Shown here: positions 1-64,000 of the stretch, in pieces
Position numbering within the stretch: the first letter of the stretch is position 1
Layout of the letters: each line of letters opens with the position of its first letter
The notes under the pieces: generated by a model
What the model was told of the DNA's origin: nothing
What the model saw: the letters and a program-made list of their open reading frames with translations, nothing else
Databases searched by the model: none
From: Mytilus californianus
Lineage: Eukaryota
Assembly: GCF_021869535.1 (NCBI RefSeq)
Contig: NW_026262667.1
Location: 8,618,001-8,682,000, forward strand
Length of the DNA stretch: 64,000 bases
Direction: 5' to 3'
Position numbers and translations under genes: made by a program

Positions 1-139
1 TTTCTATATTACCCAAATATAAATACATCATTTTTTGTCTAAATTAAGCGTTGCCTAAAAAGATACTAAACGTATGTTTAACTTATCATAAAGAGTATGT
101 AAAATGCTACATAATAACATTAACGGTAAGTCTGGTGCA

Positions 140-190
140 CCAGATGCGCATTTTGACGATCAATATCTCTTCAGGGATGATCGAGGACAA
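140..190 (-). ncRNA. Degenerate minimal type I hammerhead ribozyme relic (Penelope/retrozyme-type repeat)
   Basis: Minus strand reads CTGAAGA-GAT-ATTGATC-GTC-AAAA-T-GCGC-ATC-tggtgc: CUGANGA core, short stem II, minimal stem III with palindromic GCGC loop and AUC cleavage triplet. The catalytic GAAA is mutated to AAAA, so it is probably inactive. Confidence 0.45.
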
Positions 191-879
191 AATATTCCAA
201 AATCCAACAGCTAATACAAACGTTGTAGTACTGATAAAACCCAAACAGAAAAATTTAAAGCCAATCCCTGATAATGAAGAAGGCTCTTAATTTAGAATAA
301 TTTTCAAATAATATAATCGTGTCTTCGATTTCTTGTATTAAGTCCAGTTAAAAATATAAATCAATTTTGAATATTTTACTATATGCAGAGTCATTGGATC
401 AAGAAAAAAAAGGTCCAGCCATTATTCCGTAATAGGACAAAATGCCGGATTTAGAAATGTAAGGGATTTTTTTTAGTTAGTATCCTGTGCTTCTTTTGTA
501 AAACAAAATTTCTTGGTTGCAGCACAGGTGAAAATGTTGATTTCTAAAACAAGAAGTTACATAAGTTTTCTAAAGAAATATTGCAAAGTTCATATACCTG
601 CACAACCAACTGCGATGAACAGTGTAACAAGACCTACTGCAAGGTATACCCATTGATCTCCACGATTCAACAATATCTTAACTGTTTGTACGCCAACCTT
701 ACTTCTATCTGACTCATTGGAAAATGTTTCATTCATCTTATGTAATGTTTATCTGTTATCAATTAAAAAAATAGATACATATAGTATTGTTAGTTTAAGC
801 AATATATTCAGATAAATCAACACATAATGATATATTATACACTTGAAATAAAAATCTAGGATTCAGAAACAAGCAAAAT

Positions 880-1320
880 TGCTTTTAAAAATCGGTGTAT
901 ATTGGACAAAATAACAGGAAGTGCGTATTTGTTTATATATCACCACAACGACAGTTTCGGGAGTCTACTAAATTATGATGGAATAGGTGAGAATTCAATG
1001 AATTTAATTCATTCTTAAGCGAGCATGAAGAATTTGACCAAGACGATAACCTACGTAGTAATACATTGGGATCTTACTATTTTGGTGCGAATTTTTTTTT
1101 TTTTAAATGGTAGAGATTCACATTTTCTTGTGATCAAGTTAAGTGTCTTCCAATGTGTTGTTGTTGGTGGGAGAAAATATTCAGAATTCAGAATATAAAC
1201 AGGTCCGTGTGTTGAGTTGTATAATTCTGTTGTCTTGTATAATGGTCATGTCTACTTCACACAGAATCAGGCATTAAGTCTCTTAAATATTCTGGAGTTA
1301 TATCATTAAAAATTTTGTGA
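880..1320 (-). mobile_element. Degraded 3' fragment of a CR1/L2-like LINE ORF2
   Basis: Minus-strand translation with stops and frameshifts gives KIFNDITPEYLRDLMP..., LHARLRM.NSLNSHLFHHNLVDSRNCRCGDI*TNTHFLLFCP, the typical C-terminal region with CxC...H...C knuckle. Confidence 0.6.
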
Positions 1321-3189
1321 AAAATAATTAATATTTTGTTGCATCGTCTATCAGATAATTTTTCCCACCGAGTTTCCGCATATAAATTATTGATACTGGT
1401 AAGTTTAGTACCCCTTGAGACGATACGCCAGCATCAAGCTGGATATTTTCAAGTGTAGTAATAAAATTGTGAAGTATTGGTTGTAATATGAAAAACATCA
1501 TGACTCATTAAATTCTAACTCAGTTGAATATTATATATTTAAGTAAGCTATTTATGTTGCATTTGATATATGCCACAACCTGCTGGAGTACTTGAGGCCA
1601 CCATTGTTTTTGGTAGGTTTCGGGCTGCTGAAACTTCAGTTCTATATGTAGTGTTTTTCTGAACTGTTGTTGTCTCTTCGTCTTTTCCTCTTCGCTAAAG
1701 TTTTTCTGTTTTTCTTCTCTTATGTATTTTTATTATTCCATTGTAACTCGATCGTCCCTTTGTAACAAGCAACGAATATATTTATTATCATATAGCCGGA
1801 GGTATACAGTATTAAGGTTGAACTGTGATACTAGTTGAAATTGTTCGTTGTCCATGATATATGAAAAAGTTGATGTTAGACCAATCTGATATGGATAGAT
1901 ACGTGCGACATCACTTGAAAATGTTTATTTACTCTGCTGTTGTTTTGGTTTAAACCATTAATCTTTTGTTTTAATTACATGTCTAGAACTAGACATTTAA
2001 CTTTATTTTACCGCTGGAATAACAGTTCAGTTTAAAGGGATAAACATCAGGTTTTTTTCAAGATATATAACGTAACATTTACCGGCCAATCCATCAGAAA
2101 ACTATTGTACCGTCCCTAGGCCTCCAGTTTGAAGTGAAACGTGTAAAATGTCTTGAATGTACATTGATGTTATGACTCGTTTATCCAATTGTCTTGAGGA
2201 TGACTTGGTATTTAATCAAATGACAAGAAATAGTTGTTATTTTAAGTTATGACGCGTATAGACTGTCATATGATATGCTATCTAAATAAAGAAAAAATCA
2301 CTTTTATGACGAGGAGGATTGATTGTCAGTTTATTCAATGCACTTTTCCTAAACATTTTTATTGATGTTTCATTAACTACGTGTATGTTCTTGTTAACTT
2401 TCAATCGCATGTTGTCTACGTGTGTTTATATTTTTTAAAGTTTGAAACAGCGTTATTCTCTGGCATGATTTTTTCGGTTGATACTAATGATTTTAACAAC
2501 ATGTGCGATAATTTAACTGTTCGGGAATATATATATATATTTTAATAAAAAAAAAAAAGGGGCATTGATCCATAGAATAAGGTTAGATATGTGAAATATT
2601 CGAAGACATCAAAATTGAAAAATAAGATCAATTTTTGAAAAAAAAAAAGAAATAAAAATAAAAATCTCCAGATTTTAAAGTACATAAAACAAATACTTAA
2701 AAGATTAGATAATCCATACATTCAATTTAACATATCAAAATCTCATAAAAGATATTAAACCTTTGGAAAATTGGAAGAAATATTTTGTTTTAGAGCACTT
2801 GAAAATCTACATTATTTTGTATTTTCAAGATGTTTCGTACACAATATAAGTTCAGATACTTTTAATTGATTATCTTATTAATTGTCAGAATGGAACACAA
2901 TATAAAAGTGAATTCATTCATGACACAAAAATGAACAACATCCTTAAACACAATTCACAATGCCCAGAGCATCTTAAAGTCACAGTGAGGTTTGAAACGA
3001 AGAATTCACTAGAATAAATAAGTCAGATTATTTCGTGTCGCACATTTTTTGTAAAGGATCAATTTGTCAATGTTTTTCAAACTGAACTGTATTGTTCAAA
3101 TGGATAATTATGTTCCAATTCTAATAAACACTACATCCCTTTATATAAATTTCTTGAAAGTGACATCATCCAATAAGGCTTATAACCGA

Positions 3190-3955
3190 ATTTGTATTAA
3201 TATCAGCAACACGACGGGTGTCACATGTGGGCAGGATCTGCTTGCCTTTTCCAGAACATCTTCGAACAACCCCGGTTTTTGGTGGGGCTATTGTTGCTCA
3301 TCTTTGCTTTTTCAACTTTCCAACTGTCAACGTCCCATTTCTGAGCAGCAACATACCCTCTGCTACATCGTATGGTGTTTGCATATCTCAGTTAAAATGC
3401 TACAACCATGCATGTTCACGCCATACGGACTTCATTAACATGGATGTGCTTCTTACACAAAAAACTGATGCAACAGAATTATGAGGAAGAACATTGAAAT
3501 CGACACTAAAAAAGTGTTACTGTCACAATCACGAATTGGTTGACCGATATGATGTTTTGGCGTCTCAACTCACTAGCAACATGGCAACATGTTCACGCGG
3601 TCTTAGATCTTTACATATTAGTATCGTCGTCTGATCTGTAACTTTACTGAATGTGTCCTATTCCCCGAGTTTGAATTTGCATGGCGGGTTGTTCATGCAT
3701 AGCAGGAGAGGCTTATTTTCGGCACGACCGGTCTCGCTCCACTTAGAGGTTATGCGATGCCCTCATTTTCTGAGGTATTACCTTGATTGTTATCTTCCTA
3801 ATCGATTTACGTGATTTGAACATCAGTAAACTACAATGTACTGTCGACTGGGTTTGTCTTTTAGACGTTTTTCGTTTTTCACATGGCGTTGACAGTTTGT
3901 CTTCTATTTATGAATTTGAATATGCCTTTGGTATCTTCCGCCTCTCTTTTATTGC
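3190..3955 (+). mobile_element. Penelope-like retroelement 3' fragment (RT C-terminus flanked by 3' tail pieces)
   Basis: ORF 3218-3484 carries NFPTVNVPFLSSNIPSATSYGVCISQL, matching the motif in the longer copy at 35.4-35.6 kb. The tail ggcgttgacagttt...cctttggtatcttccgcctctctttt is shared with 35014-35080 and 6375-6430. Confidence 0.7.
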
Positions 3956-4904
3956 TTCTTGTAGCTATATAATGTGATCTCCTAAGTAAAGGTTTATACC
4001 CTTATTTTCACGATATAAAATTGTACCGAACGAATAAAATCGTAACATTATATATATACAGTTTAAAAATTAAAAAAGACCCATTCTGTACGGTACGATT
4101 GTGTTTTGTATTTGTTTTCTTGGCTCGATAGTAACACTAAAATGTCAAGCACAAGGGCGTTTAAGGTCAACTTCAACGAACGAATATGAATAAAAAATAC
4201 GAAATTATAAACTCAATCCATAATGCTGCATGAATAAACGACATAACAAAAGTGCTTAAGAAAAAATAAAATGATGAACTATCAAATACTTATAAATTAC
4301 ATAGTGTGTTTCTGACTTCTGTATTTTCAACAAATTTTCTTGGGTAACTTTAAACTCTTGCATTCAGTTATCAACGTAATAAACATTATCTTTATACAAA
4401 TCTTGATTTGAACGATAATGTTGTAGACGAATGTAAAGCAGTGGAAATGTTTGATGAATTGTAGATAGAATATAACAACATTATATCTAGAGTAAAACGC
4501 TAGTTACGTCTGCTTCTGATTGATGATTGATTGTTAGTTGCTTAACGTCCAGTCAGTGAGTGGCAAATATTTCATGCATGTTCAGGACGAGCTTCTGATT
4601 GAATATTTGTTTTTTTTTTCCTGACAGAAGAAGTTATAATATTTAAATTAAACGTCAATGCATGAGAAGGCAACACAACGACATGTCAGACTCAACCAAA
4701 TTATACAAATAAATGTAATCATTGTGTACAGGCAATCAAACATCGTTCATGAAGACAAAGCAATATATAGCTACTAATGAAGTACCCAATTTCTTGACTA
4801 CATTCTGTTTCTCTGTTTACCCAAGAATATCTTACGTCATTTGAACGATGGTAGATAGTTGTGTCTTGTTTAAGATTTAATTTATATTTCCAAAATTTTC
4901 GTTA

Positions 4905-5200
4905 CTTGGTATGAAAATGTAATATTTTTTGATACTTAGTATTTTAATACAATATTTTGCTTACTTAGTATTACAATGTCATGTTTTTGATACTTAATTA
5001 GTATTACAAAGTAATATTTTCGATACTTAGTATTACAATGAAATATTTTGCTAACTTAGTATTACAATGTCATGTTTTTCTTACTTAGTATTACAGTGTA
5101 ATTTTTATTTGGTTACCATGATTAGTTAGGGTTCTTTTGAAATACAATACAATATTTTGGTTACTTATTATTTCAATATAATATTTTGGTTACTAAATAG
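4905..5200. repeat. AT-rich minisatellite, ~29-bp unit (tacttagtattacaatgtaatattttga-like), roughly 9 degenerate copies
   Basis: Recurrent tacttagtatt(a/t)caat motif visible directly. Confidence 0.7.
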
Positions 5201-6039
5201 TACAATTGACAATAACGGTACCAATGTTACTGCACCATAATGATATATGTTGGATACTGAAATAGTTGTATGAATTGTATAAAACATTGATGAACCGCTA
5301 ACACAGAAAACACATAAAAGATATAGTATATTATATCAAAATAAGCAAATAACATATCAGGAAAGCAACTTAATTAAATCTTCAAACATCTTTAACTTAT
5401 TTTAATTAGAACACCTACCTTATGTTCGATTGATATATATATATATTATTAAGAGATCCAGGAATATAATCAGCGATGACACAAGCTTCTTACTACTGAA
5501 GCTAAGAACACTACATTTATTGATAGAAATGTAATTTAAAAATATTGCAGTTCAGTAAAGATTGAAATGTTGATTTTTGTGAATATATATCTCTTCTTCC
5601 ATTAACATGTGTAGAAATGTTTATTTCCTTGGAGAGAAAGAGAACAATATAAAACTGTATCTGTAATTGAAATGTATAATTTATAATGACGTCACGTACA
5701 ACTTTATAATGTATCGGTATCCATTAACGTTGTTCATGATACTTAGAAGGTTAAAATTTTGACACTGTTGATGTACGACTTTTCAACAGTTTAAATAAGG
5801 ATTTTCCGAAAACCTATTAGTCTAATGGCTATAAACTCTGTTAAAAATTAAAAATAAAAGATAAAAGGTACGAACAGGTATCAATATAAATGTGTGAGAC
5901 TTTTCAGGAAAACGAATATCGCATGTCGTCACCAAATAATATGAAAAGAAAGGACTTACTTCCATGTTTCAAACAAAACAAATGTTCATGAATTAAAATA
6001 ACAGGTGTTTTACTTTATGTCTTGTAGAAAAAATTCAAA

Positions 6040-6165
6040 GATACCAGGCTTATCATTTTGCACTACAAAAGACTCAGCAGTGACGCTCGAATTAAAAACG
6101 TAAAAGGCCTAATCAAGTACGAAGTTGGTGAGCATCGAGGACCCAACATGAGAAAACCCTTTGCA
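6040..6165 (-). mobile_element. Fragment of a hammerhead-bearing interspersed repeat (internally deleted)
   Basis: Minus strand gagcgtca-CTGCTGA-GTCT-tttgt-ag... is the 5' half of an HHR. The flank ataccaggctta is shared with the copy at 7052-7120. Confidence 0.4.
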
Positions 6166-7051
6166 TCATAAAAATTAGGAAATAAGAAGAAGTGGTATCA
6201 TTGTTTTTTTGTTTTTTAATATGTAAAGCCTATTTCAAGGATTTTCGTATGAATCTATCAATAGAGGAATGTTGCTACACAGAAATGTAATGTTTACGAT
6301 GGGAAATATTAATATCGTCTCTTTTTTTCGTACAGTGTAGTTCTCAACCTAATTTCTTTCTTTCTTTTTTTGCCATGGCGTTGTCAGTTTATTTTCGAAT
6401 GTCCCTTTGGTATCTTTCGCCTCTCTTCTAGATGTAATTAAGTCAAGCTATGAAGCAGACTGAAATGTCTGACCTGACAAAATGTAACATTATGCTATTA
6501 GAGAAAACAATTTTTGGGACAGGGGATTGTGAAGACTGTTAGTGTTTGACATTACAAAGGCAATTGATTATGAAAAAAGTACAAAATTCTTCAACAAAGA
6601 TCAAAAGCTAGCAAAAGCAAAACATGTCTACGAAAAATACCGAATTCCAAGGCATGTTTAAGAACGGGGAATTCCATAAAAATCCAACGAACCCAAACGC
6701 TCAAATGAATCAACCATTTGAACAACTGGATACCAACTGTCATGTTTTTGACTTGGAAAAGACATTTTCCGTACAAAATAGTGTGTTCAGCCTTGTTTTA
6801 TAGTTAGCTAAACCTCCCACTTGCATGACATATGTTTACTACAAACGCCCTTTAAAGCAAATTTGTGAGTTGCTCCGGAAGTTGAAGAAGTACCTTCTCC
6901 AAGAGTAGCATCCGCCTTGCTCCTCATTATAAAACCATCTATGATCAGTCGATGATGTCACAAAAGTTGAACACATTATCGGTTATCTGTAATGCAGATG
7001 TTCCCTACTTTTCAATCAAACTATAATGGCGTCTCTTAAAGTCTTATTTAA

Positions 7052-7120
7052 GGAACCAGGCTATAAGCTAGTACGCCAGATGTACGTTTCGGGGACAAAC
7101 ATCACATCAGTGGGCTCTAA
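7052..7120 (-). ncRNA. Degenerate hammerhead ribozyme relic
   Basis: Minus strand gagccca-CTGATGT-gatgtttgtcccc-GAAA-C-GTAC-ATC-tggcgtac: GAAA and palindromic GTAC loop retained; core A9 and stem II decayed. Confidence 0.4.
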
Positions 7121-7122
7121 TA

Positions 7123-8065
7123 ATAAACTGTTATCACAGAGATATGTCTCGCCTTTTTGTAATTTTGATAATGCAAATGTTGAAATTAAAATAGCAATAC
7201 TTTAACATGTAAGTTATGCAAATATTCAAAGTCGATGAACCATGACTGAAGGTACATGGCTAAACAATCTCCATGGAATGAGATGTGCCAATGCTAATAC
7301 AACTGCATACCAAATACCATCGACTTATTATAAGTCGTTCCCTTTAAACACACCTAAACACAAACATTAACTTGTACACTATGTAAAAGTTTCAAAGTCA
7401 ATGAACCATGATCAGGGGTGGGGCTATATAATCTCCATGGAAACGATACTTGCAAATGCCAATAAATTTGCACACCAAATATCATTGACTTAACATAAGC
7501 AGTTCATCTTAAACTGATCTAATCACAAACTAATACATGTAAAGTAAGCAAAAGTTTCAAAGTAAATAAACCATGACTGAGGGGGCGGGACCAAATATTC
7601 TCCATGGAAATGAGATGTGCTAAAGTTTATACAACTGAACACCAATTAACATTCGCCTACCACTAATGGTTCCCCTTGAACTGACCTAATCACGAACTAA
7701 TACATGTTAACTTAACAAAATTTTCAAAGTCTATAGACCATGACTAAAGGGGGGGAGCCAAATAATCTCCATGGAAATGAGATATGCCAATGCTTATACA
7801 ACTGCATACCAAATATCATTGACCTATCACTAGTGATTCCCCATAAATTGACCTAATCACAAACTAATACATGTAAACTATGAAAAGTTTCAAAGTCAAT
7901 AGACCTTGACTGAGGGGGCAGGCAAATAATCCCCATGGTAATGAGATGTGCCAATGCTAATACAACTGCATACCAAATATCATTGACCTACCACTAGTGG
8001 TTCACCATGAACTAGACCTAATCACAAACTAATACATTGTTGACGTCGCTGTCGATATCGCAGTT
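7123..8065 (+). mobile_element. Helentron/HINE-like non-autonomous element with five ~167-bp internal tandem units (3' hairpin missing)
   Basis: 5' end aaactgttatcacagagatatgtctcgcc is nearly identical to 20598-20630. Units start with aagtc(a/g)at(g/a)aaccatgactga at ~7229, 7396, 7561, 7727, 7896. Confidence 0.75.
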
Positions 8066-8794
8066 GGAAGGCAGTTTAATTTTAGTATTTTAGTGGATTA
8101 TACTATGTTTTATCTCACCTGGCCCAAAAGGTCGTCGTCGTCTGTTAACTTTTATAAAAATTAGAGTTATTGATTTTTAATAACGAATTTTACTATTCTT
8201 TTGCGTTTTTGCCTACTAGTATCTTCAAAACTATATAGTATAGACTTTTAATAGACAAAATGATCAGCAAGACAAGATCAAAAAGTAAATCTAATGGCCG
8301 ACACATTCTTTTAGAGCCTCTAGTTTATGCATAATTATTTTGGTGAACAATCGTTGAAAGCACAAGAAACATTTATTTGTTTTATATATAACATTGCTTT
8401 TATATCATGCATGCATCTGATCGAATTCAAGCTCCTTATTTACTAGGTTTCGCTGTTATTTGTTTTTAGTTGATTATAAAGTTTCTTTTATATCAAATTA
8501 TTTCGTGAAATGTCACTCAAGGCAATAAAGATATACAACGTTGATTAAAAAAACATCTGCTGTTATATGAGACATATATTTCATCGAGTTCAAGGAATGT
8601 TAAATTTGTATCTCTACCGGATTATGCTTTTTTTTTTAACTAGTTTCTTTCTGGTAATTATTTTGTTGAAATATAACTTAGCAAAGTCATGAATCTTTAA
8701 TAAAAAAAACATCTGCTGTTAAATAAAACTTGCATTGCATTGAATTAAATTGTTATAAAATTTCCTTTATTATATGCATCGCGATTGTGAACAC

Positions 8795-9200
8795 TTTATA
8801 ATCCAGAAAAGCGCTTCGGACGCATACAATTTATAAAGTGCTGTATTCAATTTTTACAGCACAGGGTCGATACCGCTGGTGTTCGACTATCAGTACCTGA
8901 AGGTATCATCGGCTCAGTAGTCAGTACTTAGCTACTGACATGATTTATAATTAACCTGTCTTAAATTGTCCGTTTAGAAATGAATGAATACGTTATTAAG
9001 ACACTAAGTTAAAATTGACTTTAGATGGATTTGGCTATCATTTTTTTATGTCCCTTTTGGTCATATAGCACTTCAATTGTTTCGGTTCTTATACATCCTT
9101 GGCTTTCAAATATTCGGTTTTTAGCGTTACTGAGGAAGGTAGTTCGACAAAAATGATTCAGACGTACACAATTTATAAAGTGTTGTTTTATTTTGTTAGC
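8795..9200 (+). mobile_element. Retrozyme-like relic: two hammerhead remnants 342 bp apart in direct orientation
   Basis: 3' half of an HHR (atcca-GAAA-A-GCGC-TTC-ggacgc) at ~8801-8823 and a decayed full HHR (gcgtta-CTGAGGA-aggtagttcga-CAAA...) at ~9124-9165. Each is followed by caatttataaagtg (8827 and 9169). Confidence 0.45.
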
Positions 9201-9438
9201 CCACATGTAGTTAGACTTTACATGTTTGCTGTACCATGTTATGTGCTGGATTATAGCTCATATTTGTATTTTTTCAACTTTTATAACTACCGGTATTTAA
9301 GTTTAAATGTCACTAAAAATAACAAAGACATTTATCTTTAAAAATAAAGTAATTTGGTTGTTTACAGTGATTTAACATTTTTATATATATTATTCTCCCT
9401 GGAATTCTATTTATATAGGGACACGGTATTAATTCAAT

Positions 9439-9593
9439 GGCGGATTGGGGGGGGGGGGGGGGTGTTCCGGGGGTTGGACCCCCCTTTTTTGACGATCAAT
9501 GCATTTGAATGGGGACATATAGTTTGAACCCCCCTTTATCCTAGGTTAGGAAACCCCCCCCCCCTTTTATAAATGGCTGGATCCGCCCCTGAA
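9439..9593. mobile_element. Short MITE-like repeat with GGCGGAT.../...GGATCCGCCCCTG ends and G/C tracts
   Basis: Imperfect terminal inverted repeats ggcggat / atccgcc, with internal poly-G and poly-C runs. Confidence 0.5.
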
Positions 9594-9805
9594 TTTAATC
9601 ATGAGCCTACTTCGTACCAACCTAGTAAATTAGAACTGTCGGTCAATATGCTGATCTAAATGTGCTTGATTACTGTAGTCAACACTTTAGATTCTATGCT
9701 GGCAACAATAATTAATATGAAGACTTGTTTGTTATAGTTTGTTCATATATATGTTGTGCTGCTACACCACTGTCCCAGGTTAGGTGCCCTTAAACATGTT
9801 TAACC

Positions 9806-9965
9806 ACGCCACAGTTGGTGGAGTGGTCTAGGGCGCTGGACACAGTGCAGTCGGTGTTGCCACGATATCACAGTAGTGGTTCGAATCCCGCTGAGAGAAG
9901 AACAAAAATTTGATTACACAAATTTGCAAATCTAACATTGTTGGGCTAAATTTAGACGAGTTGTA
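9806..9965 (+). mobile_element. tRNA-derived SINE
   Basis: A-box TGGTGGAGTGG and B-box GTTCGAATCC, followed by a non-tRNA body and an (AT)n tail. Confidence 0.6.
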
Positions 9966-10591
9966 TATATATTATGGTGTTGGCCTTGTATAACCACTGG
10001 CAACCCCGTCTGCACTATGTCCAGCGGGCTAGACCACTCGATTAAGCTATATAGAAATATAGCTTTCGTTAGTAGAGTATTGCCTTTCCTCATTGGCTTT
10101 ATCTAGGATTGTAACACAGTACATGATGTATAATGGCAAGTAGGATGGTATATCTTTCAGATCAGCTATGTTTTGTCCGTCGTAAGGGATGATAATGTGA
10201 TTACCATGCCGTCACATCAAATTTTAATTTTGTTACTTTTAAACAACTTAAAGACAGATGTTCTCCATCGGATAATGTGTGGTTATACAGGGCTAACACC
10301 ATATATTTATATATTGCTATTTGCAATGACAATACCTTTCTAGTACTTACCTATACTGAGCATAAAAAGTTCAGCAACAAATGTTTTTAAATTTTCAATT
10401 TTATATTTAAAAAAAAACAATACTACTTAGTACTATACATATATAAATACATCATTGTAACAAAGAAAGTTAACCATAAGGTGCAATTTTATCCTCAAAC
10501 AAGTTGGAATATATAAAGATTCAAATTTAGCTAATTTATAATTCATTTTTTTGTTCAATTAAACTGTTTGTTGCTAAACATTTTTCCTCAG

Positions 10592-11010
10592 TATATGATG
10601 TATTTGTTGTGCCTTTCCTTTACTGGAATGACTTCAATGCATTCTATAGGTAAAGGAACAACTTTATGTTTTAGTCCACTATAACAATTCCAGATAGTCT
10701 AGCTTCCTAATGATATGTTCAGTCTTAAGTTATGCTTTACTAGGTAGATACATAGGAAAATGATATATATGTTGACAAAACACTACTTTCTCTGGAATAC
10801 ATATTGGTACAGATTTCAAAAAAGGACCTTGCTCATTGAAACAGTTATTTCACTCCCAAGTGTAAATTATCAGATGTTTTGTTGACACTGCTGAAATGTC
10901 GTGATGTCCAGATGTGTATATATTTTATAGTTTTCTTTGGTGTTTATCCTGATTATATGTACCGACCTCTTTCCTTCTATATCAGTGATGACAAAAACTC
11001 CAAGCATTAA
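10592..11010 (+). CDS. Possible last two coding exons (10592-10649, 10931-11010) of an unidentified membrane-protein gene
   Basis: Good acceptor tttttcctcag, donor TATAG|gtaaag and acceptor tattttatag. The joined frame reads YMMYLLCLSFTGMTSMHSI-VFFGVYPDYMYRPLSFYISDDKNSKH*; AATAAA at 11186. No family recognised and upstream exons not established. Confidence 0.3.
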
Positions 11011-13519
11011 AAAAGACATGGGTAAATGTAAAACAATTACTGAACACAAGCATTTACTCCAGTTTTTATTTTTCTTTTCAAGCATGACTAAAGATGATCA
11101 CATCTAACAAGTTAAGATGAATATTTTCTTTTAAAAAGTCTCAATTATCAAATCTTATACATAATTTAAAGCTGTAAATTTTCACAATAAAATCTGATAT
11201 TCCTAATTAATACATTGTAATAATATGCACCTTAGAATGCAGACACAGTACTGTCTACATTATCTACAGTTTTTGTACACATAACAATTTTATTCAAGCA
11301 TTATCAGTATAGGAGTCAAAAGGAAAAAGTTTTTATTTATACAGAACAGCAGGTTATCAATAACAAACATTTCAAACAAAGAACAACCTATATAATACTC
11401 ATGTATCAAATGCTTTATTTATTATGCCTATTGCCCTTACATTTCTTTTTAATATAAACTTACAAGATGAATTACAAATCTCACAACTGGACTACAGATA
11501 TCATAAGATGTGACCCTTTTAAAATCCTTTGAATAAGGACCTGGCTGTTAATGTTTCCTAAAACAATGTTTGAATGTATTAAAGCACCCACGCCCCACGT
11601 ATATATCATACAAAGCAGCCATGTATAACCGTCACCAAATAGTACTGAAAAATCTTTACCAAACTTTCCATCATTTTTTTATATGACGAGAAGAACATTT
11701 AAACTATGGCAAGTATACAAATAAATCAAGTAGTAACATTTACATACTTACCCATACAGAATTTGAGGAATTTATGTTCAAGAGCTATATAAATGTACAT
11801 GGTGGAATATGGCAGTTGAAAATACATGCATAAATCCTGTAAACCTTTGTAAAATAAACCTAAAATAAACTGTCACCTATACAAAATAAAATTTTGCATC
11901 AAAATTGTGAAAATAGATTTTGAAATGAAAGAATTGCCATTTTAAATGTTGTTCCATAAACTCTAAAATGGTTAAGAGTCTGGATATATAAATGCCAAAA
12001 CGAAATCAAGTAAAATCAAATTTATAGATTTATACTAAAAGAAAGGAGACCTGATGTAATGTCAATGAGATAGCAACCTAACAACAAAAATAACCAAAAG
12101 ATATCTAGATGACAACATACAGTCTCTTACAACAGACAGGTGTCTATACAATATGTTAACCTTTAATAAGTCCCAAGTCTATAAAAGTTGTGTCTTTACA
12201 AAATGTTAACCTTTAATTAGTCCGAAGTCTATAAAAGTTGTGAAACAATCAAAAGATATACCATTAAATAATATATAATGCAGTTTTCTTTAACAATTTG
12301 TTTTCTATATTAATTCATTTATTTGTTACTGGTAAGATTTTCACCAGACAATGTACAAACGTCTTACAAAATTGTATTATTTTATCACTGGTCATTTTCC
12401 CCTTAAAATCTTTACTAGAGGGTTAACTTCTATTTCAATACACAAAATTTACAAGAATTAATACTAATTTACTAGACTTAAACAGACATTTTCAAGTGTC
12501 ACATTCTTTTATTATTAACAAAAATCAAGTCAATAGAACTTTTTTGAAACCTGGAATTTTTAAGTGTATTTATATGAATTACCACATGGCTCTACTGCTG
12601 GATCAAAAAGTTAAACTGAAAAATCATATTTCTGTTTCTAATAAATTCTGAGTCTTTTACATTTGGTAAATAACACAAAAATGTTTTAGGAATGTATTAC
12701 ACCTGAAGCCCTATTTACCTTTAATAAACTGTTGACACAGATATTTGTCTCTCTTATACTTAACTTTGATAGTAAAATGTAAATATTCAAATTAATTTGC
12801 AATACTAAAAAGAAAACTATGTAAAACATTCAGAGTCAATGAACTGTGACTGAAGGTTCAAGGCAAAATAATCTCCATGGAAATGAGATGTGACCTGTAC
12901 AGCTGCATACCAAGCATCCTTGACTAATTATAAGTGTTTCCTCTTAAACTGACCTAATCCCTAACTAATACATTGTCAATGACACATGCTCAAATAAAAA
13001 AAAAATGAAATTTTCAGAACAAAATTAAATTTAAACAAAATTCAGCAGTAGTAAGTTGAAACTTTTCTGATTCAAAAAGATAATGTTTATGTAATGCACA
13101 TGTATTTTCATTGATTTACTGTAAAATAAACACATAAATGATGAGTTGCAATTTGTACATAGCCTTAGAGTATATACTGTTTGACACAAGTGTATAAAAA
13201 AGAGGAATATTTGTCTGAAATTAAGGACTGATTTTATAATGTTATGAAATTATATATGATGGATGATTATCCCTTTATGGCACAAATATTTAACTGTTAA
13301 TATGATTACTGTACATAACACTGTCATGTGATATAAAACAATGGACTGGTATTAAGGCCAACCATCTAATCTAGCTACATGTAGCTAATACCATCTTGGA
13401 ATATCCATCAAGCCTTTGAAATGACAATAAAAAATTTGATTTGAATGTAGACTTTACAATGTAAATGATGATTTGTTTTAGAATACATGTGAACTGTTTG
13501 TGAAGAAACAGTCCTATAT

Positions 13520-13655
13520 CAACCACAACCTTGCAGCTGAGTAAGCGCACAGGGATACAGTCCAATATCAACCTCACCATGCAGCTGAGTGAGCTCACAG
13601 GGATACAGTCAGACAACAACCACAACCATGCAGCTGAATGAGCTCACAGGGATAA
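13520..13655. repeat. Three ~48-bp tandem units (catgcagctgagtgagctcacagggatacagtc) downstream of the PLAG-like stop
   Basis: Direct repeats visible at ~13530, 13578 and 13626. Confidence 0.75.
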
Positions 13656-14547
13656 ATAATTATTAGAATTACTTATATATGACATATATTATACCTTACA
13701 CCAAATACCATACATGTGTTTACCAATTTTCTTACAATGGAGATAATTTGACTTTATCCATAGCTACAAAAAACACCAATTCATTGTATCAAGTCGATAT
13801 TTCTCAAGTCATTTAACTAACATCAGGAGACTCCACCTTTACAACACTGAGATTAACCCAAGTTTGAACTTAAGAAATTTTGGTTTCAAAAAGTGATATA
13901 TTTTAAAATAGCTCCTGATAAAAATTAAAAATAGCAATGAAAACTTGCAAGGAAGTTGGTAACTCATGTATGATTTTAGTTAAAATATCTAATATTAATA
14001 AAATGAATAAATAATAATCATTTAACAGTAATACCCCATGAACTCTAGGAAAATATTCTTATTCAACATTGATAATGTCGTGACTTTTGTACGTAAAAAA
14101 ATAAAGGATTATTTTCTGTAGTTAACATGTTTTAAAGTGAAAATTTATTTTAAAAAATTCCTCCAACAAAACAGGTGGTTTTAAGGCACTAACAATTTTA
14201 GAAACAAAAAGCTTACTAAAATCGTTTTAAAATATTATAAAATGGAAACTGATGGCCTCATGATGTATTTATCTGTTAAAACATCTGAATACAAACAGAA
14301 TTTTAGTATAAAAGTTATATTTCATTGACTGACAGTTTCAGAGGAAAAAGAAAATTTCAGTAAAACAATCATGATAATCATAAGTGAAACTGCAAAAGTA
14401 AACGACTCTCTCTGATAACTTAAAATATAGGCAAACAAAACATAAACATAAAATTCTCCAACATTATGGAAAATCATAACCTTTAAATCAAGACATTTGA
14501 ATCTATTACATTATGAATCCTAGACATATATTCATACTGATAATTAT

Positions 14548-16577
14548 TTATGTCTGTGGTTGATAAGTATGTTGTTGTTGCTGTTGTTGCTGTTGCTGTT
14601 GAATAATCTGTTGTGACACAGGTATCTGTATACGTTTTTGCATTTCATTTTGATGGCTCATATTAAGTGGAGCATTGCCTGCATAAGCTGACGACTGGAT
14701 AGGAACCATAGTAGGGGGTCCACCTTCTATCTGAGCTATTACACCACCTTGTGCAGTGGTCGGTAGATTCTCTAAAAATCTTAAAGTCTCCATGTATCCT
14801 AATAATGTGGAAAATGTCTGAGACTGTTGTCTATTATCATTTGTCTGCACAACAGTTGGTCGATTGGTCTGGTCACGGTTCACTTGGTATTCAGCTGGTA
14901 TGACACCATTTGTTCTAATCATATCTAAATTAACATCTTTGTTTATAATTTGTTGTTGGGCAGGTTGCTGTTGGTTTGCCAGGTACATTGTGCCGTGTGT
15001 TTGCACCTGATGTTGTCGATACTCATTAGTTTGAGCATTTGGATCCATACCTTGCTGTTGATGACGTATGGCACCCCCACTAACATCTATGTATCTTTGA
15101 TCCGTTAACTGCATCTGCGATCCAATTGAAGTAACCTGCATACTTTGCATTTGAGCAGGTATATGTTGTTGCTGATGTATATTCTGCATATTTGACATAT
15201 TAATCACAGACTGAGCATTATTTTCATACAATTGAATAGGAACGGCTAATTCACGGCCGTCAGCTGTTTGCATGGTATGATAAATGCTGTTAATGTTTGG
15301 TTGTGATGTGACCAGCACTGTTGGATCTTCCCTCGGAATATTAAGAGCTTGAAACACTGCAGCACTAACTTTTTCATACTCCTTCAATTTTTCTTTCCTT
15401 TCTCCTCTAGGTGCTCTAGGAGGTTTGTTAGCATTGTCACCACTATGAGAGGATCTCAAATGACGAGTCAGGTGATCCTTGCGTCCAAATCTTTGTGGAC
15501 AGTATTGACATAAGAAGTCTTTTTTCTTTGTATGAGTAATCATGTGTCTTCTCACATCTTTCCTTGTATAAAACTTCTTTCCACATTCAGGGCAAGCATG
15601 TATTTTTTCTGTACAGTTTTTCACTGAACGGGCACCACTGTGTACTTTCAAATGATACAATAATTCTTCCCTAGTCTCATGCTGCTTGTGACAAATTCCA
15701 CACTCTGTCGACCTTCCTGCATCGGCATCGTGAAATGCCTTGTGAGTTCTGTAGGAAAAGTTGTAAGAATATTCCTTTCCACACTCTTCACACACCCATC
15801 TTTTCTTATTTGGATCATGAGTAATCATGTGATTTTTCAGGTGATCTTTACGATTGAATGACTTGTCACAATAAGGACACTTGTGATGACGGGGACAGGT
15901 ATGAATCAAACGATGTCTTTCTAATTTAAATTTGGACATAAATCCTTTAGAACATTCAGCTACTTCACAAATAAACGGTTTGACTCCAGTATGGTCAGAT
16001 ACATGTATTACAAACAATGCTTCTTTTGTAAATGTTTCTGTGCAATGGGGACATTGCATTGGTTCACGTCTAGATGCCCTAGGTCCACGAGGAATCCTTC
16101 CCTTTTTACGACCACGTCTACGTGGCATAGGTTCAGGATAATCTTCGTCTGCTCCCAATATTTCATCTAACATTTCTGTAGTTGTCTTCTCCTCATCTTC
16201 CTCATCGTCCATGACTTGTTCCATGTACGCTTTATCTTCTGGTTCCCCATCTAGAACCTGATCATCAGGTGTCTCCTCAACTTGTAGGGGTGGAGGAATA
16301 TCCAAGGCTGGTCTTTTATTTTTGGGAGGTCTCCCTCTCCTTCTTGGTGGAAGAGTCTGTGAAGGATCGACAACCTTAGCTTTTAACATTCTAGACTTCT
16401 CCAGTCTAGCTCTCCAAGTTTTGGATGGTTTGATATACTTTCTTGGCCTTCCTTTCCTGGGTCTGCCCCTTAATCTACGACTGTCAGGTGGAAGTCCTGG
16501 ACACAGGTGGGCTTCTAGATCAGCAAAAGCACTGAAACCATCATAGCAAACTGAGCACACCCACTTCGCAGCCACAC
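14548..16577 (-). CDS. PLAG1: PR/SET-PLAG zinc-finger gene, coding exon 6: C2HC-like finger, AT-hooks, seven PLAG-type C2H2 fingers, Q-rich C-terminus
   Basis: Acceptor ttgtattatag at 16579-16578, phase 1. Finger array ...KFKLERH...RKDHLKNH..THDPNK...FYTRKDVRRHM..H..KDFLCQYC.QRFGRKDHLTRH is the PLAG1/PLAGL2 signature. AT-hooks RGRPRK, GRPRK, RGRPPK. The symbol denotes a PLAG-family pro-ortholog. Confidence 0.93.
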
Positions 16578-17499
16578 CTATAATACAAAATTTTATTCTC
16601 TTAACAAAGATAACAAATTTTACAACAATACTTATATCTTATACATTTTAAATTACTGGTAGTATACTTGTGATTAACTTAACTGTGGTCTATATCTACA
16701 ATGTAAATGGAACAAGGAGAGCTTTCCATATATGCAACAATTGGAGTTCATCCATTTTAAAGTATGTCTCTCGAGGTTTAATCTTCATTCTTATTCAAAT
16801 TCATGTACATGTAAAATTTTGACAAACGCAGTCTTTAAATGATAAAGTTAAGATATACCAGTTAAATGAATTAAAGACCAAAACTTTAAGACATGATTCA
16901 TATAGTGGAATAACAATAATCAGAGTCTTATCTACGAAGTTCACATGATAATATTGCCAAGTGTTTTTTTTTAATTTACTAAGGAAGTATAAATATTCAT
17001 GATTTTTTTCTGTGGGTCTTTTAATTTTGTTCGCATATAACTATATATCCAAGTTAGGTTGCAATGCCAAATTTAGTCTTTGATTTAACATCTGGCAACC
17101 ACTTTTCTACACAAATGTAAGTCTATTTCCAGTCACTTTTTGTCATTGACCTTTGATGTGGTGACCTCAAAATCAATAGGAAATTTCATCTCATTATATG
17201 TGACCACATGTCCAAGTAAACTTAAAATCCCATCTGTAGAAATTGATTTTGCACCCAGAAACCACTTGTCATTTCAGTCTTATTTTTTAGTTACTATGAC
17301 ATTGACATTGAAAAGTGTCCACAAAATCAATATGTATCTTCCACTCATTATATGTGACCATATATCCAAGTAAGACTGCAATCCCATTTGTAGTATTTGA
17401 TTAATGGTTGTAATCTGATATAAAGTATTGGATTTAGGGTCCTGAAACAAAATCAACTGGCAAACTGATGAACAGTAATTCTCTATGGTTGTCATTTGT

Positions 17500-17712
17500 T
17501 GCTGTAAATCATATTTGTTTTGTACATAAAGCAGACTGTTTTCTCGTTTGAATTGTTTTACATTGGTCATTTCGGGGCCTTTTATAGCGGACTATGCCGT
17601 ATAGGTTTTGTACATTCTTGAAGGCTCTATGGTGACCAAAAGTTGTTAACTTCTGTGTCATTTGGTCTCTGGTGGAGAGTTGTCTCATTGGCAATCATAC
17701 CACATCTTCTTA
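17500..17712 (-). mobile_element. Abundant interspersed repeat (retroelement 3'-tail family; related copies at ~21730-21985, 34040-34170, 38640-38828, 42650-43060, 52843-53235, 56380-56690)
   Basis: Shared motif aagatgtggtatg(a)ttgccaatgagacaactctcca...ctataggtca...gccttcaaca...gctataaaaggcccc in all copies, either orientation. Confidence 0.7.
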
Positions 17713-17798
17713 TTTTCATATAGACTTAAGGACTGGTGGACGGATCAAAAACTATATACCCAGCACTACTAACTACGAAGAGATTACTATTGACTCAC

Positions 17799-17922
17799 CT
17801 GTTGCTTCTTGATCAGGTGTCTCTGTAATGATAGGTTCTGGATCAGGCAGAAGTGGTTTGTCCATCATCTCAGCATACTCAGCAGAATACCAAACTTTTA
17901 TCTCAGTGTTAGAAGGAATTGG
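17799..17922 (-). CDS. PLAG1: PR/SET-PLAG gene, coding exon 5 (end of PR domain)
   Basis: cacag|CCA...ACAG|gtgagt, 124 nt, phase 0->1. PIPSNTEIKVWYSAEYAEMMDKPLL resembles PRDM15 ELRVWYAAFYAKKMDKPML. Confidence 0.9.
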
Positions 17923-18187
17923 CTGTGTCAAAGAAGAATTAAATATTCATTACTTAAAATACTGAAATGTAATTTCACCTATCTTTTCTATCCAAGAGAA
18001 ATATTCCCAAAGGTTCAACTATAAATCTTATTACTTGTGTCCTGGAACATCATAACATATAGTTTTTTTTTAAATTTCAATTTGTTAAACACCTGTGTAT
18101 GGAAAAGACACTTGAATAAAATGAATTTTAAATCTGTGAATGGCCATAGTTCTGTTTAAATTGTTAAATATAGATTCTAGCACTGCA

Positions 18188-19014
18188 CAGGGTTTCTGCT
18201 GGCAGTCGCCATTTTTGCATTTTTCAGAAAAAATTAAATTGTGGCAATTAAAAATCATGATTGGCGAAATAATTTCATGAAAGAAATATAATGTTCGACT
18301 TCGTCCATCTTCTTAATTTTGTTTCAGGTTTCTCTGACTTTTTCCCTAATCAGACAATTCTCAGATTTCACCTCGAACTTGAATCGATTTTGTCAGAAAA
18401 TCAATAATCAGCTGATTGCATTTGATAGCAATCAGAAACAATGGCCTTGTTAATAAAGGTGTTAATTTTATTGTTTAATGAAAATGTGTGATATATTGGC
18501 GTCACATGTCACCTGAAGGAGTGTTTTTACAACTTTGATAACAATGACCATTTTGAGGTGGGTACTTCACCATTGTTTTAGCGGCGCACCTGTTTTACAT
18601 CTCAACTTTTACTTTTTACGATGGTTCGGAAGTGAAAATAACTGTTTTAAAGAAAGTGTTCAAAAGTAACACAAATCTCTAATTTTATTTGTTGTCCTTT
18701 AACTAGACAGGAAGTACCCAATAAACTGATTGAAGATAAATCTCGAAGTCAAATTTTACAGTATCTTTTTTAAGTTCAAGAAAATTTTGTCCTGATTGAG
18801 TGTTCATTTATTACAATGTGGGATATATAAAAGATTTGTAGAATTACAATAAATGAGACAACTGTACAATGCTGCAATCTGCATTTTTGGTTAGAAATAA
18901 GGAAAACAATTTCGAATTAAAAAAATACTGTGTTTGTCAATGTGAGTTGGCGAAAAAAATATTGTTTTGGCGAAAGAGCTGGTGAAAAAAGAAATTGACC
19001 CAGGGGAAACCCTG
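18188..19014. mobile_element. hAT-like MITE
   Basis: TIRs CAGGGTTTC(T/C)(G/C)CTGG at 18188 and, inverted, ending 19014. Flanks cactgca / ctctgca form an imperfect TSD. Confidence 0.55.
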
Positions 19015-20214
19015 CTCTGCATCAATATGGGAGAGTTGCTGGAGTTTTTTGGTGTGCACAAAGTTTTTACACAGAGTTTGGAGCAAGGATCCGGAATTTT
19101 TTTCACACAATTTCGGTCATTTTGAGATGACTTATAAGTTGGTGCCCTTTTTCAAATTGTCGATATCACATTAGAATCATAGCATCAATGAACTTATATG
19201 ACTGTTTCATCGCATTTACTTCGTGAATTTTCTTACCATTTTTCTAAACACGTTCAAGAACAGTTTAGGGAAGGCAACAGTTTAAAATTGAAATGATTTT
19301 AATGACTCAAAATAGTTAATTTCTCAGACATTGCTAACGTTTCTTTCGATTTTGAAGACGAAATTAAAACCGGAAGTTTTGCGACAATACTCAAGTATGA
19401 GTAATTCGGGATTCATTTCCGGGATTCGTTTTGTTTATCAAATTGACAGGAAATCACCAGCTTTTTAATTTTATGACCTTTGAAAGTGTTTGTATACAAC
19501 AGAATGATAAAAGTTGCACTCGATTATTTAGCATGAACTTATTTTGCATTTTACTATTAAGTGTCAAATCTGCTGAAGACAATTTCACACATGCGTATTT
19601 CATAGTAAATAAAGCACATGTGTTACTTGTGAAAAATTACTTTTTTCTCCGTAAATTAAATTAAGGTTCAATTGTAAATCAGAATTATTGATTGTCTTTG
19701 CTGAAAAGTAATTAAGTAATGAATACTTAAAGGAATTTTAATTTCTTTATGATATTAGTTCAGAGCTTGTGATCAATGTCAGGTGTGAATTAAAAACACA
19801 GGTAAAAAGTGATTAGCGATCATTAGCCAATATTTCCCGGAGGCATTTATATAGTTATTAGGAGGGCCCTCAGGATTATCGAACTATACTAGAGTGGCAG
19901 TTTTATTACAGGAAAGGGATTATAAAACAAAAACAAGTGCAAAATGGAGATTAAGAAACCCGATCTCAATGAAATGACCGAAATTATTTCTGTAAAAAAA
20001 TTAAATTTGTCCTAAATTCCAATTTTTCGATTCGGACAAATAGCTTTCAGTTCAGGTCATGACTGGCAAATATGACCGTTTCCGGACCTTTGGTTTGGAG
20101 TATGAGAATCAGAACTCTCCGTGTGTAGTGTAAGCTCACAAGGTCCATCAGGGCCAGGTGAACTAAAAAATATTTCAGTATATGATTTCAGTAACAAATA
20201 TTGCATGTACCAAC

Positions 20215-20367
20215 CTTTATAGATACAAAGAAAATATGCTGGTCTTGTTGATAGACAACAACATTTTGTTCGGCTGTATTTCTGGCCGGTCTAACAAACA
20301 TCATCCAGTTACATTTATCTTCATCAGAGATATCAATATTATCAACATAGTCGTCATCCTTAAATAT
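20215..20367 (-). CDS. PLAG1: PR/SET-PLAG gene, coding exon 4 (PR core)
   Basis: ttccttgcag|ATA...AAG|gttggt, 153 nt, phase 0->0. [51 protein letters not shown] contains the PRDM10/15-type NWMMFVRPA motif. Confidence 0.9.
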
Positions 20368-20600
20368 CTGCAAGGAAAAAGAGATACCAATATTATCAAC
20401 ATAGTCGTCATCCTTAAAAATATCTGTAAGGAAAAAGAGATATCAATATTATCAACATAGTTGTCATCCTTAAAAATATCTGTAAGGAAAAAGAGATATC
20501 AATATTATCAACATAGTCATCATCCTTAAATATCTGCAATTCAAAGATATCAATATTATCAACATAGTAATCTCCCTTAAATATCTGCAATTAAAAAAAT
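20368..20600 (-). repeat. Tandem array of splice acceptor + first ~40 nt of the PR exon (4 extra copies: 51, 54, 56, 56 bp)
   Basis: CAG|ATATTT(TT)AAGG...TATGTTGATAATATTG(A/G)TATC recurs with exon-like starts at 20584, 20533, 20479, 20423 and 20367. Confidence 0.9.
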
Positions 20601-21436
20601 AAACTGTTAACACAGAGATATGTCTCGCCTTTTTGTAATTTTGATAATGCAAATGTTGAAATTAAAATAGCAATACTTTAACATGTACATTGTAAGTTAT
20701 CCAAATATTCAAAGTCAATGAACCTTGACTGAAGGTACATGGCTAAACAATCTCCATGAAAATGAGATGTGCCAATGCTAATAAAACTGCATACCAAATA
20801 CCATTGACTTATCATAAGTCATTCCCTTTAAACAAACCTAAACACAAACATTAACTTATAAGCTATGTCATTGTATGTAAAAGTTTCAAAGTCAATGAAC
20901 CATGATGAGGGGGTGGGGCTATATAATCTCCATGGAAACGAGAATTGCAAATGCCAATAAATTTGCATACTAAATATCATTGACTTTTAACATTAGCGGT
21001 TCATCTTAAACTGATCTAATCACAAACTTATACATAAACTAAGCAAAAGTTTCAAAGTCAATAGACCATGACTGAGGGGCGGGCCTAATATTCTCCATGG
21101 AAATGAGATGTGCTAATTATTATACAACTGCATACCAATTAACATTGGCCTACCACTAATGGCTCCCCTTGAACTGACCTAATCACAAACTAATACATGT
21201 AAACTAAGCAAACCTTTCAAAGTCATTAGTCCATGACTGAGGGGGTGGGGCCAAATAATCTCCATGGATATGAGATGTGCCAATGCTAATACAACTGAAT
21301 ACCTAATATCATTGACCAACCACTAATGGTTCACCATAAACTAGACCTAATCACAAACTAATACATTGTTGACGCTGCCGCCAGAAACAGCATACCTATG
21401 TCTCGCTTTTTGACTCCGTCAAGGAGAGACAAAAAT
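20598..21436 (+). mobile_element. Helentron/HINE-like element with four ~167-bp units and 3' hairpin
   Basis: tgtctcgc near both ends. 3' hairpin tgtctc-gcttt-ttgac-tcc-gtcaa-gga-gagaca (21399-21431) followed by an A-run. Same subfamily as 7123-8065. Confidence 0.8.
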
Positions 21437-22426
21437 GGTTTTAATTTAAACTGTGAAATTGAATTGATATCAACAGCATTTACAAAACCTTTATCCTTAT
21501 AAAATACCTGCATGAAATAAATTATACTTGTTAATGAAATTAACACTTTATAAAACATGTGCATCTGAATCAGGAACGCTCAAACTCGAACATTTGAAAG
21601 CCAAAGATATGAAAATATGCTGCAACCATGAGCTATATGACCAAAAAGAATTCATGTGTTTGGATGGTGAAACTTGTTGTTTCAAACAAACCATCACTAC
21701 AATTTAGGCTGTAATTGATCATGAGTGATTGTCGTTTGCTGCTGTTTAACATATTATTTTTTTTGTTTATTGTTTTGTACATAAATCAGGCTGTTAGTTT
21801 TCTTGTTTGAAATATTTTACATAAATTTGTCATTTCGAGCCTTTTATACATGTAGTGTGTGTGGTATGGGTTTTGCTCATTCTTGAAGGCTGTATGGTGA
21901 CCTATAGTTGCTTACTTCTACACCATTTGGTCTCTGGTGGAGAGTTGTCTCATTGGCAATCATACAACATCATCTTATTTTAAATGCAATCCTGAACCAA
22001 GTCACCTCTGAGTTTAATGTTATAAATGTTTGTTGTTTGTTGCTATTTACCTTTGCTACTCATTGACTATGAAGAACATATTACTGATGATGAAAAACAA
22101 TTCATTTATATTGGACATATTTTAAGGCATGGCCATCTTAAAAGATCAAAAGATTGAAGTTTTGTGTCATGATTTTGAAATATTTTAAACTATTGCAATC
22201 ATTTACCGTATATACATGTATTGTAGTTATTTTTTTTATCTTTTAAGTCTGTTATAACAATATTATATGGTTGTGTACATAAATTTGTAGAAGCAAACAC
22301 AATTTCAATATAAAACTAAAAACAAAAGAGAATGTAAGCACCATTGTTTCAACAACTTGAACCCAGTTGACAAAATGAATATGCATAAATATTAATGTAC
22401 ACAAAATGTAAGTTTTAAAAGCAAAC

Positions 22427-23463
22427 CTTAATCTCGTAGGTATAATCTAGTTCTTTTTCTTCTGTTTCCTTTTCCTTTCCCCCTGTCTGTTCTGTAACTT
22501 CTGTGGCATGAGGTTCATCAGTGGTGTTTTGCGGCCGCTGGTCTGATTCACTGGTAAGTTCTGTAGGCAAAGGTTCAGTTGAGGCAAGAACAGCATTTTG
22601 CTGTAATGACTCAGTAGTATTATGCTGCATGTGTTCAGTTGAAGGCAAAGTAGTATTTTCCAGTGAAGAAAGAGACATACTACTTGGTGGTAAGGGTTGT
22701 TGATCAGAAGTCATGTTCTGAAGTTCCTGTGTGGCTACAGCTATTTGATGCTCTAAAAGCTGTGTTTCTGTTAATCCTTCACTAACATAACTATCTGCTG
22801 GTGTTATACCAGCCTCAATTGAAGCTTGCAGAGTTAGGTCTTGTGACAATTGTGGTTGTTCAAACTGACTGACAGCTGTATCCCCAGACAATGTTGTCAC
22901 TATATCTAATGCCTGCTGTGGAGTATAGCCACCAGATAAATGTTGTAGCCCTGCATCACCGTAAGGACCAGCATGTAAACAGTTCTGGATGTTCATTATC
23001 TGTGTAGCCTTGTCAATGTTCGGGTGTTGTAATGTAAAAGTATTGTTGTTCTGTTGTGTATATTGCTGAGATACTAACTGTTGTTGCATATTAGCAGTAT
23101 CAAACCCATCAATGTTCTGTAACAGTAAATGTCCTTCGTCATTGTGTGGGATCATTTCAGAACTGTTAATATGTTGTTGTTGTTGCTGGGTTTCAATGCT
23201 TAATTGTCTTTGAATGTCAGCTTCTTGTTGCTGAGAATTTTGAGGAATATTTTGTGAAATTTGGTTAGTTATTTCAGGCTCAATAAGTTGAACACTAGGT
23301 GTTCTTTCCTCAGTGGTTTCCTTAGAAATTGGTGATTTTTCATCTCTACTAACATCTGTTGTGTCTTTCTTTGGAGTATATTTTTCTGTTGATTTAACTT
23401 GTCCATATAGAGGTCCAAACTGTGATCTGCATTGTATTATTCTTTTAGCAAAGATACCATAAG
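22427..23463 (-). CDS. PLAG1: PR/SET-PLAG gene, coding exon 3 (PR N-terminal half + ~315-aa Q/T/S/E-rich insert + YTYEIK)
   Basis: tttgtttttcag|CT TAT GGT...ATT AAG|gtttgc, 1037 nt, phase 1->0. YGIFAKRIIQCRSQFGPLYG is the PR/SET start motif (GVFA...FGP). Confidence 0.88.
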
Positions 23464-23894
23464 CTGAAAAACAAAAGTATTGAAATGCAAAATAAATCAA
23501 AACTAATGTTCAGAGTGTTGATCAATATGTATCAATGCAGTCAGATCTATGTATGAACTGGTCTATTTACCAGATATTCTCTGTATTTGTAACACAAACC
23601 ACAAACAATTTACAGAACTAATTATCAAACAGTGACCTGTAGTTGCTAGCATCTACATTGTTTGGTCTCTGGTAGACAGATCTTGTCTCACTGGCAATCC
23701 TACCACAACATTTATATAATTAATTTTTATAAAGATGACAAATGTATTTATTTCCAGTTGGTTCCTAGTTACTGCACACCTACAGTGAAATCATTCAATA
23801 TTAGACAAAATCTTAACTTAATATTGTTAATAATTTAACAGTTAACATACTTTTTGGTGTATCTTTTCATACACAATTACAATGATATACTCAC

Positions 23895-24047
23895 ATGTTT
23901 TACCATCATCTGTCTTCACCTGCTTAATTACAAGACCAGCTGGGCATGTTAGTCGTGCTCTTGAGGGTATTGCATTATCAAAAACTTGTGTAAAACCACC
24001 ATGTTTCTTGCATATTCCTGGTACACTCTTGCCACAGTCATGGCACC
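23895..24047 (-). CDS. PLAG1: PR/SET-PLAG gene, coding exon 2 (PRDM zinc knuckle)
   Basis: ttttgaatag|GG TGC...ACA T|gtgagt, 153 nt, phase 1->1. (W)CHDCGKSVPGICKKHG...PSRARLTCP matches the WCxxC-x6-CxxHG...RAR knuckle of PRDM4/9/10/15. Confidence 0.9.
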
Positions 24048-24599
24048 CTATTCAAAAAGGAAATTAGTATAAAAACCTTCTCTTTACCTTGTCTCATTGT
24101 TACTGCATTAATCCTTAAACATGGAACTTTAAAAGGATAGAGAAGTTTAGTCAGATTAATCATATACTAACATTCAAGACTAAAACAGTTCTTAAACTAT
24201 AGATGATACATTGTTTTAATGTTTGGTAACCATACTTATTTTTTAATTACGAAAAATTTAAACAATTTTTTTGTCATGCTGTACATAGAATAGCTGAATA
24301 AACATGATAAAGGTATCAGTAGATTAAACAATACCCAGTTTCTTACAATTAATTTTTTTTAAATAAAATGTATATGGATTGTTTTTTTATATGTGATGAT
24401 TTTATGTTTCAGGTCACATTATAGCAATACATTGCTTACAATTACAATTTTCATTGTTCCTCTCATTTCTAAATCATTTTGCTGAAATTTGCCTGTTGCA
24501 TTCCATTCAAGGTCTAAAGCATACATAATACAGTCAAGGCATTCAAAAGATTTTGAGGCATGTATTTAAAGTAATAACCTACTTATGGGAAGATTGTAT

Positions 24600-25540
24600 C
24601 ATGATAAAATAAAAGTGACGCTACCCAAATTTGAACTTGATCTGAGTTTTGTGGTAATAAGCATTGTGTGTAAGTCTCATAACATTAGGTTGAGGCTAAC
24701 TTAAGTAGAGAACAGAAACTAAAAATTCAGCAATTTTTCTATTTGTAAACACACATAACTCTAGAACGGTTGTGTATAAGTTTTATAACATTTGGTTGAG
24801 ACAAACTAAAGTAAGGGAACGGAAACAAAAAAATTCAGCAATTTTTATGTTTATAAAGAGACATAACTCAAGAATGGTAAAAGTGTTGCCACCAAATGTC
24901 GTACTTAATCTGTATTATGTAGTAATAAGCATTGTGTATAAGTTTCATAACATTTGGTTGAGGCAAACTAAAGTTAGAAAAAGGAAACAAAAATTTTGTA
25001 CTTGATCTTAGTTTTGTGGTAATGAATATTGTGTATAGGTTTCATAATGTTTGGTTGGGGCAAACTTAAGTTACAGAATGGAAACTAAAAATTTGGCAAA
25101 CTTTCATTTTATAAAGGGGCATAACTCAATAATGGTTAAAGTGACACTACCCAAATTCAACGTGATCTGTGTTTTATCAGTGGAAGTCAAAATTAAACAT
25201 TGCATTGTATAAAGCATTGATTGTAGTTGATTCAACTATAATCATGGACAAAGGAAGATAAATCCAATTTTAAAAATTACTTGATATTTAGAAGAAAATA
25301 AAAATTTTGCAATTTTTCCATTTCTAAAGGGGCATAACTCTAGAACGGTTAAAGTGACGCCACCAAAATTCAAACTTGATCTGTGTTTTGTGGTAATAAG
25401 CATTGTGTATAAGTTTCACAACATTTGGTTGAGGCAAACTAAAATAAGAGAACGGAAACAAAAAATTCAGCAATTTTTCCATTTGAAAAGGGGCATAACT
25501 CTAGAACGGTAAAAGTGACGCTACGGCGGGGGCATAAAAA
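24600..25540 (+). mobile_element. Helentron/HINE-like element with ~160-bp tandem units
   Basis: Repeated gggcataactctagaacggt(t/a)aaagtgacg...aagcattgtgtataagtttcataacatttggttgaggcaaactaa, ending cggcgggggcataaaaa. Confidence 0.7.
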
Positions 25541-25634
25541 TATATGGTAAATTTGTGGTTAGGCTGTTTTAAATATATCCTACTTTCTCCCTATACAGAT
25601 ACATGTGGTGCTCCAGATTTTATTTTTTACTTAC

Positions 25635-25662
25635 ACAACTCGTCTTGCTTGTGGGATGACAT
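25635..25662 (-). CDS. PLAG1: PR/SET-PLAG gene, coding exon 1 (MSSHKQDEL); exon spans 25691-25635
   Basis: cattttag acceptor and TTGT|gtaagt donor. In-frame TAA upstream of the ATG. The phase-1 T joins GG to give W of WCHDC. The full CDS sums to 3525 nt = 1174 aa + stop. Confidence 0.8.
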
Positions 25663-27984
25663 GACTGCTTAGCCAATCCTACTGGTACACACTAAAATGC
25701 AAAAACAACATGACATGTACATAACGAAAGCCAGCACAATGTGCTTGTTTATATACATGTGTATGCATGTACAACTACAATGTGATATATATTTAACTAT
25801 CAAACTAATTAAAATGATTTTTATGTACTGTAAGCAGTAAAACTGATCACGTTATTGTCAATTTAAATAAATAAAGCAATAAAATTCACTTCTGCAACTA
25901 CATTTGTACTGCATGTTTATTCTTACTTCTCTTGATATGATCAATGATTATCAACAATTGAATGCTAATTCTCCAGATAACACCATACATTTTGTATGTA
26001 TAAAACAGTAAAATTTTCTTAATGACATATCTAAACTTAACCAAGGAGCTTGTATGTTCATGCAGCATTTTTGCATAAAACTGCTAGAACATGCAGAATG
26101 CAATACGATTATTTCTGGCAAAGGAGCAAAAAATTGAATATTTTACTCATTCAAGGGCAACAACTCTTATAAAGAGTTGAATGACCATTTTTGCCATTTT
26201 GATTTCGATTTGATTATTTTTGCTCTATTAGTTTTCACTTTATCTTTTATCTAAGAATTATAAAACAAAAATCATTAAAACTTGGTAAAAATCGTATTTA
26301 AGGGCAATTACTCCTACTTATGGAATGGTCCATCAGTTTTTGTTAAAATAGGCAGTAGGTAGCTCTTGAGATTCTGAAAATTTCTGCCCTGTCATTGTTT
26401 TACTTTATCGATACATGTCTATATAAAGGTTTAAAAGATAGTAAACAATACTTGTTTTTTACCCTAATGTTCTTTTTTTACACTTTTTTGTCATATTGGT
26501 TAGCAGCACATGGTGCATTGGCCGTATCAAAATGAGATTGTTACTATTAAACTACCGAAATGAAAAACTGAATTTCCTTGACGTACTAGAATTAATTCTT
26601 TTTTTTAAGTCTATTAAGTAAAACCTTGCACAGACATAAAGCCTTTATTACAATGTGACTGTTTGTTAAATATCAAAACTGTTCATTTTCATCTGAATGC
26701 AATGTCAATATTAGAAATTCATCACAAAAACCAACAGATTGATTCTTGGTGTTTAATGCCACTTTAATCACATTTAGATATATCATGGCGGTCAGTTTTT
26801 ATTGTAAAATAACAAACAATATATATTGGTCTCCATTTTCCAGGCAGCTGAACTTCTACTAGTTTTTATCCACAGAAATCAATTTAGTGTATACAAAAAA
26901 TTAAGTTGATTTCATAAAATGCTCAAAATGAGATTTTTGTAGTTTTCAGTAAAAATTTGAGATAGAAAATACCAACAATCCTTTGATCTGTTACTTTGTC
27001 AATTGCAATTTTTAGTTAAGATACACATTTCTTCAGCTCACTTCAGCTAAGAAATACTTATCTTCAGAAGTCTACTCTATAAAATTTGAAAGTCTGAATC
27101 GATTGAATGAAAAATAGTGAATGAAAAATTTACGAGTGTTTTAACATAAATTCTTTTATTCTTTATATGATTTATCAGGTTTATATCATAGGAAAATTTA
27201 TTTGGAATTTGTTTAAAGTGAAAAATTGACAAGCTGTGTTCAATAAATTGAAACAAAGTACTGTAAATTAATGAGTGTAAATACTAAAGTGTTTGTACAT
27301 TTGTACATGATGTATGGCGGTTCAAATTCGTGAAAAATAAATTAAATATTCCCTACATGTATTCCAGTACCCCATTTCTACCCTCTTTAAATTTTTTAAA
27401 ACCATTCAATTTTCATTTTCATAATTTTGAACAAATGCATACATGCATTATATATGCATTATAAATCCTAAAAGATTTTTTTTTCTTTTTGTAAATATGC
27501 TTTCTCTCTCATGGTCAGTGGCATTCATTGGTTGTATGTAATCTTGAGCAATCATTGAAACTTTTATTGGAAAGTTATCCATTTACATTTAATGTGTGTT
27601 CCCTTTAAATAATCATGATTATTAGGGGCCATAAGACCACACAGCATAATGATTCATATGTTCTAATGATCAATATGCTGACAAAGCTCAATTTCATGAC
27701 AGAAAATTTCATAACAGCTGCAGACTGAAATATACAAAACACGACAAACGATAAACCAATGATTATGGTAAATAATTTGTTGTTTATTTAAAGTATTTTA
27801 TTCATAATAATTTGGAAACCTTGAATCCACTCTCGAGCAACACAGTCGGTGGAGGTACCAGGGAGGGGTCAACCATTCAGAGGCATTTTCGGGTGTACGG
27901 ATTATTTGTTTCATTATTATCAGTTTCTTCAAAGCTGTTAAGCTTCAAGGAACCAAAGTACAGACTTTTTAATATGATTCTTAC

Positions 27985-28190
27985 CCTTATTAACCAAAGC
28001 TTTGACGTTCTATTTTAGTTTTGTAGACAAAGAAGGGTTTTGTCCCAATGATGGCCATTATCGCATTGCATTATGGGATCGCCAACACAAAATTACGTCA
28101 GTATTCCAAAATGGCAGCGCCCATGTAGAATGTAAACAAACAACCGACTGAAGGACATTTACATAAGAAATATTAAAGATAACTAAAAAT
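27985..28190. promoter_or_regulatory. Bidirectional promoter between PLAG-like gene and CHCHD7, with ZNF143/Staf-like and YY1-like motifs
   Basis: 28062-28079 reverse complement ATCCCATAATGCAATGCG resembles the Staf/ZNF143 site; CAAAATGGCAGC at 28107-28118 resembles YY1. A minus-strand donor (AAGG|gtaaga, exon end 27985) suggests a non-coding PLAG exon 1; the CHCHD7 ATG is at 28191. Confidence 0.6.
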
Positions 28191-28373
28191 ATGCCAGAAA
28201 TGTCCACAGATGATTTTGACCAAAGACATAAGAGTGCGAACGAGATAGTTGAAGAACGACGAAGAAAAACAATTGAAGATAAGAGGAAGAGGGTGAATGA
28301 GATTGTAGAAGAAAATAGAAAGAGAGTGGCCAAGGAAAAATTGGAAGCCGTACTAAGACATCCATGCAATCGT
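28191..28373 (+). CDS. CHCHD7: CHCHD7 (COX23 ortholog) coding exon 1
   Basis: MPEMSTDD...VLRHPCNR|gtaaga, 183 nt, phase 0. HPC corresponds to human NPC, the first Cys of the twin CX9C motif. Confidence 0.85.
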
Positions 28374-28869
28374 GTAAGACAACTTACTAATTGCCCTTTC
28401 TAAACTAATTGTCCAATCACATTGATTACAAAGGCCTTGACATTCTGTTGTCAAATTTTGAGTCTGGGACACCCCCCCCCCCCCCCGAATTCTAGTCACT
28501 TCGACACCTGGTTAAATCAGCACCTGGTCAATTCGGGACCTAATGTATTAAGTACACAGGAAATATAAAAAAAAACAATTAAAATTACAATGATTAAATT
28601 TGTTTTTATCCTCATATGTGGATGCTTCTTTGTTTTATCTCAGTTATTTTAAATATAAAACATCAAAAACTACCTGAAAATGGTTAAAATAACAAGCAGG
28701 TTATTCCATAATTTTTTTAAATGATACCCAATCAAACTTAGTTAATTAAATACTGAGAAAACTTCAAACAGCACACTTCTGCTTCTGCTTCTGCCTGATA
28801 ATGGCCACAATCAACGAGCTGATTATTATGCCATGACTTAGGTGTGCATACAGACCCCCTCCCCCCAAT

Positions 28870-29230
28870 TTGATAATTTAGTTCAGCTTTGTCAGTGAGG
28901 CTTTAAAGGCCTCGACTGACGATGCTGATGCTACCCCAGGAGGGAGAGCGTTCCAATCCCTGATATTTCTCGGGAAAAATGAGTATTTCCTGTATTCATT
29001 TCTGGATGCTGGAATTTGGAAACTTTTGTCGTGCATGTTCCTCGACAGTCGTGTTGGTTGCATAAGACGACCTTCCTTAATTACAGCCACTTTGTGGTTT
29101 TGTTATTTTATAGAGCATAGTTAGTCTAGCGTCTTTTCGCCTTTTTTCCAGAGATGGCCATTCCAGGTGCTCAATCATTTTGCTGACACTTGAGTGGTTA
29201 TGGTGTTTCAGTAAACAACTGATTATTTTT
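28870..29230 (-). mobile_element. LINE (CR1/L2-like) ORF2 3' end
   Basis: SSVSKMIEHLEWPSLEKRRKDARLTMLYKI...YRKYSFFPRNIRDWNALP...SSVEAFKASL, a typical LINE C-terminus. Confidence 0.75.
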
Positions 29231-29329
29231 TATTGTGTATTCTAACAGCTTAATTGCATGCGCTGATTTTTGAATCGGGGTCCGTTTTGTCATGTGAATT
29301 TCTCACTTATTATGAGTAATATGATAACT

Positions 29330-30180
29330 ATATTTGGTATATGGGTTCCTTGCAACGTCTACATGTCCGTCAGACAGAGTTCACCTGACCTCAACCTCAT
29401 TTAATGGATCAGTGATCAAGGTTTAAATTTCGTGTTTAGGTCTATTTCTCAAATACTATAAGCAGAAGGTCAGCTATATTTGGTGTATGGAATGATTGTA
29501 ATGGGCACATGTCAGTCTGGCAGGTATCATCTGAACTTGACCTCATTTTCATGGTCCATTGGTCAATGTTAAGTTTTGTGTTTTTGTCTGTTTTTCAAGT
29601 ACTATAAGCAATAGGTCAAATATATTTGGTGTATGGAAAGATTGTAAGGTGTACATGTCTGTCTGGAAGGTATAATCTGACCTTGACCTAATTTTTATGG
29701 TTCATAATCATTGGTCAATGTTAAGTTTTTGTGTATTTGTCTGTTTTCCAAGTACTATAAGCAATAGGTCAGCTATATTTGGTGTATGGATAAGTTGGTA
29801 TGGAATAATTGTAAGGTGCACATGTCTGTCTGGCAGATATCATCTGACCTTGACCTCACATTTATGGTTCATTGGTCAATGTTAAGTTTTTGTGTTTTTG
29901 TCTGTTTTTCAAGTACTATAAGCAATAGGTCAACTATATTTAGTGTATGGAATGATTGTAAGGTGTACAAGTCTGTCTGGAAGGTATCATCTGACCTTGA
30001 TCTAATTTTTATGGTTCATTGGTCAATATTAAGTTTTTGTGTTTTTGTCTGTTTTCCAAGTACTATAAGCAATAGGTCAGCTATATTTGGTGTATGGAAT
30101 AATTGTAAGGTGCACATGTCTGTCTGTCTTGACCTCACATTTATGGTTCATTGGTCAATGTTAAGTATTTGTGTTTTGGT
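29330..30180. repeat. Tandem ~147-bp units (gcaataggtcaactatatttggtgtatggaatgattgtaagg...); related degenerate units at ~42050-42440
   Basis: gcaataggtc anchors at 29608, 29761, 29922 and 30069. Confidence 0.8.
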
Positions 30181-30184
30181 CTGT

Positions 30185-32235
30185 TTTTATACGACCGCAA
30201 AAAAATTTTGAGGTCGTATATTGGTATGACGTTGGCATCATGATCGTCGTCCGAAGACACATTGGTTTTCGCACTCTAACTTTAGTTTAAGTTAATGGAT
30301 CTCTATGAAATTTTACCATAAGGTTCAATACCACAAAAGGAAGGTTGGGAATGATTTTGGGGGTTATGGTACCAACAGTTAAGGAATAAGGGGCCAAAAA
30401 TAAGCATTTTTGTAACTTCCAGACAAAACTTGTGAGTTAGTGTATGGATCTCTCTGACATTGTACAAAAAGGTTCCATATCTCAAAGGGAATGCTGGGAT
30501 TGATTTTGGGGGAAATTGCCTCAAAATTTTAGGAATTAGGGGCCAAAAAAGGGGCAAAAAACAAGCATTTTTATATGGACAAATTCTTTAGTACAAAACA
30601 TAATTTAAAGCAGTGTAAGGGAGATAAATCAAATACATCATTTGAATTACCTCCCTTACACTGCTTTTAAATTATGTATAAAGTAATGGTTAATGAACAA
30701 TTAAGACAATTTAAAACAGTGTAAGGGAGGTAATCCACATACAACGTTTTGATTACTTCCCTTACACTGCTTTTAAATTATGTTTAAAGAAATGCATATT
30801 TATAAAGGAAGACCAGTAAAAATATCTGCAAATGTTGCATCTTTTTTTTTTTACAAAAAAATCCATATGAAATATTTGACACCATATTTTAAATTCTATT
30901 ATAAAATAGACTAAGTTAGCACTATGGTAAATTTAAATGGGTAATTATGGTTGCAAATTCCATTGGAAATTTGAATTGAGATTATGACCATATCTTGAGG
31001 GAAAGATTTTTTGGGGGAAAAGGGGGGGGGGGGGGTAAAAAGAAATTGTGGGGGTCAATTTTTTCTCATTTCAGATTTAAAAAGAATTATTCTTCAAATA
31101 TTATTTTTTTTTTCAAATTTCAAATATTGAAAAATTTCAAGAAGTAATCTTTAATTGCACAGTATGGCGCATTAGATTTGTAAAATCTTTGACCACATTT
31201 ATTTATTTGTTATGCCATATCTGAACTTGTATTTAGATTTTTAATTTTGGGTCCAGTTTTCATATTGGTCTACATTAAGGTCTAAAGGGTCCAAAATTAA
31301 ACTTAGTTCGATTTTAACAAAATTGAATATATGGGGTTCTTTGATATGCTGAATCTAAACATGTATTTAGATTTTTGATTTCGGGCCCAGTTTTCAAGTT
31401 GGTCCAAATTGGGGATCAAAATTAAACTTTGTTTGATTTCAACAAAAATTGAATATATGGGGTTCTTTGATATGCTGAATCTTACCATGTATTTAGATTT
31501 TTTATTTGTGGGCCCTGCTATCAAATTGGTTCATATTGAGGTCACAAGGGTCCAAAATTAAACTTTGTTTTATTTCATCAAAAATTGAGATATTGGGGTT
31601 CTTTGATATGCCAAATCTAACCTGTATTTAGATTTTTAATTTTGGGTCCAGTTTTCAAATTGGTCTACATTAAGGTCCAAAGGGTCCAAAATTAAACTTA
31701 GTTTGATTTTAACAAAAATTGAATTCTTGGGGTTCTTTGATATGCTGAATCTAAACATGTGTTTAGATTTTTGATTATGGGCCCAGTTTTCAAGTTGGTC
31801 CAAGTTGGGGTCCAAAATTAAACTTTGTTTGATTTCAACAAAAAATGAATATATGGGGTTCTTTGATATGCTGAATCTAACCATGTATTTTGATTTTTGG
31901 GCCCCGTTATCAAATTGGTCCACATTGAGGTCAAAAGGGTCCAAAATTAAACTTTGTTTGATTTCATCAAAAATTGAATCTTTGGATTCTTTGATATGCT
32001 GAATCTAACCATGTATTTAGATTTTGGATATTGGACCATAATAGGTAAATTAAAAAATTTTAAGTTCTTAGACCACATTCATTCTGTGTCAGAAACCTAT
32101 GCTGTGTCAAATATTTAATCACAATCCAAATTCAGAGCTGTATCAAACTTGAATGTTGTGTCCATACTTGCCCCAACTGTTCAGGGTTCGACCTCTGCGG
32201 TCGTATCAAGCTGCGCCCAGCGGAGCATTTTATTT
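30185..32235. mobile_element. Helentron/HINE-like element (~2 kb) with subterminal inverted repeats, twin palindromes and a central higher-order tandem array
   Basis: Perfect 11-bp inverted repeat atacgaccgca (30189-30199) / tgcggtcgtat (32196-32206). Terminal hairpin atacgacc...ggtcgtat. ~130-bp units from 31200 to 32040. Confidence 0.75.
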
Positions 32236-33737
32236 TTTATATGAAATCATTTTTAATATGTACATGATGTAGTAGGCGACTGGAATTAAAATTATTGAAA
32301 AAAGTTTAATATATATATTTTATAATGGATGGAAAATGCATATTTCCCAGAAAGTCTTCACAATTTATTCAAGAAAGTGTTGAACTTTTCAATTATAGGC
32401 AACTTCCAGTTTATAATTGAAAGTCTCCTTGCTAAAATGGGACAAACATTGAAAAGATCGGAGGTAATATTTTGTCACTAGATTTCCCACTGTATACTAG
32501 TATAATAGTCCCAGGTAATACTTCTACATTCGAGCAATGTTTGATCAATAACCATTATTAAATGGATTTTGCTTTTATGTATTTATGGTATTATTCTTTT
32601 AAATAAGATGTAAATTTATGGGGAAAAAAACTAAAAATATTATTGAAATGAATTAGTCCTATGCTGTTTGGCTTCATTTATAGTTTAGCAATTAATTAGA
32701 ATAAAAAGTATATGTGTGGTTTGGTTTCCTAACTGTCCATTTTTTTTCCCTTTCTTATAAAAATAAAAAGTTAAAAATAGCATCCTTGACTTCTCTTGGA
32801 TTTATTTATTGTTGTTTTTTTTACAAACTTGTAAGTAAATCCAAACAGACTTATTTTAAATTCAGCAAAGTTATTTTTTTGTTTTTTTTAATATTCGTTC
32901 ATTATTTCTGTCAGACCACTGGACAATTGAAATAAAATGTGAACTTTTGTCATGAAAAAGGTTCCTTAGAATTATAGAACTGTATAATGCCTTATTATGA
33001 TCGTTTTTTTCTTCCCCAACATCTTCGAATTCCTTAGTTGGGTCTTCACTTCTCCAGTCTGTTTGGTTGCCAGGGATAAATCACATCTCCCTAAAATTCT
33101 GAAGTGTGGTCACCTCTGATCAACCAACATTGAGGTAACATGTACATTTTCTAAAATCATTACTAATCATACACAAAGATAAGTGAATATCATCCTTTCT
33201 ATAAAAAAAATAAGAAATAAAAAAAAATAATTAAAGCTCTACCTACCTACCCTATTTTTTATTTGAATGAAACCAGAACCACACATACTTTTTTATTTGG
33301 CCTTATGTGTAATAAATTTTATCTCCATGACTGTTTAAATGACTACAATTCACATGAAGCTTTGGTGGTTTAATTTTGAAAGTAACATCTTTGTAAAGTA
33401 AACTAGTAAGCTAAGAAAAAGTTAAAATAGTGAATAGGTTTTTAGGCAAAAAGGATGAAAACCATATGGAAAAAAAATCTCCCTCTGTTTGCTCATGAAT
33501 TCCAATATTCTCCACTTTAAATGGTTGAATTTTTCATCTAAAAATTAACTATTTTGAGTGAAGAAGTAATGTACCTGAACTCATCCACAACAGAAGGAGA
33601 GTCTAGATATCAAAATCACTTTCAGGAAAATTTAAAGACAAATTATTGAACTTTTATATTGATTTAAATTTCTATCTGCCTCAAGCTAAAATATCAAATT
33701 AAATGTGAATATCCTTAATTTGTTTTTTGCATTATAG

Positions 33738-33836
33738 GAGAAAGAAATGTCATATCAATGTTTAGAAGATAATGGCTATGATAGAAGTAGATGTGAAATG
33801 TATTTTGAAAATTACAGAAACTGTTCCAAGTTTTGG
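33738..33836 (+). CDS. CHCHD7: CHCHD7 coding exon 2 (CX9C core), followed by a GC donor
   Basis: ttttttgcattatag|GAG...TTT TGG|gcaagt. EKEMSYQCLEDNGYDRSRCEMYFENYRNCSKFW aligns to human [34 protein letters not shown]. Confidence 0.92.
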
Positions 33837-34339
33837 GCAAGTATTTAATCAAATTAGTTTTGTGTAAGTTACCTAACAGTTACATGTATGCAAAATTTAG
33901 ATATGACTATAAATATTTGGCTTATTCAGTCTTACATACAGTTGCTTTTCTTTATCAGGCGTCACCAAAATCTAACATGTTATATCATGAGAGATTTCTT
34001 AAGAATGATTGCACTGCATTACTAATGTAAAATAAGGAGATGTGGTATGATTACAAATGAGACAACTGAGTCCAAATGATGTGGATTTAAGCAACTATAG
34101 GTCATCATACAGCCTTCAACAATGGGCAAAAGCCATACTGTAAAGTCAACTATAAAAGGCCCCAACATTTATTTGAACCATCATTAGGATGGCAAGATTC
34201 ATTGATCTTAGAACACTATATATCATCAGTTATATTAAATGAACCAACTCAACAAATGAGGGTTGTGTATTGATATGCTTTTGTTGAAATGAAATCCATT
34301 GAAACAATGAGTTGAAGCAAATTAAGTTTTGTGTTGCTT

Positions 34340-35012
34340 CTCTATCAGCGTTAACACTACACTGTTCCCAGCCAAGATGATTTCCATAACTGTGAGTAGA
34401 GGTTGTTGCCACATAGATCTACCATTGTTCCCAGCCAAGATGATTTCCATTACTGCGAGCAGGTTTTTTTCCCACTTTTCCCACTGTTCTCAGCAAATAT
34501 TATTTCCGTTAATGTAAGCTGAGCAGTGGTTGTTTTCCCTTTGCAACTGTTCCCAGCCAAGATTATCTCCATTGTTGACAACTTGTGAGAAGGGGTTGTT
34601 TCCTAATCTGCCACTGTTCAGAGCGAAGATGATTTCCGTTACTGTGGGTACAGTAGAGGTTATTCCACATCTGCCACTGTTCCAAGCCAGGATGATTTCC
34701 GTTACTGTGAGTAGAGGTTGTTTTCACATCTGCCACTGTTCCCAGCCAAAATGATTTCCGCTACTGTGAGAAGAGGTTGTTTTCACATCTGCCACTGTTC
34801 AGAGCCAAAATGATTTCCGTTTATACTGTGAGTAGAGGTTGTTTTCACATCTGCCACTGTTCCCCGCCAAGATGATTTCCGTTTTTGTGAGGAGAGATTG
34901 TTTCCACATTTGCCACTGCTCCAAGCCAAGATGATTTCCGTGACTGTAAGCAGTGGTTTTTATTTCCACTTCTCCGACCGTTCCCAGCGAAGATAATTTC
35001 CATTATTGTGAG
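34340..35012. repeat. 59-bp minisatellite (ctgtgagtagaggttgtttccacatctcccactgttcccagccaagatgatttccatta), left block
   Basis: Directly visible degenerate tandem units. Confidence 0.85.
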
Positions 35013-35013
35013 A

Positions 35014-37500
35014 AAAAGAGAGATGAAAGATACCAAAGGGAATTCAAACTCATTGTCGAAAATAAACTGACAACGCCATGGCAAAGTAAAATAGACCAAA
35101 AGACAAACAACAGTATACAATACACAGCATAGAAAACTATTAAAGACTGGTCAACACAAACCACACTAAAAACCGGGGTGATCTCAGGTGTAAGCAGATC
35201 CTGCTCCACATGTAGCACCGTCGTGTAGCTCATGTAAGTACAAACCCGTGATAAGTCTTATTCAGTAGGTCATATTTGAGGAAAAGGAGGACGTGATTGT
35301 GGTTACGACGATGTTCCTGATGAAGGTAAATCTTCGTCCATAAAATTTTCGTAGGGATGATTTCGACTTCACCACTTGGAAGTCTTGGTTTAAAAGCTTC
35401 CTCGTGAGCAGCAACACTCTACCAAGGAATCATGATAGAAAACGCAAACCCTGGAATATCGTATCAACTGGGAGATATATACTCCATATGCAGGCGCTGT
35501 TGGAATGTTGCTACATAGAAATGGAAAGTTCACAATTGGGAAGCTGATATCATCTCTCTTGTTGTAAAGTTTTGTTCTCAACAGACCCTCATTGTCAATT
35601 TCTAGATGTAAGTCAAGATATGAGGCAGACTTAACTGTATCTGTTGTATCCTTTATTTCAAGTTGATGGGATAGATAGGTTCAATAGTCTCCAAACTTTA
35701 TAAATTATTTAGTAAGAGGGCATCATCTTTTTAGCGGAAAGTGAAGTTAAAGGATAATGCTAGCTCTTTTTCATTCTTCATAAGAAGGTCCTGTATGAAG
35801 TTAGTCTCATATGAATAAAGGAACAAGTCGACAAGAAGAGGAACACACTTGGTTCCCTTGGGAATGCCGATTGTTTGTTGAAAAACACGTCCTCCAAACG
35901 TAACAAATATGTTGTGAATCAAGGAATCAGGCATGTTGATAATGTCACTAGACAATTTCAGAGAATTTTTTGTTTGGACTCAGAAGTACGATTTTTTCTT
36001 CCCTAGGACAAGATATTTGTATCTACGTTGGCCATTCTTTTTTATAAAAAATTTGTCTTTTAGTTTGAAATGGGGAATACTTGTGTAAAGTGTAGAAAAG
36101 TTAAATTTTTTAATACTATTGCCAGATGAAAGAGTTTTAGATTGTATGTTCTCTAACAGATCTTTGGATTTTTTTAGTATCCACATCTAATTCACGCCGC
36201 CTCTAGAGTATGTAATTTCACTATAACTTTAAGGCCCGGCTTTGATTGCTGATAAAATTTGTTAATAATTTAGAAACAGGTTTCGTGGAGCACTTGAATT
36301 GATTGATTGATTGGTCTTTAACGCCACTTTCAGTACCTTTGTGCTATTTCTTGGCGGTCAGTTTTATTGGTGGAGGAAGCCAGACTGCCCGGAGAAAACC
36401 ATTGACCTTCGGTAGGACAAATGACAATCCTAGTCAATTAAGATTGGCGTCGAGCGCACCTACCGCGTGCGGGATTCGAACTCACAACCTCAGTGTGGAC
36501 AGGCTAGTGATACAGTAGTTTGACTACTTAGACCACTCGGCCACCGAGGTCCCTGGAGCACTTGTAAGACCAAGCAATATAACGTTGTTTGTAAGGCTAC
36601 TTATATAATTTAGGTATCCAATACAGCGAATGAAGATCAAGTTCTTTATCCTTGGTTGAAATTCCAAAGGAACATATAAAAGACCTATGATTATCCAGGA
36701 TTTCCTCCTTAGTAAGTGTCGTTGGCTTATATGTTGAGGTTCCAAATAAATTGTCAATACCTATTTCATTCATCAAGCAGTCTATGTAATGTGATTCACA
36801 CACAAAAACGATGTTGTTTGGGGCTTTATCTGCGGGACAACAACACATTTGTCATGGAAGTAGGGTAGGCCAGGTTCTTTGCAACATTTGGGTCTTTAAA
36901 GATTGATGTAGCATATGTATTCATAGACCCATTCAGTTTTTTTAATTTTGATTTGTATGAACGACCTCACAGCCATAATCCATTCGGAAAGAGTATCTAC
37001 GTCTTCTCGCGTTTAATCCATTGCCTGGCATAATCCTCGGCTGAATCTATCTGTATTTCAAAGTTGTGTTTCCGATTGATGGATTTAGGCTCACGATATT
37101 TCGAGCCTTTGTATAGCACATTTTGCAGAGAAGTGTTATTGACAATGTTTATGTCACCAATAATAACGTGGTCAGTCGGATTATGTATGAAAGGGGAACT
37201 AGCGCAGGTGCAATCAAGAGGTTTAGACTTGAAGTCGTCAATATTGAGATCCTGCAACACGTGTTTGTAATTGGAAATTTTAGTTGCAATTGGTTTGGTA
37301 TAGGTTTAAGAAATGATAGGTACAGGCTGATTTTTAAAATAGGGAGGTATTTTCGAGTGAACTTATTTATGACGAAGGATATTGCCCAAGTTAATGGCAT
37401 CAAGACCTTTGTTGGCAAAGGAAATTTTAGAAAGGATCTTTTCTCCTCTTCATCTTTTCCAAATGTCTGTGACTAGCAATACCCGAGATGATAGCTGTAA
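35014..37500 (-). mobile_element. 5'-truncated, decayed Penelope-like retroelement (RT + 3' tail)
   Basis: Minus-strand fragments FANKGLDAINLGNIL, CTCASSPF...DHVIIGDINIV, PADKAPNNIVFVC, LYWIPKL, FSTLYTSIPH, QTIGIPKGTKCVPLLVDLFLYSYE, LYNKRDDISFPIVNFPFLCSNIP..PAYGVYISQLIRY. Many stops and frameshifts. Confidence 0.8.
36297..36553 (-). mobile_element. Full-length tRNA-derived SINE with V-domain-like core, inserted in the Penelope-like ORF
   Basis: Head gggacctcggTGGCCGAGTGGtctaagtag; B-box GTTCGAATCC; core ggttttctccgggcagtctggcttcctccacc; (TCAA)n tail. 11-bp TSD tggagcacttg at 36286-36296 and 36554-36564. Confidence 0.9.
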
Positions 37501-37814
37501 GTTTGTATTGGTTTGAATTGGGGTTTGTAACAGTTGTTTTTTTAAGCAAAAGTTGTACAGAAAATAACGTTTTGAAAGGGGTAGTGAATAAAACTTGGGG
37601 CGAATATGATGAATAACCAACGACTTTTGTATAAAACTATAAATGGCAGAACATCATTTATAGAGACATCATGGAGAGAAGTTGATGTATAATGACGATG
37701 ACCATGACTGCTTATATGTCGAGGAGTAGAGTTTAAAATGTTCATCACATTCACCGAGCTACAGACAGGACTAGATAGAATAGATAGGAAGCTATTAAAC
37801 CTAGAGTTCCAAGG

Positions 37815-39520
37815 AAGAAGAGGTTAATTGTTTCCACATCTCCTACTGTTCCCAGCCAAGATGATTTCCATTACTGTGAGTCGAAGGTGTTTCAAAATCT
37901 CCCACTGTTTAAAGCCTAGACGATTTCAATTACTGTCAGCATTGGTTGTTTCCACATCTCCCACTGTTCCTAGTAAAAGTGATTTTCATTTCTATGACCA
38001 TAGGTTGTTTCCACTTTTGCCACTGTTCCTAACCAAGATGATTTCCATTACCTATACCAATGTTTTTTTGTCACATCTCCCAATGTGTTTAGATAATATG
38101 ATATCCATGGCGGTGAGTAGAGGTTATTTCCACATCTCCCAACGTTCCCTGTCAAGATGATTCTCATTACTGTAATGGGAGTTGTTTCGCCATCTCCACC
38201 TGTTCCCGTCCAAGATTATTTCCATTGCTGTGACCAGAGGTTGTTTCCACATCTCCCCCTCTTCCTAGCAAAGGCGAATTCAATTATTATGAGCAGTGGT
38301 TGTTTCCACACCTCCCACTGTTTCCAGCCAAGGTCATTTCTGTGGTTGTTTCCAAATTTTCCACTGTTCCCAGCCAAGATGATATCAATTGCTGTGACGA
38401 GAGGTTGTTTCCACATCTCCCACTGTTCAAAGTCAATGTGATGATTATTACTGTGAGCAGTTGTTGTTCCCTCATCTCCCTACTGTGTCAAGCCGAGATT
38501 ATTTACATTGTTGTGAACAGAAGTTGTATTCACATCTCCCACTGATCCGATCCAAAGTGATTTCCATTACTGTGAGTAGACGTTGTTTCCACTTCCCCTA
38601 CTGTTCATAGCCAAGATGATTTCCCATTGCTGTGAGTTGATAGAAGTTAACAACTATAGGTCACCATACGGCCTTCAACAATGAGCAAAACCAATACCGC
38701 ATAGTAAGCTATAAAAGGCCCCGAAATGACAAATGTAAAACATTTCGAACGAGAAAACTAACGGCCTGATTTATGTACAAAACAAGGAAAGAAAAACAAA
38801 TATGATATACAGCAACAAACGACAACCTAGCCAAGGTTGTTTCCCAACCTCCCACTGTTCCGAGTCAAGATGATATCCATTACTGTGAGTAGAGGTTGTT
38901 CCCACTTCTCCCACTGTTTCCAGCCAAGTTGATATCCATTACTGTGAATAGAGGTTGTTCCCACTTCTCCCACTGTTTCCAGCCAAGATGATATCCATTA
39001 CTGTGAGCATTGGTTATTCCCACTTCCTCCACTGTACCAAGCCAAGATGATTTTCATTACTGTGAGTAGTAGTTGTTTCCACTTCACCCACTGTTACTTA
39101 CCAAGATGATATCCATCACTGTGAGCAGTGTTTGTTTCCACTTCTCCACTGTTCCCAGTCAAGATGATATCCATTACTGTGAGTAGAGGTTGTGTCCACT
39201 TCTCCCATTGTTCCAATCCGAGATGATAACCATTTAATACTGTGAGTAGAGGTTGTGTCCACTTCTCCCATTGTTCCAATCCGAGATGATATCCATTACT
39301 GTGAGCAGTGGTTGTTTCCACATCTCCCGCTAGCCAAGATGATATCCATTGCTGTGAGTAGAGGTTGTTTCCACATCTCCCACTGTTCCAAGCCAAGATG
39401 ATTTCATTACTGTGACCAGAGTGTGTTTCCACATCTCCCACGGTTCATAGCAACGGTGGTTATGCTACTGTGAATAGAGGTCGTTGCACAACTGCCACTA
39501 TTCCCAGGCACGGGGATTTC
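37815..39520. repeat. 59-bp minisatellite, right block (interrupted at ~38640-38828 by an interspersed repeat)
   Basis: Units at 38881 and 38940 are offset by exactly 59 bp; same consensus as 34340-35012. Confidence 0.85.
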
Positions 39521-41014
39521 CATTTGATTATTATATCTTGAACCACTGACAGGATTTCAATCACTTTTTCAATGATAGTACATTGACAATCTGATTAAAA
39601 TTCTGATTTATATACTCATTTGAGATGTATGAGGATAACGAAAGCAGAGATATATATTTTAATTAGATTGATACATTGACTTTTGATATACACAGTGTAC
39701 TTGATATTTTATATTTTTGGAAAGATTGGAACTATTGAACTAAAATATACTCTACAACTTTTAATCTTTAGTGTTACATAATCATGATAACTGTTTTCAA
39801 ATTCAATAAGCAATTATTAAGAGGAGAAAAATAGTATACCTATGTTTCAACTTACAAAATGCCCCCAAAACAACCTTTTTATATAAATTGTTGGAGACAA
39901 TATAGATCTTAGTTTTATCTGTTGGTCCCATGTCCTACAAGGATAATTCATAAACTTTATTAGAAGAAGAAGAATCTTTATTTGGTGAGTTCTGTTTCTA
40001 AAGATAAAACGTTAAAGGTGAAACATGTAACAGGGAAGATTATTTGGTTAAGATATGAAATTGCAATTTAAACGAAATTGTTGTGCAAATTAAGGGACCC
40101 TCTATCCTTGATTCACATTTAGCTCATTTTATTTACTGAAAAGGTGCTTATCCTTCTAAAGACCTGCAGTTAATACAATTTTCAGCAATAGTGTTATATT
40201 AATGTTCTTTTTTGTCCACACCATACCTAAATATAATTTGAAATTATTCAAACTACTCTTCCAATCTTTCCATGAGTGATTTCCATCACTTTGATTTTTT
40301 ATGGTTTCCCGTAGGAAACATACAAGTTCCCATGAAACTTTAGCTGCGACTCTTTTAATTATTGGCTGGATGTCAGTGATACTATTAGAGATTTTTGTAC
40401 AGAAGTACATACTGCACCTATTATATTTTTGTCTCGCCTCAAAGAAGTCATGACTGGGAGAATTAGGCGTTTGAGGAGTCAATAGTGTTGAAGTTTGTCA
40501 TTAAATCAGTTTTAAAGGGAAACAACAATGGTACAAATGTTGGTCAATGATATTTGGTATGCAGTTGTACATGTATAAAGCATAGGCAAATAATATTTCC
40601 TTAGAGTTTATGTGGCCTTGTTCCCCAGTCATGCTCTATTGGCTTTGTAATTTTTGCTTAGTTTACATGTTAATATGTGATAAGGTAAGTTTAATTACCG
40701 CTAATTGTTAGTCCATGATAAATGATGGGCAGTTGTATTAACATGAGCACTACTCATATCAATGGAGATTATATGCCCTTCACCCCATCAGTCATTGACT
40801 GTTTGACTTTTGCATAGTTTAAATAGTTTGTAATGAGGTCATTTAAGATGAACCACTTATGGTAAGTATTTGGGGTCTCAAGTAATAAAAGAAAATGAAT
40901 TTGTATTTTTGGTTTATGAATTGGAGTTGCCGGGACAGTTTATTAGATTTTATATTATGATCAATGTAAATGACATTTTAAAATCACGATTGATAGTTTT
41001 ATTTATTTTTACAG

Positions 41015-41128
41015 AATCGTGTAAGCTGGGAAAGATTGTTCAGAGGCATTAAACCTTCAATTCCTCCTCCTGAAGAAAGAGATGCTATTAGAGAAGAATT
41101 TGCAAAAAGAAAGGGCTATAATTACTGA
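41015..41128 (+). CDS. CHCHD7: CHCHD7 coding exon 3
   Basis: tttatttttacag|AAT...TGA. NRVSWERLFRGIKPSIPPPEERDAIREE aligns to human [26 protein letters not shown]. Total protein 131 aa; AATAAA near 41778 and 41863. Confidence 0.9.
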   Translation, partial: NRVSWERLFRGIKPSIPPPEERDAIREEFAKRKGYNY

Positions 41129-42454
41129 ATCTATTTATTTTGTGTATCTGAGGAAGCTACCATCTGGGAAAAAATGTCTACAGTGTGACCGTTTCCAATT
41201 GTTTTGATAAAGGCACATAGAGTTTGTCTGAATGAGTTCAAATGAATGTTACTGAAATTGGAGACGCTTGTATTTTAAACTCATCAATCGAATTAATACA
41301 AAGGCCACAAATTATATTTTTTTACATTTCATTGACATGCTTCATGACAGTCTTTATAGATGAAATATTAGTTTCTAGATATTGAATTATATATTTCTTC
41401 ATAACATGTTGATGTTGTTTTTGTCATCATTATGAAATGAGGATTATTTTCCACTTTTTATCCAACCTGAAAATTTTAACGATTATGTCCATATTTGTAA
41501 ATGACTTTTTTCCTTTTTCTTATACACTGCTATTTTTTAAAATTTAGCTTTAATACCTTCAGCCAAATATTTTTTTTTAATCATCTTTTTTTAAATTGTG
41601 TATTACAGTTTATCATAATTTTTTCTATCAGTTATAAAGTTAATCTCTTTGTGTTGATAGGGTGAGCCAAGATGTACATATTAGGAGTTATAAAAGAAAA
41701 TCTTGCCGTTATTTATGAATAATGTACTTGATTTGTATGTATTTATAAGTCTTAAAAATGTTTGTTTATATGTAATGAATAAATGAGAAACAAGATTGTT
41801 ATAAATTGTGTTGACAAGTTGTAGTCATTTCTTTTCCTGTGACTTGTATTGAGTTGAATAGGAATAAAGAGGGTAGCACCTTTGACATGTATGATTCATT
41901 CTTCATGTAATTTAAAGTTGTGTTCTATATCCAAGCACAGTTTTCTGATACTGAGTGACATACAATCAAATAATTTGGTATTATGGACTTTCTCTAGACA
42001 ATAGAGGAATTAAGCAGCCTTCTAGGAAATGAAGATCAAGCTTACTTACTGCCCTGGACGACATTGGCCACAGGTCAAGCTAACAATCAGTTAATGCTTA
42101 TTATACTATACGCAATAGGTCAACTATATTTGATGTATGGAATGATTGTAATGTGTGCATGTCTGTCTGGCAATGGTCATCTGACCTTTATCTCATTTTC
42201 AATATCGGTTAACAATACCACCAGCTTGTTGAACATTCACAAATACTCTTAGCAATAGGTCAACATATTTTGTGTATGGTAAGATTGGTAGGTTTGCATG
42301 TCTGTCAGACAGTGTTCACCTGAGCTTGACCTCATTTTCATGGTTCTTTTTGCATCGTTTACTTTTCATTGTTAGGTCCGGTTCTCAGACACTATATGCA
42401 GCAGATCAACTATATTTTATGCATGGAATACCTGTAATATAATTGTTATAACCA

Positions 42455-43545
42455 ACTCCCCTTGAAATTATACTTCTAGAATACGACTAGCACTTATAAC
42501 CAATTCCCCTTGAAAATAATACTTCTAAAATACGACTAGCACTTATAACCAATTCCCCTTGAAAATAGTACTTCTAGAATACGACTAGCACTTATAACCA
42601 ATTCCCCTTAAAAATAATACTTCTATAGAATACGACTATATATAGATATAGGAAGATGTGGTATGAGTGCCAATGAGACAACTCTCCATCCAAGTTACAA
42701 TTTATAAAAGTAAACCATTATAGGTCAAGGTAAGGCCTTCAACACGGAGCATTGGCTCACACCGAACAGCAAGCTATAAAGGGCCCCAAAAAATTACTAG
42801 TGTAAAACCATTCAAACGGAAAAACCAACGGTCTAATCTATATAAAAATGAGAAACGAGAAACAGGTATGAACTACATAAACAGACGACAACTACTGTAA
42901 TCAGATACCTGACTTGGGACAGGTGCAAACATTTGCAGCGGGATTAAACGTTTTAATGGTACCAAACATTCTCCCTTTTCTGAAACAATAGTATAACATC
43001 ACAACATAGAAAAACACACTATAAAATATCAATTGGAAGGCTTAACTCAATCAAAAAACGTAAATTAACACACAATGAACGAATAAATTTGACCTGTGAC
43101 ACCTGAATGCAAATACACAGTTAATAAAAAATTACAAGGGATAAATAATTAAAGTCAAAAGTAAATAAACAGGTTTAAACAAAGTTAAAGTATGATATCA
43201 CTGTGAAATGTCAAACAATTTTTAGAAAATCATCACTTTTGAAGAAACCTGTGTCATATTATACACAGGTAAATAAAAATAATGTTGTTGTTAAGTATAC
43301 TTCTTCTTCTGTTTGTATAAAATCTTCCGTGTAGGAATACCAAAGAAATTTCTTTAATATCAATAAAACTAACCTAACACTATATAATACTTCTAGAATA
43401 CGACTAGCACTTATAACCAATTCCCTTTGAAAATAAACTTCTATAGAATACGACTAGCACTTATAACCAATTCCCCTTGAATATAATACTTCTAGAATAC
43501 GACTAGCACTTATAACCAATTCCCCTTGAAAATAATACCTCTAGA
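42455..43545. repeat. 49-bp minisatellite (aatacttctagaatacgactagcacttataaccaattccccttgaaaat) split into two blocks (42455-42640, 43385-43545) by an insertion
   Basis: atacgactag anchors at 42481, 42530 and 42579; the same unit resumes at ~43390. Confidence 0.8.
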
Positions 43546-43754
43546 TACATATTTAGTTGCTTGCATTTACATAATATTTTCTTTCAAAAACATTTTAGAA
43601 ATTTAAAACCATTCAAATTGACAGTATAATTCAACTTAATATGATTTTTTTTATTTTATAATTAAGTAGCGCAACTTTTGGATTTCTATCTTACTTTAAT
43701 ATACTTTCTTTAATGTCTCAATGCAAACACTTTTCTTTATATTTGATTGGCATT

Positions 43755-44017
43755 TTACTTTGAGATTGAGTAATAAATTGCTTCTTCGTCATCTAACCCC
43801 TCATAAATATTCATGTCAGTCTTTGATTCCCTTTTGTTAAGTTCATTATAACTGGTGTTGACTGGATCTAGGTAATAGTCTTTATTAGGTGGGACAGAGT
43901 AATCATTTACTGCTTTTCTTGATGGTAGTTGCTTTTGTTTATTCTTTGCCTTAGGATCATCGGTACTACTGCTTTGTTTCTTGCTCTTCAACACTGCCAG
44001 AACCTTTTTCTTTGGCC
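43755..44017 (-). CDS. F-type-lectin-like/EGF-repeat type I receptor (MEGF10/SREC/CED-1-like), exon 8: Tyr-motif cytoplasmic tail
   Basis: atattatgtag|GG CCA..., phase 1. Tail ...SYNELNKRESKTDMNIYEGLDDEEAIYYSISK*. Confidence 0.8.
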
Positions 44018-44971
44018 CTACATAATATGAATGTTATTATATATAAGAATCTGACTTATTTGAATACTTATCATTCACTCAGTGGCTAAATCATCTAAAG
44101 ATGTAGTTATAAAATATATCTGGGCACTAATCCTGTAAAAAGTGACGAAAGGCCTTATATATTCGTGTAAAAATAAGGATGCAAGCTAAATGTATCAATT
44201 ATTTAACAAAAAATCTCGACACATGTTTATGGTTGGTCGGGATTTTTTTTTTAACAAACAGACAACAGAATAGATTAGACACCTCTACTTCAGTACTTGG
44301 TACTGCGTTGGTATAAGGAAATTGATGTGTTCAAATTTTGGTGGAAAATCCCTTATCCCAACTCACGACATTAGATTATCTTTATTTTCCTCGTATTTAA
44401 AGCAAATATCCTACAAACTGGAAAGTTTACTCATAACGAACTGGTAATATATATTTATATTACTTTTACAGTACTGTATACTATAGCAGTTTTTGATGTA
44501 GATCTCTCTTTTTGTAATATCAGAAATATATATGGTAATAAGCCAAAATGATATATAAAATTCTTTTAACCAGTAGTCGTTCCTTGTTTTACCTAGAAAA
44601 CTTAAAAGAAGTATACCATCATTTTTAGTTTTCTAATCGTTCTGAACATACATGAAATATTTGCCACTGGGCGTTAGGCAACCACCAATTAACCAATCAA
44701 TCATTTTGACTTGGCATGCCAAGCAGTCGCATTTTTTACCACGTTACCCAGCTGGTTGATATTTACAGACCTCTTTATACACAGTCAGTTAAAAATAGTA
44801 AACATTTCGAAATATAAAATGTGAGGCAAGTAGAGCATTTTGAAGTTTAAAAATGATAAAATGGAGGTCTCCTAAATTACATACAAATTTGATATATATA
44901 TATACATGTATATATAATATATGTGTGAGGATTTGGTAAGAAAAGGTTCAAACTGTCATTGTAAGCCATAC

Positions 44972-45006
44972 CTTTAATTCCTGGTAGTTTCTTAAATAAC
45001 TTCAGT
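44972..45006 (-). CDS. Same receptor, exon 7 (35 nt, juxtamembrane LKLFKKLPGIK)
   Basis: ttttcattttccag|A...AAAG|gtatgg. Phase 2->1 exactly bridges exons 6 and 8. Confidence 0.75.
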
Positions 45007-45465
45007 CTGGAAAATGAAAATAAACATCATGAAACGTATGTATGGCACGACGAGTGTTTTAATTGATACAGATGTTTGGTGCTATCCATTTTCATAATAA
45101 ACTGTTGTGTACAAGTCCCTAGCTGTATAACGTTGAGAACTTTGATTTATTCCAGTGAAATTTGAGTCGGTGTGTTTAGTGTTACAAATACCAAAAGGTA
45201 ACAGGGATGTGCTAGAAAGTGAATAAAAAAATCCTTTTAAAAAGTACAAATCAAAGTAGGGATAAAAGGAAAATTTGATGAGATTAGCTCCATGTTTAAC
45301 ACATGTATAAAGATATGAAACGGGTTGACAAACTTTGTTTTTTTTCCACGAAAAAAATAAATTGTTTTAACGCCTACACTCCATCTACTGAGGTACACAT
45401 TTGTCATTTGTCGATCTTTAAAAACACTTTTGAAAAGACGAAACTTCTTTTACATGCATGCTTAC

Positions 45466-45730
45466 CTGCATGCTAATTTGACCACTGTCCCAAGAAGTAC
45501 AGCATTGATAATGACAGCCACAGCTGTAACAGCATAAAATGTAGATGAGTTGACCATTCCATCTGGAGCCCCATTGCCAGACTGTTGTAAGGCTATTCGG
45601 CTACAAGTAGGTGGTTCCCAACCCTCTAGACACATACTATCTGGACAACTCCCATTCTGACTGTCACAAGCACCATGATCACAAAAACATCGGGTTTTGC
45701 AATTTTCTCCGTAAAACTCAGCTCCGCATT
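45466..45730 (-). CDS. Same receptor, exon 6 (EGF-like repeat + transmembrane helix)
   Basis: tcttacag|AA TGC...GCAG|gtaagc. CGAEFYGENCKTRCFCDHGACDSQNGSC...FYAVTAVAVIINAVLLGTVVKLAC. Confidence 0.88.
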
Positions 45731-46008
45731 CTGTAAGATAAATACTATACGTTACATTATTTGGGGGTAGTTATCGAAAGATCTCTTTTAAATTATTTTC
45801 TTTTATAGAAATTTCTTCACAATCGGTAATAAAAAATGTAATACAATTTTCTTTGAAAATGATCGAACAACCTAGAGGGCATAAAATCAATCTAATTACA
45901 ATTAAATCTTTTAATTGCTCCCGTTCTGATATGTCGCGCAGGATTTCATTTTAATTGGATTGAATGGCATAAAATGAATTTGACAGAAATAACATATATT
46001 GTGCTTAC

Positions 46009-46140
46009 GTGATGTGCAATCAGTGCCCTGCCAACCAGCTTTACAACCTTCCAGACATGCTCCAAAAAAATCACAGGTTTGAGAGGCACAGTTTTCTGGG
46101 CACAACTCTGCTATACATGCTGTGATATCGGTCTCACAGT
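46009..46140 (-). CDS. Same receptor, exon 5 (EGF-like)
   Basis: ttctcctttag|AC TGT...TCAC|gtaagc, 132 nt, phase 1->1. CPENCASQTCDFFGACLEGCKAGWQGTDC. Confidence 0.88.
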
Positions 46141-46406
46141 CTAAAGGAGAAAACAAATAGTAGACTCATTCAATAGGTTTTGGTATTGTAACTACACAAA
46201 GTGTGATATATGATGTATATGTAGATGATATGTCAGTATGGTGACCTATCATGACATACTGATCGAGGATAAGGAGTTGATGTACTTATTGCTATGTCTC
46301 ATAAAAGATTTAGAAAATTAACTATATGTCACTGGTCTTTATTGAATGATGACATATGTAATAAAGCAAATTCAAAATGATAGCTATCAAAAGTAAAGCA
46401 TATTAC

Positions 46407-46544
46407 CTTGTTCACATTTAGGTCCAAAGTAACCATCTACGCACCCATATCTACAATCTCCAGTTACCGGATCACACTGACCATCTACACAATCTATTGG
46501 ACATTCACTAGTACATTCAGTTCCGTAAAAACCTACTTGACAAC
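46407..46544 (-). CDS. Same receptor, exon 4 (EGF-like)
   Basis: tttctctttag|GT TGT...CAAG|gtaata, 138 nt. CQVGFYGTECTSECPIDCVDGQCDPVTGDCRYGCVDGYFGPKC. Confidence 0.9.
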
Positions 46545-46950
46545 CTAAAGAGAAATATACAAGATGTTTTAGTAAGTTTAGTGTTACCAGTCACATGTCT
46601 TAGACATTTCCGTTTTACTCTGTGTGTTGTATTAAGTTTCTAATTAACTCCCTTCTCCGGTGCGTGATTTACTGCTTTTGTGGTTCTTTTATTATTGTGA
46701 ATGAATCTTATGTATAGGGTAGCACCAAAAGTTCCTTCTATCTATACCTAAAAAGTGGTTTAAATATCCTGGTAGTCGTATTTAATGTATAACAGAGTGA
46801 AACCGATGACATCAGGTTTCCTGGCCTGGGATAGGCGCATAAAAATGTGCGGGTTGAACATGGTTGTGAGCGCTCAACCCTCACATAAACTTGAACATTA
46901 GTGTAACTCCGGCCCTGCCATGCAAAGGTCGAAGTAGATATGACTAACGT

Positions 46951-49633
46951 CACGGGTGTCATTCGGTTTATCAAGAAAAATTATCGTGAAAGAATACCTA
47001 ACGGTGGACAAGTATTGAGATTGGATCATGAAAGCTCTGATTTAGGATCGTTAAGGAAATCTTATCGAGAAGATATATGCAAGGTCAATTACTAATCTAA
47101 TTTAATGAATTATACGGACAAATTTACAAAAAAATAAAACTGTCTGTCAAAATGGTTCATCAGTATGATAAGTATCTGATGAAAATCAAGGTTTAAAAGT
47201 ACACCGTTTTTACAAAACTACAAAAGGCAGATTGCTCCTCGACATTTCAATGACATTAAATATGTAAACAAACAAGTTTTTTTTTCATAATTCGAATGAC
47301 TAAACAACTTTTCTTTGTAAAATGTCATTCCTTTTTAATGATTCAATTGGTTCTTAAAGTTATTTTGTGTTAGCATAATCAGAAATTTTGCAAAGAATGA
47401 AATATTTACAAAAATTGATTTTTCGGATCGTGAAAGATCGCGTACCGCTTTCTGAAGATCGTGAAAAGGATCGTGAAAGATCGCGTACCGCTTTCTGAAG
47501 ATCGTGAAAAGGATCGTAAAAGATCTGATGCTACGAAAACGTTCAAATCATTATTTAATTATAGGATAATTTATAATTTAAATTGGTTTAGCAAATACTG
47601 GATTTGCATGACTCATTCCGGTTCTCTTTTGTTGGTGAATAGGGACATAATCGTTCAATGCCATTGGAACTGATTATCTTATAATACCATACCGACTATG
47701 TGCCTTATAGCAATATCAATCTATCTTTCCGTTCTTCATAAGTTTTTGATTTCTTACACAAATTTAAGATTGATAATAGAACTTAATCGGCTAAATTACA
47801 GTTCAAGCTGGGTATCATGCACAATCGAGGTACGTTGATTGGTAATTTCCCTAATAAATTGGGTACAATGACGTATAGCTATTGTAAACAGATTGATCAA
47901 ACAATCAAGTAAAAATAACGTTATCTTGGTACCTTTTTATTTAATGTCACCGAAGCCATGAAATATACAAATAAATTAGCCAATATTGTCATACTATGTA
48001 AGCACGATTGACATTACATATAACTGAAAGTAACAACCCTTACAAAAAAAAAAAAAAACAAAAAAGGAATGCGTACACATGCATATATTTCCAGGGTGGA
48101 TGCATTAAGCATTACAGATACATATATACTTTTACTTTTCGACAATTTACGCTCCTAAAGATCCTTTCATCTTGTAAATCTACTTATCTAGACACGTTTT
48201 TTTAGTTATTTTAATAACTTCTAAGGAAAAGTGTTGAAATAAAAAAAAAAGTGAAAAAAAAATGAAAGCATTAATGTTCGTTCTTATTATTACACGCTTC
48301 AACTAGTTGCAAGTATATCAATTGGTAAAAGAAATATTGTTTTCTGATTATTAAGTCTGACTTGGCGCGGGATGTTTGCGCTTTTTGGTAGCACATTTGC
48401 GCTTTTTCAATAGGACATTTGCGCTTTATCAACATAACATAAAAAAACATTTAATATAAATAATAAAAAACATTCATATATTTATATACAGCTAAAAGCA
48501 TCAAACTTTCCTCATCATGCTTGTGTCAGATGAAAACGACAACCCTCCAAGAGGGTGGATGGGAGTAAATTCCGTATAACAACCATGACTCTTTCTAAAT
48601 ATCAACAGATACAGCAGGTGGTTTAAAAATAAAAATTTCGGTCTTCATAAATTGAAACAATCTTAGATAAACTATGATGGTACAGTTCCTCGGACTATTC
48701 ATGCAACAGAATAGTTTCCAATTTTAAATCCACTAATTAGAAATTAATTGAAGAATTTCGGTCAAAATTTAAATGTTCCATCCATAAAAGTTTCGTTTTC
48801 TCTATCATTTACCCAGAAACGTATACTATATTTTTTATAATATGTCTGGTTTAACCGAATATTTTTTTCTGATTTTGTCGTTTATTCGGAAGAACTTTCA
48901 AAGACTATGTGAACATCTTTCCATGACTTTGGTAAATTTTCTGAAGATTACAAGTAAACTATTATAGGTAAAAAGCACAAATGTCTTGTCAATTTTGTAC
49001 AGGTGTATCAAAGTTTAAAGCACAAATGTCCATAGTGTTTGAAGCGCAAATGTCTTTTAGTGCTACAGGTAAAAAAGCGCAAACGTCCTGCGTCCGTCTG
49101 GTCACGCCTTGTCTTTCACGATCAAGATAATGCGTTGCCCGATCTTTCACGATCAATTTTAATGAAAAATCAACAAAATTTAATGTTTTTAAAAACAAAA
49201 TGAGCGGTTTCAAGTAAAAAAAACTTTTATTTTACTGTACTATCTGACACACCAAAGATTCAGTTTCTAATATATCATTATATATTGGAATGTGACCGTT
49301 ATAGGTACAAAACGTGTATTTTTAATGAATCCCATACATAGACTTGTGTTGCGTCTTTTGTGTTTTATCATAAAGGACTGCATATTTTCATTATCTTATT
49401 GCACAATATTATTGAGAAAGTTGAATAATTTTGACAGACATATTTTTTTTCGGATTTGTTCCGCCTTTTGAAAATACAGCCGATTTTTCACAGATTTTGA
49501 AGTAGAATATACAATTAATTACATTCACGATCCGATACCAGATCTTACTCGATCCGATCGCAAAGCTTGAGAATGACCACCGTTAGGTATTCTTTCACGA
49601 CCATTTTTCTCGATATACCGAATGACAGCCGTG
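46951..49633. mobile_element. Non-autonomous TIR DNA transposon (2683 bp), CAC...GTG termini, 5-bp TSD
   Basis: First 60 bp vs reverse complement of last 60 bp: 54/60 identical (CACGG(G/C)TGTCATTCGGT...). AACGT at 46946-46950 and 49634-49638. Subterminal GATCGTGAAAG motifs occur inverted at both ends. No long ORF. Confidence 0.85.
48363..49095. mobile_element. Probable MITE nested in the CAC element, with inverted arrays of ACATTTGCGCTTT
   Basis: Three (g/a)catttgcgcttt-like motifs at 48378-48430 and inverted aaagc(g/a)caaa(t/c)gtc motifs at 48970-49090. TSD not clear. Confidence 0.5.
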
Positions 49634-50245
49634 AACGTAAGAAATTTAACTGTATGATTTTAAAACCTTTATACTTTTTTAATAGAGGGGAGAGTAATAC
49701 TTAAGGAAGATTTTTTTTCACCCACATGTTTGTTCGAATAATCATTTCGATGTTATATTATAAGATCTTATAAGTCTTATGTCATGGCAACAAAGAAGTT
49801 TATATGTTTAAACCCGTTTCGTGACGTCCTATTCAATTTCATAAAATTCTCCTTTCTTATGCAAGATGTATGCCAACAAGAAGTTAAAATCTGCAAAATT
49901 ATAAATATCTTGGAGTTTTCCGATATTTTCACAATAAAAAACATTTGAATGCTCAAGTGTATATACACCTCGACTTCAGTAATATGAAGCTCGTCATAAC
50001 GAATGGGTTAATACAATCTAATTAAAATATAGAACGCTGATTTCGTTATACTCCATATGAGTAGAACGAAATCATAGTTCTATATTTCAATTAGATTGGA
50101 GTTATTATGGATTTGTATTTCAGGTTTTGTGAATTCGTCATTACTAATTTTGAGGTGTGTATACATGTATATTATGAATTTTAGAATTTGCCATTAGAGA
50201 TTTCATTAATCATTACTTATTCGAAAATCTGTAAATACAAATTAA

Positions 50246-51143
50246 ACCAGAAGCTCTCAAGAGCCTGAATCGCTCACCTTTAATTTTTTGCTTAAATCTT
50301 TCATCAATGATTATTTTTGCTTTTCAATATATATTGATGAGTGGCTTAAAAATGCCATTTAAATGTTCTTTGTATCTGGGTATCTATATTTTCTTCAAAA
50401 GCAAAAAGTGCATTTTATCCCTATGTTCCATTTTAGCCATAGTGGCTATGTTTCTTGACGTACAAGGAAATAAAATACAAAATTTATACAAGATACCCTG
50501 AAACTCATTCAGCCCAAGTTTGGCTGAAATTGATTAAGCAGTTTCAAAGGAGAAGATTTTTTAAAGTAAGCAAATTAGATGATTGAATTGTGAAAAAAAT
50601 GTCTTTAAAGGGAAATAAACCTTAAAGGGTCAATTGACAATTTTTGTCATATAAAAACTTATTTGTTGATCTTACTTTGCTGAAGATTTTTGCTGTTTAC
50701 AGTTTATCTTTATATATAATAATATTCAAGATAATAACCAAAAACTAAAATTTCCTTAAAATTACCAATTTAGTTGCAGCAACCCAACAATGGATTGTTA
50801 GATTCATCTGAAAATTTCAGGGCTGATAGAACTTGACCAAATGAACTTTTTTACCCCATTTCAGATTTGCTCTAAATGCTTTAGTTTTTGAGATATAAGC
50901 CAAAAACTGCATTTTACCCCTATGTTCTATTTTTAGCCATGGCGGCCATGTTTTTTGACGAAACAGAAAATAAAACACAACCTTTATTCTAGATGCCCTA
51001 AGGATCATTCAGCTTAAGTTTGGTTGAAAGTGGTTCAGTAGTTTCAGAGGAAAAGATCTTTGAAATAGTTTATACCGGACGGACGACGGACGACAAGTGA
51101 TGGCAAAAGCTCACATTTCCTTTTAGGAAAGGTGAGCTAAAAA
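50246..51143 (+). mobile_element. Helentron/HINE-like element
   Basis: 5' aaccagaagctctcaagagcctgaatcgctcacc; (GACG)n microsatellite at ~51077-51093; 3' hairpin agctcac...gtgagct followed by aaaaaa. Confidence 0.75.
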
Positions 51144-51383
51144 AGGACTACCTCGAACACGATAATCTTGTTAGTATTCCAAATGTATAGTATTTATCCA
51201 AGAGAATTTCAAACTAAATCCAAACTTCTGTCAAAAGTAAAGAAAATATTTTGCACATAGTATTTGAACTTTCGATGGAGACTTTTTATACTTTTTGTGG
51301 TTAATTTGTTCCATTTTCTTCTTTTTTACCCTTTTCCCCGATAGCATTTTTAATCTACGATTATTCATTGTCATTATACATAC

Positions 51384-51623
51384 CATAAACTTCAACTTCA
51401 CACAGTTCTAGAAGCGCATGATTGGAGACACAGAGAGCTGTAGAGAAATTAGCTTCCGGTGGTCTCTGTATAATGACGGTGATAATTCTCCCTACAGCTT
51501 TACATTGAATTTCTTGGTATAACTCTGGATAGTTGTCTCCTTCGTGGTGATAACATCTCTCGCCAGATGGTACTGTTGTACCATTGGAAACATAAACTGA
51601 AAATCCGGCGAATCGCTTCTTCT
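51384..51623 (-). CDS. Same receptor, exon 3 (second half of F-type-lectin-like/galactose-binding-like domain)
   Basis: gatatttaaag|AG AAG...TATG|gtatgt, 240 nt, phase 1->1. KRFAGFSVYVSN...CYH...C..VGR.ITV...LELCEVEVYG. Confidence 0.88.
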
Positions 51624-51799
51624 CTTTAAATATCAACAATAAAAATAATTGTGGCGTTAACGTTATTGGGACATCAATCCAACAACACAACAAATAAAAG
51701 CGATATCAAAAGAGTGCGGTGTTCAACAATAGACAGGTGTCTAAGAATATTGCAAGCTCTATAATCCACCCATTCTACTTAAAGTGTGTGACAATCTTA

Positions 51800-52045
51800 T
51801 TTCCGGCACCTATTCTCCACGAAAATTGTTATTCCTGATATATATTCCCCTGAAAATGGTATTCCCGATATATGTTACCCATGAACGAAAATATTGCTCC
51901 CGATATATCTTTCCCACGAAAATTTTGTTCTTTTTATCTATTCTCTATGAAATGTTATTCCCGGCATCTATTCCCCATGCAAATGTTACTAATATCTGTT
52001 CTCCATGAAATTGATCTTGACCCTCCAAGTCTATTCCCCATGTGA
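51800..52045. repeat. Degenerate ~32-bp tandem repeat (tattcccc/atgaaa/tattcccgatat)
   Basis: Recurrent tatt(c)ccc...atgaaa(a)t motif in the intron. Confidence 0.5.
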
Positions 52046-52065
52046 ATGTAATTACATGTACTTAC

Positions 52066-52275
52066 GAACATAAGGTGTTTCAGTTTCCTTGTAAAATATG
52101 TGTAGACTGTTTATAGTAGATACTTGTCTAAGTCTAACTTGCCACCACGCTTCAGCAACTTGTGTAGTGGTTTGAATACATTCCATTTGATCAGTATCAC
52201 CGTCTACAACAAGTTCAGGATTATATTCTAATTCAGGTTCACTCATATCTGTTGGTCTTCTAATTGCTAAATTTT
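52066..52275 (-). CDS. Same receptor, exon 2 (first half of F-type-lectin-like domain)
   Basis: atatttacag|AA AAT TTA...GTT C|gtaagt, 210 nt. ENLAIRRPTDMS...VVDGD...CIQT...AWWQVRL. Confidence 0.88.
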
Positions 52276-53421
52276 CTGTAAATATATTTCTTAATAGATG
52301 TATGGAATCGATTTACCATTTATATACTTTGATCAGACATGCTGATCAAATTCTGAACGTAGTGGCAATGATTTATAACTCTCATATAATATGGCTAACA
52401 AAGAACACAAGAAGAAACGCCAATCAATAAGGAAACAGTATTCTGACTCTGAGCTACTAAAACACGTGCTTTTCAAGAAGGTAGCAAATACCATTTTGAT
52501 TTTTTGCTTTTACTAATCATTTGTTACCCTGACCTCCGACACTTGACAGGAGCCTACCAGTAAATGGTGGTACAACAGCACTGACAGAGACAATAATATG
52601 TTGTTGACGAGACCCATAAATGCACAAATGTATTTAGTAATTGTCTGTTAGAAATAATGATTTAAAGAAACGAGTATATTAATTGAGTTTTTTAATTGTT
52701 GATTTAAACTCTATTAATAGTCATAGATAATTGTAATTCATTTGTTGTTTATTCTTATATCAAACTGTTTTAACATATTGACGGGGAGAGGGAACATTCA
52801 TTTCTTTGTTAGTAAAAGATTAGTAATTACATGTAGATATAAGAAGATGTGGTATGAGTGCCAATATTATGAGACAATTCTCCATCCAAGTCACAATTTG
52901 TAAAAGTAAACCATTATAGGTCAAAGTACGGCCTTCAACACGGAGCCTTGGCTCACACCGAACAGCAAGCTATAAAGGACCCCAAAAATGATTAGTGTAA
53001 AACCATTCAAACAGGAAAACCAACTTTTTAATCTATATGAGAAACGAGAAACACTTATGAACCACATCAACAAACGACAACCACTGAACATCAGGATCCT
53101 GACTTAGGACAGGTGCAAACAAATGCAGCGGGTTTAAACGTTGTAATAGGCGCCAATCTTCACCCTAACCTGAAACAATAGTGTAACATCACAATATAGA
53201 AAGACACACTATGGAATATCAATTGAAATGGCTTTGGAATGTATGATATATGTAGTAGCATCCCCGTCTGTGCTTCATTTTTGAAACGTCACTATAATGA
53301 GCGAATAACACTGAATTTTAAAAGAACAAGATGAAGAGCTACGACTACACGTATAAAATATAAGGATTTTGAGTAAGACATCGTTTCCCGCAAGTACAAA
53401 TGTTACAGTAAGTTGTCTTAC

Positions 53422-53482
53422 CTGACCCATGAATTTCGTTTCCAAAGAGTAAAATCCCAGTCAAAAATATATACAAATTCAT
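53422..53482 (-). CDS. Same receptor, coding exon 1 (signal peptide MNLYIFLTGILLFGNEIHGS)
   Basis: TCAG|gtaaga donor, phase 1. Upstream acceptor ttgcag (exon start 53514) implies a further 5' UTR exon. The eight exons sum to 1344 nt = 447 aa + stop. Confidence 0.8.
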
Positions 53483-53989
53483 TGTCGTATTTTGTAGTTT
53501 GAAATAATCAAATCCTGCAACAAACATACAGTTTTAAGAGGATTATCTTAATGTTTATTTCGTCATTTGTATGTCACTTATTAGTCAACTTCTTATATCC
53601 TGAAAGAACATCTATATTTGAACAATTACGGATTATTTTGATTGACTAATAACAGATACAAAACAATGAATAACGGTTTTGGTAGCTTTACATTTGATTG
53701 AATTTGTAAATTTGGGACCTAGTTTAATAGATGTCAAATAATGTGTATGTAGAAGTAATTTTGATCTTTATATTTGATAAAATTAAAAAATTTAAACCAA
53801 GAAAATTATTCCAATTTGTCCGGTTCTTAAGATCTAATCACAGAAATAAATAAGAATATATCACACATTTTTATAGTTAATTTTGGATTAAACTCAACTC
53901 TGATTTCGTCTGGGAGTACCTTTCGTCAAATAGCCAGTGTTTCGGTACGGAGATGACTTAACATTTAGACTGTCAATTTTCAGTTTATA

Positions 53990-56690
53990 AATTTGATATT
54001 ATGTAATCGCACAGATACCTCAGGCAGATTTGACCTTCGATTTTTTGCTGAACTGTTTAGTCCCCATCAGATATGTGGCTTCCTGAATTTTTTGTTGGTC
54101 TTGAGTGTACCTTATGAAGATTCACCAATAAATACACGTCGTGTGAAATCGTCTACATTTTACAGACATAACAGCCTCTAAGAATGTCGTCTTCATTTTC
54201 TTCCATTCACAAGTCCTCTTTTGAATACTGTGCTCAAACTGACCATGGATCAACCTATCTAGTATACCATTTAAAATGTTATTCCTCCCTATTTTGATAA
54301 CATAGAACCACCTATTATTTCGTATACACACAAAAATAAGCAGTAGATGTGGTTTATTTTTTAGTTACACGTCAGTTACATCAGACGTCAATACAGAAAA
54401 TAATGCTTCTTCAACTTGAGACTGTGAATCATCGAATTTTAGATATGATCACAAGGGCCATGTTATTAAGGGGGATCTCAACATCGATAAAAACCCTTCT
54501 TAAAAAGGACCGAAATATATATCGTCCTCAAACTTGAATAGATTGGAAACAGTGTCGTCAGGTCATTATAGGGATCTTTTATCCAATTGTAAAAATTTGT
54601 GTAAACAGGAAAGATCTGATAAAAGATCTCTTGATTCTTATTTAAATAAATGTATGCATATTGTGGATATTCGAATAACACATTTTGAAAATAATTTAGA
54701 AATAAATAAAAGGGTACATAATACGTTGATTTCTAGAATAAGAGGTTTGTTTTCGTACCGGTCGTCAAAGCAGCTAATAATGTGGTGGTGGTTTGATGTA
54801 AATACTACAAGGAAGTTCTTAAGAATGCAATTATAAATTCTTCTACATTCAGGTCAGTTTGTTCCACAGAAAGTCAAATAGTAAAAAATCATACTATTAC
54901 CACATCTCAGCTTAAGTCCTCTTCGGAACATTTGGAGGACCTTACTATGTATTGGTTACCTAAACTACACAAAAACCCGTAAACTATCGTTTCATCTCGG
55001 CCTCTAGTAAGAGTTCTACAACTCATGTTTCACTGCTTTTAACTAGTTTCTTAACTACTATCAAAGAAGTTATCATTAACTTTTGTAATAAAGCATATGC
55101 AAATAGTGGAATTAGCTCTTCTTATTTTTGGAGTGTAAAAAAATCTTTCGGTGTTTTAGATAAATTACGTGCTTTTGATGGTCCTTTTCATTCGGTAGAC
55201 AGTGACTTTTTAACTCTTTACACTACACTTCCACACAATCTTATCAAACAAAAGTTATCCTATTTAACTAAATGGTCGTTTGAAAAATCTGATTGCATAT
55301 GTATCTGCTGCAACTTCAATACAGCCTTCTTCTGCAACCAAAAAGTAAATATGCTAGATATACTTACTGGAAGTGTGATGATTAAATCTGTACATTTTCT
55401 CCTTGACATCATTTATGTACATTTCAACGATTAAGTTTATTGACAAGTTGTATGTATTCCTATGGGCACCAATTGCGACCCTTTAATAGCAGACTTATTT
55501 CGGTACTGTTATGAATCACAATTTATAACCAAACTCAGTAAAGACCCGTCTAAATTGCATTTAATTGATAAATTTTTTCGTCCACTATTGTTAATTTTTC
55601 TTTTTTGGAAGGTGATGTTCCTTTGGCAGCATCTTACGCTGCTTATATAGCCCAACTCGTTCGCTATGACCGTGTCTGTAGTGACGTTTTCGAGTTAGAT
55701 AATGTAATCTGTGTATTACCGGCAAATAATTAAGTCAAAGGTTTCGTTACCACAAATTACTACAGACCTTTACTAAATCATTTCATAGATACAAAAATTT
55801 AGAATGGAAGTTTGGCTGTACCTGTAGAAAATGCATTCCAAATGGATAGCATATCCTTATTTGTATGGTTATGTTGTTTACCAAGCCCGTAAATTTAGAT
55901 ACGATCCGGGTAAACTTATTGATCTTTTAAATAAACTTATTGTGAAGGGTTACCAATTCATCCTTGTTATTAGATCTTTGAATGCTGTATTTATCGATAT
56001 AAATATTGATTTTGTTATCAGTAAATTAAAACCATACTCAATATCATTGTTATACACATGTGCACATTCACGGTACTACACTCTGTCGATACCTGTACAT
56101 TTCGGCATTATACCAGGTCATGTTTTTGACTGTTAATAACGTCTTTACACTAAATCCATTGGATGTTGGATATGTACTGATTGATATTTTAGTCTTAGAT
56201 ACATGTTTTGTTTTATTAGTTATTATTGGCATTGAATTAACTTTCATCTCAGATGTGTACTCTGTGTCTTTTGGGTTCTTGTTATTTTTTGTATCGATCT
56301 GATGAGTTAAGTCCTTTTCAACTGATTTTTATAGTTTGTTCTTATGTTATACTGTTACATCACTATCCCAGGTTAGTGGGAGGATTGGCCCGCCCGCAAA
56401 CGTGTTTAACCCCGCCACATATTGTATGCGCCTGTCCAAAGTCAGGATCCTGGAATCAGTGGTTGTCATATGTTGCTGTTTATTGTTTTGTACATAAATC
56501 AGGCGGTTAATAGTAGTTTTCTCATTTGAGTTGTTTTACTTTTGTAATTTCGGGGTCTTTTGTAGCTTGCTAAAAGGTATGGGGTTTGCTCATTGTTGAA
56601 GGCCGTGTGGTGACCTATAGTTGCTATAACGTTCTACGTCATTTGGTCTCTGGTCGAGAGTTGTCTCATTCGCAATCATACCTCATCTTC
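53990..56690 (+). mobile_element. Decayed, internally deleted Penelope-like retroelement with 3' tail (second subfamily)
   Basis: Fragments GHVIKGDLNI, MYWLPKLHK, YRFISASSK, TLYTTLPH, IPMGTNCDPLIADLFRYCYE, GDVPLAASYAAYIAQLVRY. A very decayed HHR-like motif at ~54103-54150. The 3' region merges into the abundant tail family. Confidence 0.75.
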
Positions 56691-56779
56691 TTTTCTTTTT
56701 TTAATATATGGGTACAATTTAAAACAGTCTTGAATTGAAAGGATATGGATGTCTTCAGACCAGTGCTTTCTAAGGCTCC

Positions 56780-57335
56780 AAAATGTGAGAGGTTGATCCA
56801 GATACCAATCACAAAAAGAAGATACCAAGGAGACATGCAAAACTCATTAGTCGAAGACAACTCCCTGGAACAAACATTTAAGACGGCGAAAAGACGAACA
56901 AGTACACAGAACACAACTGAGAAAACTAAAGACTGGGCAACACGAACCCAATAAAAACTGGGGATTATCTCAGGTGCTCCGGGAGGGTAAGCAGGTCCTG
57001 CTTTACTAGTGGCACCCGTCATGTTGTCACTAAGACTTTATACATAGCTTCCTCTCTCTGCTAATGATGGCGACTAAAAAGCATTGGTGTTTAGCTGTTA
57101 TTCACTATTATAAACGAGTTTGACATCTTGGACATATCAGAATGTATATGTATTTTCTGGTATACATGCTCTACTGTAACAGAGGGAGATGACACCAAAA
57201 AAGGCAAACAAAAACCACAAGTCAGATAACACCCATGGCAAAACGAAAAAAGACGAAGCGACAAACAAAGACAATCTAGATCCCACAAAAGTCCGGGAGT
57301 GAACACATGTTCGGAAGGGGAATCAGTTTTCTGTT
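56780..57335 (-). mobile_element. Two retroelement 3'-tail fragments (~56780-57025 and ~57180-57335)
   Basis: Both resemble the 35014-35260 tail (ataccaaag...aaactcat...ggcaaa...cacaaaa..ccggg). Confidence 0.6.
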
Positions 57336-57884
57336 ACTGCATATAAAACCATCTGACACTAATATTAGAGACATTCTTTCTGGTATTATGGTTATTACAA
57401 CAATATTAAATTGTTTATACTTCACATCTCCTTTTATTCAATTTGATGAATATTGATTTCTTGTCATAAATCCAAATTGTACTTTTAGGGGGAGGGGGAC
57501 TTAGAAGAAATTCTAATCTTACTTTATTTTGCTGCATAACTGGGACTTACTTTCTTGTTTGAACTGACCCTGGATTATTTTACATACTTCAAATCGAAGG
57601 TTGACGAGCCAGATTTGGCTGAGATGATCAGTCTATATCGGAGTATCTTCTAGCTGTTAAGGTTATATAACAAACTCACTATAACATGTAACAGTCTGCT
57701 TTATTTTATGTTCACTAAGCTGTTAGGTTAACCATGAAATTATTTGACCTTAGTTAAGGGATGGGATCCAAGGGAGTGTTTATAAAGGGCAAAATTCAGC
57801 CAAATGTGCCTGAAAATCTCTTTGGTATATTCTGTTTCATTTGTGTATTTCATTTGTATCCTGCTTTGGGGGGGGGGGGGGATA

Positions 57885-58090
57885 GGAGGGGGATAGGAGT
57901 GGTCCTGATCCCGAAATCCTGGGCTTAAAAACCTGCCGGGAATCCCGAGGTCCCGAATTTAAAAAAAATTAAATCCCGACATCCCGAAATTCGAAAAAAA
58001 GAATTCCCGGATCCCGAAAGGATCAATCCCGAAATCCCGAGCTTAAAAACACCCGATCCGAGAGTCCCGGTAAAGGTTCTACCCCCTCTC
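57885..58090. mobile_element. Short MITE with ATCCCGAA internal repeats
   Basis: gagggggatagg.../...ctaccccctctc ends and about ten (a)tcccg(a/g) motifs. Confidence 0.55.
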
Positions 58091-58273
58091 ATGTCTTCCA
58101 TAGGGGGACAGACTATTTCTGGAAAAAGCATTCTGCACACTTCGGTAGATCGGATAGCGGAATCTGCCGAAGTTTGCCGATTATTTAAAGTTGCCACAAC
58201 AAACTGAAAGTAGAAATATCCTGTGGTGTTTATCTTTAAATAGCACTTCAATACACCCAATTACACGTGGAAG

Positions 58274-58291
58274 ATGGGGTCAAAAGTAAAG
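58274..58291 (+). CDS. MTAP: MTAP (S-methyl-5'-thioadenosine phosphorylase) coding exon 1 (MGSKVK)
   Basis: gaagATGG...AAG|gtaaga, phase 0. Joins IGIIGG at the position equivalent to human AVK|IGIIGG. Confidence 0.75.
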
Positions 58292-58990
58292 GTAAGAAAA
58301 TAAGACTATGTTGGTGGACAAATTTTTTTAATATTATTTTGGCTTATGCAGAACTGAATGCAGGTTTAAAGTTAGAATGAATTGTCAGAAAACACTTTTT
58401 AAAAGGTTTATCTTTATTAAAATGGCCGACAAGACCTAGATTATATAATATTGAAGTACATTTTATGTTTTAGAAAATTAAAAAGTTGACTGGCTTTTGT
58501 TGTGGTTATTTTTGTGGTTATGAATATGATTGAAAGGGGAAGACATCTTAAAATTCCAAGAGAAGAAAGCCTGTAATAATGGAGAAATTGAAGATGAACA
58601 TTTAATGTAGAATGAAGAATGTAATAGATTTACCTCAAAACGAGTAATATTAGAAAATAAAATAAATGATATATTTAAAATACAACGTAACATTAACAAT
58701 GTTGAAAAATATCTCTAATGGTAAACAATAGCTCAGCATTATTACTTAGACTGTCTTCATCTTTCATATCAGAGTGTCTAAATAAAGTCATTAAAGAAAA
58801 AGTGGATTAATATGATATATTAATATGTAACTTTTCATTCTATCATGTCAATTAATATAATATTGCAATAGGTCTTAACCATTAATTGTTAATGAGTTTG
58901 TGCCAATAAAATATTTGTATTTGTATTTTAACACTTATGTAGCAATGAAATAAATATGTCAAACAAAACCAAGAAAAGTTGTTAATTAAC

Positions 58991-59451
58991 GAGGGTGGTA
59001 AAGGGTTATTTTCGTGTAACGTGATCACCGTTTTTTATTTCACGTTCAACGTGTTTTTACTTTTTTATTCAACGTTCAGTCGTGCAAGACAGGTGCCTCG
59101 TTCAACGTGTTCTGCTTATTTAATTTTACGTGCATCGTGATTTTCAAATGCTTATTTTGCGTGCTCGGTATTTTTCTAATAAAATTCAAACACTTGGCAG
59201 GGATCGTCATGAAATACTTTTCAAGTTAAAAGCCGTAAACCATTTACATCATCAATGTGTATACTAAATCGGGAATAACAAGTAAAACATAGAGTTTATA
59301 TATACAAGAAGACAGTGACTCAGTCACAAAAGGTTCACAACAGTCTTTATTTTTCGTGCAACGTTCATGACAGAAATTATTTCACGTTCAACGTGAAATT
59401 ATGTCTTATTTCACGTTTTTTCCGTGCAAGCACCCCGTCTTTACCACCCTC
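58991..59451. mobile_element. MITE with 13-bp TIRs GAGGGTGGTAAAG (Sola-like termini)
   Basis: gagggtggtaaag at 58991 and ctttaccaccctc ending 59451; internal tttcacgttcaacgtg repeats. TSD not matched. Confidence 0.65.
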
Positions 59452-60129
59452 ATGAACATGTACCTAGGTAATTTTATTACAATTTGAGGCAGACAAGAAG
59501 CCTGAAAATGCCCAGTGTTTACATTTGACTCCTGAAACATACATATGACATCAGCTTGTTTAGTTGTCAATGACGATAACATCATTTCGCAGAATTTCCA
59601 TTTTATGAAATTTTACACTGAAAAATTAACTAAATTGGACTGATTTGTTTATTTTGCATTAGAATAGAGATAACCGTATTGTATTCAAAGCTTGGCCAAT
59701 GTAAAACGTGGGTTTTACTGTCCAAATTTGGTATACCTGGTCGTATAAATATTTGAGATAGGTGGAACAGCCTATTTTGTGTATTAAAGCGCTTGCACTA
59801 AAAGTAGATATACTGTAATTATACTTGTTGGAGATATGTAGGTTTTCATATTAGAATATTAATTATATACCAGTATTTTGAAGTAATTAGAAAATTTAAC
59901 TCCCATTAAAGCTACTAGTCCAAGTAATCTTTCAGAGGAATTGTTATCATTTTTGACACACTATGGTACTTAAAGCAAAATATTTTCATGATTTGTATCA
60001 AATCTTTGAAATAATGTCAGGAGAAGGACAAATTTCCATATGAAATTGTGTCCATATACAGACAATGTTTCATAGATAGATAGTATGAAATTTTGTCTTG
60101 TTCAAGGGAGGTTATCTAAGGTTACATAT

Positions 60130-60230
60130 AGTGTATATTACTTACCAAAACACATTACTTGTAATGCAAGACTTTTTGCTGATGATTGTTCATTACAGAG
60201 AAATGTAAAAAATAGTTCAGATATTGTATT
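60130..60230 (+). mobile_element. Small LINE RT relic
   Basis: LPKHITCNARLFADDCSL contains the non-LTR RT FADD motif. Confidence 0.45.
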
Positions 60231-60396
60231 TTAGCATTTTAAGAGAGGGTCAAATATATTTGCATGCATGTGAATTTTGTAATGAGGTCGCATCCCATTC
60301 AAAAGAAGGTCAATATGACATACATTTCATGTCTGCGTGTCTCTTGTGTTTGTATAGATTACAATTGATATTTATATGTAGAGCATATGATTACAG

Positions 60397-60483
60397 ATAG
60401 GCATCATTGGAGGATCTGGGCTATCTAAACCAGATATATTAAAAGGGGGACAGGAAAAGGAAGTCATCACACCTTTTGGGAAG
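60397..60483 (+). CDS. MTAP: MTAP coding exon 2
   Basis: ttacag|ATA...AAG|gtaaga, 87 nt. IGIIGGSGLSKPDILKGGQEKEVITPFGK vs human [29 protein letters not shown]. Confidence 0.92.
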
Positions 60484-60571
60484 GTAAGATGTTTGGCCTT
60501 TATGATTATCTTCTTACATTGCAGTACAAATTTATAAGTAACACAATGTTCATTATCACAAAAATTGATTT

Positions 60572-62850
60572 GGGCCTCAATGGCTGAGTGGTCTAAGTAG
60601 TTCTCAGTGGTTGAGTAGTCTAAGTAGTCCTCAGTGGCTAAGTAGTTCTCAGTGGCCAAGTGATCTAATAGTTCTCAGTGACCGAGTGGTCTAAGTAGTT
60701 CTCAGTGGCTGAGTGCAGTGAGTGGTCTAATTAGTTCTCAGTGGCTGAGTGGTCTATGTAGTTCTCAGTGGCCGAGTGGTCTATGTAGTTCTCAGTGGCC
60801 TAGTGGTCTAAGTAGTTCTCAGTGGCTGAGTGCAGTGAGTGGTCTAAGTAGTTCTCAGTGGCTGAGTGGTCTATGTAGTTCTCAGTTGTTGAGTGGTCTA
60901 AGTAGTTCTCAGTGGCTGAGTGCTCTAAGTAGTCCTCAGTGCCTGAGTGGTCTTAGTAGTTCTCAGTGGCTGAGTGGTCTAAGTAGTTCTCAGTGGCTGA
61001 GTGGTCTAAGTAGTTCTCAGTGGTTGAGTGGTCTAAGTAGTCCTCAGTGGCTGAGTGGTCTAAGTAGTCCTCAGTGGCTGAGTGGTCTAAGTAGTGCTCA
61101 GTGACTGAGTGGTCTATGTAGTTCTCAGTGGCTGAGTGGTCTAAGTAGTTCTCAGTGGCTGAGTGGTCTAAGTAGTTCTCAGTGGCTGAGTGGTCTAAAT
61201 AGTCCTCAGTGGCTGAGTGGTCTAAGTAGTTCTCAGTGGCTGAGTGGTCTAAGTAGTTCTCAGTGGCTGAGTGGTCTAAGTAGTTTTCAGTGGCTGAGTG
61301 TTCTAAGTAGTTCTCAGTGGCTGAGTGGTCTAAGTAGTTCTCAGTGGCTGATTGGTCTAAGTAGTTCTCAGTGGCTGAGTGGTCTAAGAAGTTCCCAGTG
61401 GCTGAGTGGTTTAAGTAGTTCTCAGTGGCTGAGTGGTCTAAGTAGTTCTCAGTGGCTGAGTGGTCTAAGTAGTTCTCAGTGGCTGAGTGGTCTAAGTAGT
61501 CCTCAGTGGCTGGGTGGTCTAAGTAGTTCTCAGTGGCTGAGTGGACTAAGTAGTTCTCAGTGGCCGAGTGGTCTAAGTAGTTCTCAGTGGTTGAGTGGTC
61601 TAAGTAGTCCTCAGTGGCTGAGTGGTCTAAGTAGTCCTCAGTGGCTGAGTGGTCTAAGTGGTTCTCAGTGGCTGAGTGTTCTAAGTAGTTCTCAGTGGCT
61701 GAGTGGTCTAAGTAGTTCTCAGTGGTTGAGTTGTCTAAGTAGTTCTCAGTGGCTGAGTGTTCTATGTAGTTCTCAGTGGCTGAGTGGTCTAAGTAGGTCT
61801 CAGTGACTGAGTGGTCTAAGTAGTCTTTAGTGGCTGAGTGGTCTAAGTAGTTCTCAGTGGCTGAGTGGTCTAAGTAGTTCCCAGTGGCTGAGTGGTTTAA
61901 GTAGTTCTCAGTGGCTGTCTTCAGTAGCTGAGTGGTCTAAGTAGTTCTCAGTGGCTGAGTGGTCTAAGTAGTTTTCAGTGGCTGAGTGGTCTAAGTAGTT
62001 CTCAGTGGCTGAGTGGTCTAAGTAGTTCTCAGTGACTGAGTGGTCTAAGTAGTTCTCAGTGGCTGAGTGTTCTATGTAGTTCTCAGTGGTTGAGTTGTCT
62101 AAGTAGTTCTCAGTGGCTGAGTGTTCTATGTAGTTCTCAGTGGGTGAGTGGTCTAAGTAGGTCTCAGTGGCTGATTTGTCTAAGTAGTCTTTAGTGGCTG
62201 GGTGGTCTAAGTAGTTCTCAGTGGTTGAGTGGTCTAAGTAGTCCTCAGTGGCTGAGTGGTCTAAGTAGTTTTCAGTGGCCGAGTGATCTATGTAGTTCTC
62301 AGTGGCTGAGTGGTCTAAGTAGTTCTCAGTGGCCGAGTGGTCTAAGTAGTTCTCAGTGGTTGAGTGGTCTAAGTAGTCCTCAGTGGCTGAGTGGTCTAAG
62401 TAGTCCTCAGTGGCTGAGTGGTCTAAGTAGTCCTCAGTGGCTGAGTGGTCTATGTAGTTCTCAGTGGCTGAGTGGTCTAAGTAGTTCTCAGTGGTTGAGT
62501 TGTCTAAGTAGTTCTCAGTGGCTGAGTGGTCTAAGTAGTTCTCAGTGGCTGAGTGGTCTAAGTAGTTCTCAGTGGCTGAGTGGTCTAAGTAGTTCTCAGT
62601 GGTTGAGTGGTCTAAGTTGTTTATCTACGATGATCACTAAAGTATTAATATCAAAGCTGAGATTTTGAGTTTGAACCCTGCTTGTGGCAGGCATGTTAGA
62701 CTCTGATCTTAGTTGATTCAGAATAGGATTGCCAGTTTTCCAGCAGAAATTCAGTGGTTCTTTCCAGCTTCCTCCTTCAACAAGAACTTGCTGACACGAT
62801 ATAGCTAAGAGTGCTGAAAGTGGCATTAAAATACAAACAATCACTCAACT
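60572..62850 (+). repeat. SINE copy whose 5' head is amplified into a ~2 kb satellite of ~75 x 27-bp units (ctcagtggctgagtggtctaagtagtt)
   Basis: The unit equals the head of the SINE at 36297-36553. After the array the SINE continues (gagtttgaaccc B-box, gcttcctcc core, ctgaaagtggcattaaa tail). aaaattgattt(ggg) flanks both sides (60561, 62851). Confidence 0.9.
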
Positions 62851-63323
62851 AAAATTGATTTGGGTCCCAATCAAAAGTACAAGATGGCCACCATAATGTC
62901 CATTGTACAAGGTTTTGAAAAGTCACTTGTGGTAAAAAAAAATGTACATGCCAATTTTTTCTATTTTTCAGCCAATCATCACTGTTTTATTGCTGTTGAT
63001 TATGAATTGTACATTTGAATATGCTATCATAATAATTATAACACAAATGAGCAAAGTTTGGCTTTATTTGATGCTTAAAATGCAATTTTATAATAGAAGA
63101 GAAAGGATATGGGGTGTCCATCCATGACACAAAATCAGGATATGGGGTGTCCATCCATGACACAAAATCATTATATGCACAGCAAAAAATACAAAAAGCA
63201 AAGGAACAGTGCTTTTATTGCTGTTCTTCATCTTTATAGTCTTTTTTGTACCTGTTGATTTTCAAAAGAATAATCATCACCCATTGATATGTTATAAAAA
63301 GATTTTTTTATGTATTTGTTTAG

Positions 63324-63382
63324 CCATCTGATGCTTTAATATGTGGTGAGATAGAGGGAGTACCTTGTGTTTTATTATCCAG
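63324..63382 (+). CDS. MTAP: MTAP coding exon 3 (gene continues beyond the window)
   Basis: tatttgtttag|CCA...CCAG|gtaagt, 59 nt. PSDALICGEIEGVPCVLLSR vs human [20 protein letters not shown]. Confidence 0.92.
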
Positions 63383-64000
63383 GTAAGTATAATTTGTTAA
63401 AACAATGTCAGTTACCTGGGAGAGCAAGAGTGGAAGACTACTTTTACACATAGGTCCTTGCTAACTACAAAAATAGGTTAAACTTTTTAGCATACTTGCC
63501 ATAAAATTGAGCAAAACCCATACTGTTTAGTAAGCTTTTAAAGGCACTTAGATGTCAAAATGTGAAGCAATTCAAAATAGAAAACAAATGGCACGATGTA
63601 AACTTATAACATATAATAAGAGACAATTATGCCAGACATCAACCAATGACAACCACTGGACTACAGGCACCTGGCTTGGGATAGGATCATAAAAAAATGT
63701 GCAGGGTTCAAACATGTTTGTCAGTGCTACTTCCAGTCACTGTAATAGAAAGCTTTATTTGAACTAATATATAGATCATGTTTACCCAGACTAAAATATG
63801 AAATAGTACACCTCTAAAATATTCTGTATAAAGACCTGATAAACAGTATAAGAAATCATGAATTTTTGAAAATTTAATGCCAAAAGTATTGATGGGATGC
63901 AGGAATGTAAGTTTTCAGTAATAGCTGGATAGCAATATATATTTATTTATGTAAATTATGTACAATAACATCAATATTAGAACTTAAAAAGACAATATTC

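What the first reader, a model, noticed from the sequence alone, without database searches (positions are those of the whole stretch)
14548..25662. PLAG zinc-finger array fused to a PRDM10/15-type zinc knuckle + PR/SET domain
Seen in sequence: six exons splice in phase into one 1174-aa ORF running zinc knuckle (WCHDC..CKKHG..SRAR), PR/SET (GIFAK..FGP...NWMMFVRPA...KVWYSAEY), AT-hooks, seven fingers matching PLAG1 finger-for-finger, and a Q-rich tail. Established: vertebrate PLAG1/PLAGL1/PLAGL2 have these seven fingers and an activation domain but no PR domain. Inference: this is a PRDM-like ancestral form of PLAG, and vertebrate PLAGs would be PR-less derivatives. PR-bearing invertebrate PLAG-like proteins may already be reported, so novelty needs a literature check.
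Basis: partly seen in the sequence, partly recalled or inferred. Interest (0 to 1): 0.8.

Follow-up and report, generated by a model that had tools for sequence, protein, structure and literature searches.

The report
Mussel PLAG gene keeps PR domain
This is a real six-exon mussel gene for a transcription factor that joins a PRDM-type PR/SET domain to the seven PLAG zinc fingers. The same layout occurs across bilaterian animals, including shark, turtle and bird PLAGL1, so the PR-less mammalian PLAG proteins look like trimmed descendants. The gene itself is already predicted in public databases.

Summary
Observation confirmed. On the minus strand, six exons with canonical GT-AG borders join in frame into a 1174-aa ORF. 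It carries a zinc knuckle, a PR/SET domain split by a ~315-aa low-complexity loop, a solo finger, three AT-hook cores, seven PLAG-type fingers and a Q-rich tail. Spliced contigs from public runs join E3-E4-E5 directly and E4-E5-E6 by length and depth arithmetic. RefSeq already predicts a 1174-aa protein of the same architecture in Mytilus trossulus (86-99% identical per exon).

Interpretation largely supported, with one correction. The finger array lies inside the PLAG clade, not with PRDM10/15, and the recognition helices of fingers 3, 6 and 7 are identical to mammalian PLAG1. The N-terminal module is closest to PRDM10/15, with PRDM4 close behind.

The architecture is not a mollusc novelty. 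Predicted proteins carry it in bivalves, gastropods, an annelid, insects, echinoderms, a hemichordate, amphioxus, lamprey, sharks, turtles, a crocodilian and birds. The vertebrate PR-bearing genes group with mammalian PLAGL1, so the statement that vertebrate PLAGs lack PR holds for mammals only. PR was lost at least twice.

I found no paper that states this; the main Prdm evolution study never mentions PLAG. The gene is ordinary as a database entry, and the evolutionary link is moderately interesting.

The parts
25635..25662 (-). Coding exon 1: ATG plus 9 codons (MSSHKQDEL) and the first base of the Trp codon of the knuckle. The donor is GTAAG.
   Evidence: An in-frame stop lies two codons upstream. 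P0001 has the same start.
23895..24047 (-). Exon 2: zinc knuckle (W)CHDCGKSVPGICKKHG, then the SRAR/LTCP stretch that leads into the PR domain.
   Evidence: W10, A40 and P45 are invariant or nearly so in 28 N-terminal modules. The Cys/His columns are invariant in 12 non-bivalve PR-PLAGs. Pfam PF18445 reaches only 13.5 bits.
22427..23463 (-). Exon 3: first strands of the PR domain (YGIFAK..FGPLYGQ, 23399-23461). A ~315-aa Q/S/T-rich insertion follows (22454-23398), then the start of the next PR strand (ELDYTYEIK).
   Evidence: AF2 gives pLDDT below 50 over most of residues 111-387 and 86-98 on the flanks. The RNA-seq contig X5 record 16 holds 1067 nt upstream of E4, which equals the whole of E3 plus 30 nt of E2.
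20215..20367 (-). Exon 4: PR core ([51 protein letters not shown]).
   Evidence: Pfam PRDM2_PR 63.7 bits on this exon's ORF alone. Spliced contigs X1 record 1 and X5 record 16 cover 20215-20367 and run straight into E5.
17799..17922 (-). Exon 5: end of the PR domain (EIKVWYSAEYAEMM) and a linker.
   Evidence: Contigs X1 record 1, X5 record 16 and X2 record 8 cover it.
14548..16577 (-). Exon 6, with the stop codon. It holds the solo finger WVCSVC..H.C (16501-16563) and AT-hook cores RGRPRKGRPRK (16435-16476) and RRGRPPK (16312-16344). The seven PLAG-type C2H2 fingers lie at 15445-16059, the FSTLLGYM motif at 14791-14814 and the Q-rich tail at 14572-14613.

Best explanation
One protein-coding gene of a Mytilus mussel. 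It is the orthologue of a pan-bilaterian 'PR-PLAG' transcription factor and already stands in RefSeq as an uncharacterized protein.

Shown:
- Six exons encode, in order, a zinc knuckle, a PR/SET fold, a solo C2H2-like finger, AT-hook cores, seven PLAG-type fingers and a Q-rich tail.
- The PR exons and the finger exon are spliced into one mRNA.
- The finger array belongs to the PLAG clade.
- The PR module belongs with other PR-PLAG proteins and is nearest to PRDM10/15.

Inferred mechanism:
- The protein binds DNA through its fingers at a PLAG-like bipartite G-rich site (core GRGGC plus a G-cluster). The recognition helices of fingers 3, 6 and 7, which make those contacts in PLAG1, are identical.
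- The mollusc-specific AT-hooks would add minor-groove contacts.
- The Q-rich C-terminus with the conserved FSTLLGYM motif would act as the activation region.
- The PR domain more likely serves as a protein-interaction or cofactor module than as an active methyltransferase. In bivalves it tolerates a long disordered loop.

Evolutionary reading: the ancestral bilaterian PLAG gene carried knuckle+PR. The PLAG1/PLAGL2 ancestor lost it, and so, separately, did the PLAGL1 line that leads to mammals.
For: Gene model:
- Borders are GT-AG, phases fit, and the product is 1174 aa.
- RefSeq P0001 is also 1174 aa and 86-99% identical per exon.

Transcripts:
- X1 record 1 and X5 record 16 (an RNA-seq library) join E4 directly to E5. 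They carry 350 and 1067 nt upstream of E4.
- X2 record 8 (645 nt, depth 4.6) has 65 nt, then E5, then 453 nt. The depth of 2.18 in bin 16480-16679 equals 4.6 x 95/200, so the same contig runs on into E6.
- Raw RNA reads over the exons lie with the first mate on +, as expected for a minus-strand RNA in a dUTP library.
- A 3879-nt intronless contig of a related bivalve carries one 1240-aa ORF. It aligns to residues 3-1160 of the model across all five junctions.

Fingers:
- 50-53% gapless identity to PLAG1, PLAGL1 and PLAGL2.
- The PLAG clade has 100/100 support and Mytilus sits in a mollusc clade at 98/98.
- The helices RKDHLKN, TRKDVRR and RKDHLTR are identical to mammalian PLAG1.
- PMC12764072 states that fingers 6 and 7 bind the GRGGC core and finger 3 the G-cluster.

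PR module:
- Pfam 104 bits.
- AF2 folds the two halves at pLDDT 86-98, and Foldseek's top matches are the PRDM1, PRDM10 and PRDM4 PR domains.
- The nearest relatives after the PR-PLAG orthologues are PRDM10/15.

Distribution and loss:
- PR-PLAG proteins are predicted in many phyla.
- The PR-module tree agrees with the finger tree.
- An AU test rejects a single clade of all PR-less vertebrate PLAGs, p = 0.006.
- The terminal motifs LPRFHQAFQ and LPHFHHAF[KR] track the paralogues.
- Amphibian PLAGL1-like keeps the solo finger that follows the PR domain.
Against: - The E5-E6 junction was not printed in the joints table, which intronic repeats swamped. It rests on length and depth arithmetic for one contig, in a run whose RNA status is a guess.
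- No single Mytilus read or contig was seen to span E1 to E6.
- PR-less isoforms from an internal promoter are not excluded.
- In the N-terminal tree the split between PR-PLAG and PRDM10/15 has weak support (67/64), and the locust sequence falls on the other side.
- PRDM4 scores close to PRDM10.
- All orthologues used are computer-predicted proteins.
- DNA-binding specificity, activation and PR function are inferred, not tested.
- Bivalves lack the terminal LPRFHQAFQ motif.
- The AU group was named after the tree had been seen.
Confidence: 0.88

Rival explanations
1. There are two neighbouring genes, a PR-only gene (E1-E5) and a PLAG-like finger gene (E6), merged by prediction.
For: - The annotation of another bivalve, Mactra antiquata, splits the locus into a 430-aa 'prdm9' (P0238) and an 819-aa 'plagl1' (P0022) on the same contig.
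- E6 alone is a 675-aa ORF with its own in-frame start codon.
- The E5-E6 joint was not listed explicitly.
Against: - E5 ends in phase 1 at a GT donor and E6 begins after an AG in the matching phase.
- X2 record 8 continues 453 nt beyond E5 with matching depth on E6.
- An intronless 3879-nt bivalve contig holds PR and fingers in one ORF.
- More than 30 predicted orthologues from many phyla have both parts.
Confidence: 0.04
2. The gene is simply the mussel PRDM10/15 orthologue, and its fingers only look PLAG-like.
For: - Some databases name orthologues 'PRDM10-like' (P0008, P0140).
- The N-terminal module is collinear with PRDM10: knuckle, PR, then a solo finger W.C..C.
- PRDM10 is the best solved-structure match.
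Against: - The fingers are only 24-33% identical to PRDM10/15, and 3 of 28 contact residues are shared.
- The finger tree separates them by a branch of 3.4 changes per site with 100/100 support.
- A PRDM10 clade (100/99) contains a mollusc PRDM10 (Haliotis P0236) separate from the mollusc PR-PLAGs.
- The PLAG C-terminal motifs are present.
Confidence: 0.03
3. A PR module was captured by exon shuffling onto a PR-less PLAG gene, in molluscs or several times independently, so PR-less PLAG is the ancestral form.
For: - Several insect PLAG1-like models and vertebrate PLAG1 and PLAGL2 lack PR.
- Support for monophyly of the PR-PLAG PR domains is weak at the base (67/64).
Against: - PR-bearing forms occur in lophotrochozoans, insects (the locust, and a partial PR in a mayfly model), ambulacrarians, amphioxus, lamprey and gnathostomes.
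- The PR tree mirrors the finger tree clade by clade.
- The solo finger after the PR domain is conserved, and persists in an amphibian PR-less model.
- PR-less vertebrate PLAGs are not one clade.
Confidence: 0.05

Closest known systems
PLAG family (PLAG1, PLAGL1/ZAC1, PLAGL2) as described in mammals
   Same: - Seven collinear C2H2 fingers at about 50% identity.
- Identical recognition helices in fingers 3, 6 and 7, and 3 of 4 contact residues in finger 2.
- The C-terminal motif FS.LL.(F/Y)(L/M).
- An activation-type low-complexity C-terminus.
- A CHCHD7-like gene lies upstream on the opposite strand, as at human PLAG1. The human arrangement is from memory, and the mussel exon was only partly checked.
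   Different: - It carries an N-terminal zinc knuckle, a PR/SET domain, a solo finger and AT-hooks, which the mammalian proteins lack.
- It lacks the terminal LPRFHQAFQ motif.
- Fingers 1, 4 and 5 have diverged.
PR-bearing 'PLAGL1' or 'PLAG1-like' predicted proteins of birds, turtles, crocodilians, sharks, amphioxus, echinoderms, a hemichordate, an annelid and a locust (RefSeq models)
   Same: The same domain order: knuckle, PR, solo finger, then seven PLAG fingers. The PR and finger phylogenies agree with each other.
   Different: - Bivalves have a 200-400-aa disordered insertion inside the PR domain.
- Molluscs have three AT-hook cores.
- Bivalves have lost the terminal motif.
PRDM10/PRDM15 subfamily of PR-domain zinc-finger proteins
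   Same: The nearest PR sequence, with the same N-terminal layout (WC.(D/E)C..C..HG knuckle, PR, then a W.C..C...F..L..H solo finger) followed by a C2H2 array.
   Different: - The finger array is unrelated beyond generic C2H2 similarity.
- Molluscs have a separate PRDM10 orthologue.
- PRDM4 is almost as close in PR sequence.

Membership tests
PLAG zinc-finger family | Seven collinear C2H2 fingers with PLAG spacing | tested here: met
   Gapless alignments of about 209 aa at 50-53% identity to PLAG1, PLAGL1 and PLAGL2. Seven fingers were found by pattern.
PLAG zinc-finger family | Finger array falls inside the PLAG clade rather than with other C2H2 arrays | tested here: met
   The PLAG-type clade has 100/100 support against PRDM10. 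Mytilus sits in a mollusc clade at 98/98.
PLAG zinc-finger family | DNA-contact helices of fingers 3, 6 and 7 (G-cluster and GRGGC core readers) | tested here: met
   RKDHLKN, TRKDVRR and RKDHLTR are identical to mammalian PLAG1. The roles of these fingers are taken from PMC12764072.
PLAG zinc-finger family | Binding to GRGGC(N7)RGGK and transcriptional activation | not testable with these tools
   Needs EMSA or DAP-seq and reporter assays.
PLAG zinc-finger family | Conserved C-terminal motifs (FS.LL.FL and terminal LPRFHQAFQ) | tested here: inconclusive
   FSTLLGYM is present. The terminal motif is absent in all bivalves but present in other PR-PLAGs, PLAG1 and PLAGL2.
PRDM family (PR domain + zinc fingers) | PR/SET fold | tested here: met
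   Pfam PRDM2_PR 104 bits and SET 28.7 bits. AF2 gives pLDDT 86-98 for both halves. Foldseek's top hits are the PRDM1, PRDM10 and PRDM4 PR domains at E of about 1e-7.
PRDM family (PR domain + zinc fingers) | C2H2 array downstream of the PR domain in the same polypeptide | tested here: met
   Gene model and spliced contigs.
PRDM family (PR domain + zinc fingers) | Zinc knuckle before the PR domain (present in a subset: PRDM4, 9, 10, 11, 15) | tested here: inconclusive
   The C-x2-C...C-x2-H pattern is conserved and aligned with PRDM10/15. Pfam PF18445 scores only 13.5 bits against a cut-off of 25.8.
PRDM family (PR domain + zinc fingers) | Lysine methyltransferase activity | not testable with these tools
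   Needs an enzyme assay. I did not evaluate the catalytic residues.
PRDM10/15 subfamily | PR module nearest to PRDM10/15 | tested here: met
   After the PR-PLAG orthologues, the remaining hits are nearly all named PRDM10/15. Against solved structures PRDM10 scores 141 bits, PRDM4 131 and PRDM11 110. The margin is modest.
PRDM10/15 subfamily | Member of the PRDM10/15 clade, with orthologous fingers | tested here: not met
   The PRDM10 clade (100/99) excludes it and holds a separate mollusc PRDM10. Fingers are 24-33% identical and 3 of 28 contact residues are shared.

The most novel reading that the evidence does not exclude
The PLAG family would be an unrecognised ancestral bilaterian PRDM subfamily, sister or close to PRDM10/15.

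- Its PR domain survives in invertebrates and in the PLAGL1 orthologues of sharks and sauropsids.
- PR was lost independently in the PLAG1/PLAGL2 ancestor and on the line to mammalian PLAGL1.
- The mammalian PLAG oncogenes and tumour suppressor would then be natural 'PR-minus' forms. That invites comparison with the PR-plus/PR-minus isoform pairs of PRDM2, MECOM and PRDM16.

The evolutionary claim itself looks likely from the trees. The probability given is for it being both true and not yet described in the literature.
Probability: 0.45. Interest if true: 0.65.

Novelty: new member of a known kind. Interest (0 to 1): 0.5.

Why it matters
PLAG1, PLAGL1 and PLAGL2 are much-studied growth regulators, oncogenes and an imprinted tumour suppressor. 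They are described as plain seven-finger factors. If their ancestor, and living bird, reptile and shark PLAGL1, carries a PRDM10/15-like PR domain, three things follow.
- The PLAG family joins the PRDM superfamily.
- The count of ancestral bilaterian Prdm subfamilies (11 in PMC4760075) gains one, or the Prdm10/15 subfamily gets split.
- A testable question opens: what did the PR module do, and what changed when it was lost, in PLAGL1 on the line to mammals.

For the mussel genome itself the gene is an ordinary, already predicted orthologue.

Tried and rejected
- **Literature.** Ten full-text searches found no paper that links PLAG proteins to a PR domain. The terms combined PLAG, PLAGL1 or plagx with PR domain, PRDM, SET domain, evolution or PRDM10/15. 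The Prdm evolution paper PMC4760075 has no occurrence of 'PLAG', and its supplements are not held. So I could not see whether these genes were filed under Prdm10/15 or as orphans.
- **Reads.** The exon joints were not in the 15 joints printed, and I had to use the contig-piece table and depth arithmetic instead.
- **Outgroups for a PR tree.** The third homologue search, meant to bring in PRDM4, 9, 11 and 1, returned only PR-PLAG and PRDM10/15 proteins. A rooted PR tree over all subfamilies was therefore not made.
- **Misassigned sequences.** Aromia P0248, Batillaria P0239 and Holotrichia P0250 were first taken for PR-PLAGs. Their fingers are not PLAG-type, and Batillaria groups with Haliotis PRDM10.
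- **Finger 6 of mammalian PLAGL1.** The apparent mismatch is probably a register slip of my pattern, not a real difference.


Full report
**1. The observation**

The region holds a minus-strand gene.
- tblastn of the RefSeq protein P0001 against the window gave five blocks.
- Reading the junctions fixed six coding exons: 25662..25635, 24047..23895, 23463..22427, 20367..20215, 17922..17799 and 16577..14548.
- Every intron is GT..AG and the phases are compatible. The product is 3525 nt = 1174 aa with a single terminal stop.
- An in-frame stop lies two codons before the ATG.

Pfam finds PRDM2_PR on three separate exon ORFs. On the joined N-terminus it scores 104 bits, with SET at 28.7 bits. The knuckle model PF18445 stays below its threshold at 13.5 bits.

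**2. Is it one transcript?**

Its joint table was filled by intronic repeats, but the contig pieces are informative.
- X1 record 1 (603 nt) covers E4 exactly (20367-20215) and runs directly into E5 (17922-17823). It holds 350 nt before E4.
- X5 record 16 (1325 nt, from a library on record as RNA-seq) does the same, with 1067 nt before E4. That equals the whole 1037-nt E3 plus 30 nt of E2, so the low-complexity insert is in the mRNA.
- X2 record 8 (645 nt, depth 4.6) has 65 nt, then E5, then 453 nt more. The depth of 2.18 in bin 16480-16679 equals 4.6 x 95/200, so this contig continues into E6.
- Raw RNA reads over the exon bins lie with the first mate on the + strand. That fits a minus-strand RNA in a standard stranded library.

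A related bivalve gives independent support. A 3879-nt Logan contig (L001) holds one uninterrupted 1240-aa ORF with knuckle, PR and fingers. It aligns to residues 3-1160 of the Mytilus model in one block, across all five Mytilus junctions.

E3-E4-E5 is therefore shown. E5-E6 is strongly indicated but was not printed as a joint.

**3. What the protein is**

*Database matches.* The finger exon finds a 1174-aa RefSeq protein of Mytilus trossulus at 99% identity, so the window comes from a Mytilus species. Other bivalve models with PR and fingers follow, and then insect and vertebrate PLAG1, PLAGL1 and PLAGL2.

*Fingers.*
- The seven-finger block aligns without gaps at 50-53% identity to PLAG1, PLAGL1, PLAGL2 and to PR-bearing PLAG-like proteins. 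It is only 24-33% identical to PRDM10/15.
- In a maximum-likelihood tree of 56 finger arrays the PLAG-type arrays form a 100/100 clade, separated from PRDM10 by a long branch. Mytilus sits in a mollusc clade at 98/98.
- The recognition helices of finger 3 (RKDHLKN), finger 6 (TRKDVRR) and finger 7 (RKDHLTR) are identical to mammalian PLAG1, and finger 2 shares 3 of 4 contact positions. Fingers 1, 4 and 5 differ. A PRDM10 shares 3 of 28 positions.
- According to PMC12764072, PLAG1 binds GRGGC plus an RGGK G-cluster seven bases away. Fingers 6 and 7 read the core and finger 3 reads the G-cluster. Conserved specificity is a reasonable inference, not a result.

*Other PLAG signatures.* The FS.LL.(F/Y)(L/M) motif is present as FSTLLGYM. 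The terminal LPRFHQAFQ motif is missing in all bivalves.

**4. The N-terminal module**

*Nearest relatives.*
- The alligator orthologue's knuckle+PR used as query finds PR-PLAG proteins first (184-394 bits). After them the hits are nearly all named PRDM10 or PRDM15, at about 120-135 bits.
- A second search, restricted to shorter proteins, again returned only PR-PLAG and PRDM10/15 proteins.
- Against solved structures, a PR-PLAG profile scores PRDM10 at 141 bits, PRDM4 at 131, PRDM11 at 110, and PRDM9 and PRDM1 at about 102 (single sequence).
- 'PRDM10/15-type' is therefore the best label, by a modest margin.

*Shared layout.* PRDM10/15 and PR-PLAG are collinear: a WC.(D/E)C..C..HG knuckle, the PR domain, then a solo finger W.C..C...F..L..H.

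*Tree of 40 N-terminal modules.*
- Mytilus groups with the bivalve PR-PLAGs (95/88).
- The deuterostome PR-PLAGs plus Owenia form a clade (95/96).
- A PRDM10 clade (100/99) contains a gastropod PRDM10, so molluscs have both genes.
- The basal split between PR-PLAG and PRDM10/15 is weak (67/64), and the long-branched locust sequence falls on the other side.

*Fold.* AlphaFold2 with this alignment folds residues 1-95 and 400-480 of the mussel protein at pLDDT 86-98. The segment between them stays mostly below 50. Foldseek then finds the PRDM1, PRDM10 and PRDM4 PR domains. The PR fold is predicted intact, with a disordered loop inserted after the FGP strand.

*The insertion is bivalve-wide.* The FGP-to-NWM spacing is 208-417 aa in bivalves, against 41-44 aa in the vertebrates and the locust.

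**5. Distribution and history**

Predicted PR-bearing PLAG-type proteins occur in many groups:
- bivalves, gastropods and the annelid Owenia;
- a locust, and a mayfly model with a partial PR;
- crinoids, starfish, a sea urchin and a hemichordate;
- amphioxus and lamprey (truncated model);
- sharks, turtles, a crocodilian and birds.

In the finger tree the chordates form a clade (97/91). Amphioxus and lamprey PR-PLAG branch first. Then come [PLAG1 + PLAGL2] (99/97) and [shark PR-PLAG + (amphibian PLAGL1-like, mammalian PLAGL1, sauropsid PR-bearing 'PLAGL1')] (87/79, inner node 94/91).

Three further observations bear on this.
- The sauropsid, amphibian and mammalian PLAGL1 proteins share the end LPHFHHAF[KR]. 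PLAG1, PLAGL2, the sharks and the invertebrate deuterostomes share LPRFHQ(A/V)FQ.
- The amphibian PLAGL1-like models lack PR but keep the solo finger that follows it.
- An AU test rejects a tree in which all PR-less vertebrate PLAGs form one clade (p = 0.006). I named that group after seeing the tree.

The simplest history has the bilaterian PLAG ancestor carrying knuckle+PR. PR was then lost in the PLAG1/PLAGL2 ancestor and, separately, in PLAGL1 on the way to mammals. It corrects the premise that vertebrate PLAGs lack PR.

**6. Mechanism**

*Shown:* the domain order, the single mRNA, and the family placement of each part.

*Inferred:*
- sequence-specific binding to a PLAG-like G-rich bipartite site through fingers 3, 6 and 7;
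- extra minor-groove contacts from three GRP AT-hook cores, which are conserved in bivalves and in Nucella only;
- activation through the Q-rich C-terminus;
- the PR domain acting as an interaction module. Activity was not assessed.

**7. Novelty**

- The protein is already in RefSeq and GenBank under names such as 'uncharacterized', 'PLAG1' and 'PRDM10-like'.
- Ten literature searches found no paper that notes a PR domain in any PLAG protein.
- The comprehensive Prdm evolution study (PMC4760075) defines 14 subfamilies and never mentions PLAG.
- The library lacks most subscription journals, so this absence is weak evidence.
- I rate the gene a new member of a known kind. The family-level link may be unreported.

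Noticed in passing
window 22454-23398 (minus strand, inside exon 3): A ~315-aa Q/S/T-rich insertion sits inside the PR domain, between the FGP strand and the next strand. It is bivalve-wide: the spacing is 208 aa in Solemya and up to 417 aa in a scallop, against 41-44 aa elsewhere. AF2 predicts it to be disordered. An RNA-seq contig retains it in the mRNA.
   Followed up: yes
window 20414-20652 (minus strand, intron upstream of exon 4): Tandem copies of the exon-4 acceptor plus its first codons (IFKD(D/G)DYVDNIDI...) lie in the intron. The spliced contigs X1 record 1 and X5 record 16 use the innermost acceptor, at 20367.
   Followed up: partly
window 33738-33845 (+ strand): An exon encodes a twin CX9C piece (..CLEDNGYDRSRCEMYFENYRNCSKFW..) that looks like CHCHD7. 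It lies divergent from and upstream of the PLAG-like gene. Pfam CHCH, COX6B and CMC4 hits are all below their cut-offs. The likeness to human CHCHD7, and the head-to-head PLAG1-CHCHD7 arrangement in human, are from my memory.
   Followed up: partly
window 17480-17880, 20480-21480, 21680-22080: Intronic repeats have very high depth in all four runs, up to tens of thousands in summed contig depth. The stretch at 20480-21480 is strongly strand-biased in the stranded RNA run. These are probably abundant transposon or SINE families that are transcribed elsewhere in the genome.
   Followed up: no
P0022 and P0238 (Mactra antiquata, same contig): The published annotation of another bivalve splits the orthologous locus into a PR-only 'prdm9' and a finger-only 'plagl1'. 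This is probably a split gene model.
   Followed up: no
P0108, P0118 (newt PLAGL1-like): These amphibian models start just after the PR domain. They keep the post-PR solo finger and linker, which is either a PR-less isoform or an incomplete model.
   Followed up: partly

What the first reader, a model, noticed from the sequence alone, without database searches (positions are those of the whole stretch)
25635..33836. Head-to-head PLAG-like / CHCHD7 pair, the same arrangement as human PLAG1-CHCHD7
Seen: the PLAG-like gene (minus) and CHCHD7 (plus, ATG 28191) diverge from a short region around 28.0-28.2 kb. Established: human PLAG1 and CHCHD7 are head-to-head neighbours on 8q12, and CHCHD7-PLAG1 promoter swapping occurs in pleomorphic adenoma. 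Inference: the pair dates back to the protostome-deuterostome ancestor, which also supports PLAG orthology of the PR-containing gene and suggests a long-constrained shared promoter.
Basis: partly seen in the sequence, partly recalled or inferred. Interest (0 to 1): 0.8.

Follow-up and report, generated by a model that had tools for sequence, protein, structure and literature searches.

The report
Ancient PLAG–CHCHD7 head-to-head gene pair
In this mussel genome a PLAG-family transcription-factor gene and the small mitochondrial gene CHCHD7 start back to back from one short promoter, as in humans, and the same pairing turns up in five invertebrate phyla, so it goes back at least to the common ancestor of protostomes and deuterostomes.

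Summary
CHCHD7 (+) has three exons: 28191-28373, 33738-33836 and 41015-41128, giving 131 aa.

RNA joints in four runs show that the PLAG-like gene (-) has a non-coding first exon. Its donor is at 27985 and it splices to the ATG exon 25635-25691. CHCHD7 transcript contigs begin at 28112/28118.

A CHCHD7 exon lies on the opposite strand just upstream of the PR-PLAG orthologue in seven species:
- Mytilus, Crassostrea and Babylonia (molluscs)
- Owenia (annelid)
- Lineus (nemertean)
- Ptychodera (hemichordate)
- Branchiostoma (amphioxus)

It was not found within 10 kb in a mayfly or beside a shark PLAGL1-type paralogue. Non-bilaterians could not be tested.

A composite of GCCAT box, ZNF143-like site and CRE sits between the genes in six species, against 0.35 expected by chance. 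The 126-nt mussel promoter finds the oyster and nemertean promoters (E 1.6e-8 and 2.8e-6).

This is a new member of a known kind: conserved 5'-5' microsyntenic pairs. The mussel gene is a pro-orthologue of PLAG1, PLAGL1 and PLAGL2 together.

The parts
14548..16575 (-). PLAG-like gene, large 3' exon ORF holding the seven C2H2 zinc fingers
   Evidence: ORF listing. Pfam zf-C2H2, E 1e-24. The finger region is 48-55% identical to vertebrate PLAG1/PLAGL2 and 100% identical to annotated Mytilus 'zinc finger protein PLAG1'. PLAG clade support 100.
22415..23463 (-). PLAG-like exon with the start of the PR domain and a long low-complexity stretch. The 5' boundary at 23463 is fixed by RNA; the 3' boundary was not determined here.
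   Evidence: Joint 23463|23895 in four runs and contig coverage of 22486-23463. Weak PRDM2_PR hit.
23895..24047 (-). PLAG-like coding exon 3 (zinc-knuckle region CHDCGKS...)
   Evidence: Joints 23463|23895 and 24046/7|25634/5. The frame is verified against the annotated proteins.
25635..25691 (-). PLAG-like exon 2, carrying the start codon at 25662-25660
   Evidence: Joints on both sides in four runs. The translation MSSHKQDELWCHDCGK equals P0002 and P0003.
27985..28100 (-). PLAG-like non-coding first exon. The donor at 27985 is exact. The 5' end (TSS) is not mapped and lies somewhere in about 28045-28200.
   Evidence: Joint 25691|27985 with GT..AG on the minus strand: 3 raw reads plus contigs of 3 runs. 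The PLAG-direction signal in bin 28001-28200 is 1.0 against 17 for CHCHD7, above the 0.7% strand leak seen in the next bin. No ATG lies in frame.
28054..28058 (-). GCCAT box. It reads ATGGC towards the PLAG-like gene and is YY1-like.
   Evidence: Present at the same relative place in six species.
28062..28079 (-). ZNF143/Staf-type SBS1-like site. On the minus strand it reads ATCCCATAATGCAATGCG.
   Evidence: Two mismatches to the 18-nt consensus. CCCR at positions 3-6 and C at position 12, as defined in PMC3082894. 14 of 18 positions match the bound SBS1 probe of PMC3627581. Conserved in position in six species.
28093..28100 (.). CRE/ATF-type site, TTACGTCA
   Evidence: ACGTCA is invariant in the five-species alignment. 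It lies 79-98 bp before the CHCHD7 ATG in four lophotrochozoans.
28108..28128 (+). YY1-like box plus conserved block AAAATGGCAGCGCCCATGTAG at the CHCHD7 transcript start
   Evidence: Nearly identical in Lineus and Crassostrea, partly so in Babylonia. CHCHD7 contigs begin at 28112 and 28118.
28112..28373 (+). CHCHD7 exon 1: 5' UTR from about 28112, CDS 28191-28373 (61 codons, ending ...HPCNR)
   Evidence: The intron position after PCxx is shared with six other species.
33738..33836 (+). CHCHD7 exon 2 (33 codons). It holds three of the four Cx9C cysteines and is followed by a GC-AG donor, GCAAGT.
41015..41128 (+). CHCHD7 exon 3: NRVSWERLFRGIKPSIPPPEERDAIREEFAKRKGYNY plus stop. It lies outside the finding's range.
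   Evidence: tblastn with the amphioxus exon 3, E 4e-4. Acceptor and frame checked.

Best explanation
This is an ancestral bilaterian head-to-head gene pair. One gene is the single PLAG-family (PR domain plus seven zinc fingers) transcription-factor gene. The other is CHCHD7, which encodes a twin-Cx9C protein of the mitochondrial intermembrane space. Both are initiated from one compact bidirectional promoter.

Shown:
- In the mussel, CHCHD7 transcripts start at about 28112.
- The PLAG-like gene starts with a non-coding exon. Its donor is at 27985 and it splices over 2.3 kb to the ATG exon.
- The same divergent neighbour is present in five invertebrate phyla and, from the literature, in mammals.
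- The roughly 90 bp between the two first exons carries a GCCAT box facing PLAG, a ZNF143/Staf-like site, a CRE, and an AAGATGGC box facing CHCHD7. Order and orientation of the GCCAT box, the ZNF143-like site and the CRE are conserved across six species. The AAGATGGC box is conserved among four lophotrochozoans only.

Inferred:
- These sites bind YY1-, ZNF143- and ATF/CREB-type factors and nucleate divergent initiation, as in vertebrate housekeeping and mitochondrial-gene bidirectional promoters.
- The pair has stayed together for more than 500 million years because the two start sites are too close for a breakpoint to fall between them without damaging at least one promoter.
- After the vertebrate genome duplications the linkage survived beside PLAG1, while the PR domain survived in PLAGL1.
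For: RNA joints and strandedness.

Gene models.

CHCHD7 identity: the best solved-structure match is human CHCHD7 for mussel, amphioxus, acorn worm and nemertean, and weakly for oyster. Intron positions and the C-terminal G-I/V-K-P..P..ER motif are shared.

Synteny, given as ATG-to-ATG distance:
- Mytilus 2528 bp
- Crassostrea 2187 bp
- Babylonia 1559 bp
- Owenia 1133 bp
- Branchiostoma 3604 bp
- Lineus 536 bp
- Ptychodera 2131 bp

Promoter: five-species alignment. A single-sequence nhmmer search with mussel 28005-28130 hits the oyster promoter (E 1.6e-8) and the nemertean promoter (E 2.8e-6) in 264 kb. The composite motif is found 6 times in 655 kb of strand-bases, always in this intergenic region and on the CHCHD7-sense strand, against 0.35 expected.

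Orthology tree.

Literature: human genes 500 bp apart head to head (PMC9405559). Bovine bidirectional promoter (PMC5359603). ZNF143 in bidirectional promoters (PMC3082894). Conserved 5'-5' microsyntenic pairs as a class (PMC3514665).
Against: - The PLAG-like TSS is not mapped to the base. It rests on low depth (about 1-3x) and on one contig that merges both genes.
- The motif composite was defined after seeing the sequences. For the two deuterostome invertebrates it is the only promoter-level evidence; profile searches did not reach them.
- The factor identities are motif matches only. I did not check that mussels have ZNF143 or YY1.
- The pair is missing within 10 kb in a mayfly and could not be assessed in a crayfish.
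- In cattle the lead promoter-region variant changes PLAG1 expression but not CHCHD7 expression in mammary tissue. A shared promoter does not have to mean co-regulation.
- In the mussel sample CHCHD7 signal is about 10-15 times that of PLAG.
Confidence: 0.82

Rival explanations
1. Passive retention. The pair is ancestral, but it survives only because the gap between the two start sites is tiny, so rearrangement breakpoints rarely fall there. There is no selection for shared regulation, and the conserved motifs serve CHCHD7 alone.
For: - The 5' ends are at most about 130 bp apart.
- CHCHD7 is far more abundant than PLAG in the sample laid.
- The bovine promoter variant affects PLAG1 but not CHCHD7.
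- The pair is lost in a mayfly without loss of the PLAG-like gene.
Against: - A GCCAT box faces the PLAG side and is conserved in six species.
- Sequence conservation between mussel, oyster and nemertean extends leftwards into the PLAG-side exon region, 28012-28058.
- Gene order is otherwise scrambled around the pair: the flanking genes differ in every species.
Confidence: 0.2
2. Genomic regulatory block. CHCHD7 is a bystander kept next to the PLAG gene because enhancers of this developmental transcription factor lie in CHCHD7 introns or beyond.
For: - PLAG is a developmental or growth regulator and CHCHD7 a housekeeping gene, the typical make-up of such blocks (PMC3514665).
- Mussel CHCHD7 has large introns of 5.4 and 7.2 kb.
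Against: - In the stretches read, those introns are dominated by repeats.
- CHCHD7 spans only 2.1 kb in amphioxus.
- The only non-coding conservation I found is at the promoter.
- Intron conservation was not searched systematically, so this is not excluded. It is also compatible with the main explanation.
Confidence: 0.12
3. The upstream exon at 27985 and above is not the real PLAG-like start. On this view it is antisense promoter noise of CHCHD7 that happens to splice to exon 2, and the true TSS lies elsewhere.
For: The depth of the PLAG-direction signal over 28001-28200 is low.
Against: - The 25691|27985 joint has canonical GT..AG ends. It is seen in raw reads and in contigs of three further runs from different studies and two coded organisms.
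- There is no coverage at all in 25801-27400, that is, upstream of exon 2.
- The ATG-bearing exon 2 has an acceptor at its 5' edge.
Confidence: 0.04
4. The adjacency arose independently (convergently) in different lineages.
For: None found.
Against: Seven species of five phyla plus mammals have the same two orthologues in the same divergent orientation, with a similar promoter composite, while the other neighbours differ.
Confidence: 0.01

Closest known systems
Human and bovine PLAG1-CHCHD7 bidirectional pair (8q12 in human, BTA14 in cattle)
   Same: The orthologous genes lie in the same head-to-head orientation with a sub-kilobase gap. PLAG1's first exon or exons are non-coding, which is what allows promoter swapping (PMC9405559; PMC5359603).
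   Different: The mussel partner is the unduplicated PR-domain-bearing pro-orthologue of PLAG1, PLAGL1 and PLAGL2.
Conserved ancestral microsyntenic pairs (CAMPs) of Irimia et al. 2012, coregulated 5'-5' class, for example HSPE1-HSPD1
   Same: A non-paralogous pair that is adjacent in both protostomes and deuterostomes, with conserved 5'-5' orientation and a very short intergenic distance.
   Different: The two products are not functionally linked in any known way: one is a nuclear transcription factor, the other a mitochondrial intermembrane-space protein. Whether this pair is in the published list is unknown, because the supplement is not held. The main text mentions neither gene.
ZNF143/Staf-dependent bidirectional promoters of vertebrates
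   Same: An SBS1-like site with CCCR at positions 3-6 and C at position 12 lies between divergent start sites, together with YY1-type boxes.
   Different: No binding data exist for any of these invertebrates. The site is AT-rich and not in a CpG island. The association with a CRE at fixed spacing is specific to this locus as far as I tested.

Membership tests
CHCHD7 / COX23 (twin Cx9C protein) | Two Cx9C motifs forming the CHCH fold | tested here: met
   C59-x9-C69 (PCNREKEMSYQC) and C79-x9-C89 (CEMYFENYRNC) in the spliced 131-aa product. Sub-threshold Pfam CHCH, COX6B and CMC4 hits on exon 2 alone.
CHCHD7 / COX23 (twin Cx9C protein) | Closer to CHCHD7 than to any other CHCH protein | tested here: met
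   The exon-2 peptide hits human CHCHD7 (2LQT) at E 3.1e-9, with COX17 next at 0.036. CHCHD7 is also the top hit for the neighbours in amphioxus, acorn worm and nemertean, and weakly (0.061) in oyster.
CHCHD7 / COX23 (twin Cx9C protein) | Mitochondrial intermembrane-space location and MIA40-dependent import | not testable with these tools
   Needs cell fractionation or imaging.
PLAG family (PLAG1, PLAGL1, PLAGL2) | Seven-finger C2H2 array of PLAG type, grouping with PLAG proteins rather than other zinc-finger or PRDM genes | tested here: met
   48-55% identity over the finger region to named PLAG1/PLAGL2 proteins, against 33% to a generic zinc-finger protein. The PLAG clade has support 100 and is separate from PRDM10.
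PLAG family (PLAG1, PLAGL1, PLAGL2) | One-to-one orthology with PLAG1 specifically | tested here: not met
   The three vertebrate paralogues form one clade (support 100) that excludes all invertebrate genes. The mussel gene is co-orthologous to all three.
Conserved ancestral microsyntenic pair (Irimia et al. 2012) | Adjacency of the same two unrelated genes in both protostomes and deuterostomes | tested here: met
   Three molluscs, an annelid, a nemertean, a hemichordate and a cephalochordate. Mammals from the literature.
Conserved ancestral microsyntenic pair (Irimia et al. 2012) | Conserved 5'-5' orientation and short intergenic distance | tested here: met
   Divergent in all seven species. 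ATG-to-ATG distance is 536-3604 bp.
Conserved ancestral microsyntenic pair (Irimia et al. 2012) | Listed in the published set | not testable with these tools
   No supplementary files are held. No paper holds both 'CHCHD7' and 'microsynteny'.
Bidirectional promoter | Start sites on opposite strands less than 1 kb apart | tested here: met
   The PLAG first-exon donor is at 27985 and CHCHD7 contigs start at 28112/28118. One RNA contig is continuous across both.
Bidirectional promoter | Both directions depend on shared elements, or the genes are co-expressed | not tested
   Only one read-laying run was allowed. Needs reporter assays or multi-tissue expression data.
ZNF143/Staf binding site (SBS1) | 18-nt motif with CCCR at positions 3-6 and C at position 12 | tested here: met
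   ATCCCATAATGCAATGCG on the minus strand at 28062-28079. Definition taken from PMC3082894.
ZNF143/Staf binding site (SBS1) | Actual occupancy by a ZNF143 orthologue | not testable with these tools
   Needs ChIP or gel shift. The presence of a mussel ZNF143 gene was not checked.

The most novel reading that the evidence does not exclude
The GCCAT / ZNF143-like / CRE core between the two genes may be a true bilaterian-wide conserved non-coding element. On this reading it has been retained from the protostome-deuterostome ancestor and is still present at the vertebrate PLAG1-CHCHD7 promoter, the same few hundred base pairs that carry the bovine stature variants and are swapped in pleomorphic adenoma. 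That would make it one of very few promoter elements traceable across phyla, and a natural handle on how PLAG1 dosage is set.
Probability: 0.35. Interest if true: 0.7.

Novelty: new member of a known kind. Interest (0 to 1): 0.55.

Why it matters
PLAG1 dosage controls body size in cattle, humans and other mammals, and its promoter is hijacked in salivary gland tumours. In cattle the causal stature variants lie in the promoter shared with CHCHD7.

This head-to-head arrangement, with a recognisable set of promoter sites, predates the protostome-deuterostome split. That gives an evolutionary baseline for which parts of that promoter are constrained.

It also anchors the orthology of the invertebrate PR-domain PLAG genes. 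After the vertebrate genome duplications, ancestral features were split between paralogues: the CHCHD7 linkage stayed with PLAG1 and the PR domain stayed with PLAGL1.

For genome evolution, it adds a well-documented case of a 5'-5' pair whose non-coding core is alignable between phyla.

Tried and rejected
- **Protein search with CHCHD7 exon 1.** It found only a 72-aa read-through ORF from a related mussel. The length filter excludes the 131-aa product, so I approached synteny from the PLAG side instead.
- **First model for the end of CHCHD7 exon 2.** I first placed it at 33840 with a GT donor. That broke the frame. Comparison with six species showed the exon ends at the Trp codon (33836) and uses a GC donor.
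- **First boundary between PLAG exons 2 and 3.** It was one base short and gave no start codon in frame. It was corrected from the '+1 cut' note.
- **Profile search for the promoter in deuterostomes.** A profile built from five lophotrochozoan promoters found nothing significant in amphioxus or acorn worm. Only the motif composite links them.
- **Look-ups that returned no locus.** Mytilus trossulus P0003, Lingula P0030 and Asterias P0133. The crayfish gene was too long for DNA to be served.
- **Literature.** No paper holds CHCHD7 together with 'microsynteny' or 'ZNF143'. Supplements of the two microsynteny papers are not held. The plant uORF paper that mentions CHCHD7 concerns a different CHCH clade.
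- **Chance adjacency and convergent origin** were considered and rejected (see rivals).
Full report
**What the window is.** The sequence is AT-rich (about 30-37% G+C) and comes from a Mytilus-type mussel. The zinc-finger region of the minus-strand gene is 100% identical to proteins annotated in M. galloprovincialis and M. trossulus. The N-terminal part differs at several residues, so the exact species is not settled. No sequence taken for human was fetched, saved or compared. Human CHCHD7 appears only as a Protein Data Bank hit.

**CHCHD7 gene model.**
- My first model extended exon 2 to 33840 and broke the frame.
- In six other species this exon ends at the same Trp codon followed by GT. The mussel has GCAAGT there, a GC-AG intron.
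- Exon 3 lies at 41015-41128, outside the finding. It encodes NRVSWERLFRGIKPSIPPPEERDAIREEFAKRKGYNY.
- The product is 131 aa with two Cx9C motifs.
- Exon 2 alone matches human CHCHD7 (2LQT) at E 3.1e-9, against 0.036 for COX17. Pfam gives only sub-threshold CHCH-type hits on so short a piece.

**PLAG-like gene and its 5' end.** I laid one stranded raw RNA run and contigs of three other runs on 22401-28400. This gave three minus-strand introns with canonical ends:
- 23463|23895
- 24047|25635
- 25691|27985

The start codon is at 25662 in the 57-nt exon 25635-25691. The translation MSSHKQDELWCHDCGKS... equals the annotated Mytilus proteins.

The exon whose donor is at 27985 is therefore a non-coding first exon. 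There is no coverage at all between 25801 and 27400.

CHCHD7 contigs begin at 28112 and 28118 and end at the exon-1 donor. One 2011-nt contig runs without a break from 27985 to 28374 and carries PLAG exons on one side and CHCHD7 on the other. So reads tile the whole interval.

In the stranded run, PLAG exons have first mates on + and CHCHD7 on -. Over 28001-28200 the PLAG-direction depth is 1.0 against 17. That is well above the 0.7% leak seen over 28201-28400.

The two 5' ends are thus at most about 130 bp apart and may overlap. The exact PLAG start is not mapped.

**Orthology of the PLAG-like gene.**
- The finger region finds named PLAG1, PLAGL2 and PLAG1-like proteins at 48-55% identity, against 33% for a generic zinc-finger protein.
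- A search with the PR region of the amphioxus protein shows PR-bearing PLAG proteins in hemichordates, echinoderms, sharks, and in turtles, alligator and birds. In the sauropsids (turtles, alligator, birds) they are annotated PLAGL1; the shark proteins are mostly labelled PLAG1-like but group with PLAGL1 in the tree.
- A maximum-likelihood tree was built from 31 proteins and 710 columns with a quick search. It gives a PLAG clade (support 100) apart from PRDM10 and a vertebrate clade (100). The vertebrate clade holds PLAGL1 (the PR-bearing forms) and PLAG1 plus PLAGL2. The invertebrate genes lie outside it, roughly following the species tree.
- Several lophotrochozoan branches are long, so the fine order is unsure.
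- The mussel gene is the pro-orthologue of all three vertebrate genes, and the PR domain is ancestral.

**Microsynteny.** I used the genomic look-up for PR-PLAG orthologues with 10-kb flanks, then ran tblastn with the mussel CHCH exon. The distance given is ATG to ATG.

| Species | Phylum | CHCHD7 upstream, opposite strand | Distance |
|---|---|---|---|
| Mytilus (window) | Mollusca | yes | 2528 bp |
| Crassostrea virginica | Mollusca | yes, 118-aa gene | 2187 bp |
| Babylonia areolata | Mollusca | yes, 107-aa gene | 1559 bp |
| Owenia fusiformis | Annelida | yes; the annotation fuses it to PRKCSH | 1133 bp |
| Lineus longissimus | Nemertea | yes; not annotated | 536 bp |
| Branchiostoma lanceolatum | Cephalochordata | yes, 109-aa gene | 3604 bp |
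| Ptychodera flava | Hemichordata | yes, 123-aa gene | 2131 bp |

- All seven share the intron after PCxx, the intron after FW, and a C-terminal G-I/V-K-P..P..ER motif.
- The exon-2 peptides of amphioxus, acorn worm and nemertean hit human CHCHD7 best (E 1e-5 to 2e-7). The oyster peptide does so only weakly (0.061).
- The outer neighbours differ in every species, so only this pair is kept.
- No CHCHD7 exon was found within 10 kb of the mayfly PLAG1-like gene.
- None was found within 10 kb of the shark PLAGL1-type paralogue. That is expected if the linkage stayed with PLAG1 after duplication.
- The crayfish gene was too long for DNA to be served.
- For mammals I rely on the literature: the human genes lie head to head 500 bp apart (PMC9405559), and cattle have a bidirectional promoter carrying the stature variants (PMC5359603).

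**The promoter.** Aligning about 200 nt upstream of the CHCHD7 ATG from five lophotrochozoans shows conserved blocks. In mussel coordinates they are:
- a GCCAT box at 28054-28058, which reads ATGGC towards PLAG
- an 18-nt ZNF143/Staf SBS1-like site on the minus strand at 28062-28079
- a CRE, TTACGTCA, at 28093-28100, whose ACGTCA core is invariant
- AAAATGGCAGCGCCCATGTAG at 28108-28128, where the CHCHD7 contigs start

The SBS1-like site has CCCR at positions 3-6 and C at position 12, as defined in PMC3082894. It matches 14 of 18 positions of the probe bound in PMC3627581.

As an independent test, I used the mussel 126 nt alone as an nhmmer query against all eight fetched loci (264 kb). The best hits were the oyster promoter (E 1.6e-8) and the nemertean promoter (E 2.8e-6). 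The gastropod hit fell at the right place but was not significant.

A profile of the five sequences did not reach the deuterostomes. By eye, however, amphioxus and the acorn worm have the same order of GCCAT, SBS-like site and TGACGT.

I then defined a composite: an SBS with at most 6 mismatches to the literature consensus, GCCAT within 25 nt upstream, and a CRE half-site within 48 nt downstream.
- It occurs six times in 655 kb of strand-bases.
- Every occurrence lies in this intergenic region and on the CHCHD7-sense strand.
- The six species are mussel, oyster, gastropod, nemertean, amphioxus and acorn worm.
- First-order Markov resampling gives 0.35 expected, with a maximum of 2 in 20 replicates.
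- The composite was defined after seeing the data, so these numbers overstate the significance somewhat. The absence of any off-target hit is the stronger point.

**How it most likely works.** The evidence fits a compact bidirectional promoter. Two outward-facing YY1-type boxes flank a ZNF143-type site and a CRE. CHCHD7 initiates to the right and the PLAG non-coding exon to the left.

The factor identities are inferences from motifs. ZNF143 is documented in vertebrates as a driver of bidirectional promoters, and a listed paper's title (PMC11687419) names it as a regulator of nuclear-encoded mitochondrial genes.

Retention over more than 500 million years is best explained by the start sites being too close to separate without damage. 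Whether shared regulation adds to this is open. CHCHD7 is about 10-15 times more abundant than PLAG in the sample laid. In cattle the lead variant alters PLAG1 but not CHCHD7 expression in mammary tissue.

A regulatory-block explanation, with PLAG enhancers inside CHCHD7, is not excluded and was not tested systematically.

**Novelty.** Conserved 5'-5' microsyntenic pairs are a described class (PMC3514665), and the mammalian pair is well known. I found no paper that reports the pair outside vertebrates. The published pair lists could not be read.

I therefore rate it a new member of a known kind. The added value is the promoter conservation across phyla and the complementary retention of ancestral features in PLAG1 (linkage) and PLAGL1 (PR domain).

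Noticed in passing
window 33837-41014: CHCHD7 intron 2 uses a GC-AG donor (TGG|GCAAGT), whereas six other species have GT at the same codon. Lineus CHCHD7 intron 1 also has a GC donor (GCAAGC, L007 about 9359).
   Followed up: partly
L003:4367-8867 (Owenia) and L007:8367-9464 (Lineus): Annotation gaps in public genomes. The Owenia CHCHD7 start codon is used as the start of a 662-aa 'PRKCSH' model, a likely fusion of two genes. Lineus CHCHD7 is not annotated at all.
   Followed up: partly
proteins P0124-P0128, P0048, P0056; tree: Shark and sauropsid PLAGL1 proteins carry a full PR/SET domain and form the PLAGL1 clade. The PR-plus-PLAG architecture is therefore ancestral, not a mussel peculiarity. 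The PLAG1 and PLAGL2 proteins sampled carry no PR/SET hit, so the domain appears lost on that branch; mammalian PLAGL1 was not examined here.
   Followed up: partly
window 24600-25600: SINE-like repeats lie in PLAG-like intron 2. Read depth runs to the hundreds in raw RNA and contig depth up to about 97,000, with many internal 'joints' between copies. This is a highly expressed repeat family, unrelated to the gene's own expression.
   Followed up: no
window 28191-28360: Mussel CHCHD7 has a lysine/glutamate-rich N-terminal extension of about 58 aa with an internal repeat (ANEIVEERRRK... / VNEIVEENRKR...). The N-terminal exon is shorter in the other species (35-55 aa before the PC motif) and very short in the human protein.
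   Followed up: no
window 28123-28128: The conserved promoter block contains ATGTAG, a start codon followed at once by a stop, inside the CHCHD7 5' UTR. It is identical in Lineus but not in oyster. It could be a minimal uORF or simply part of a factor site.
   Followed up: no
window 29300-30200 and 31200-32050: CHCHD7 intron 1 is filled with tandem arrays of two repeat units, each about 120-190 nt, which inflate the gene to 13 kb.
   Followed up: no

What the first reader, a model, noticed from the sequence alone, without database searches (positions are those of the whole stretch)
60561..62864. A satellite born inside a single SINE: ~75 tandem copies of the Pol III A-box head in MTAP intron 2
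Seen: the 27-bp unit ctcagTGGCTGAGTGGtctaagtagtt is the 5' head of the SINE family whose intact copy sits at 36297-36553. After ~2 kb of array the rest of that SINE follows (B-box, core, tail), and the whole is bracketed by an 11-14-bp TSD (aaaattgattt(ggg) at 60561 and 62851). So one insertion expanded internally. The array starts ~90 bp after the MTAP exon 2 donor, in sense orientation, and each unit offers a ttctcag acceptor-like site. Inference: a snapshot of SINE-to-satellite conversion, possibly affecting TFIIIC binding or MTAP splicing.
Basis: partly seen in the sequence, partly recalled or inferred. Interest (0 to 1): 0.7.

Follow-up and report, generated by a model that had tools for sequence, protein, structure and literature searches.

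The report
SINE-head minisatellite in mussel MTAP intron
One old SINE retrotransposon copy in intron 2 of a mussel's MTAP gene has blown up its first 27 bases into about 75 tandem copies, a real but ordinary case of a mobile element seeding a minisatellite, and the gene still splices normally.

Summary
Window 60575-62621 is 75 head-to-tail units of 27 bp. A SINE body and tail follow at 62622-62850. The whole element is bracketed by an exact 14-nt direct repeat that 0 of 20,000 shuffles reach. With the array collapsed, the element aligns end to end with the dispersed SINE family (more than 4,000 exact head words in the 1.65-Gb genome). It lies in sense in MTAP intron 2, 88 bp after the exon 2 donor, and fills 80% of that intron.

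The 27-bp array occurs at this locus only, so it is not a pre-existing dispersed satellite. It is not special either. Other copies of the same family carry independent arrays of other periods (24, 30, 37, 42, 44, 63 bp), including a 44-bp x 73 array of 3.2 kb. Mid-body and tail segments form arrays too, so nothing points to the A box.

RNA reads show normal exon 1-2 and exon 2-3 splicing and no reads in the first 11 units. A contig from a related species crosses the same 5' junction, so the insertion predates that split.

SINE-derived tandem arrays are already published for squamates and bivalves. Verdict: a new member of a known kind, most likely neutral, of low to moderate interest.

The parts
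60397..60486 (+). MTAP exon 2 (30 codons, IGIIGGSGL...TPFGK), donor GT at 60487
   Evidence: Sequence. RNA joint 58289->60395 (GT..AG, 39 reads) and RNA depth 44.8 over the exon. 53 reads run on from 60483 into the exon 3 sequence.
60487..63323 (+). MTAP intron 2, 2,837 bp. The SINE with its array makes up 2,279 bp (80%) of it.
   Evidence: Exon 3 start located at 63324 by the loose-end consensus of the RNA reads. Lengths.
60561..60571 (+). 5' copy of the target-site duplication AAAATTGATTT. The identity continues through GGG to 60574.
   Evidence: 0 of 20,000 shuffles reach the 14-nt shared word.
60572..60602 (+). SINE 5' end (GGGC) plus the first, slightly deviant unit (CCTCAATGG...)
   Evidence: Alignment with family copies that begin GGG(G/A)CCTCGGTGG. 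Contigs of an independent individual of species A and of species C cross the 5' junction (60574/60575) and reach 60601-60602 (records 16 and 8).
60575..62621 (+). Array of 75 units of 27 bp (consensus CTCAGTGGCTGAGTGGTCTAAGTAGTT), equal to SINE positions about 5-31 including the A box
   Evidence: Units 1-14 are the most degenerate (mean 3.6 edits) and units 15-45 the most uniform (0.75-1.07). Variant blocks GBA, BA and DE recur at offsets of 12-28 units.
62622..62850 (+). Remainder of the SINE: rest of the tRNA-like head with a degenerate B box at 62668-62678, the body, the LINE-type 3' region (CTGAAAGTGGCATTAAA) and a short CAAT-like tail
   Evidence: The collapsed element is 15.9% from a rough family consensus, within the 8.6-19.7% range of 16 other copies.
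62851..62861 (+). 3' copy of the target-site duplication AAAATTGATTT (followed by GGG)
63324..63383 (+). MTAP exon 3 (PSDALICGEIEGVPCVLLSR), acceptor AG at 63322-63323, donor GT at 63384
   Evidence: (loose-end consensus).
36296..36553 (-). Unexpanded copy of the same SINE family, flanked by a 10-bp target-site duplication (TGGAGCACTT at 36286-36295 and 36554-36563)

Best explanation
A tRNA-like SINE, about 260 bp long with an A box, a B box, a LINE-type 3' region and a CAAT-type tail, retrotransposed in sense into MTAP intron 2. This happened in an ancestor of at least two mussel species and made an 11-bp target-site duplication. Later, a 27-bp segment near its 5' end (positions about 5-31) was duplicated. 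Replication slippage and unequal exchange, partly in blocks of several units, then amplified it to about 75 copies (2 kb).

The array is a locus-specific minisatellite. It tripled or more the length of the intron and has no visible effect on MTAP splicing.

Shown:
- the structure of the element, its bracketing repeat and its family membership;
- that the 27-bp array sits at a single locus;
- that the same family has expanded independently elsewhere;
- normal splice junctions;
- that a second species shares the 5' junction.

Inferred:
- the order of events (insertion first, expansion later);
- the slippage and unequal-exchange mechanism;
- neutrality.
For: Array and units.

Bracketing repeat.

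Full-length alignment of the collapsed element with 16 family copies, 15.9% from the consensus. The array units are only 6.4% per site from their own consensus, and about 3-4% in the centre, so the array is younger or more homogenised than the element.

Degenerate edges, a uniform centre and recurring multi-unit variant blocks are what unequal exchange predicts.

Each unit carries the 5-bp palindrome CTCAG/CTGAG. Three units fold as single-stranded DNA better than shuffles do (z = -2.8), which is compatible with slipped-strand intermediates.

The genome search with three units finds the 27-bp array only at C87:8678576-8680621.

The head word occurs 4,159 times against 1 in the control, so the family is dispersed.

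Independent arrays in other copies, in other registers:
- 24 bp x 22 followed by a body;
- 30 bp x 3 followed by a body;
- 63 bp x 8.8;
- 37 bp x 3;
- 30 bp x 7;
- 42 bp x 7;
- 44 bp x 73.
Arrays also arise from tail and mid-body motifs.

RNA reads: 39 reads join exon 1 to exon 2, 53 reads continue from exon 2 into exon 3, and depth is zero over 60640-60880.

A 511-nt contig of species C, about 94% identical, runs from 60112 into the first unit at 60601. A contig of a second individual of species A runs from 60358 to 60602. Both are, table 8.
Against: No long read spanning the array was available, so the copy number rests on one assembly plus crude word depths.

Those depths give an array-to-single-copy ratio of about 100 in species A, 30-55 in species C and about 13 in species B. 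They may include other head arrays.

Only the first 11 units could be tested with reads, because the reads tool refuses the full repeat. Cryptic splicing or transcription deeper in the array is therefore not excluded.

No empty or unexpanded allele was seen, so the order 'insertion first, expansion later' is inferred from divergence alone.

The direct repeat continues imperfectly beyond 14 nt (8 of the next 11 positions agree). This could be microhomology at integration or chance.
Confidence: 0.85

Rival explanations
1. The array was made at the moment of insertion. The LINE reverse transcriptase reached the 5' end of the SINE RNA and switched template back to about position 31 again and again, so the head was copied many times into one cDNA.
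For: In several other loci the repeated unit begins at or within a few bases of the SINE's first base: the 44-bp, 37-bp, 30-bp and 24-bp arrays.
Against: Arrays of the same size class also arise from tail and mid-body segments, where this mechanism does not apply. Here the unit lacks the first four bases (GGGC). Recurring multi-unit variant blocks and degenerate edges indicate growth after insertion at the DNA level. Seventy-five consecutive template switches would be unprecedented; that last point rests on my own knowledge.
Confidence: 0.04
2. A pre-existing 27-bp satellite that happens to resemble a SINE head, or a dispersed satellite family, lies next to a 5'-truncated SINE.
For: None beyond the similarity itself.
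Against: The 27-bp array is at one locus only. The first unit is joined to the SINE's GGGC 5' end directly after the target-site duplication, and the last unit runs on in register into the rest of the SINE. One 14-nt repeat brackets the whole.
Confidence: 0.02
3. The array is functional. It would recruit TFIIIC or Pol III through its many A boxes, or modulate MTAP splicing through its ttctcag acceptor-like sites.
For: 44 of 75 units keep a perfect A-box consensus. The array is in sense, 88 bp from a donor, and every unit ends in ...TTCTCAG. The insertion has been retained in at least two species.
Against: Splicing from exon 2 to exon 3 is normal (53 reads) and RNA depth is zero over units 3-11. 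The single B box is degenerate (AGTTTGAACCC), with the conserved C of GTTCGA changed to T. From established knowledge of tRNA-type promoters, TFIIIC binds mainly through the B box. The acceptor-like sites have a short, purine-interrupted pyrimidine tract and upstream AGs (TAAG, GTAG) within 12 nt. Similar arrays elsewhere in the genome have no shared gene context.
Confidence: 0.05
4. Assembly artefact: the long-read assembler inflated or invented the array.
For: Tandem arrays are error-prone in assemblies, and no spanning read was seen here.
Against: In short-read contigs from an independent individual and from two related species, array words have 13- to 100-fold the single-copy depth, and contigs cross the 5' junction. 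The array has a structured pattern of variants rather than perfect copies.
Confidence: 0.03

Closest known systems
SINE-derived satellites (sSats) of squamate reptiles (Vassetzky, Kosushkin and Ryskov 2023, Mob DNA 14:21, PMC10702118)
   Same: Both are tandem repeats made of a portion of a tRNA-derived SINE, with a longer terminal unit that continues into the rest of the SINE. Many loci arise independently with different registers, short variable loci stand beside long, more homogeneous ones, and the proposed origin is duplication followed by unequal exchange.
   Different: The squamate units are 67-215 nt and often become multi-locus families with up to about 1,000 units and a subtelomeric preference. 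Here the unit is 27 bp and covers only the 5' end with the A box. The array is at one locus, inside a gene intron, and fully bracketed by the target-site duplication.
Tandem-like HCD SINE structures in bivalves, type TSD1-(SINE)n-TSD1 (Martelossi et al. 2024, Mob DNA 15:22, PMC11481361)
   Same: Same animal class and the same architecture: a first unit with a complete 5' head, internal units truncated at both ends, a last unit with the complete tail, and one target-site duplication around everything. These structures are also found in introns. That paper lists a Meta-type SINE family with a tRNA-Ser head shared by Mytilinae. ARAGORN at a relaxed threshold calls this family's consensus head tRNA-Ser-like.
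   Different: That survey kept only RepeatMasker hits of 150 bp or more, so it counted arrays of near-whole SINEs, 2-15 units long. The authors say fragment-sized units would have been missed. Here the unit is a 27-bp fragment repeated 75 times.
Transposon-derived mini- and satellite DNAs in general, for example the limpet PcH-Sat proposed to derive from a Nin-SINE (PMC11121367), and the reviews PMC6947457 and PMC9659126
   Same: An internal segment of a mobile element is amplified in tandem.
   Different: Those cases are mostly abundant satellites whose founding insertion is no longer visible. Here the founding copy is still intact, with both flanks and its target-site duplication.

Membership tests
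tRNA-derived SINE (non-autonomous non-LTR retrotransposon) | Short dispersed element present in many copies, each with different flanks | tested here: met
   The body query gives 2,118 first-look candidates and 40 scored copies at 69-77% identity. The head 16-mer occurs 4,159 times against 1 in the control.
tRNA-derived SINE (non-autonomous non-LTR retrotransposon) | Target-site duplication flanking the individual copy | tested here: met
   An 11-14-nt repeat at 60561 and 62851, reached by 0 of 20,000 shuffles. The copy at 36296-36553 has its own 10-bp duplication.
tRNA-derived SINE (non-autonomous non-LTR retrotransposon) | Internal Pol III promoter: A box (TRGCNNAGTGG) and B box (GGTTCGANNCC) in a tRNA-like head | tested here: met
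   The family consensus has TGGCCGAGTGG and AGTTCGAACCC about 55 nt apart. This copy has the A box in 44 of 75 units and a degenerate B box with 2 mismatches.
tRNA-derived SINE (non-autonomous non-LTR retrotransposon) | Recognisable homology of the head to a tRNA | tested here: inconclusive
   Rfam finds nothing even at E <= 5. ARAGORN finds nothing at its default setting and calls a tRNA-Ser-like fold on the consensus only at a relaxed threshold.
tRNA-derived SINE (non-autonomous non-LTR retrotransposon) | 3' region and tail shared with a partner LINE | not tested
   A conserved CTGAAAGTGGCATTAAACACC motif and a (CAAT)n-type tail are seen in all copies. No LINE partner was sought.
MetaSINE or other HCD SINE superfamily | Presence of the superfamily's conserved central domain | not testable with these tools
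   No reference consensus sequence is held. The papers give the domains only in figures.
SINE-derived tandem array of type TSD-(partial SINE)n-TSD | Units are a contiguous part of the SINE; the first unit carries the true 5' end, the last runs on into the rest; one duplication flanks all | tested here: met
Satellite DNA in the strict sense | Long arrays at many loci or in heterochromatin, making up a measurable share of the genome | tested here: not met
   The 27-bp array is at one locus of 2 kb. Related arrays elsewhere have other units and are each single-locus.

The most novel reading that the evidence does not exclude
This mussel SINE family would be a habitual seed of minisatellites. My searches turned up roughly twenty candidate loci where head, middle or tail segments of single copies have expanded in different registers, two of them past 2 kb. 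The MTAP-intron array would be an orthologous, still-bracketed example shared by several mussel species with different copy numbers (crude depth ratios of about 100, 30-55 and 13). That would give a datable, locus-by-locus series from a single SINE to a proto-satellite in bivalves, where short-unit SINE-derived arrays have not been surveyed.
Probability: 0.45. Interest if true: 0.4.

Novelty: new member of a known kind. Interest (0 to 1): 0.25.

Why it matters
The founding insertion of a tandem array is rarely still visible. Here the 5' end, the tail and both target-site duplications survive around 75 units, and the same insertion is present in a related species. The locus could therefore serve as a clean marker for timing minisatellite growth, and it is probably a hypervariable intron-length marker in mussels.

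It also shows that published surveys of bivalve SINE arrays, which required units of 150 bp or more, miss a class of short-unit arrays. Beyond that the locus is ordinary. No effect on MTAP or on Pol III is indicated, and the principle that transposon fragments seed tandem repeats is well established.

Tried and rejected
1. Head-specific (A-box-driven) expansion. I searched the genome for two tandem copies of a head 10-mer and found about ten SINE loci. The same test with a tail 10-mer and a mid-body 10-mer found comparable numbers of SINE-derived arrays. The idea is rejected.

Following the tool's own advice I laid the part beside it, 57000-60880. As a result the 3' junction, units 12-75 and array length polymorphism were not examined, and no empty-site allele could be sought.

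3. The contig of species B ends at 60577, three bases into the element (record 24). Whether that reflects a heterozygous empty site or a contig break could not be resolved.

4. Rfam at gathering threshold on the window and at E <= 5 on the intact copy, and ARAGORN at default settings, found no tRNA. Only a relaxed ARAGORN run on a rough consensus suggests tRNA-Ser.

5. An exact-match scan of JGI metagenome contigs for a two-unit junction found nothing.

6. Superfamily assignment (Meta, Deu, V or CORE) could not be tested because no reference sequences were available.

The exons were read one by one by reference.

Full report
**What is there**

The window is part of contig C87 (8,618,001-8,682,000) of a 1.65-Gb, 175-contig genome.

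Tandem Repeats Finder reports a single array at 60576-62621 with period 27, 76 copies and 88% matches. My own tiling gives 75 units from 60575 to 62621. Twenty are identical to the consensus CTCAGTGGCTGAGTGGTCTAAGTAGTT, most others have one or two substitutions, and six have odd lengths.

The first 14 units are the most degenerate, with a mean of 3.6 edits from the consensus. Units 15-45 are the most uniform, at 0.75-1.07 edits. Overall the units differ from their consensus at 6.4% of sites.

Variant units recur in blocks. The triplet of variants I labelled G-B-A stands at units 37-39 and again at 65-67. B-A also stands at 17-18, and D-E / E-D-E at 43-44 and 55-57. So the array grew at least partly by duplication of multi-unit blocks.

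**The founding element**

Directly before the array stand AAAATTGATTT and GGGC. After the last unit come 229 bp (62622-62850), and then AAAATTGATTTGGG again. The shared 14-nt word is reached by none of 20,000 shuffles of the two flanks.

The 229 bp, together with one unit, align over their whole length with the SINE copy at 36296-36553 on the minus strand. That copy has its own 10-bp target-site duplication.

I aligned the element, with its array collapsed to one unit, against 15 other copies fetched from the genome and the window copy. It is collinear from the first base to the CAAT-type tail and lies 15.9% from a rough majority consensus. The other copies range from 8.6 to 19.7%.

Family copies begin GGG(G/A)CCTCGGTGG. 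The GGG of the 14-nt repeat is therefore probably the element's own 5' end, and the target-site duplication proper is 11 bp.

The family is dispersed:
- The body query has 2,118 first-look candidates.
- A 16-nt head word occurs 4,159 times, against once for the reversed control.

The consensus has an A box (TGGCCGAGTGG) and a B box (AGTTCGAACCC). It is called tRNA-Ser-like by ARAGORN only at a relaxed threshold. Rfam and default ARAGORN see no tRNA.

In the expanded copy 44 of 75 units keep a perfect A-box consensus. The only B box is degenerate (AGTTTGAACCC).

**Single locus or dispersed?**

A genome search with three perfect units finds the 27-bp array only at this locus. The three other candidates were weaker matches of 77-82%.

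Those other candidates, and pattern searches for two or three heads in tandem, turned out to be other copies of the same SINE family whose heads have expanded independently in other registers:
- 24 bp x 22 followed by a complete body and tail (C35:41.11 Mb);
- 30 bp x 3 followed by a body (C35:39.68 Mb);
- 63 bp x 8.8 (C2:30.53 Mb);
- 37 bp x 3 (C2:51.48 Mb);
- 30 bp x 7 (C1:137.97 Mb);
- 42 bp x 7 (C121:27.29 Mb);
- 44 bp x 73, a 3.2-kb array that then runs on into a SINE remnant (C106:635,100-638,290).

So the MTAP array is neither unique nor the largest.

**Is the head special?**

Many of these units start at or near the first base of the SINE. I therefore asked whether the head, or its A box, is specially prone to expansion.

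The same tandem-motif search with a conserved tail 10-mer and a conserved mid-body 10-mer found comparable numbers of SINE-derived arrays. Examples are 43 bp x about 19 at C1:99.50 Mb, about 31 bp x 11 at C110:121.77 Mb, 38 bp x about 9 at C132:6.00 Mb, and 46, 45 and 33 bp arrays elsewhere. I judged these SINE-derived from the matched strings alone and did not fetch or align the loci.

Internal expansion is thus a general habit of this family, or of this genome, and not a property of the Pol III promoter.

The unit does contain the 5-bp palindrome CTCAG/CTGAG. Three units fold as single-stranded DNA somewhat better than shuffles (-8.5 kcal/mol, z = -2.8). This would favour slippage but is not needed to explain the array.

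**Gene context and expression**

As it advised, I laid the neighbouring part, 57000-60880, which holds exon 2, the 5' junction and units 1-11.

In a stranded RNA-seq run of the same species:
- 39 reads join an upstream exon ending at about 58289 to the exon beginning after the AG at 60395-60396.
- The exon (60397-60486, reading IGIIGGSGL...TPFGK) has a depth of 45.
- 53 reads continue from its end into a sequence that I located at 63324 (PSDALICGEIEGVPCVLLSR, exon 3, with a GT donor at 63384).

The intron positions match what I recall of the human MTAP exon 2 and exon 3 boundaries. That comparison is from memory and was not tested with a tool.

Intron 2 is therefore 60487-63323, 2,837 bp long. 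The SINE takes 2,279 bp of it and the array 2,047 bp.

RNA depth over 60640-60880 is zero. The few reads on 60572-60603 run on into the ordinary SINE sequence of other copies, as their loose ends show, so they do not come from this locus.

Splicing is thus normal. No acceptor-like site is used in the part that could be tested.

**Other individuals and species**

- A 245-nt contig from another individual of the same species (3 differences) runs from 60358 to 60602.
- A 511-nt contig from a related species C (about 94% identical) runs from 60112 to 60601. Both cross the 5' junction (60574/60575) into the first unit, so the insertion is shared with species C.
- A contig of species B ends at 60577, which I cannot interpret.

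Word depth on the array bins relative to single-copy bins is about 100-fold in species A, 30-55-fold in C and about 13-fold in B. This suggests that all three have an array, of different size. These sums may include other head arrays and are only indicative.

**Mechanism**

The best reading has four steps:
1. One retrotransposition event into the intron.
2. A chance 27-bp duplication near the 5' end.
3. Growth by slippage and unequal exchange.
4. Homogenisation in the centre and decay at the edges.

Supporting this, the array is younger or more homogenised (3-6% divergence) than the element that carries it (16% from the family consensus).

The alternatives each conflict with at least one result above and are scored low:
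- head re-copying by template switching at insertion;
- a pre-existing satellite;
- a functional Pol III or splicing element;
- an assembly artefact.

**Comparison with what is known**

Vassetzky et al. 2023 (PMC10702118) describe SINE-derived satellites in squamates with the same anatomy. Their arrays are made of a SINE portion, have a longer terminal unit reaching the SINE's end, arise at many independent loci in different registers, and are explained by duplication followed by unequal exchange.

Martelossi et al. 2024 (PMC11481361) describe, in bivalves and also in introns, the arrangement TSD1-(SINE)n-TSD1. The first unit has the complete head and the last the complete tail. The authors note that their 150-bp cut-off would miss fragment-sized units.

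A limpet satellite has been proposed to derive from a Nin-SINE (PMC11121367).

The present locus is a clear new example of this known kind, with an unusually short unit and an intact founding copy.

**Verdict**

Novelty: a new member of a known kind. Interest: low to moderate.

Noticed in passing
G000:C106:635100-638290 (L046:101-3290, minus strand): A second kb-scale array from the same SINE family: 44 bp x 73 (3.2 kb, 81% matches). The unit equals SINE positions 1-44. An insertion of about 190 bp interrupts the array, which ends in a SINE remnant.
   Followed up: partly
window 29315-30188 and 42105-42428; also L042:1-1119, L043:2078-2774, L044:1-504: A tandem-repeat family of about 148 bp. 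It lies within about 1 kb of 3 of the 8 fetched head-array loci but in none of 19 ordinary SINE loci. This may mark duplication-prone regions or a composite mobile element.
   Followed up: partly
G000:C1:99497571-99498394, C110:121769159-121769468, C132:6002438-6002776 (not fetched): Arrays built from the tail (43 bp, about 31 bp) and the mid-body (38 bp) of the same SINE family, seen only as pattern matches.
   Followed up: no
window 57780-59860 (MTAP intron 1): About 2 kb of high-copy repeats. Summed word depths run from hundreds up to about 14,000 in all three species, and RNA reads from both strands have loose ends that lead elsewhere. These are probably transcribed transposon copies and not MTAP exons.
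   Followed up: no
window 60453 and 60467 (MTAP exon 2): Two positions where RNA reads are split (G>A in 43 of 62 reads, T>A in 38 of 62). Contigs from other individuals and species carry the alternative base. These are probably ordinary coding polymorphisms.
   Followed up: no
window 63104-63177: A small 33-bp x 2.2 tandem duplication in intron 2, downstream of the SINE.
   Followed up: no
window 60575-60585 vs 62865-62875: Beyond the exact 14-nt repeat, 8 of the next 11 bases agree between the SINE's 5' end and the 3' flank. This may be microhomology used when the cDNA end was joined, or chance.
   Followed up: no
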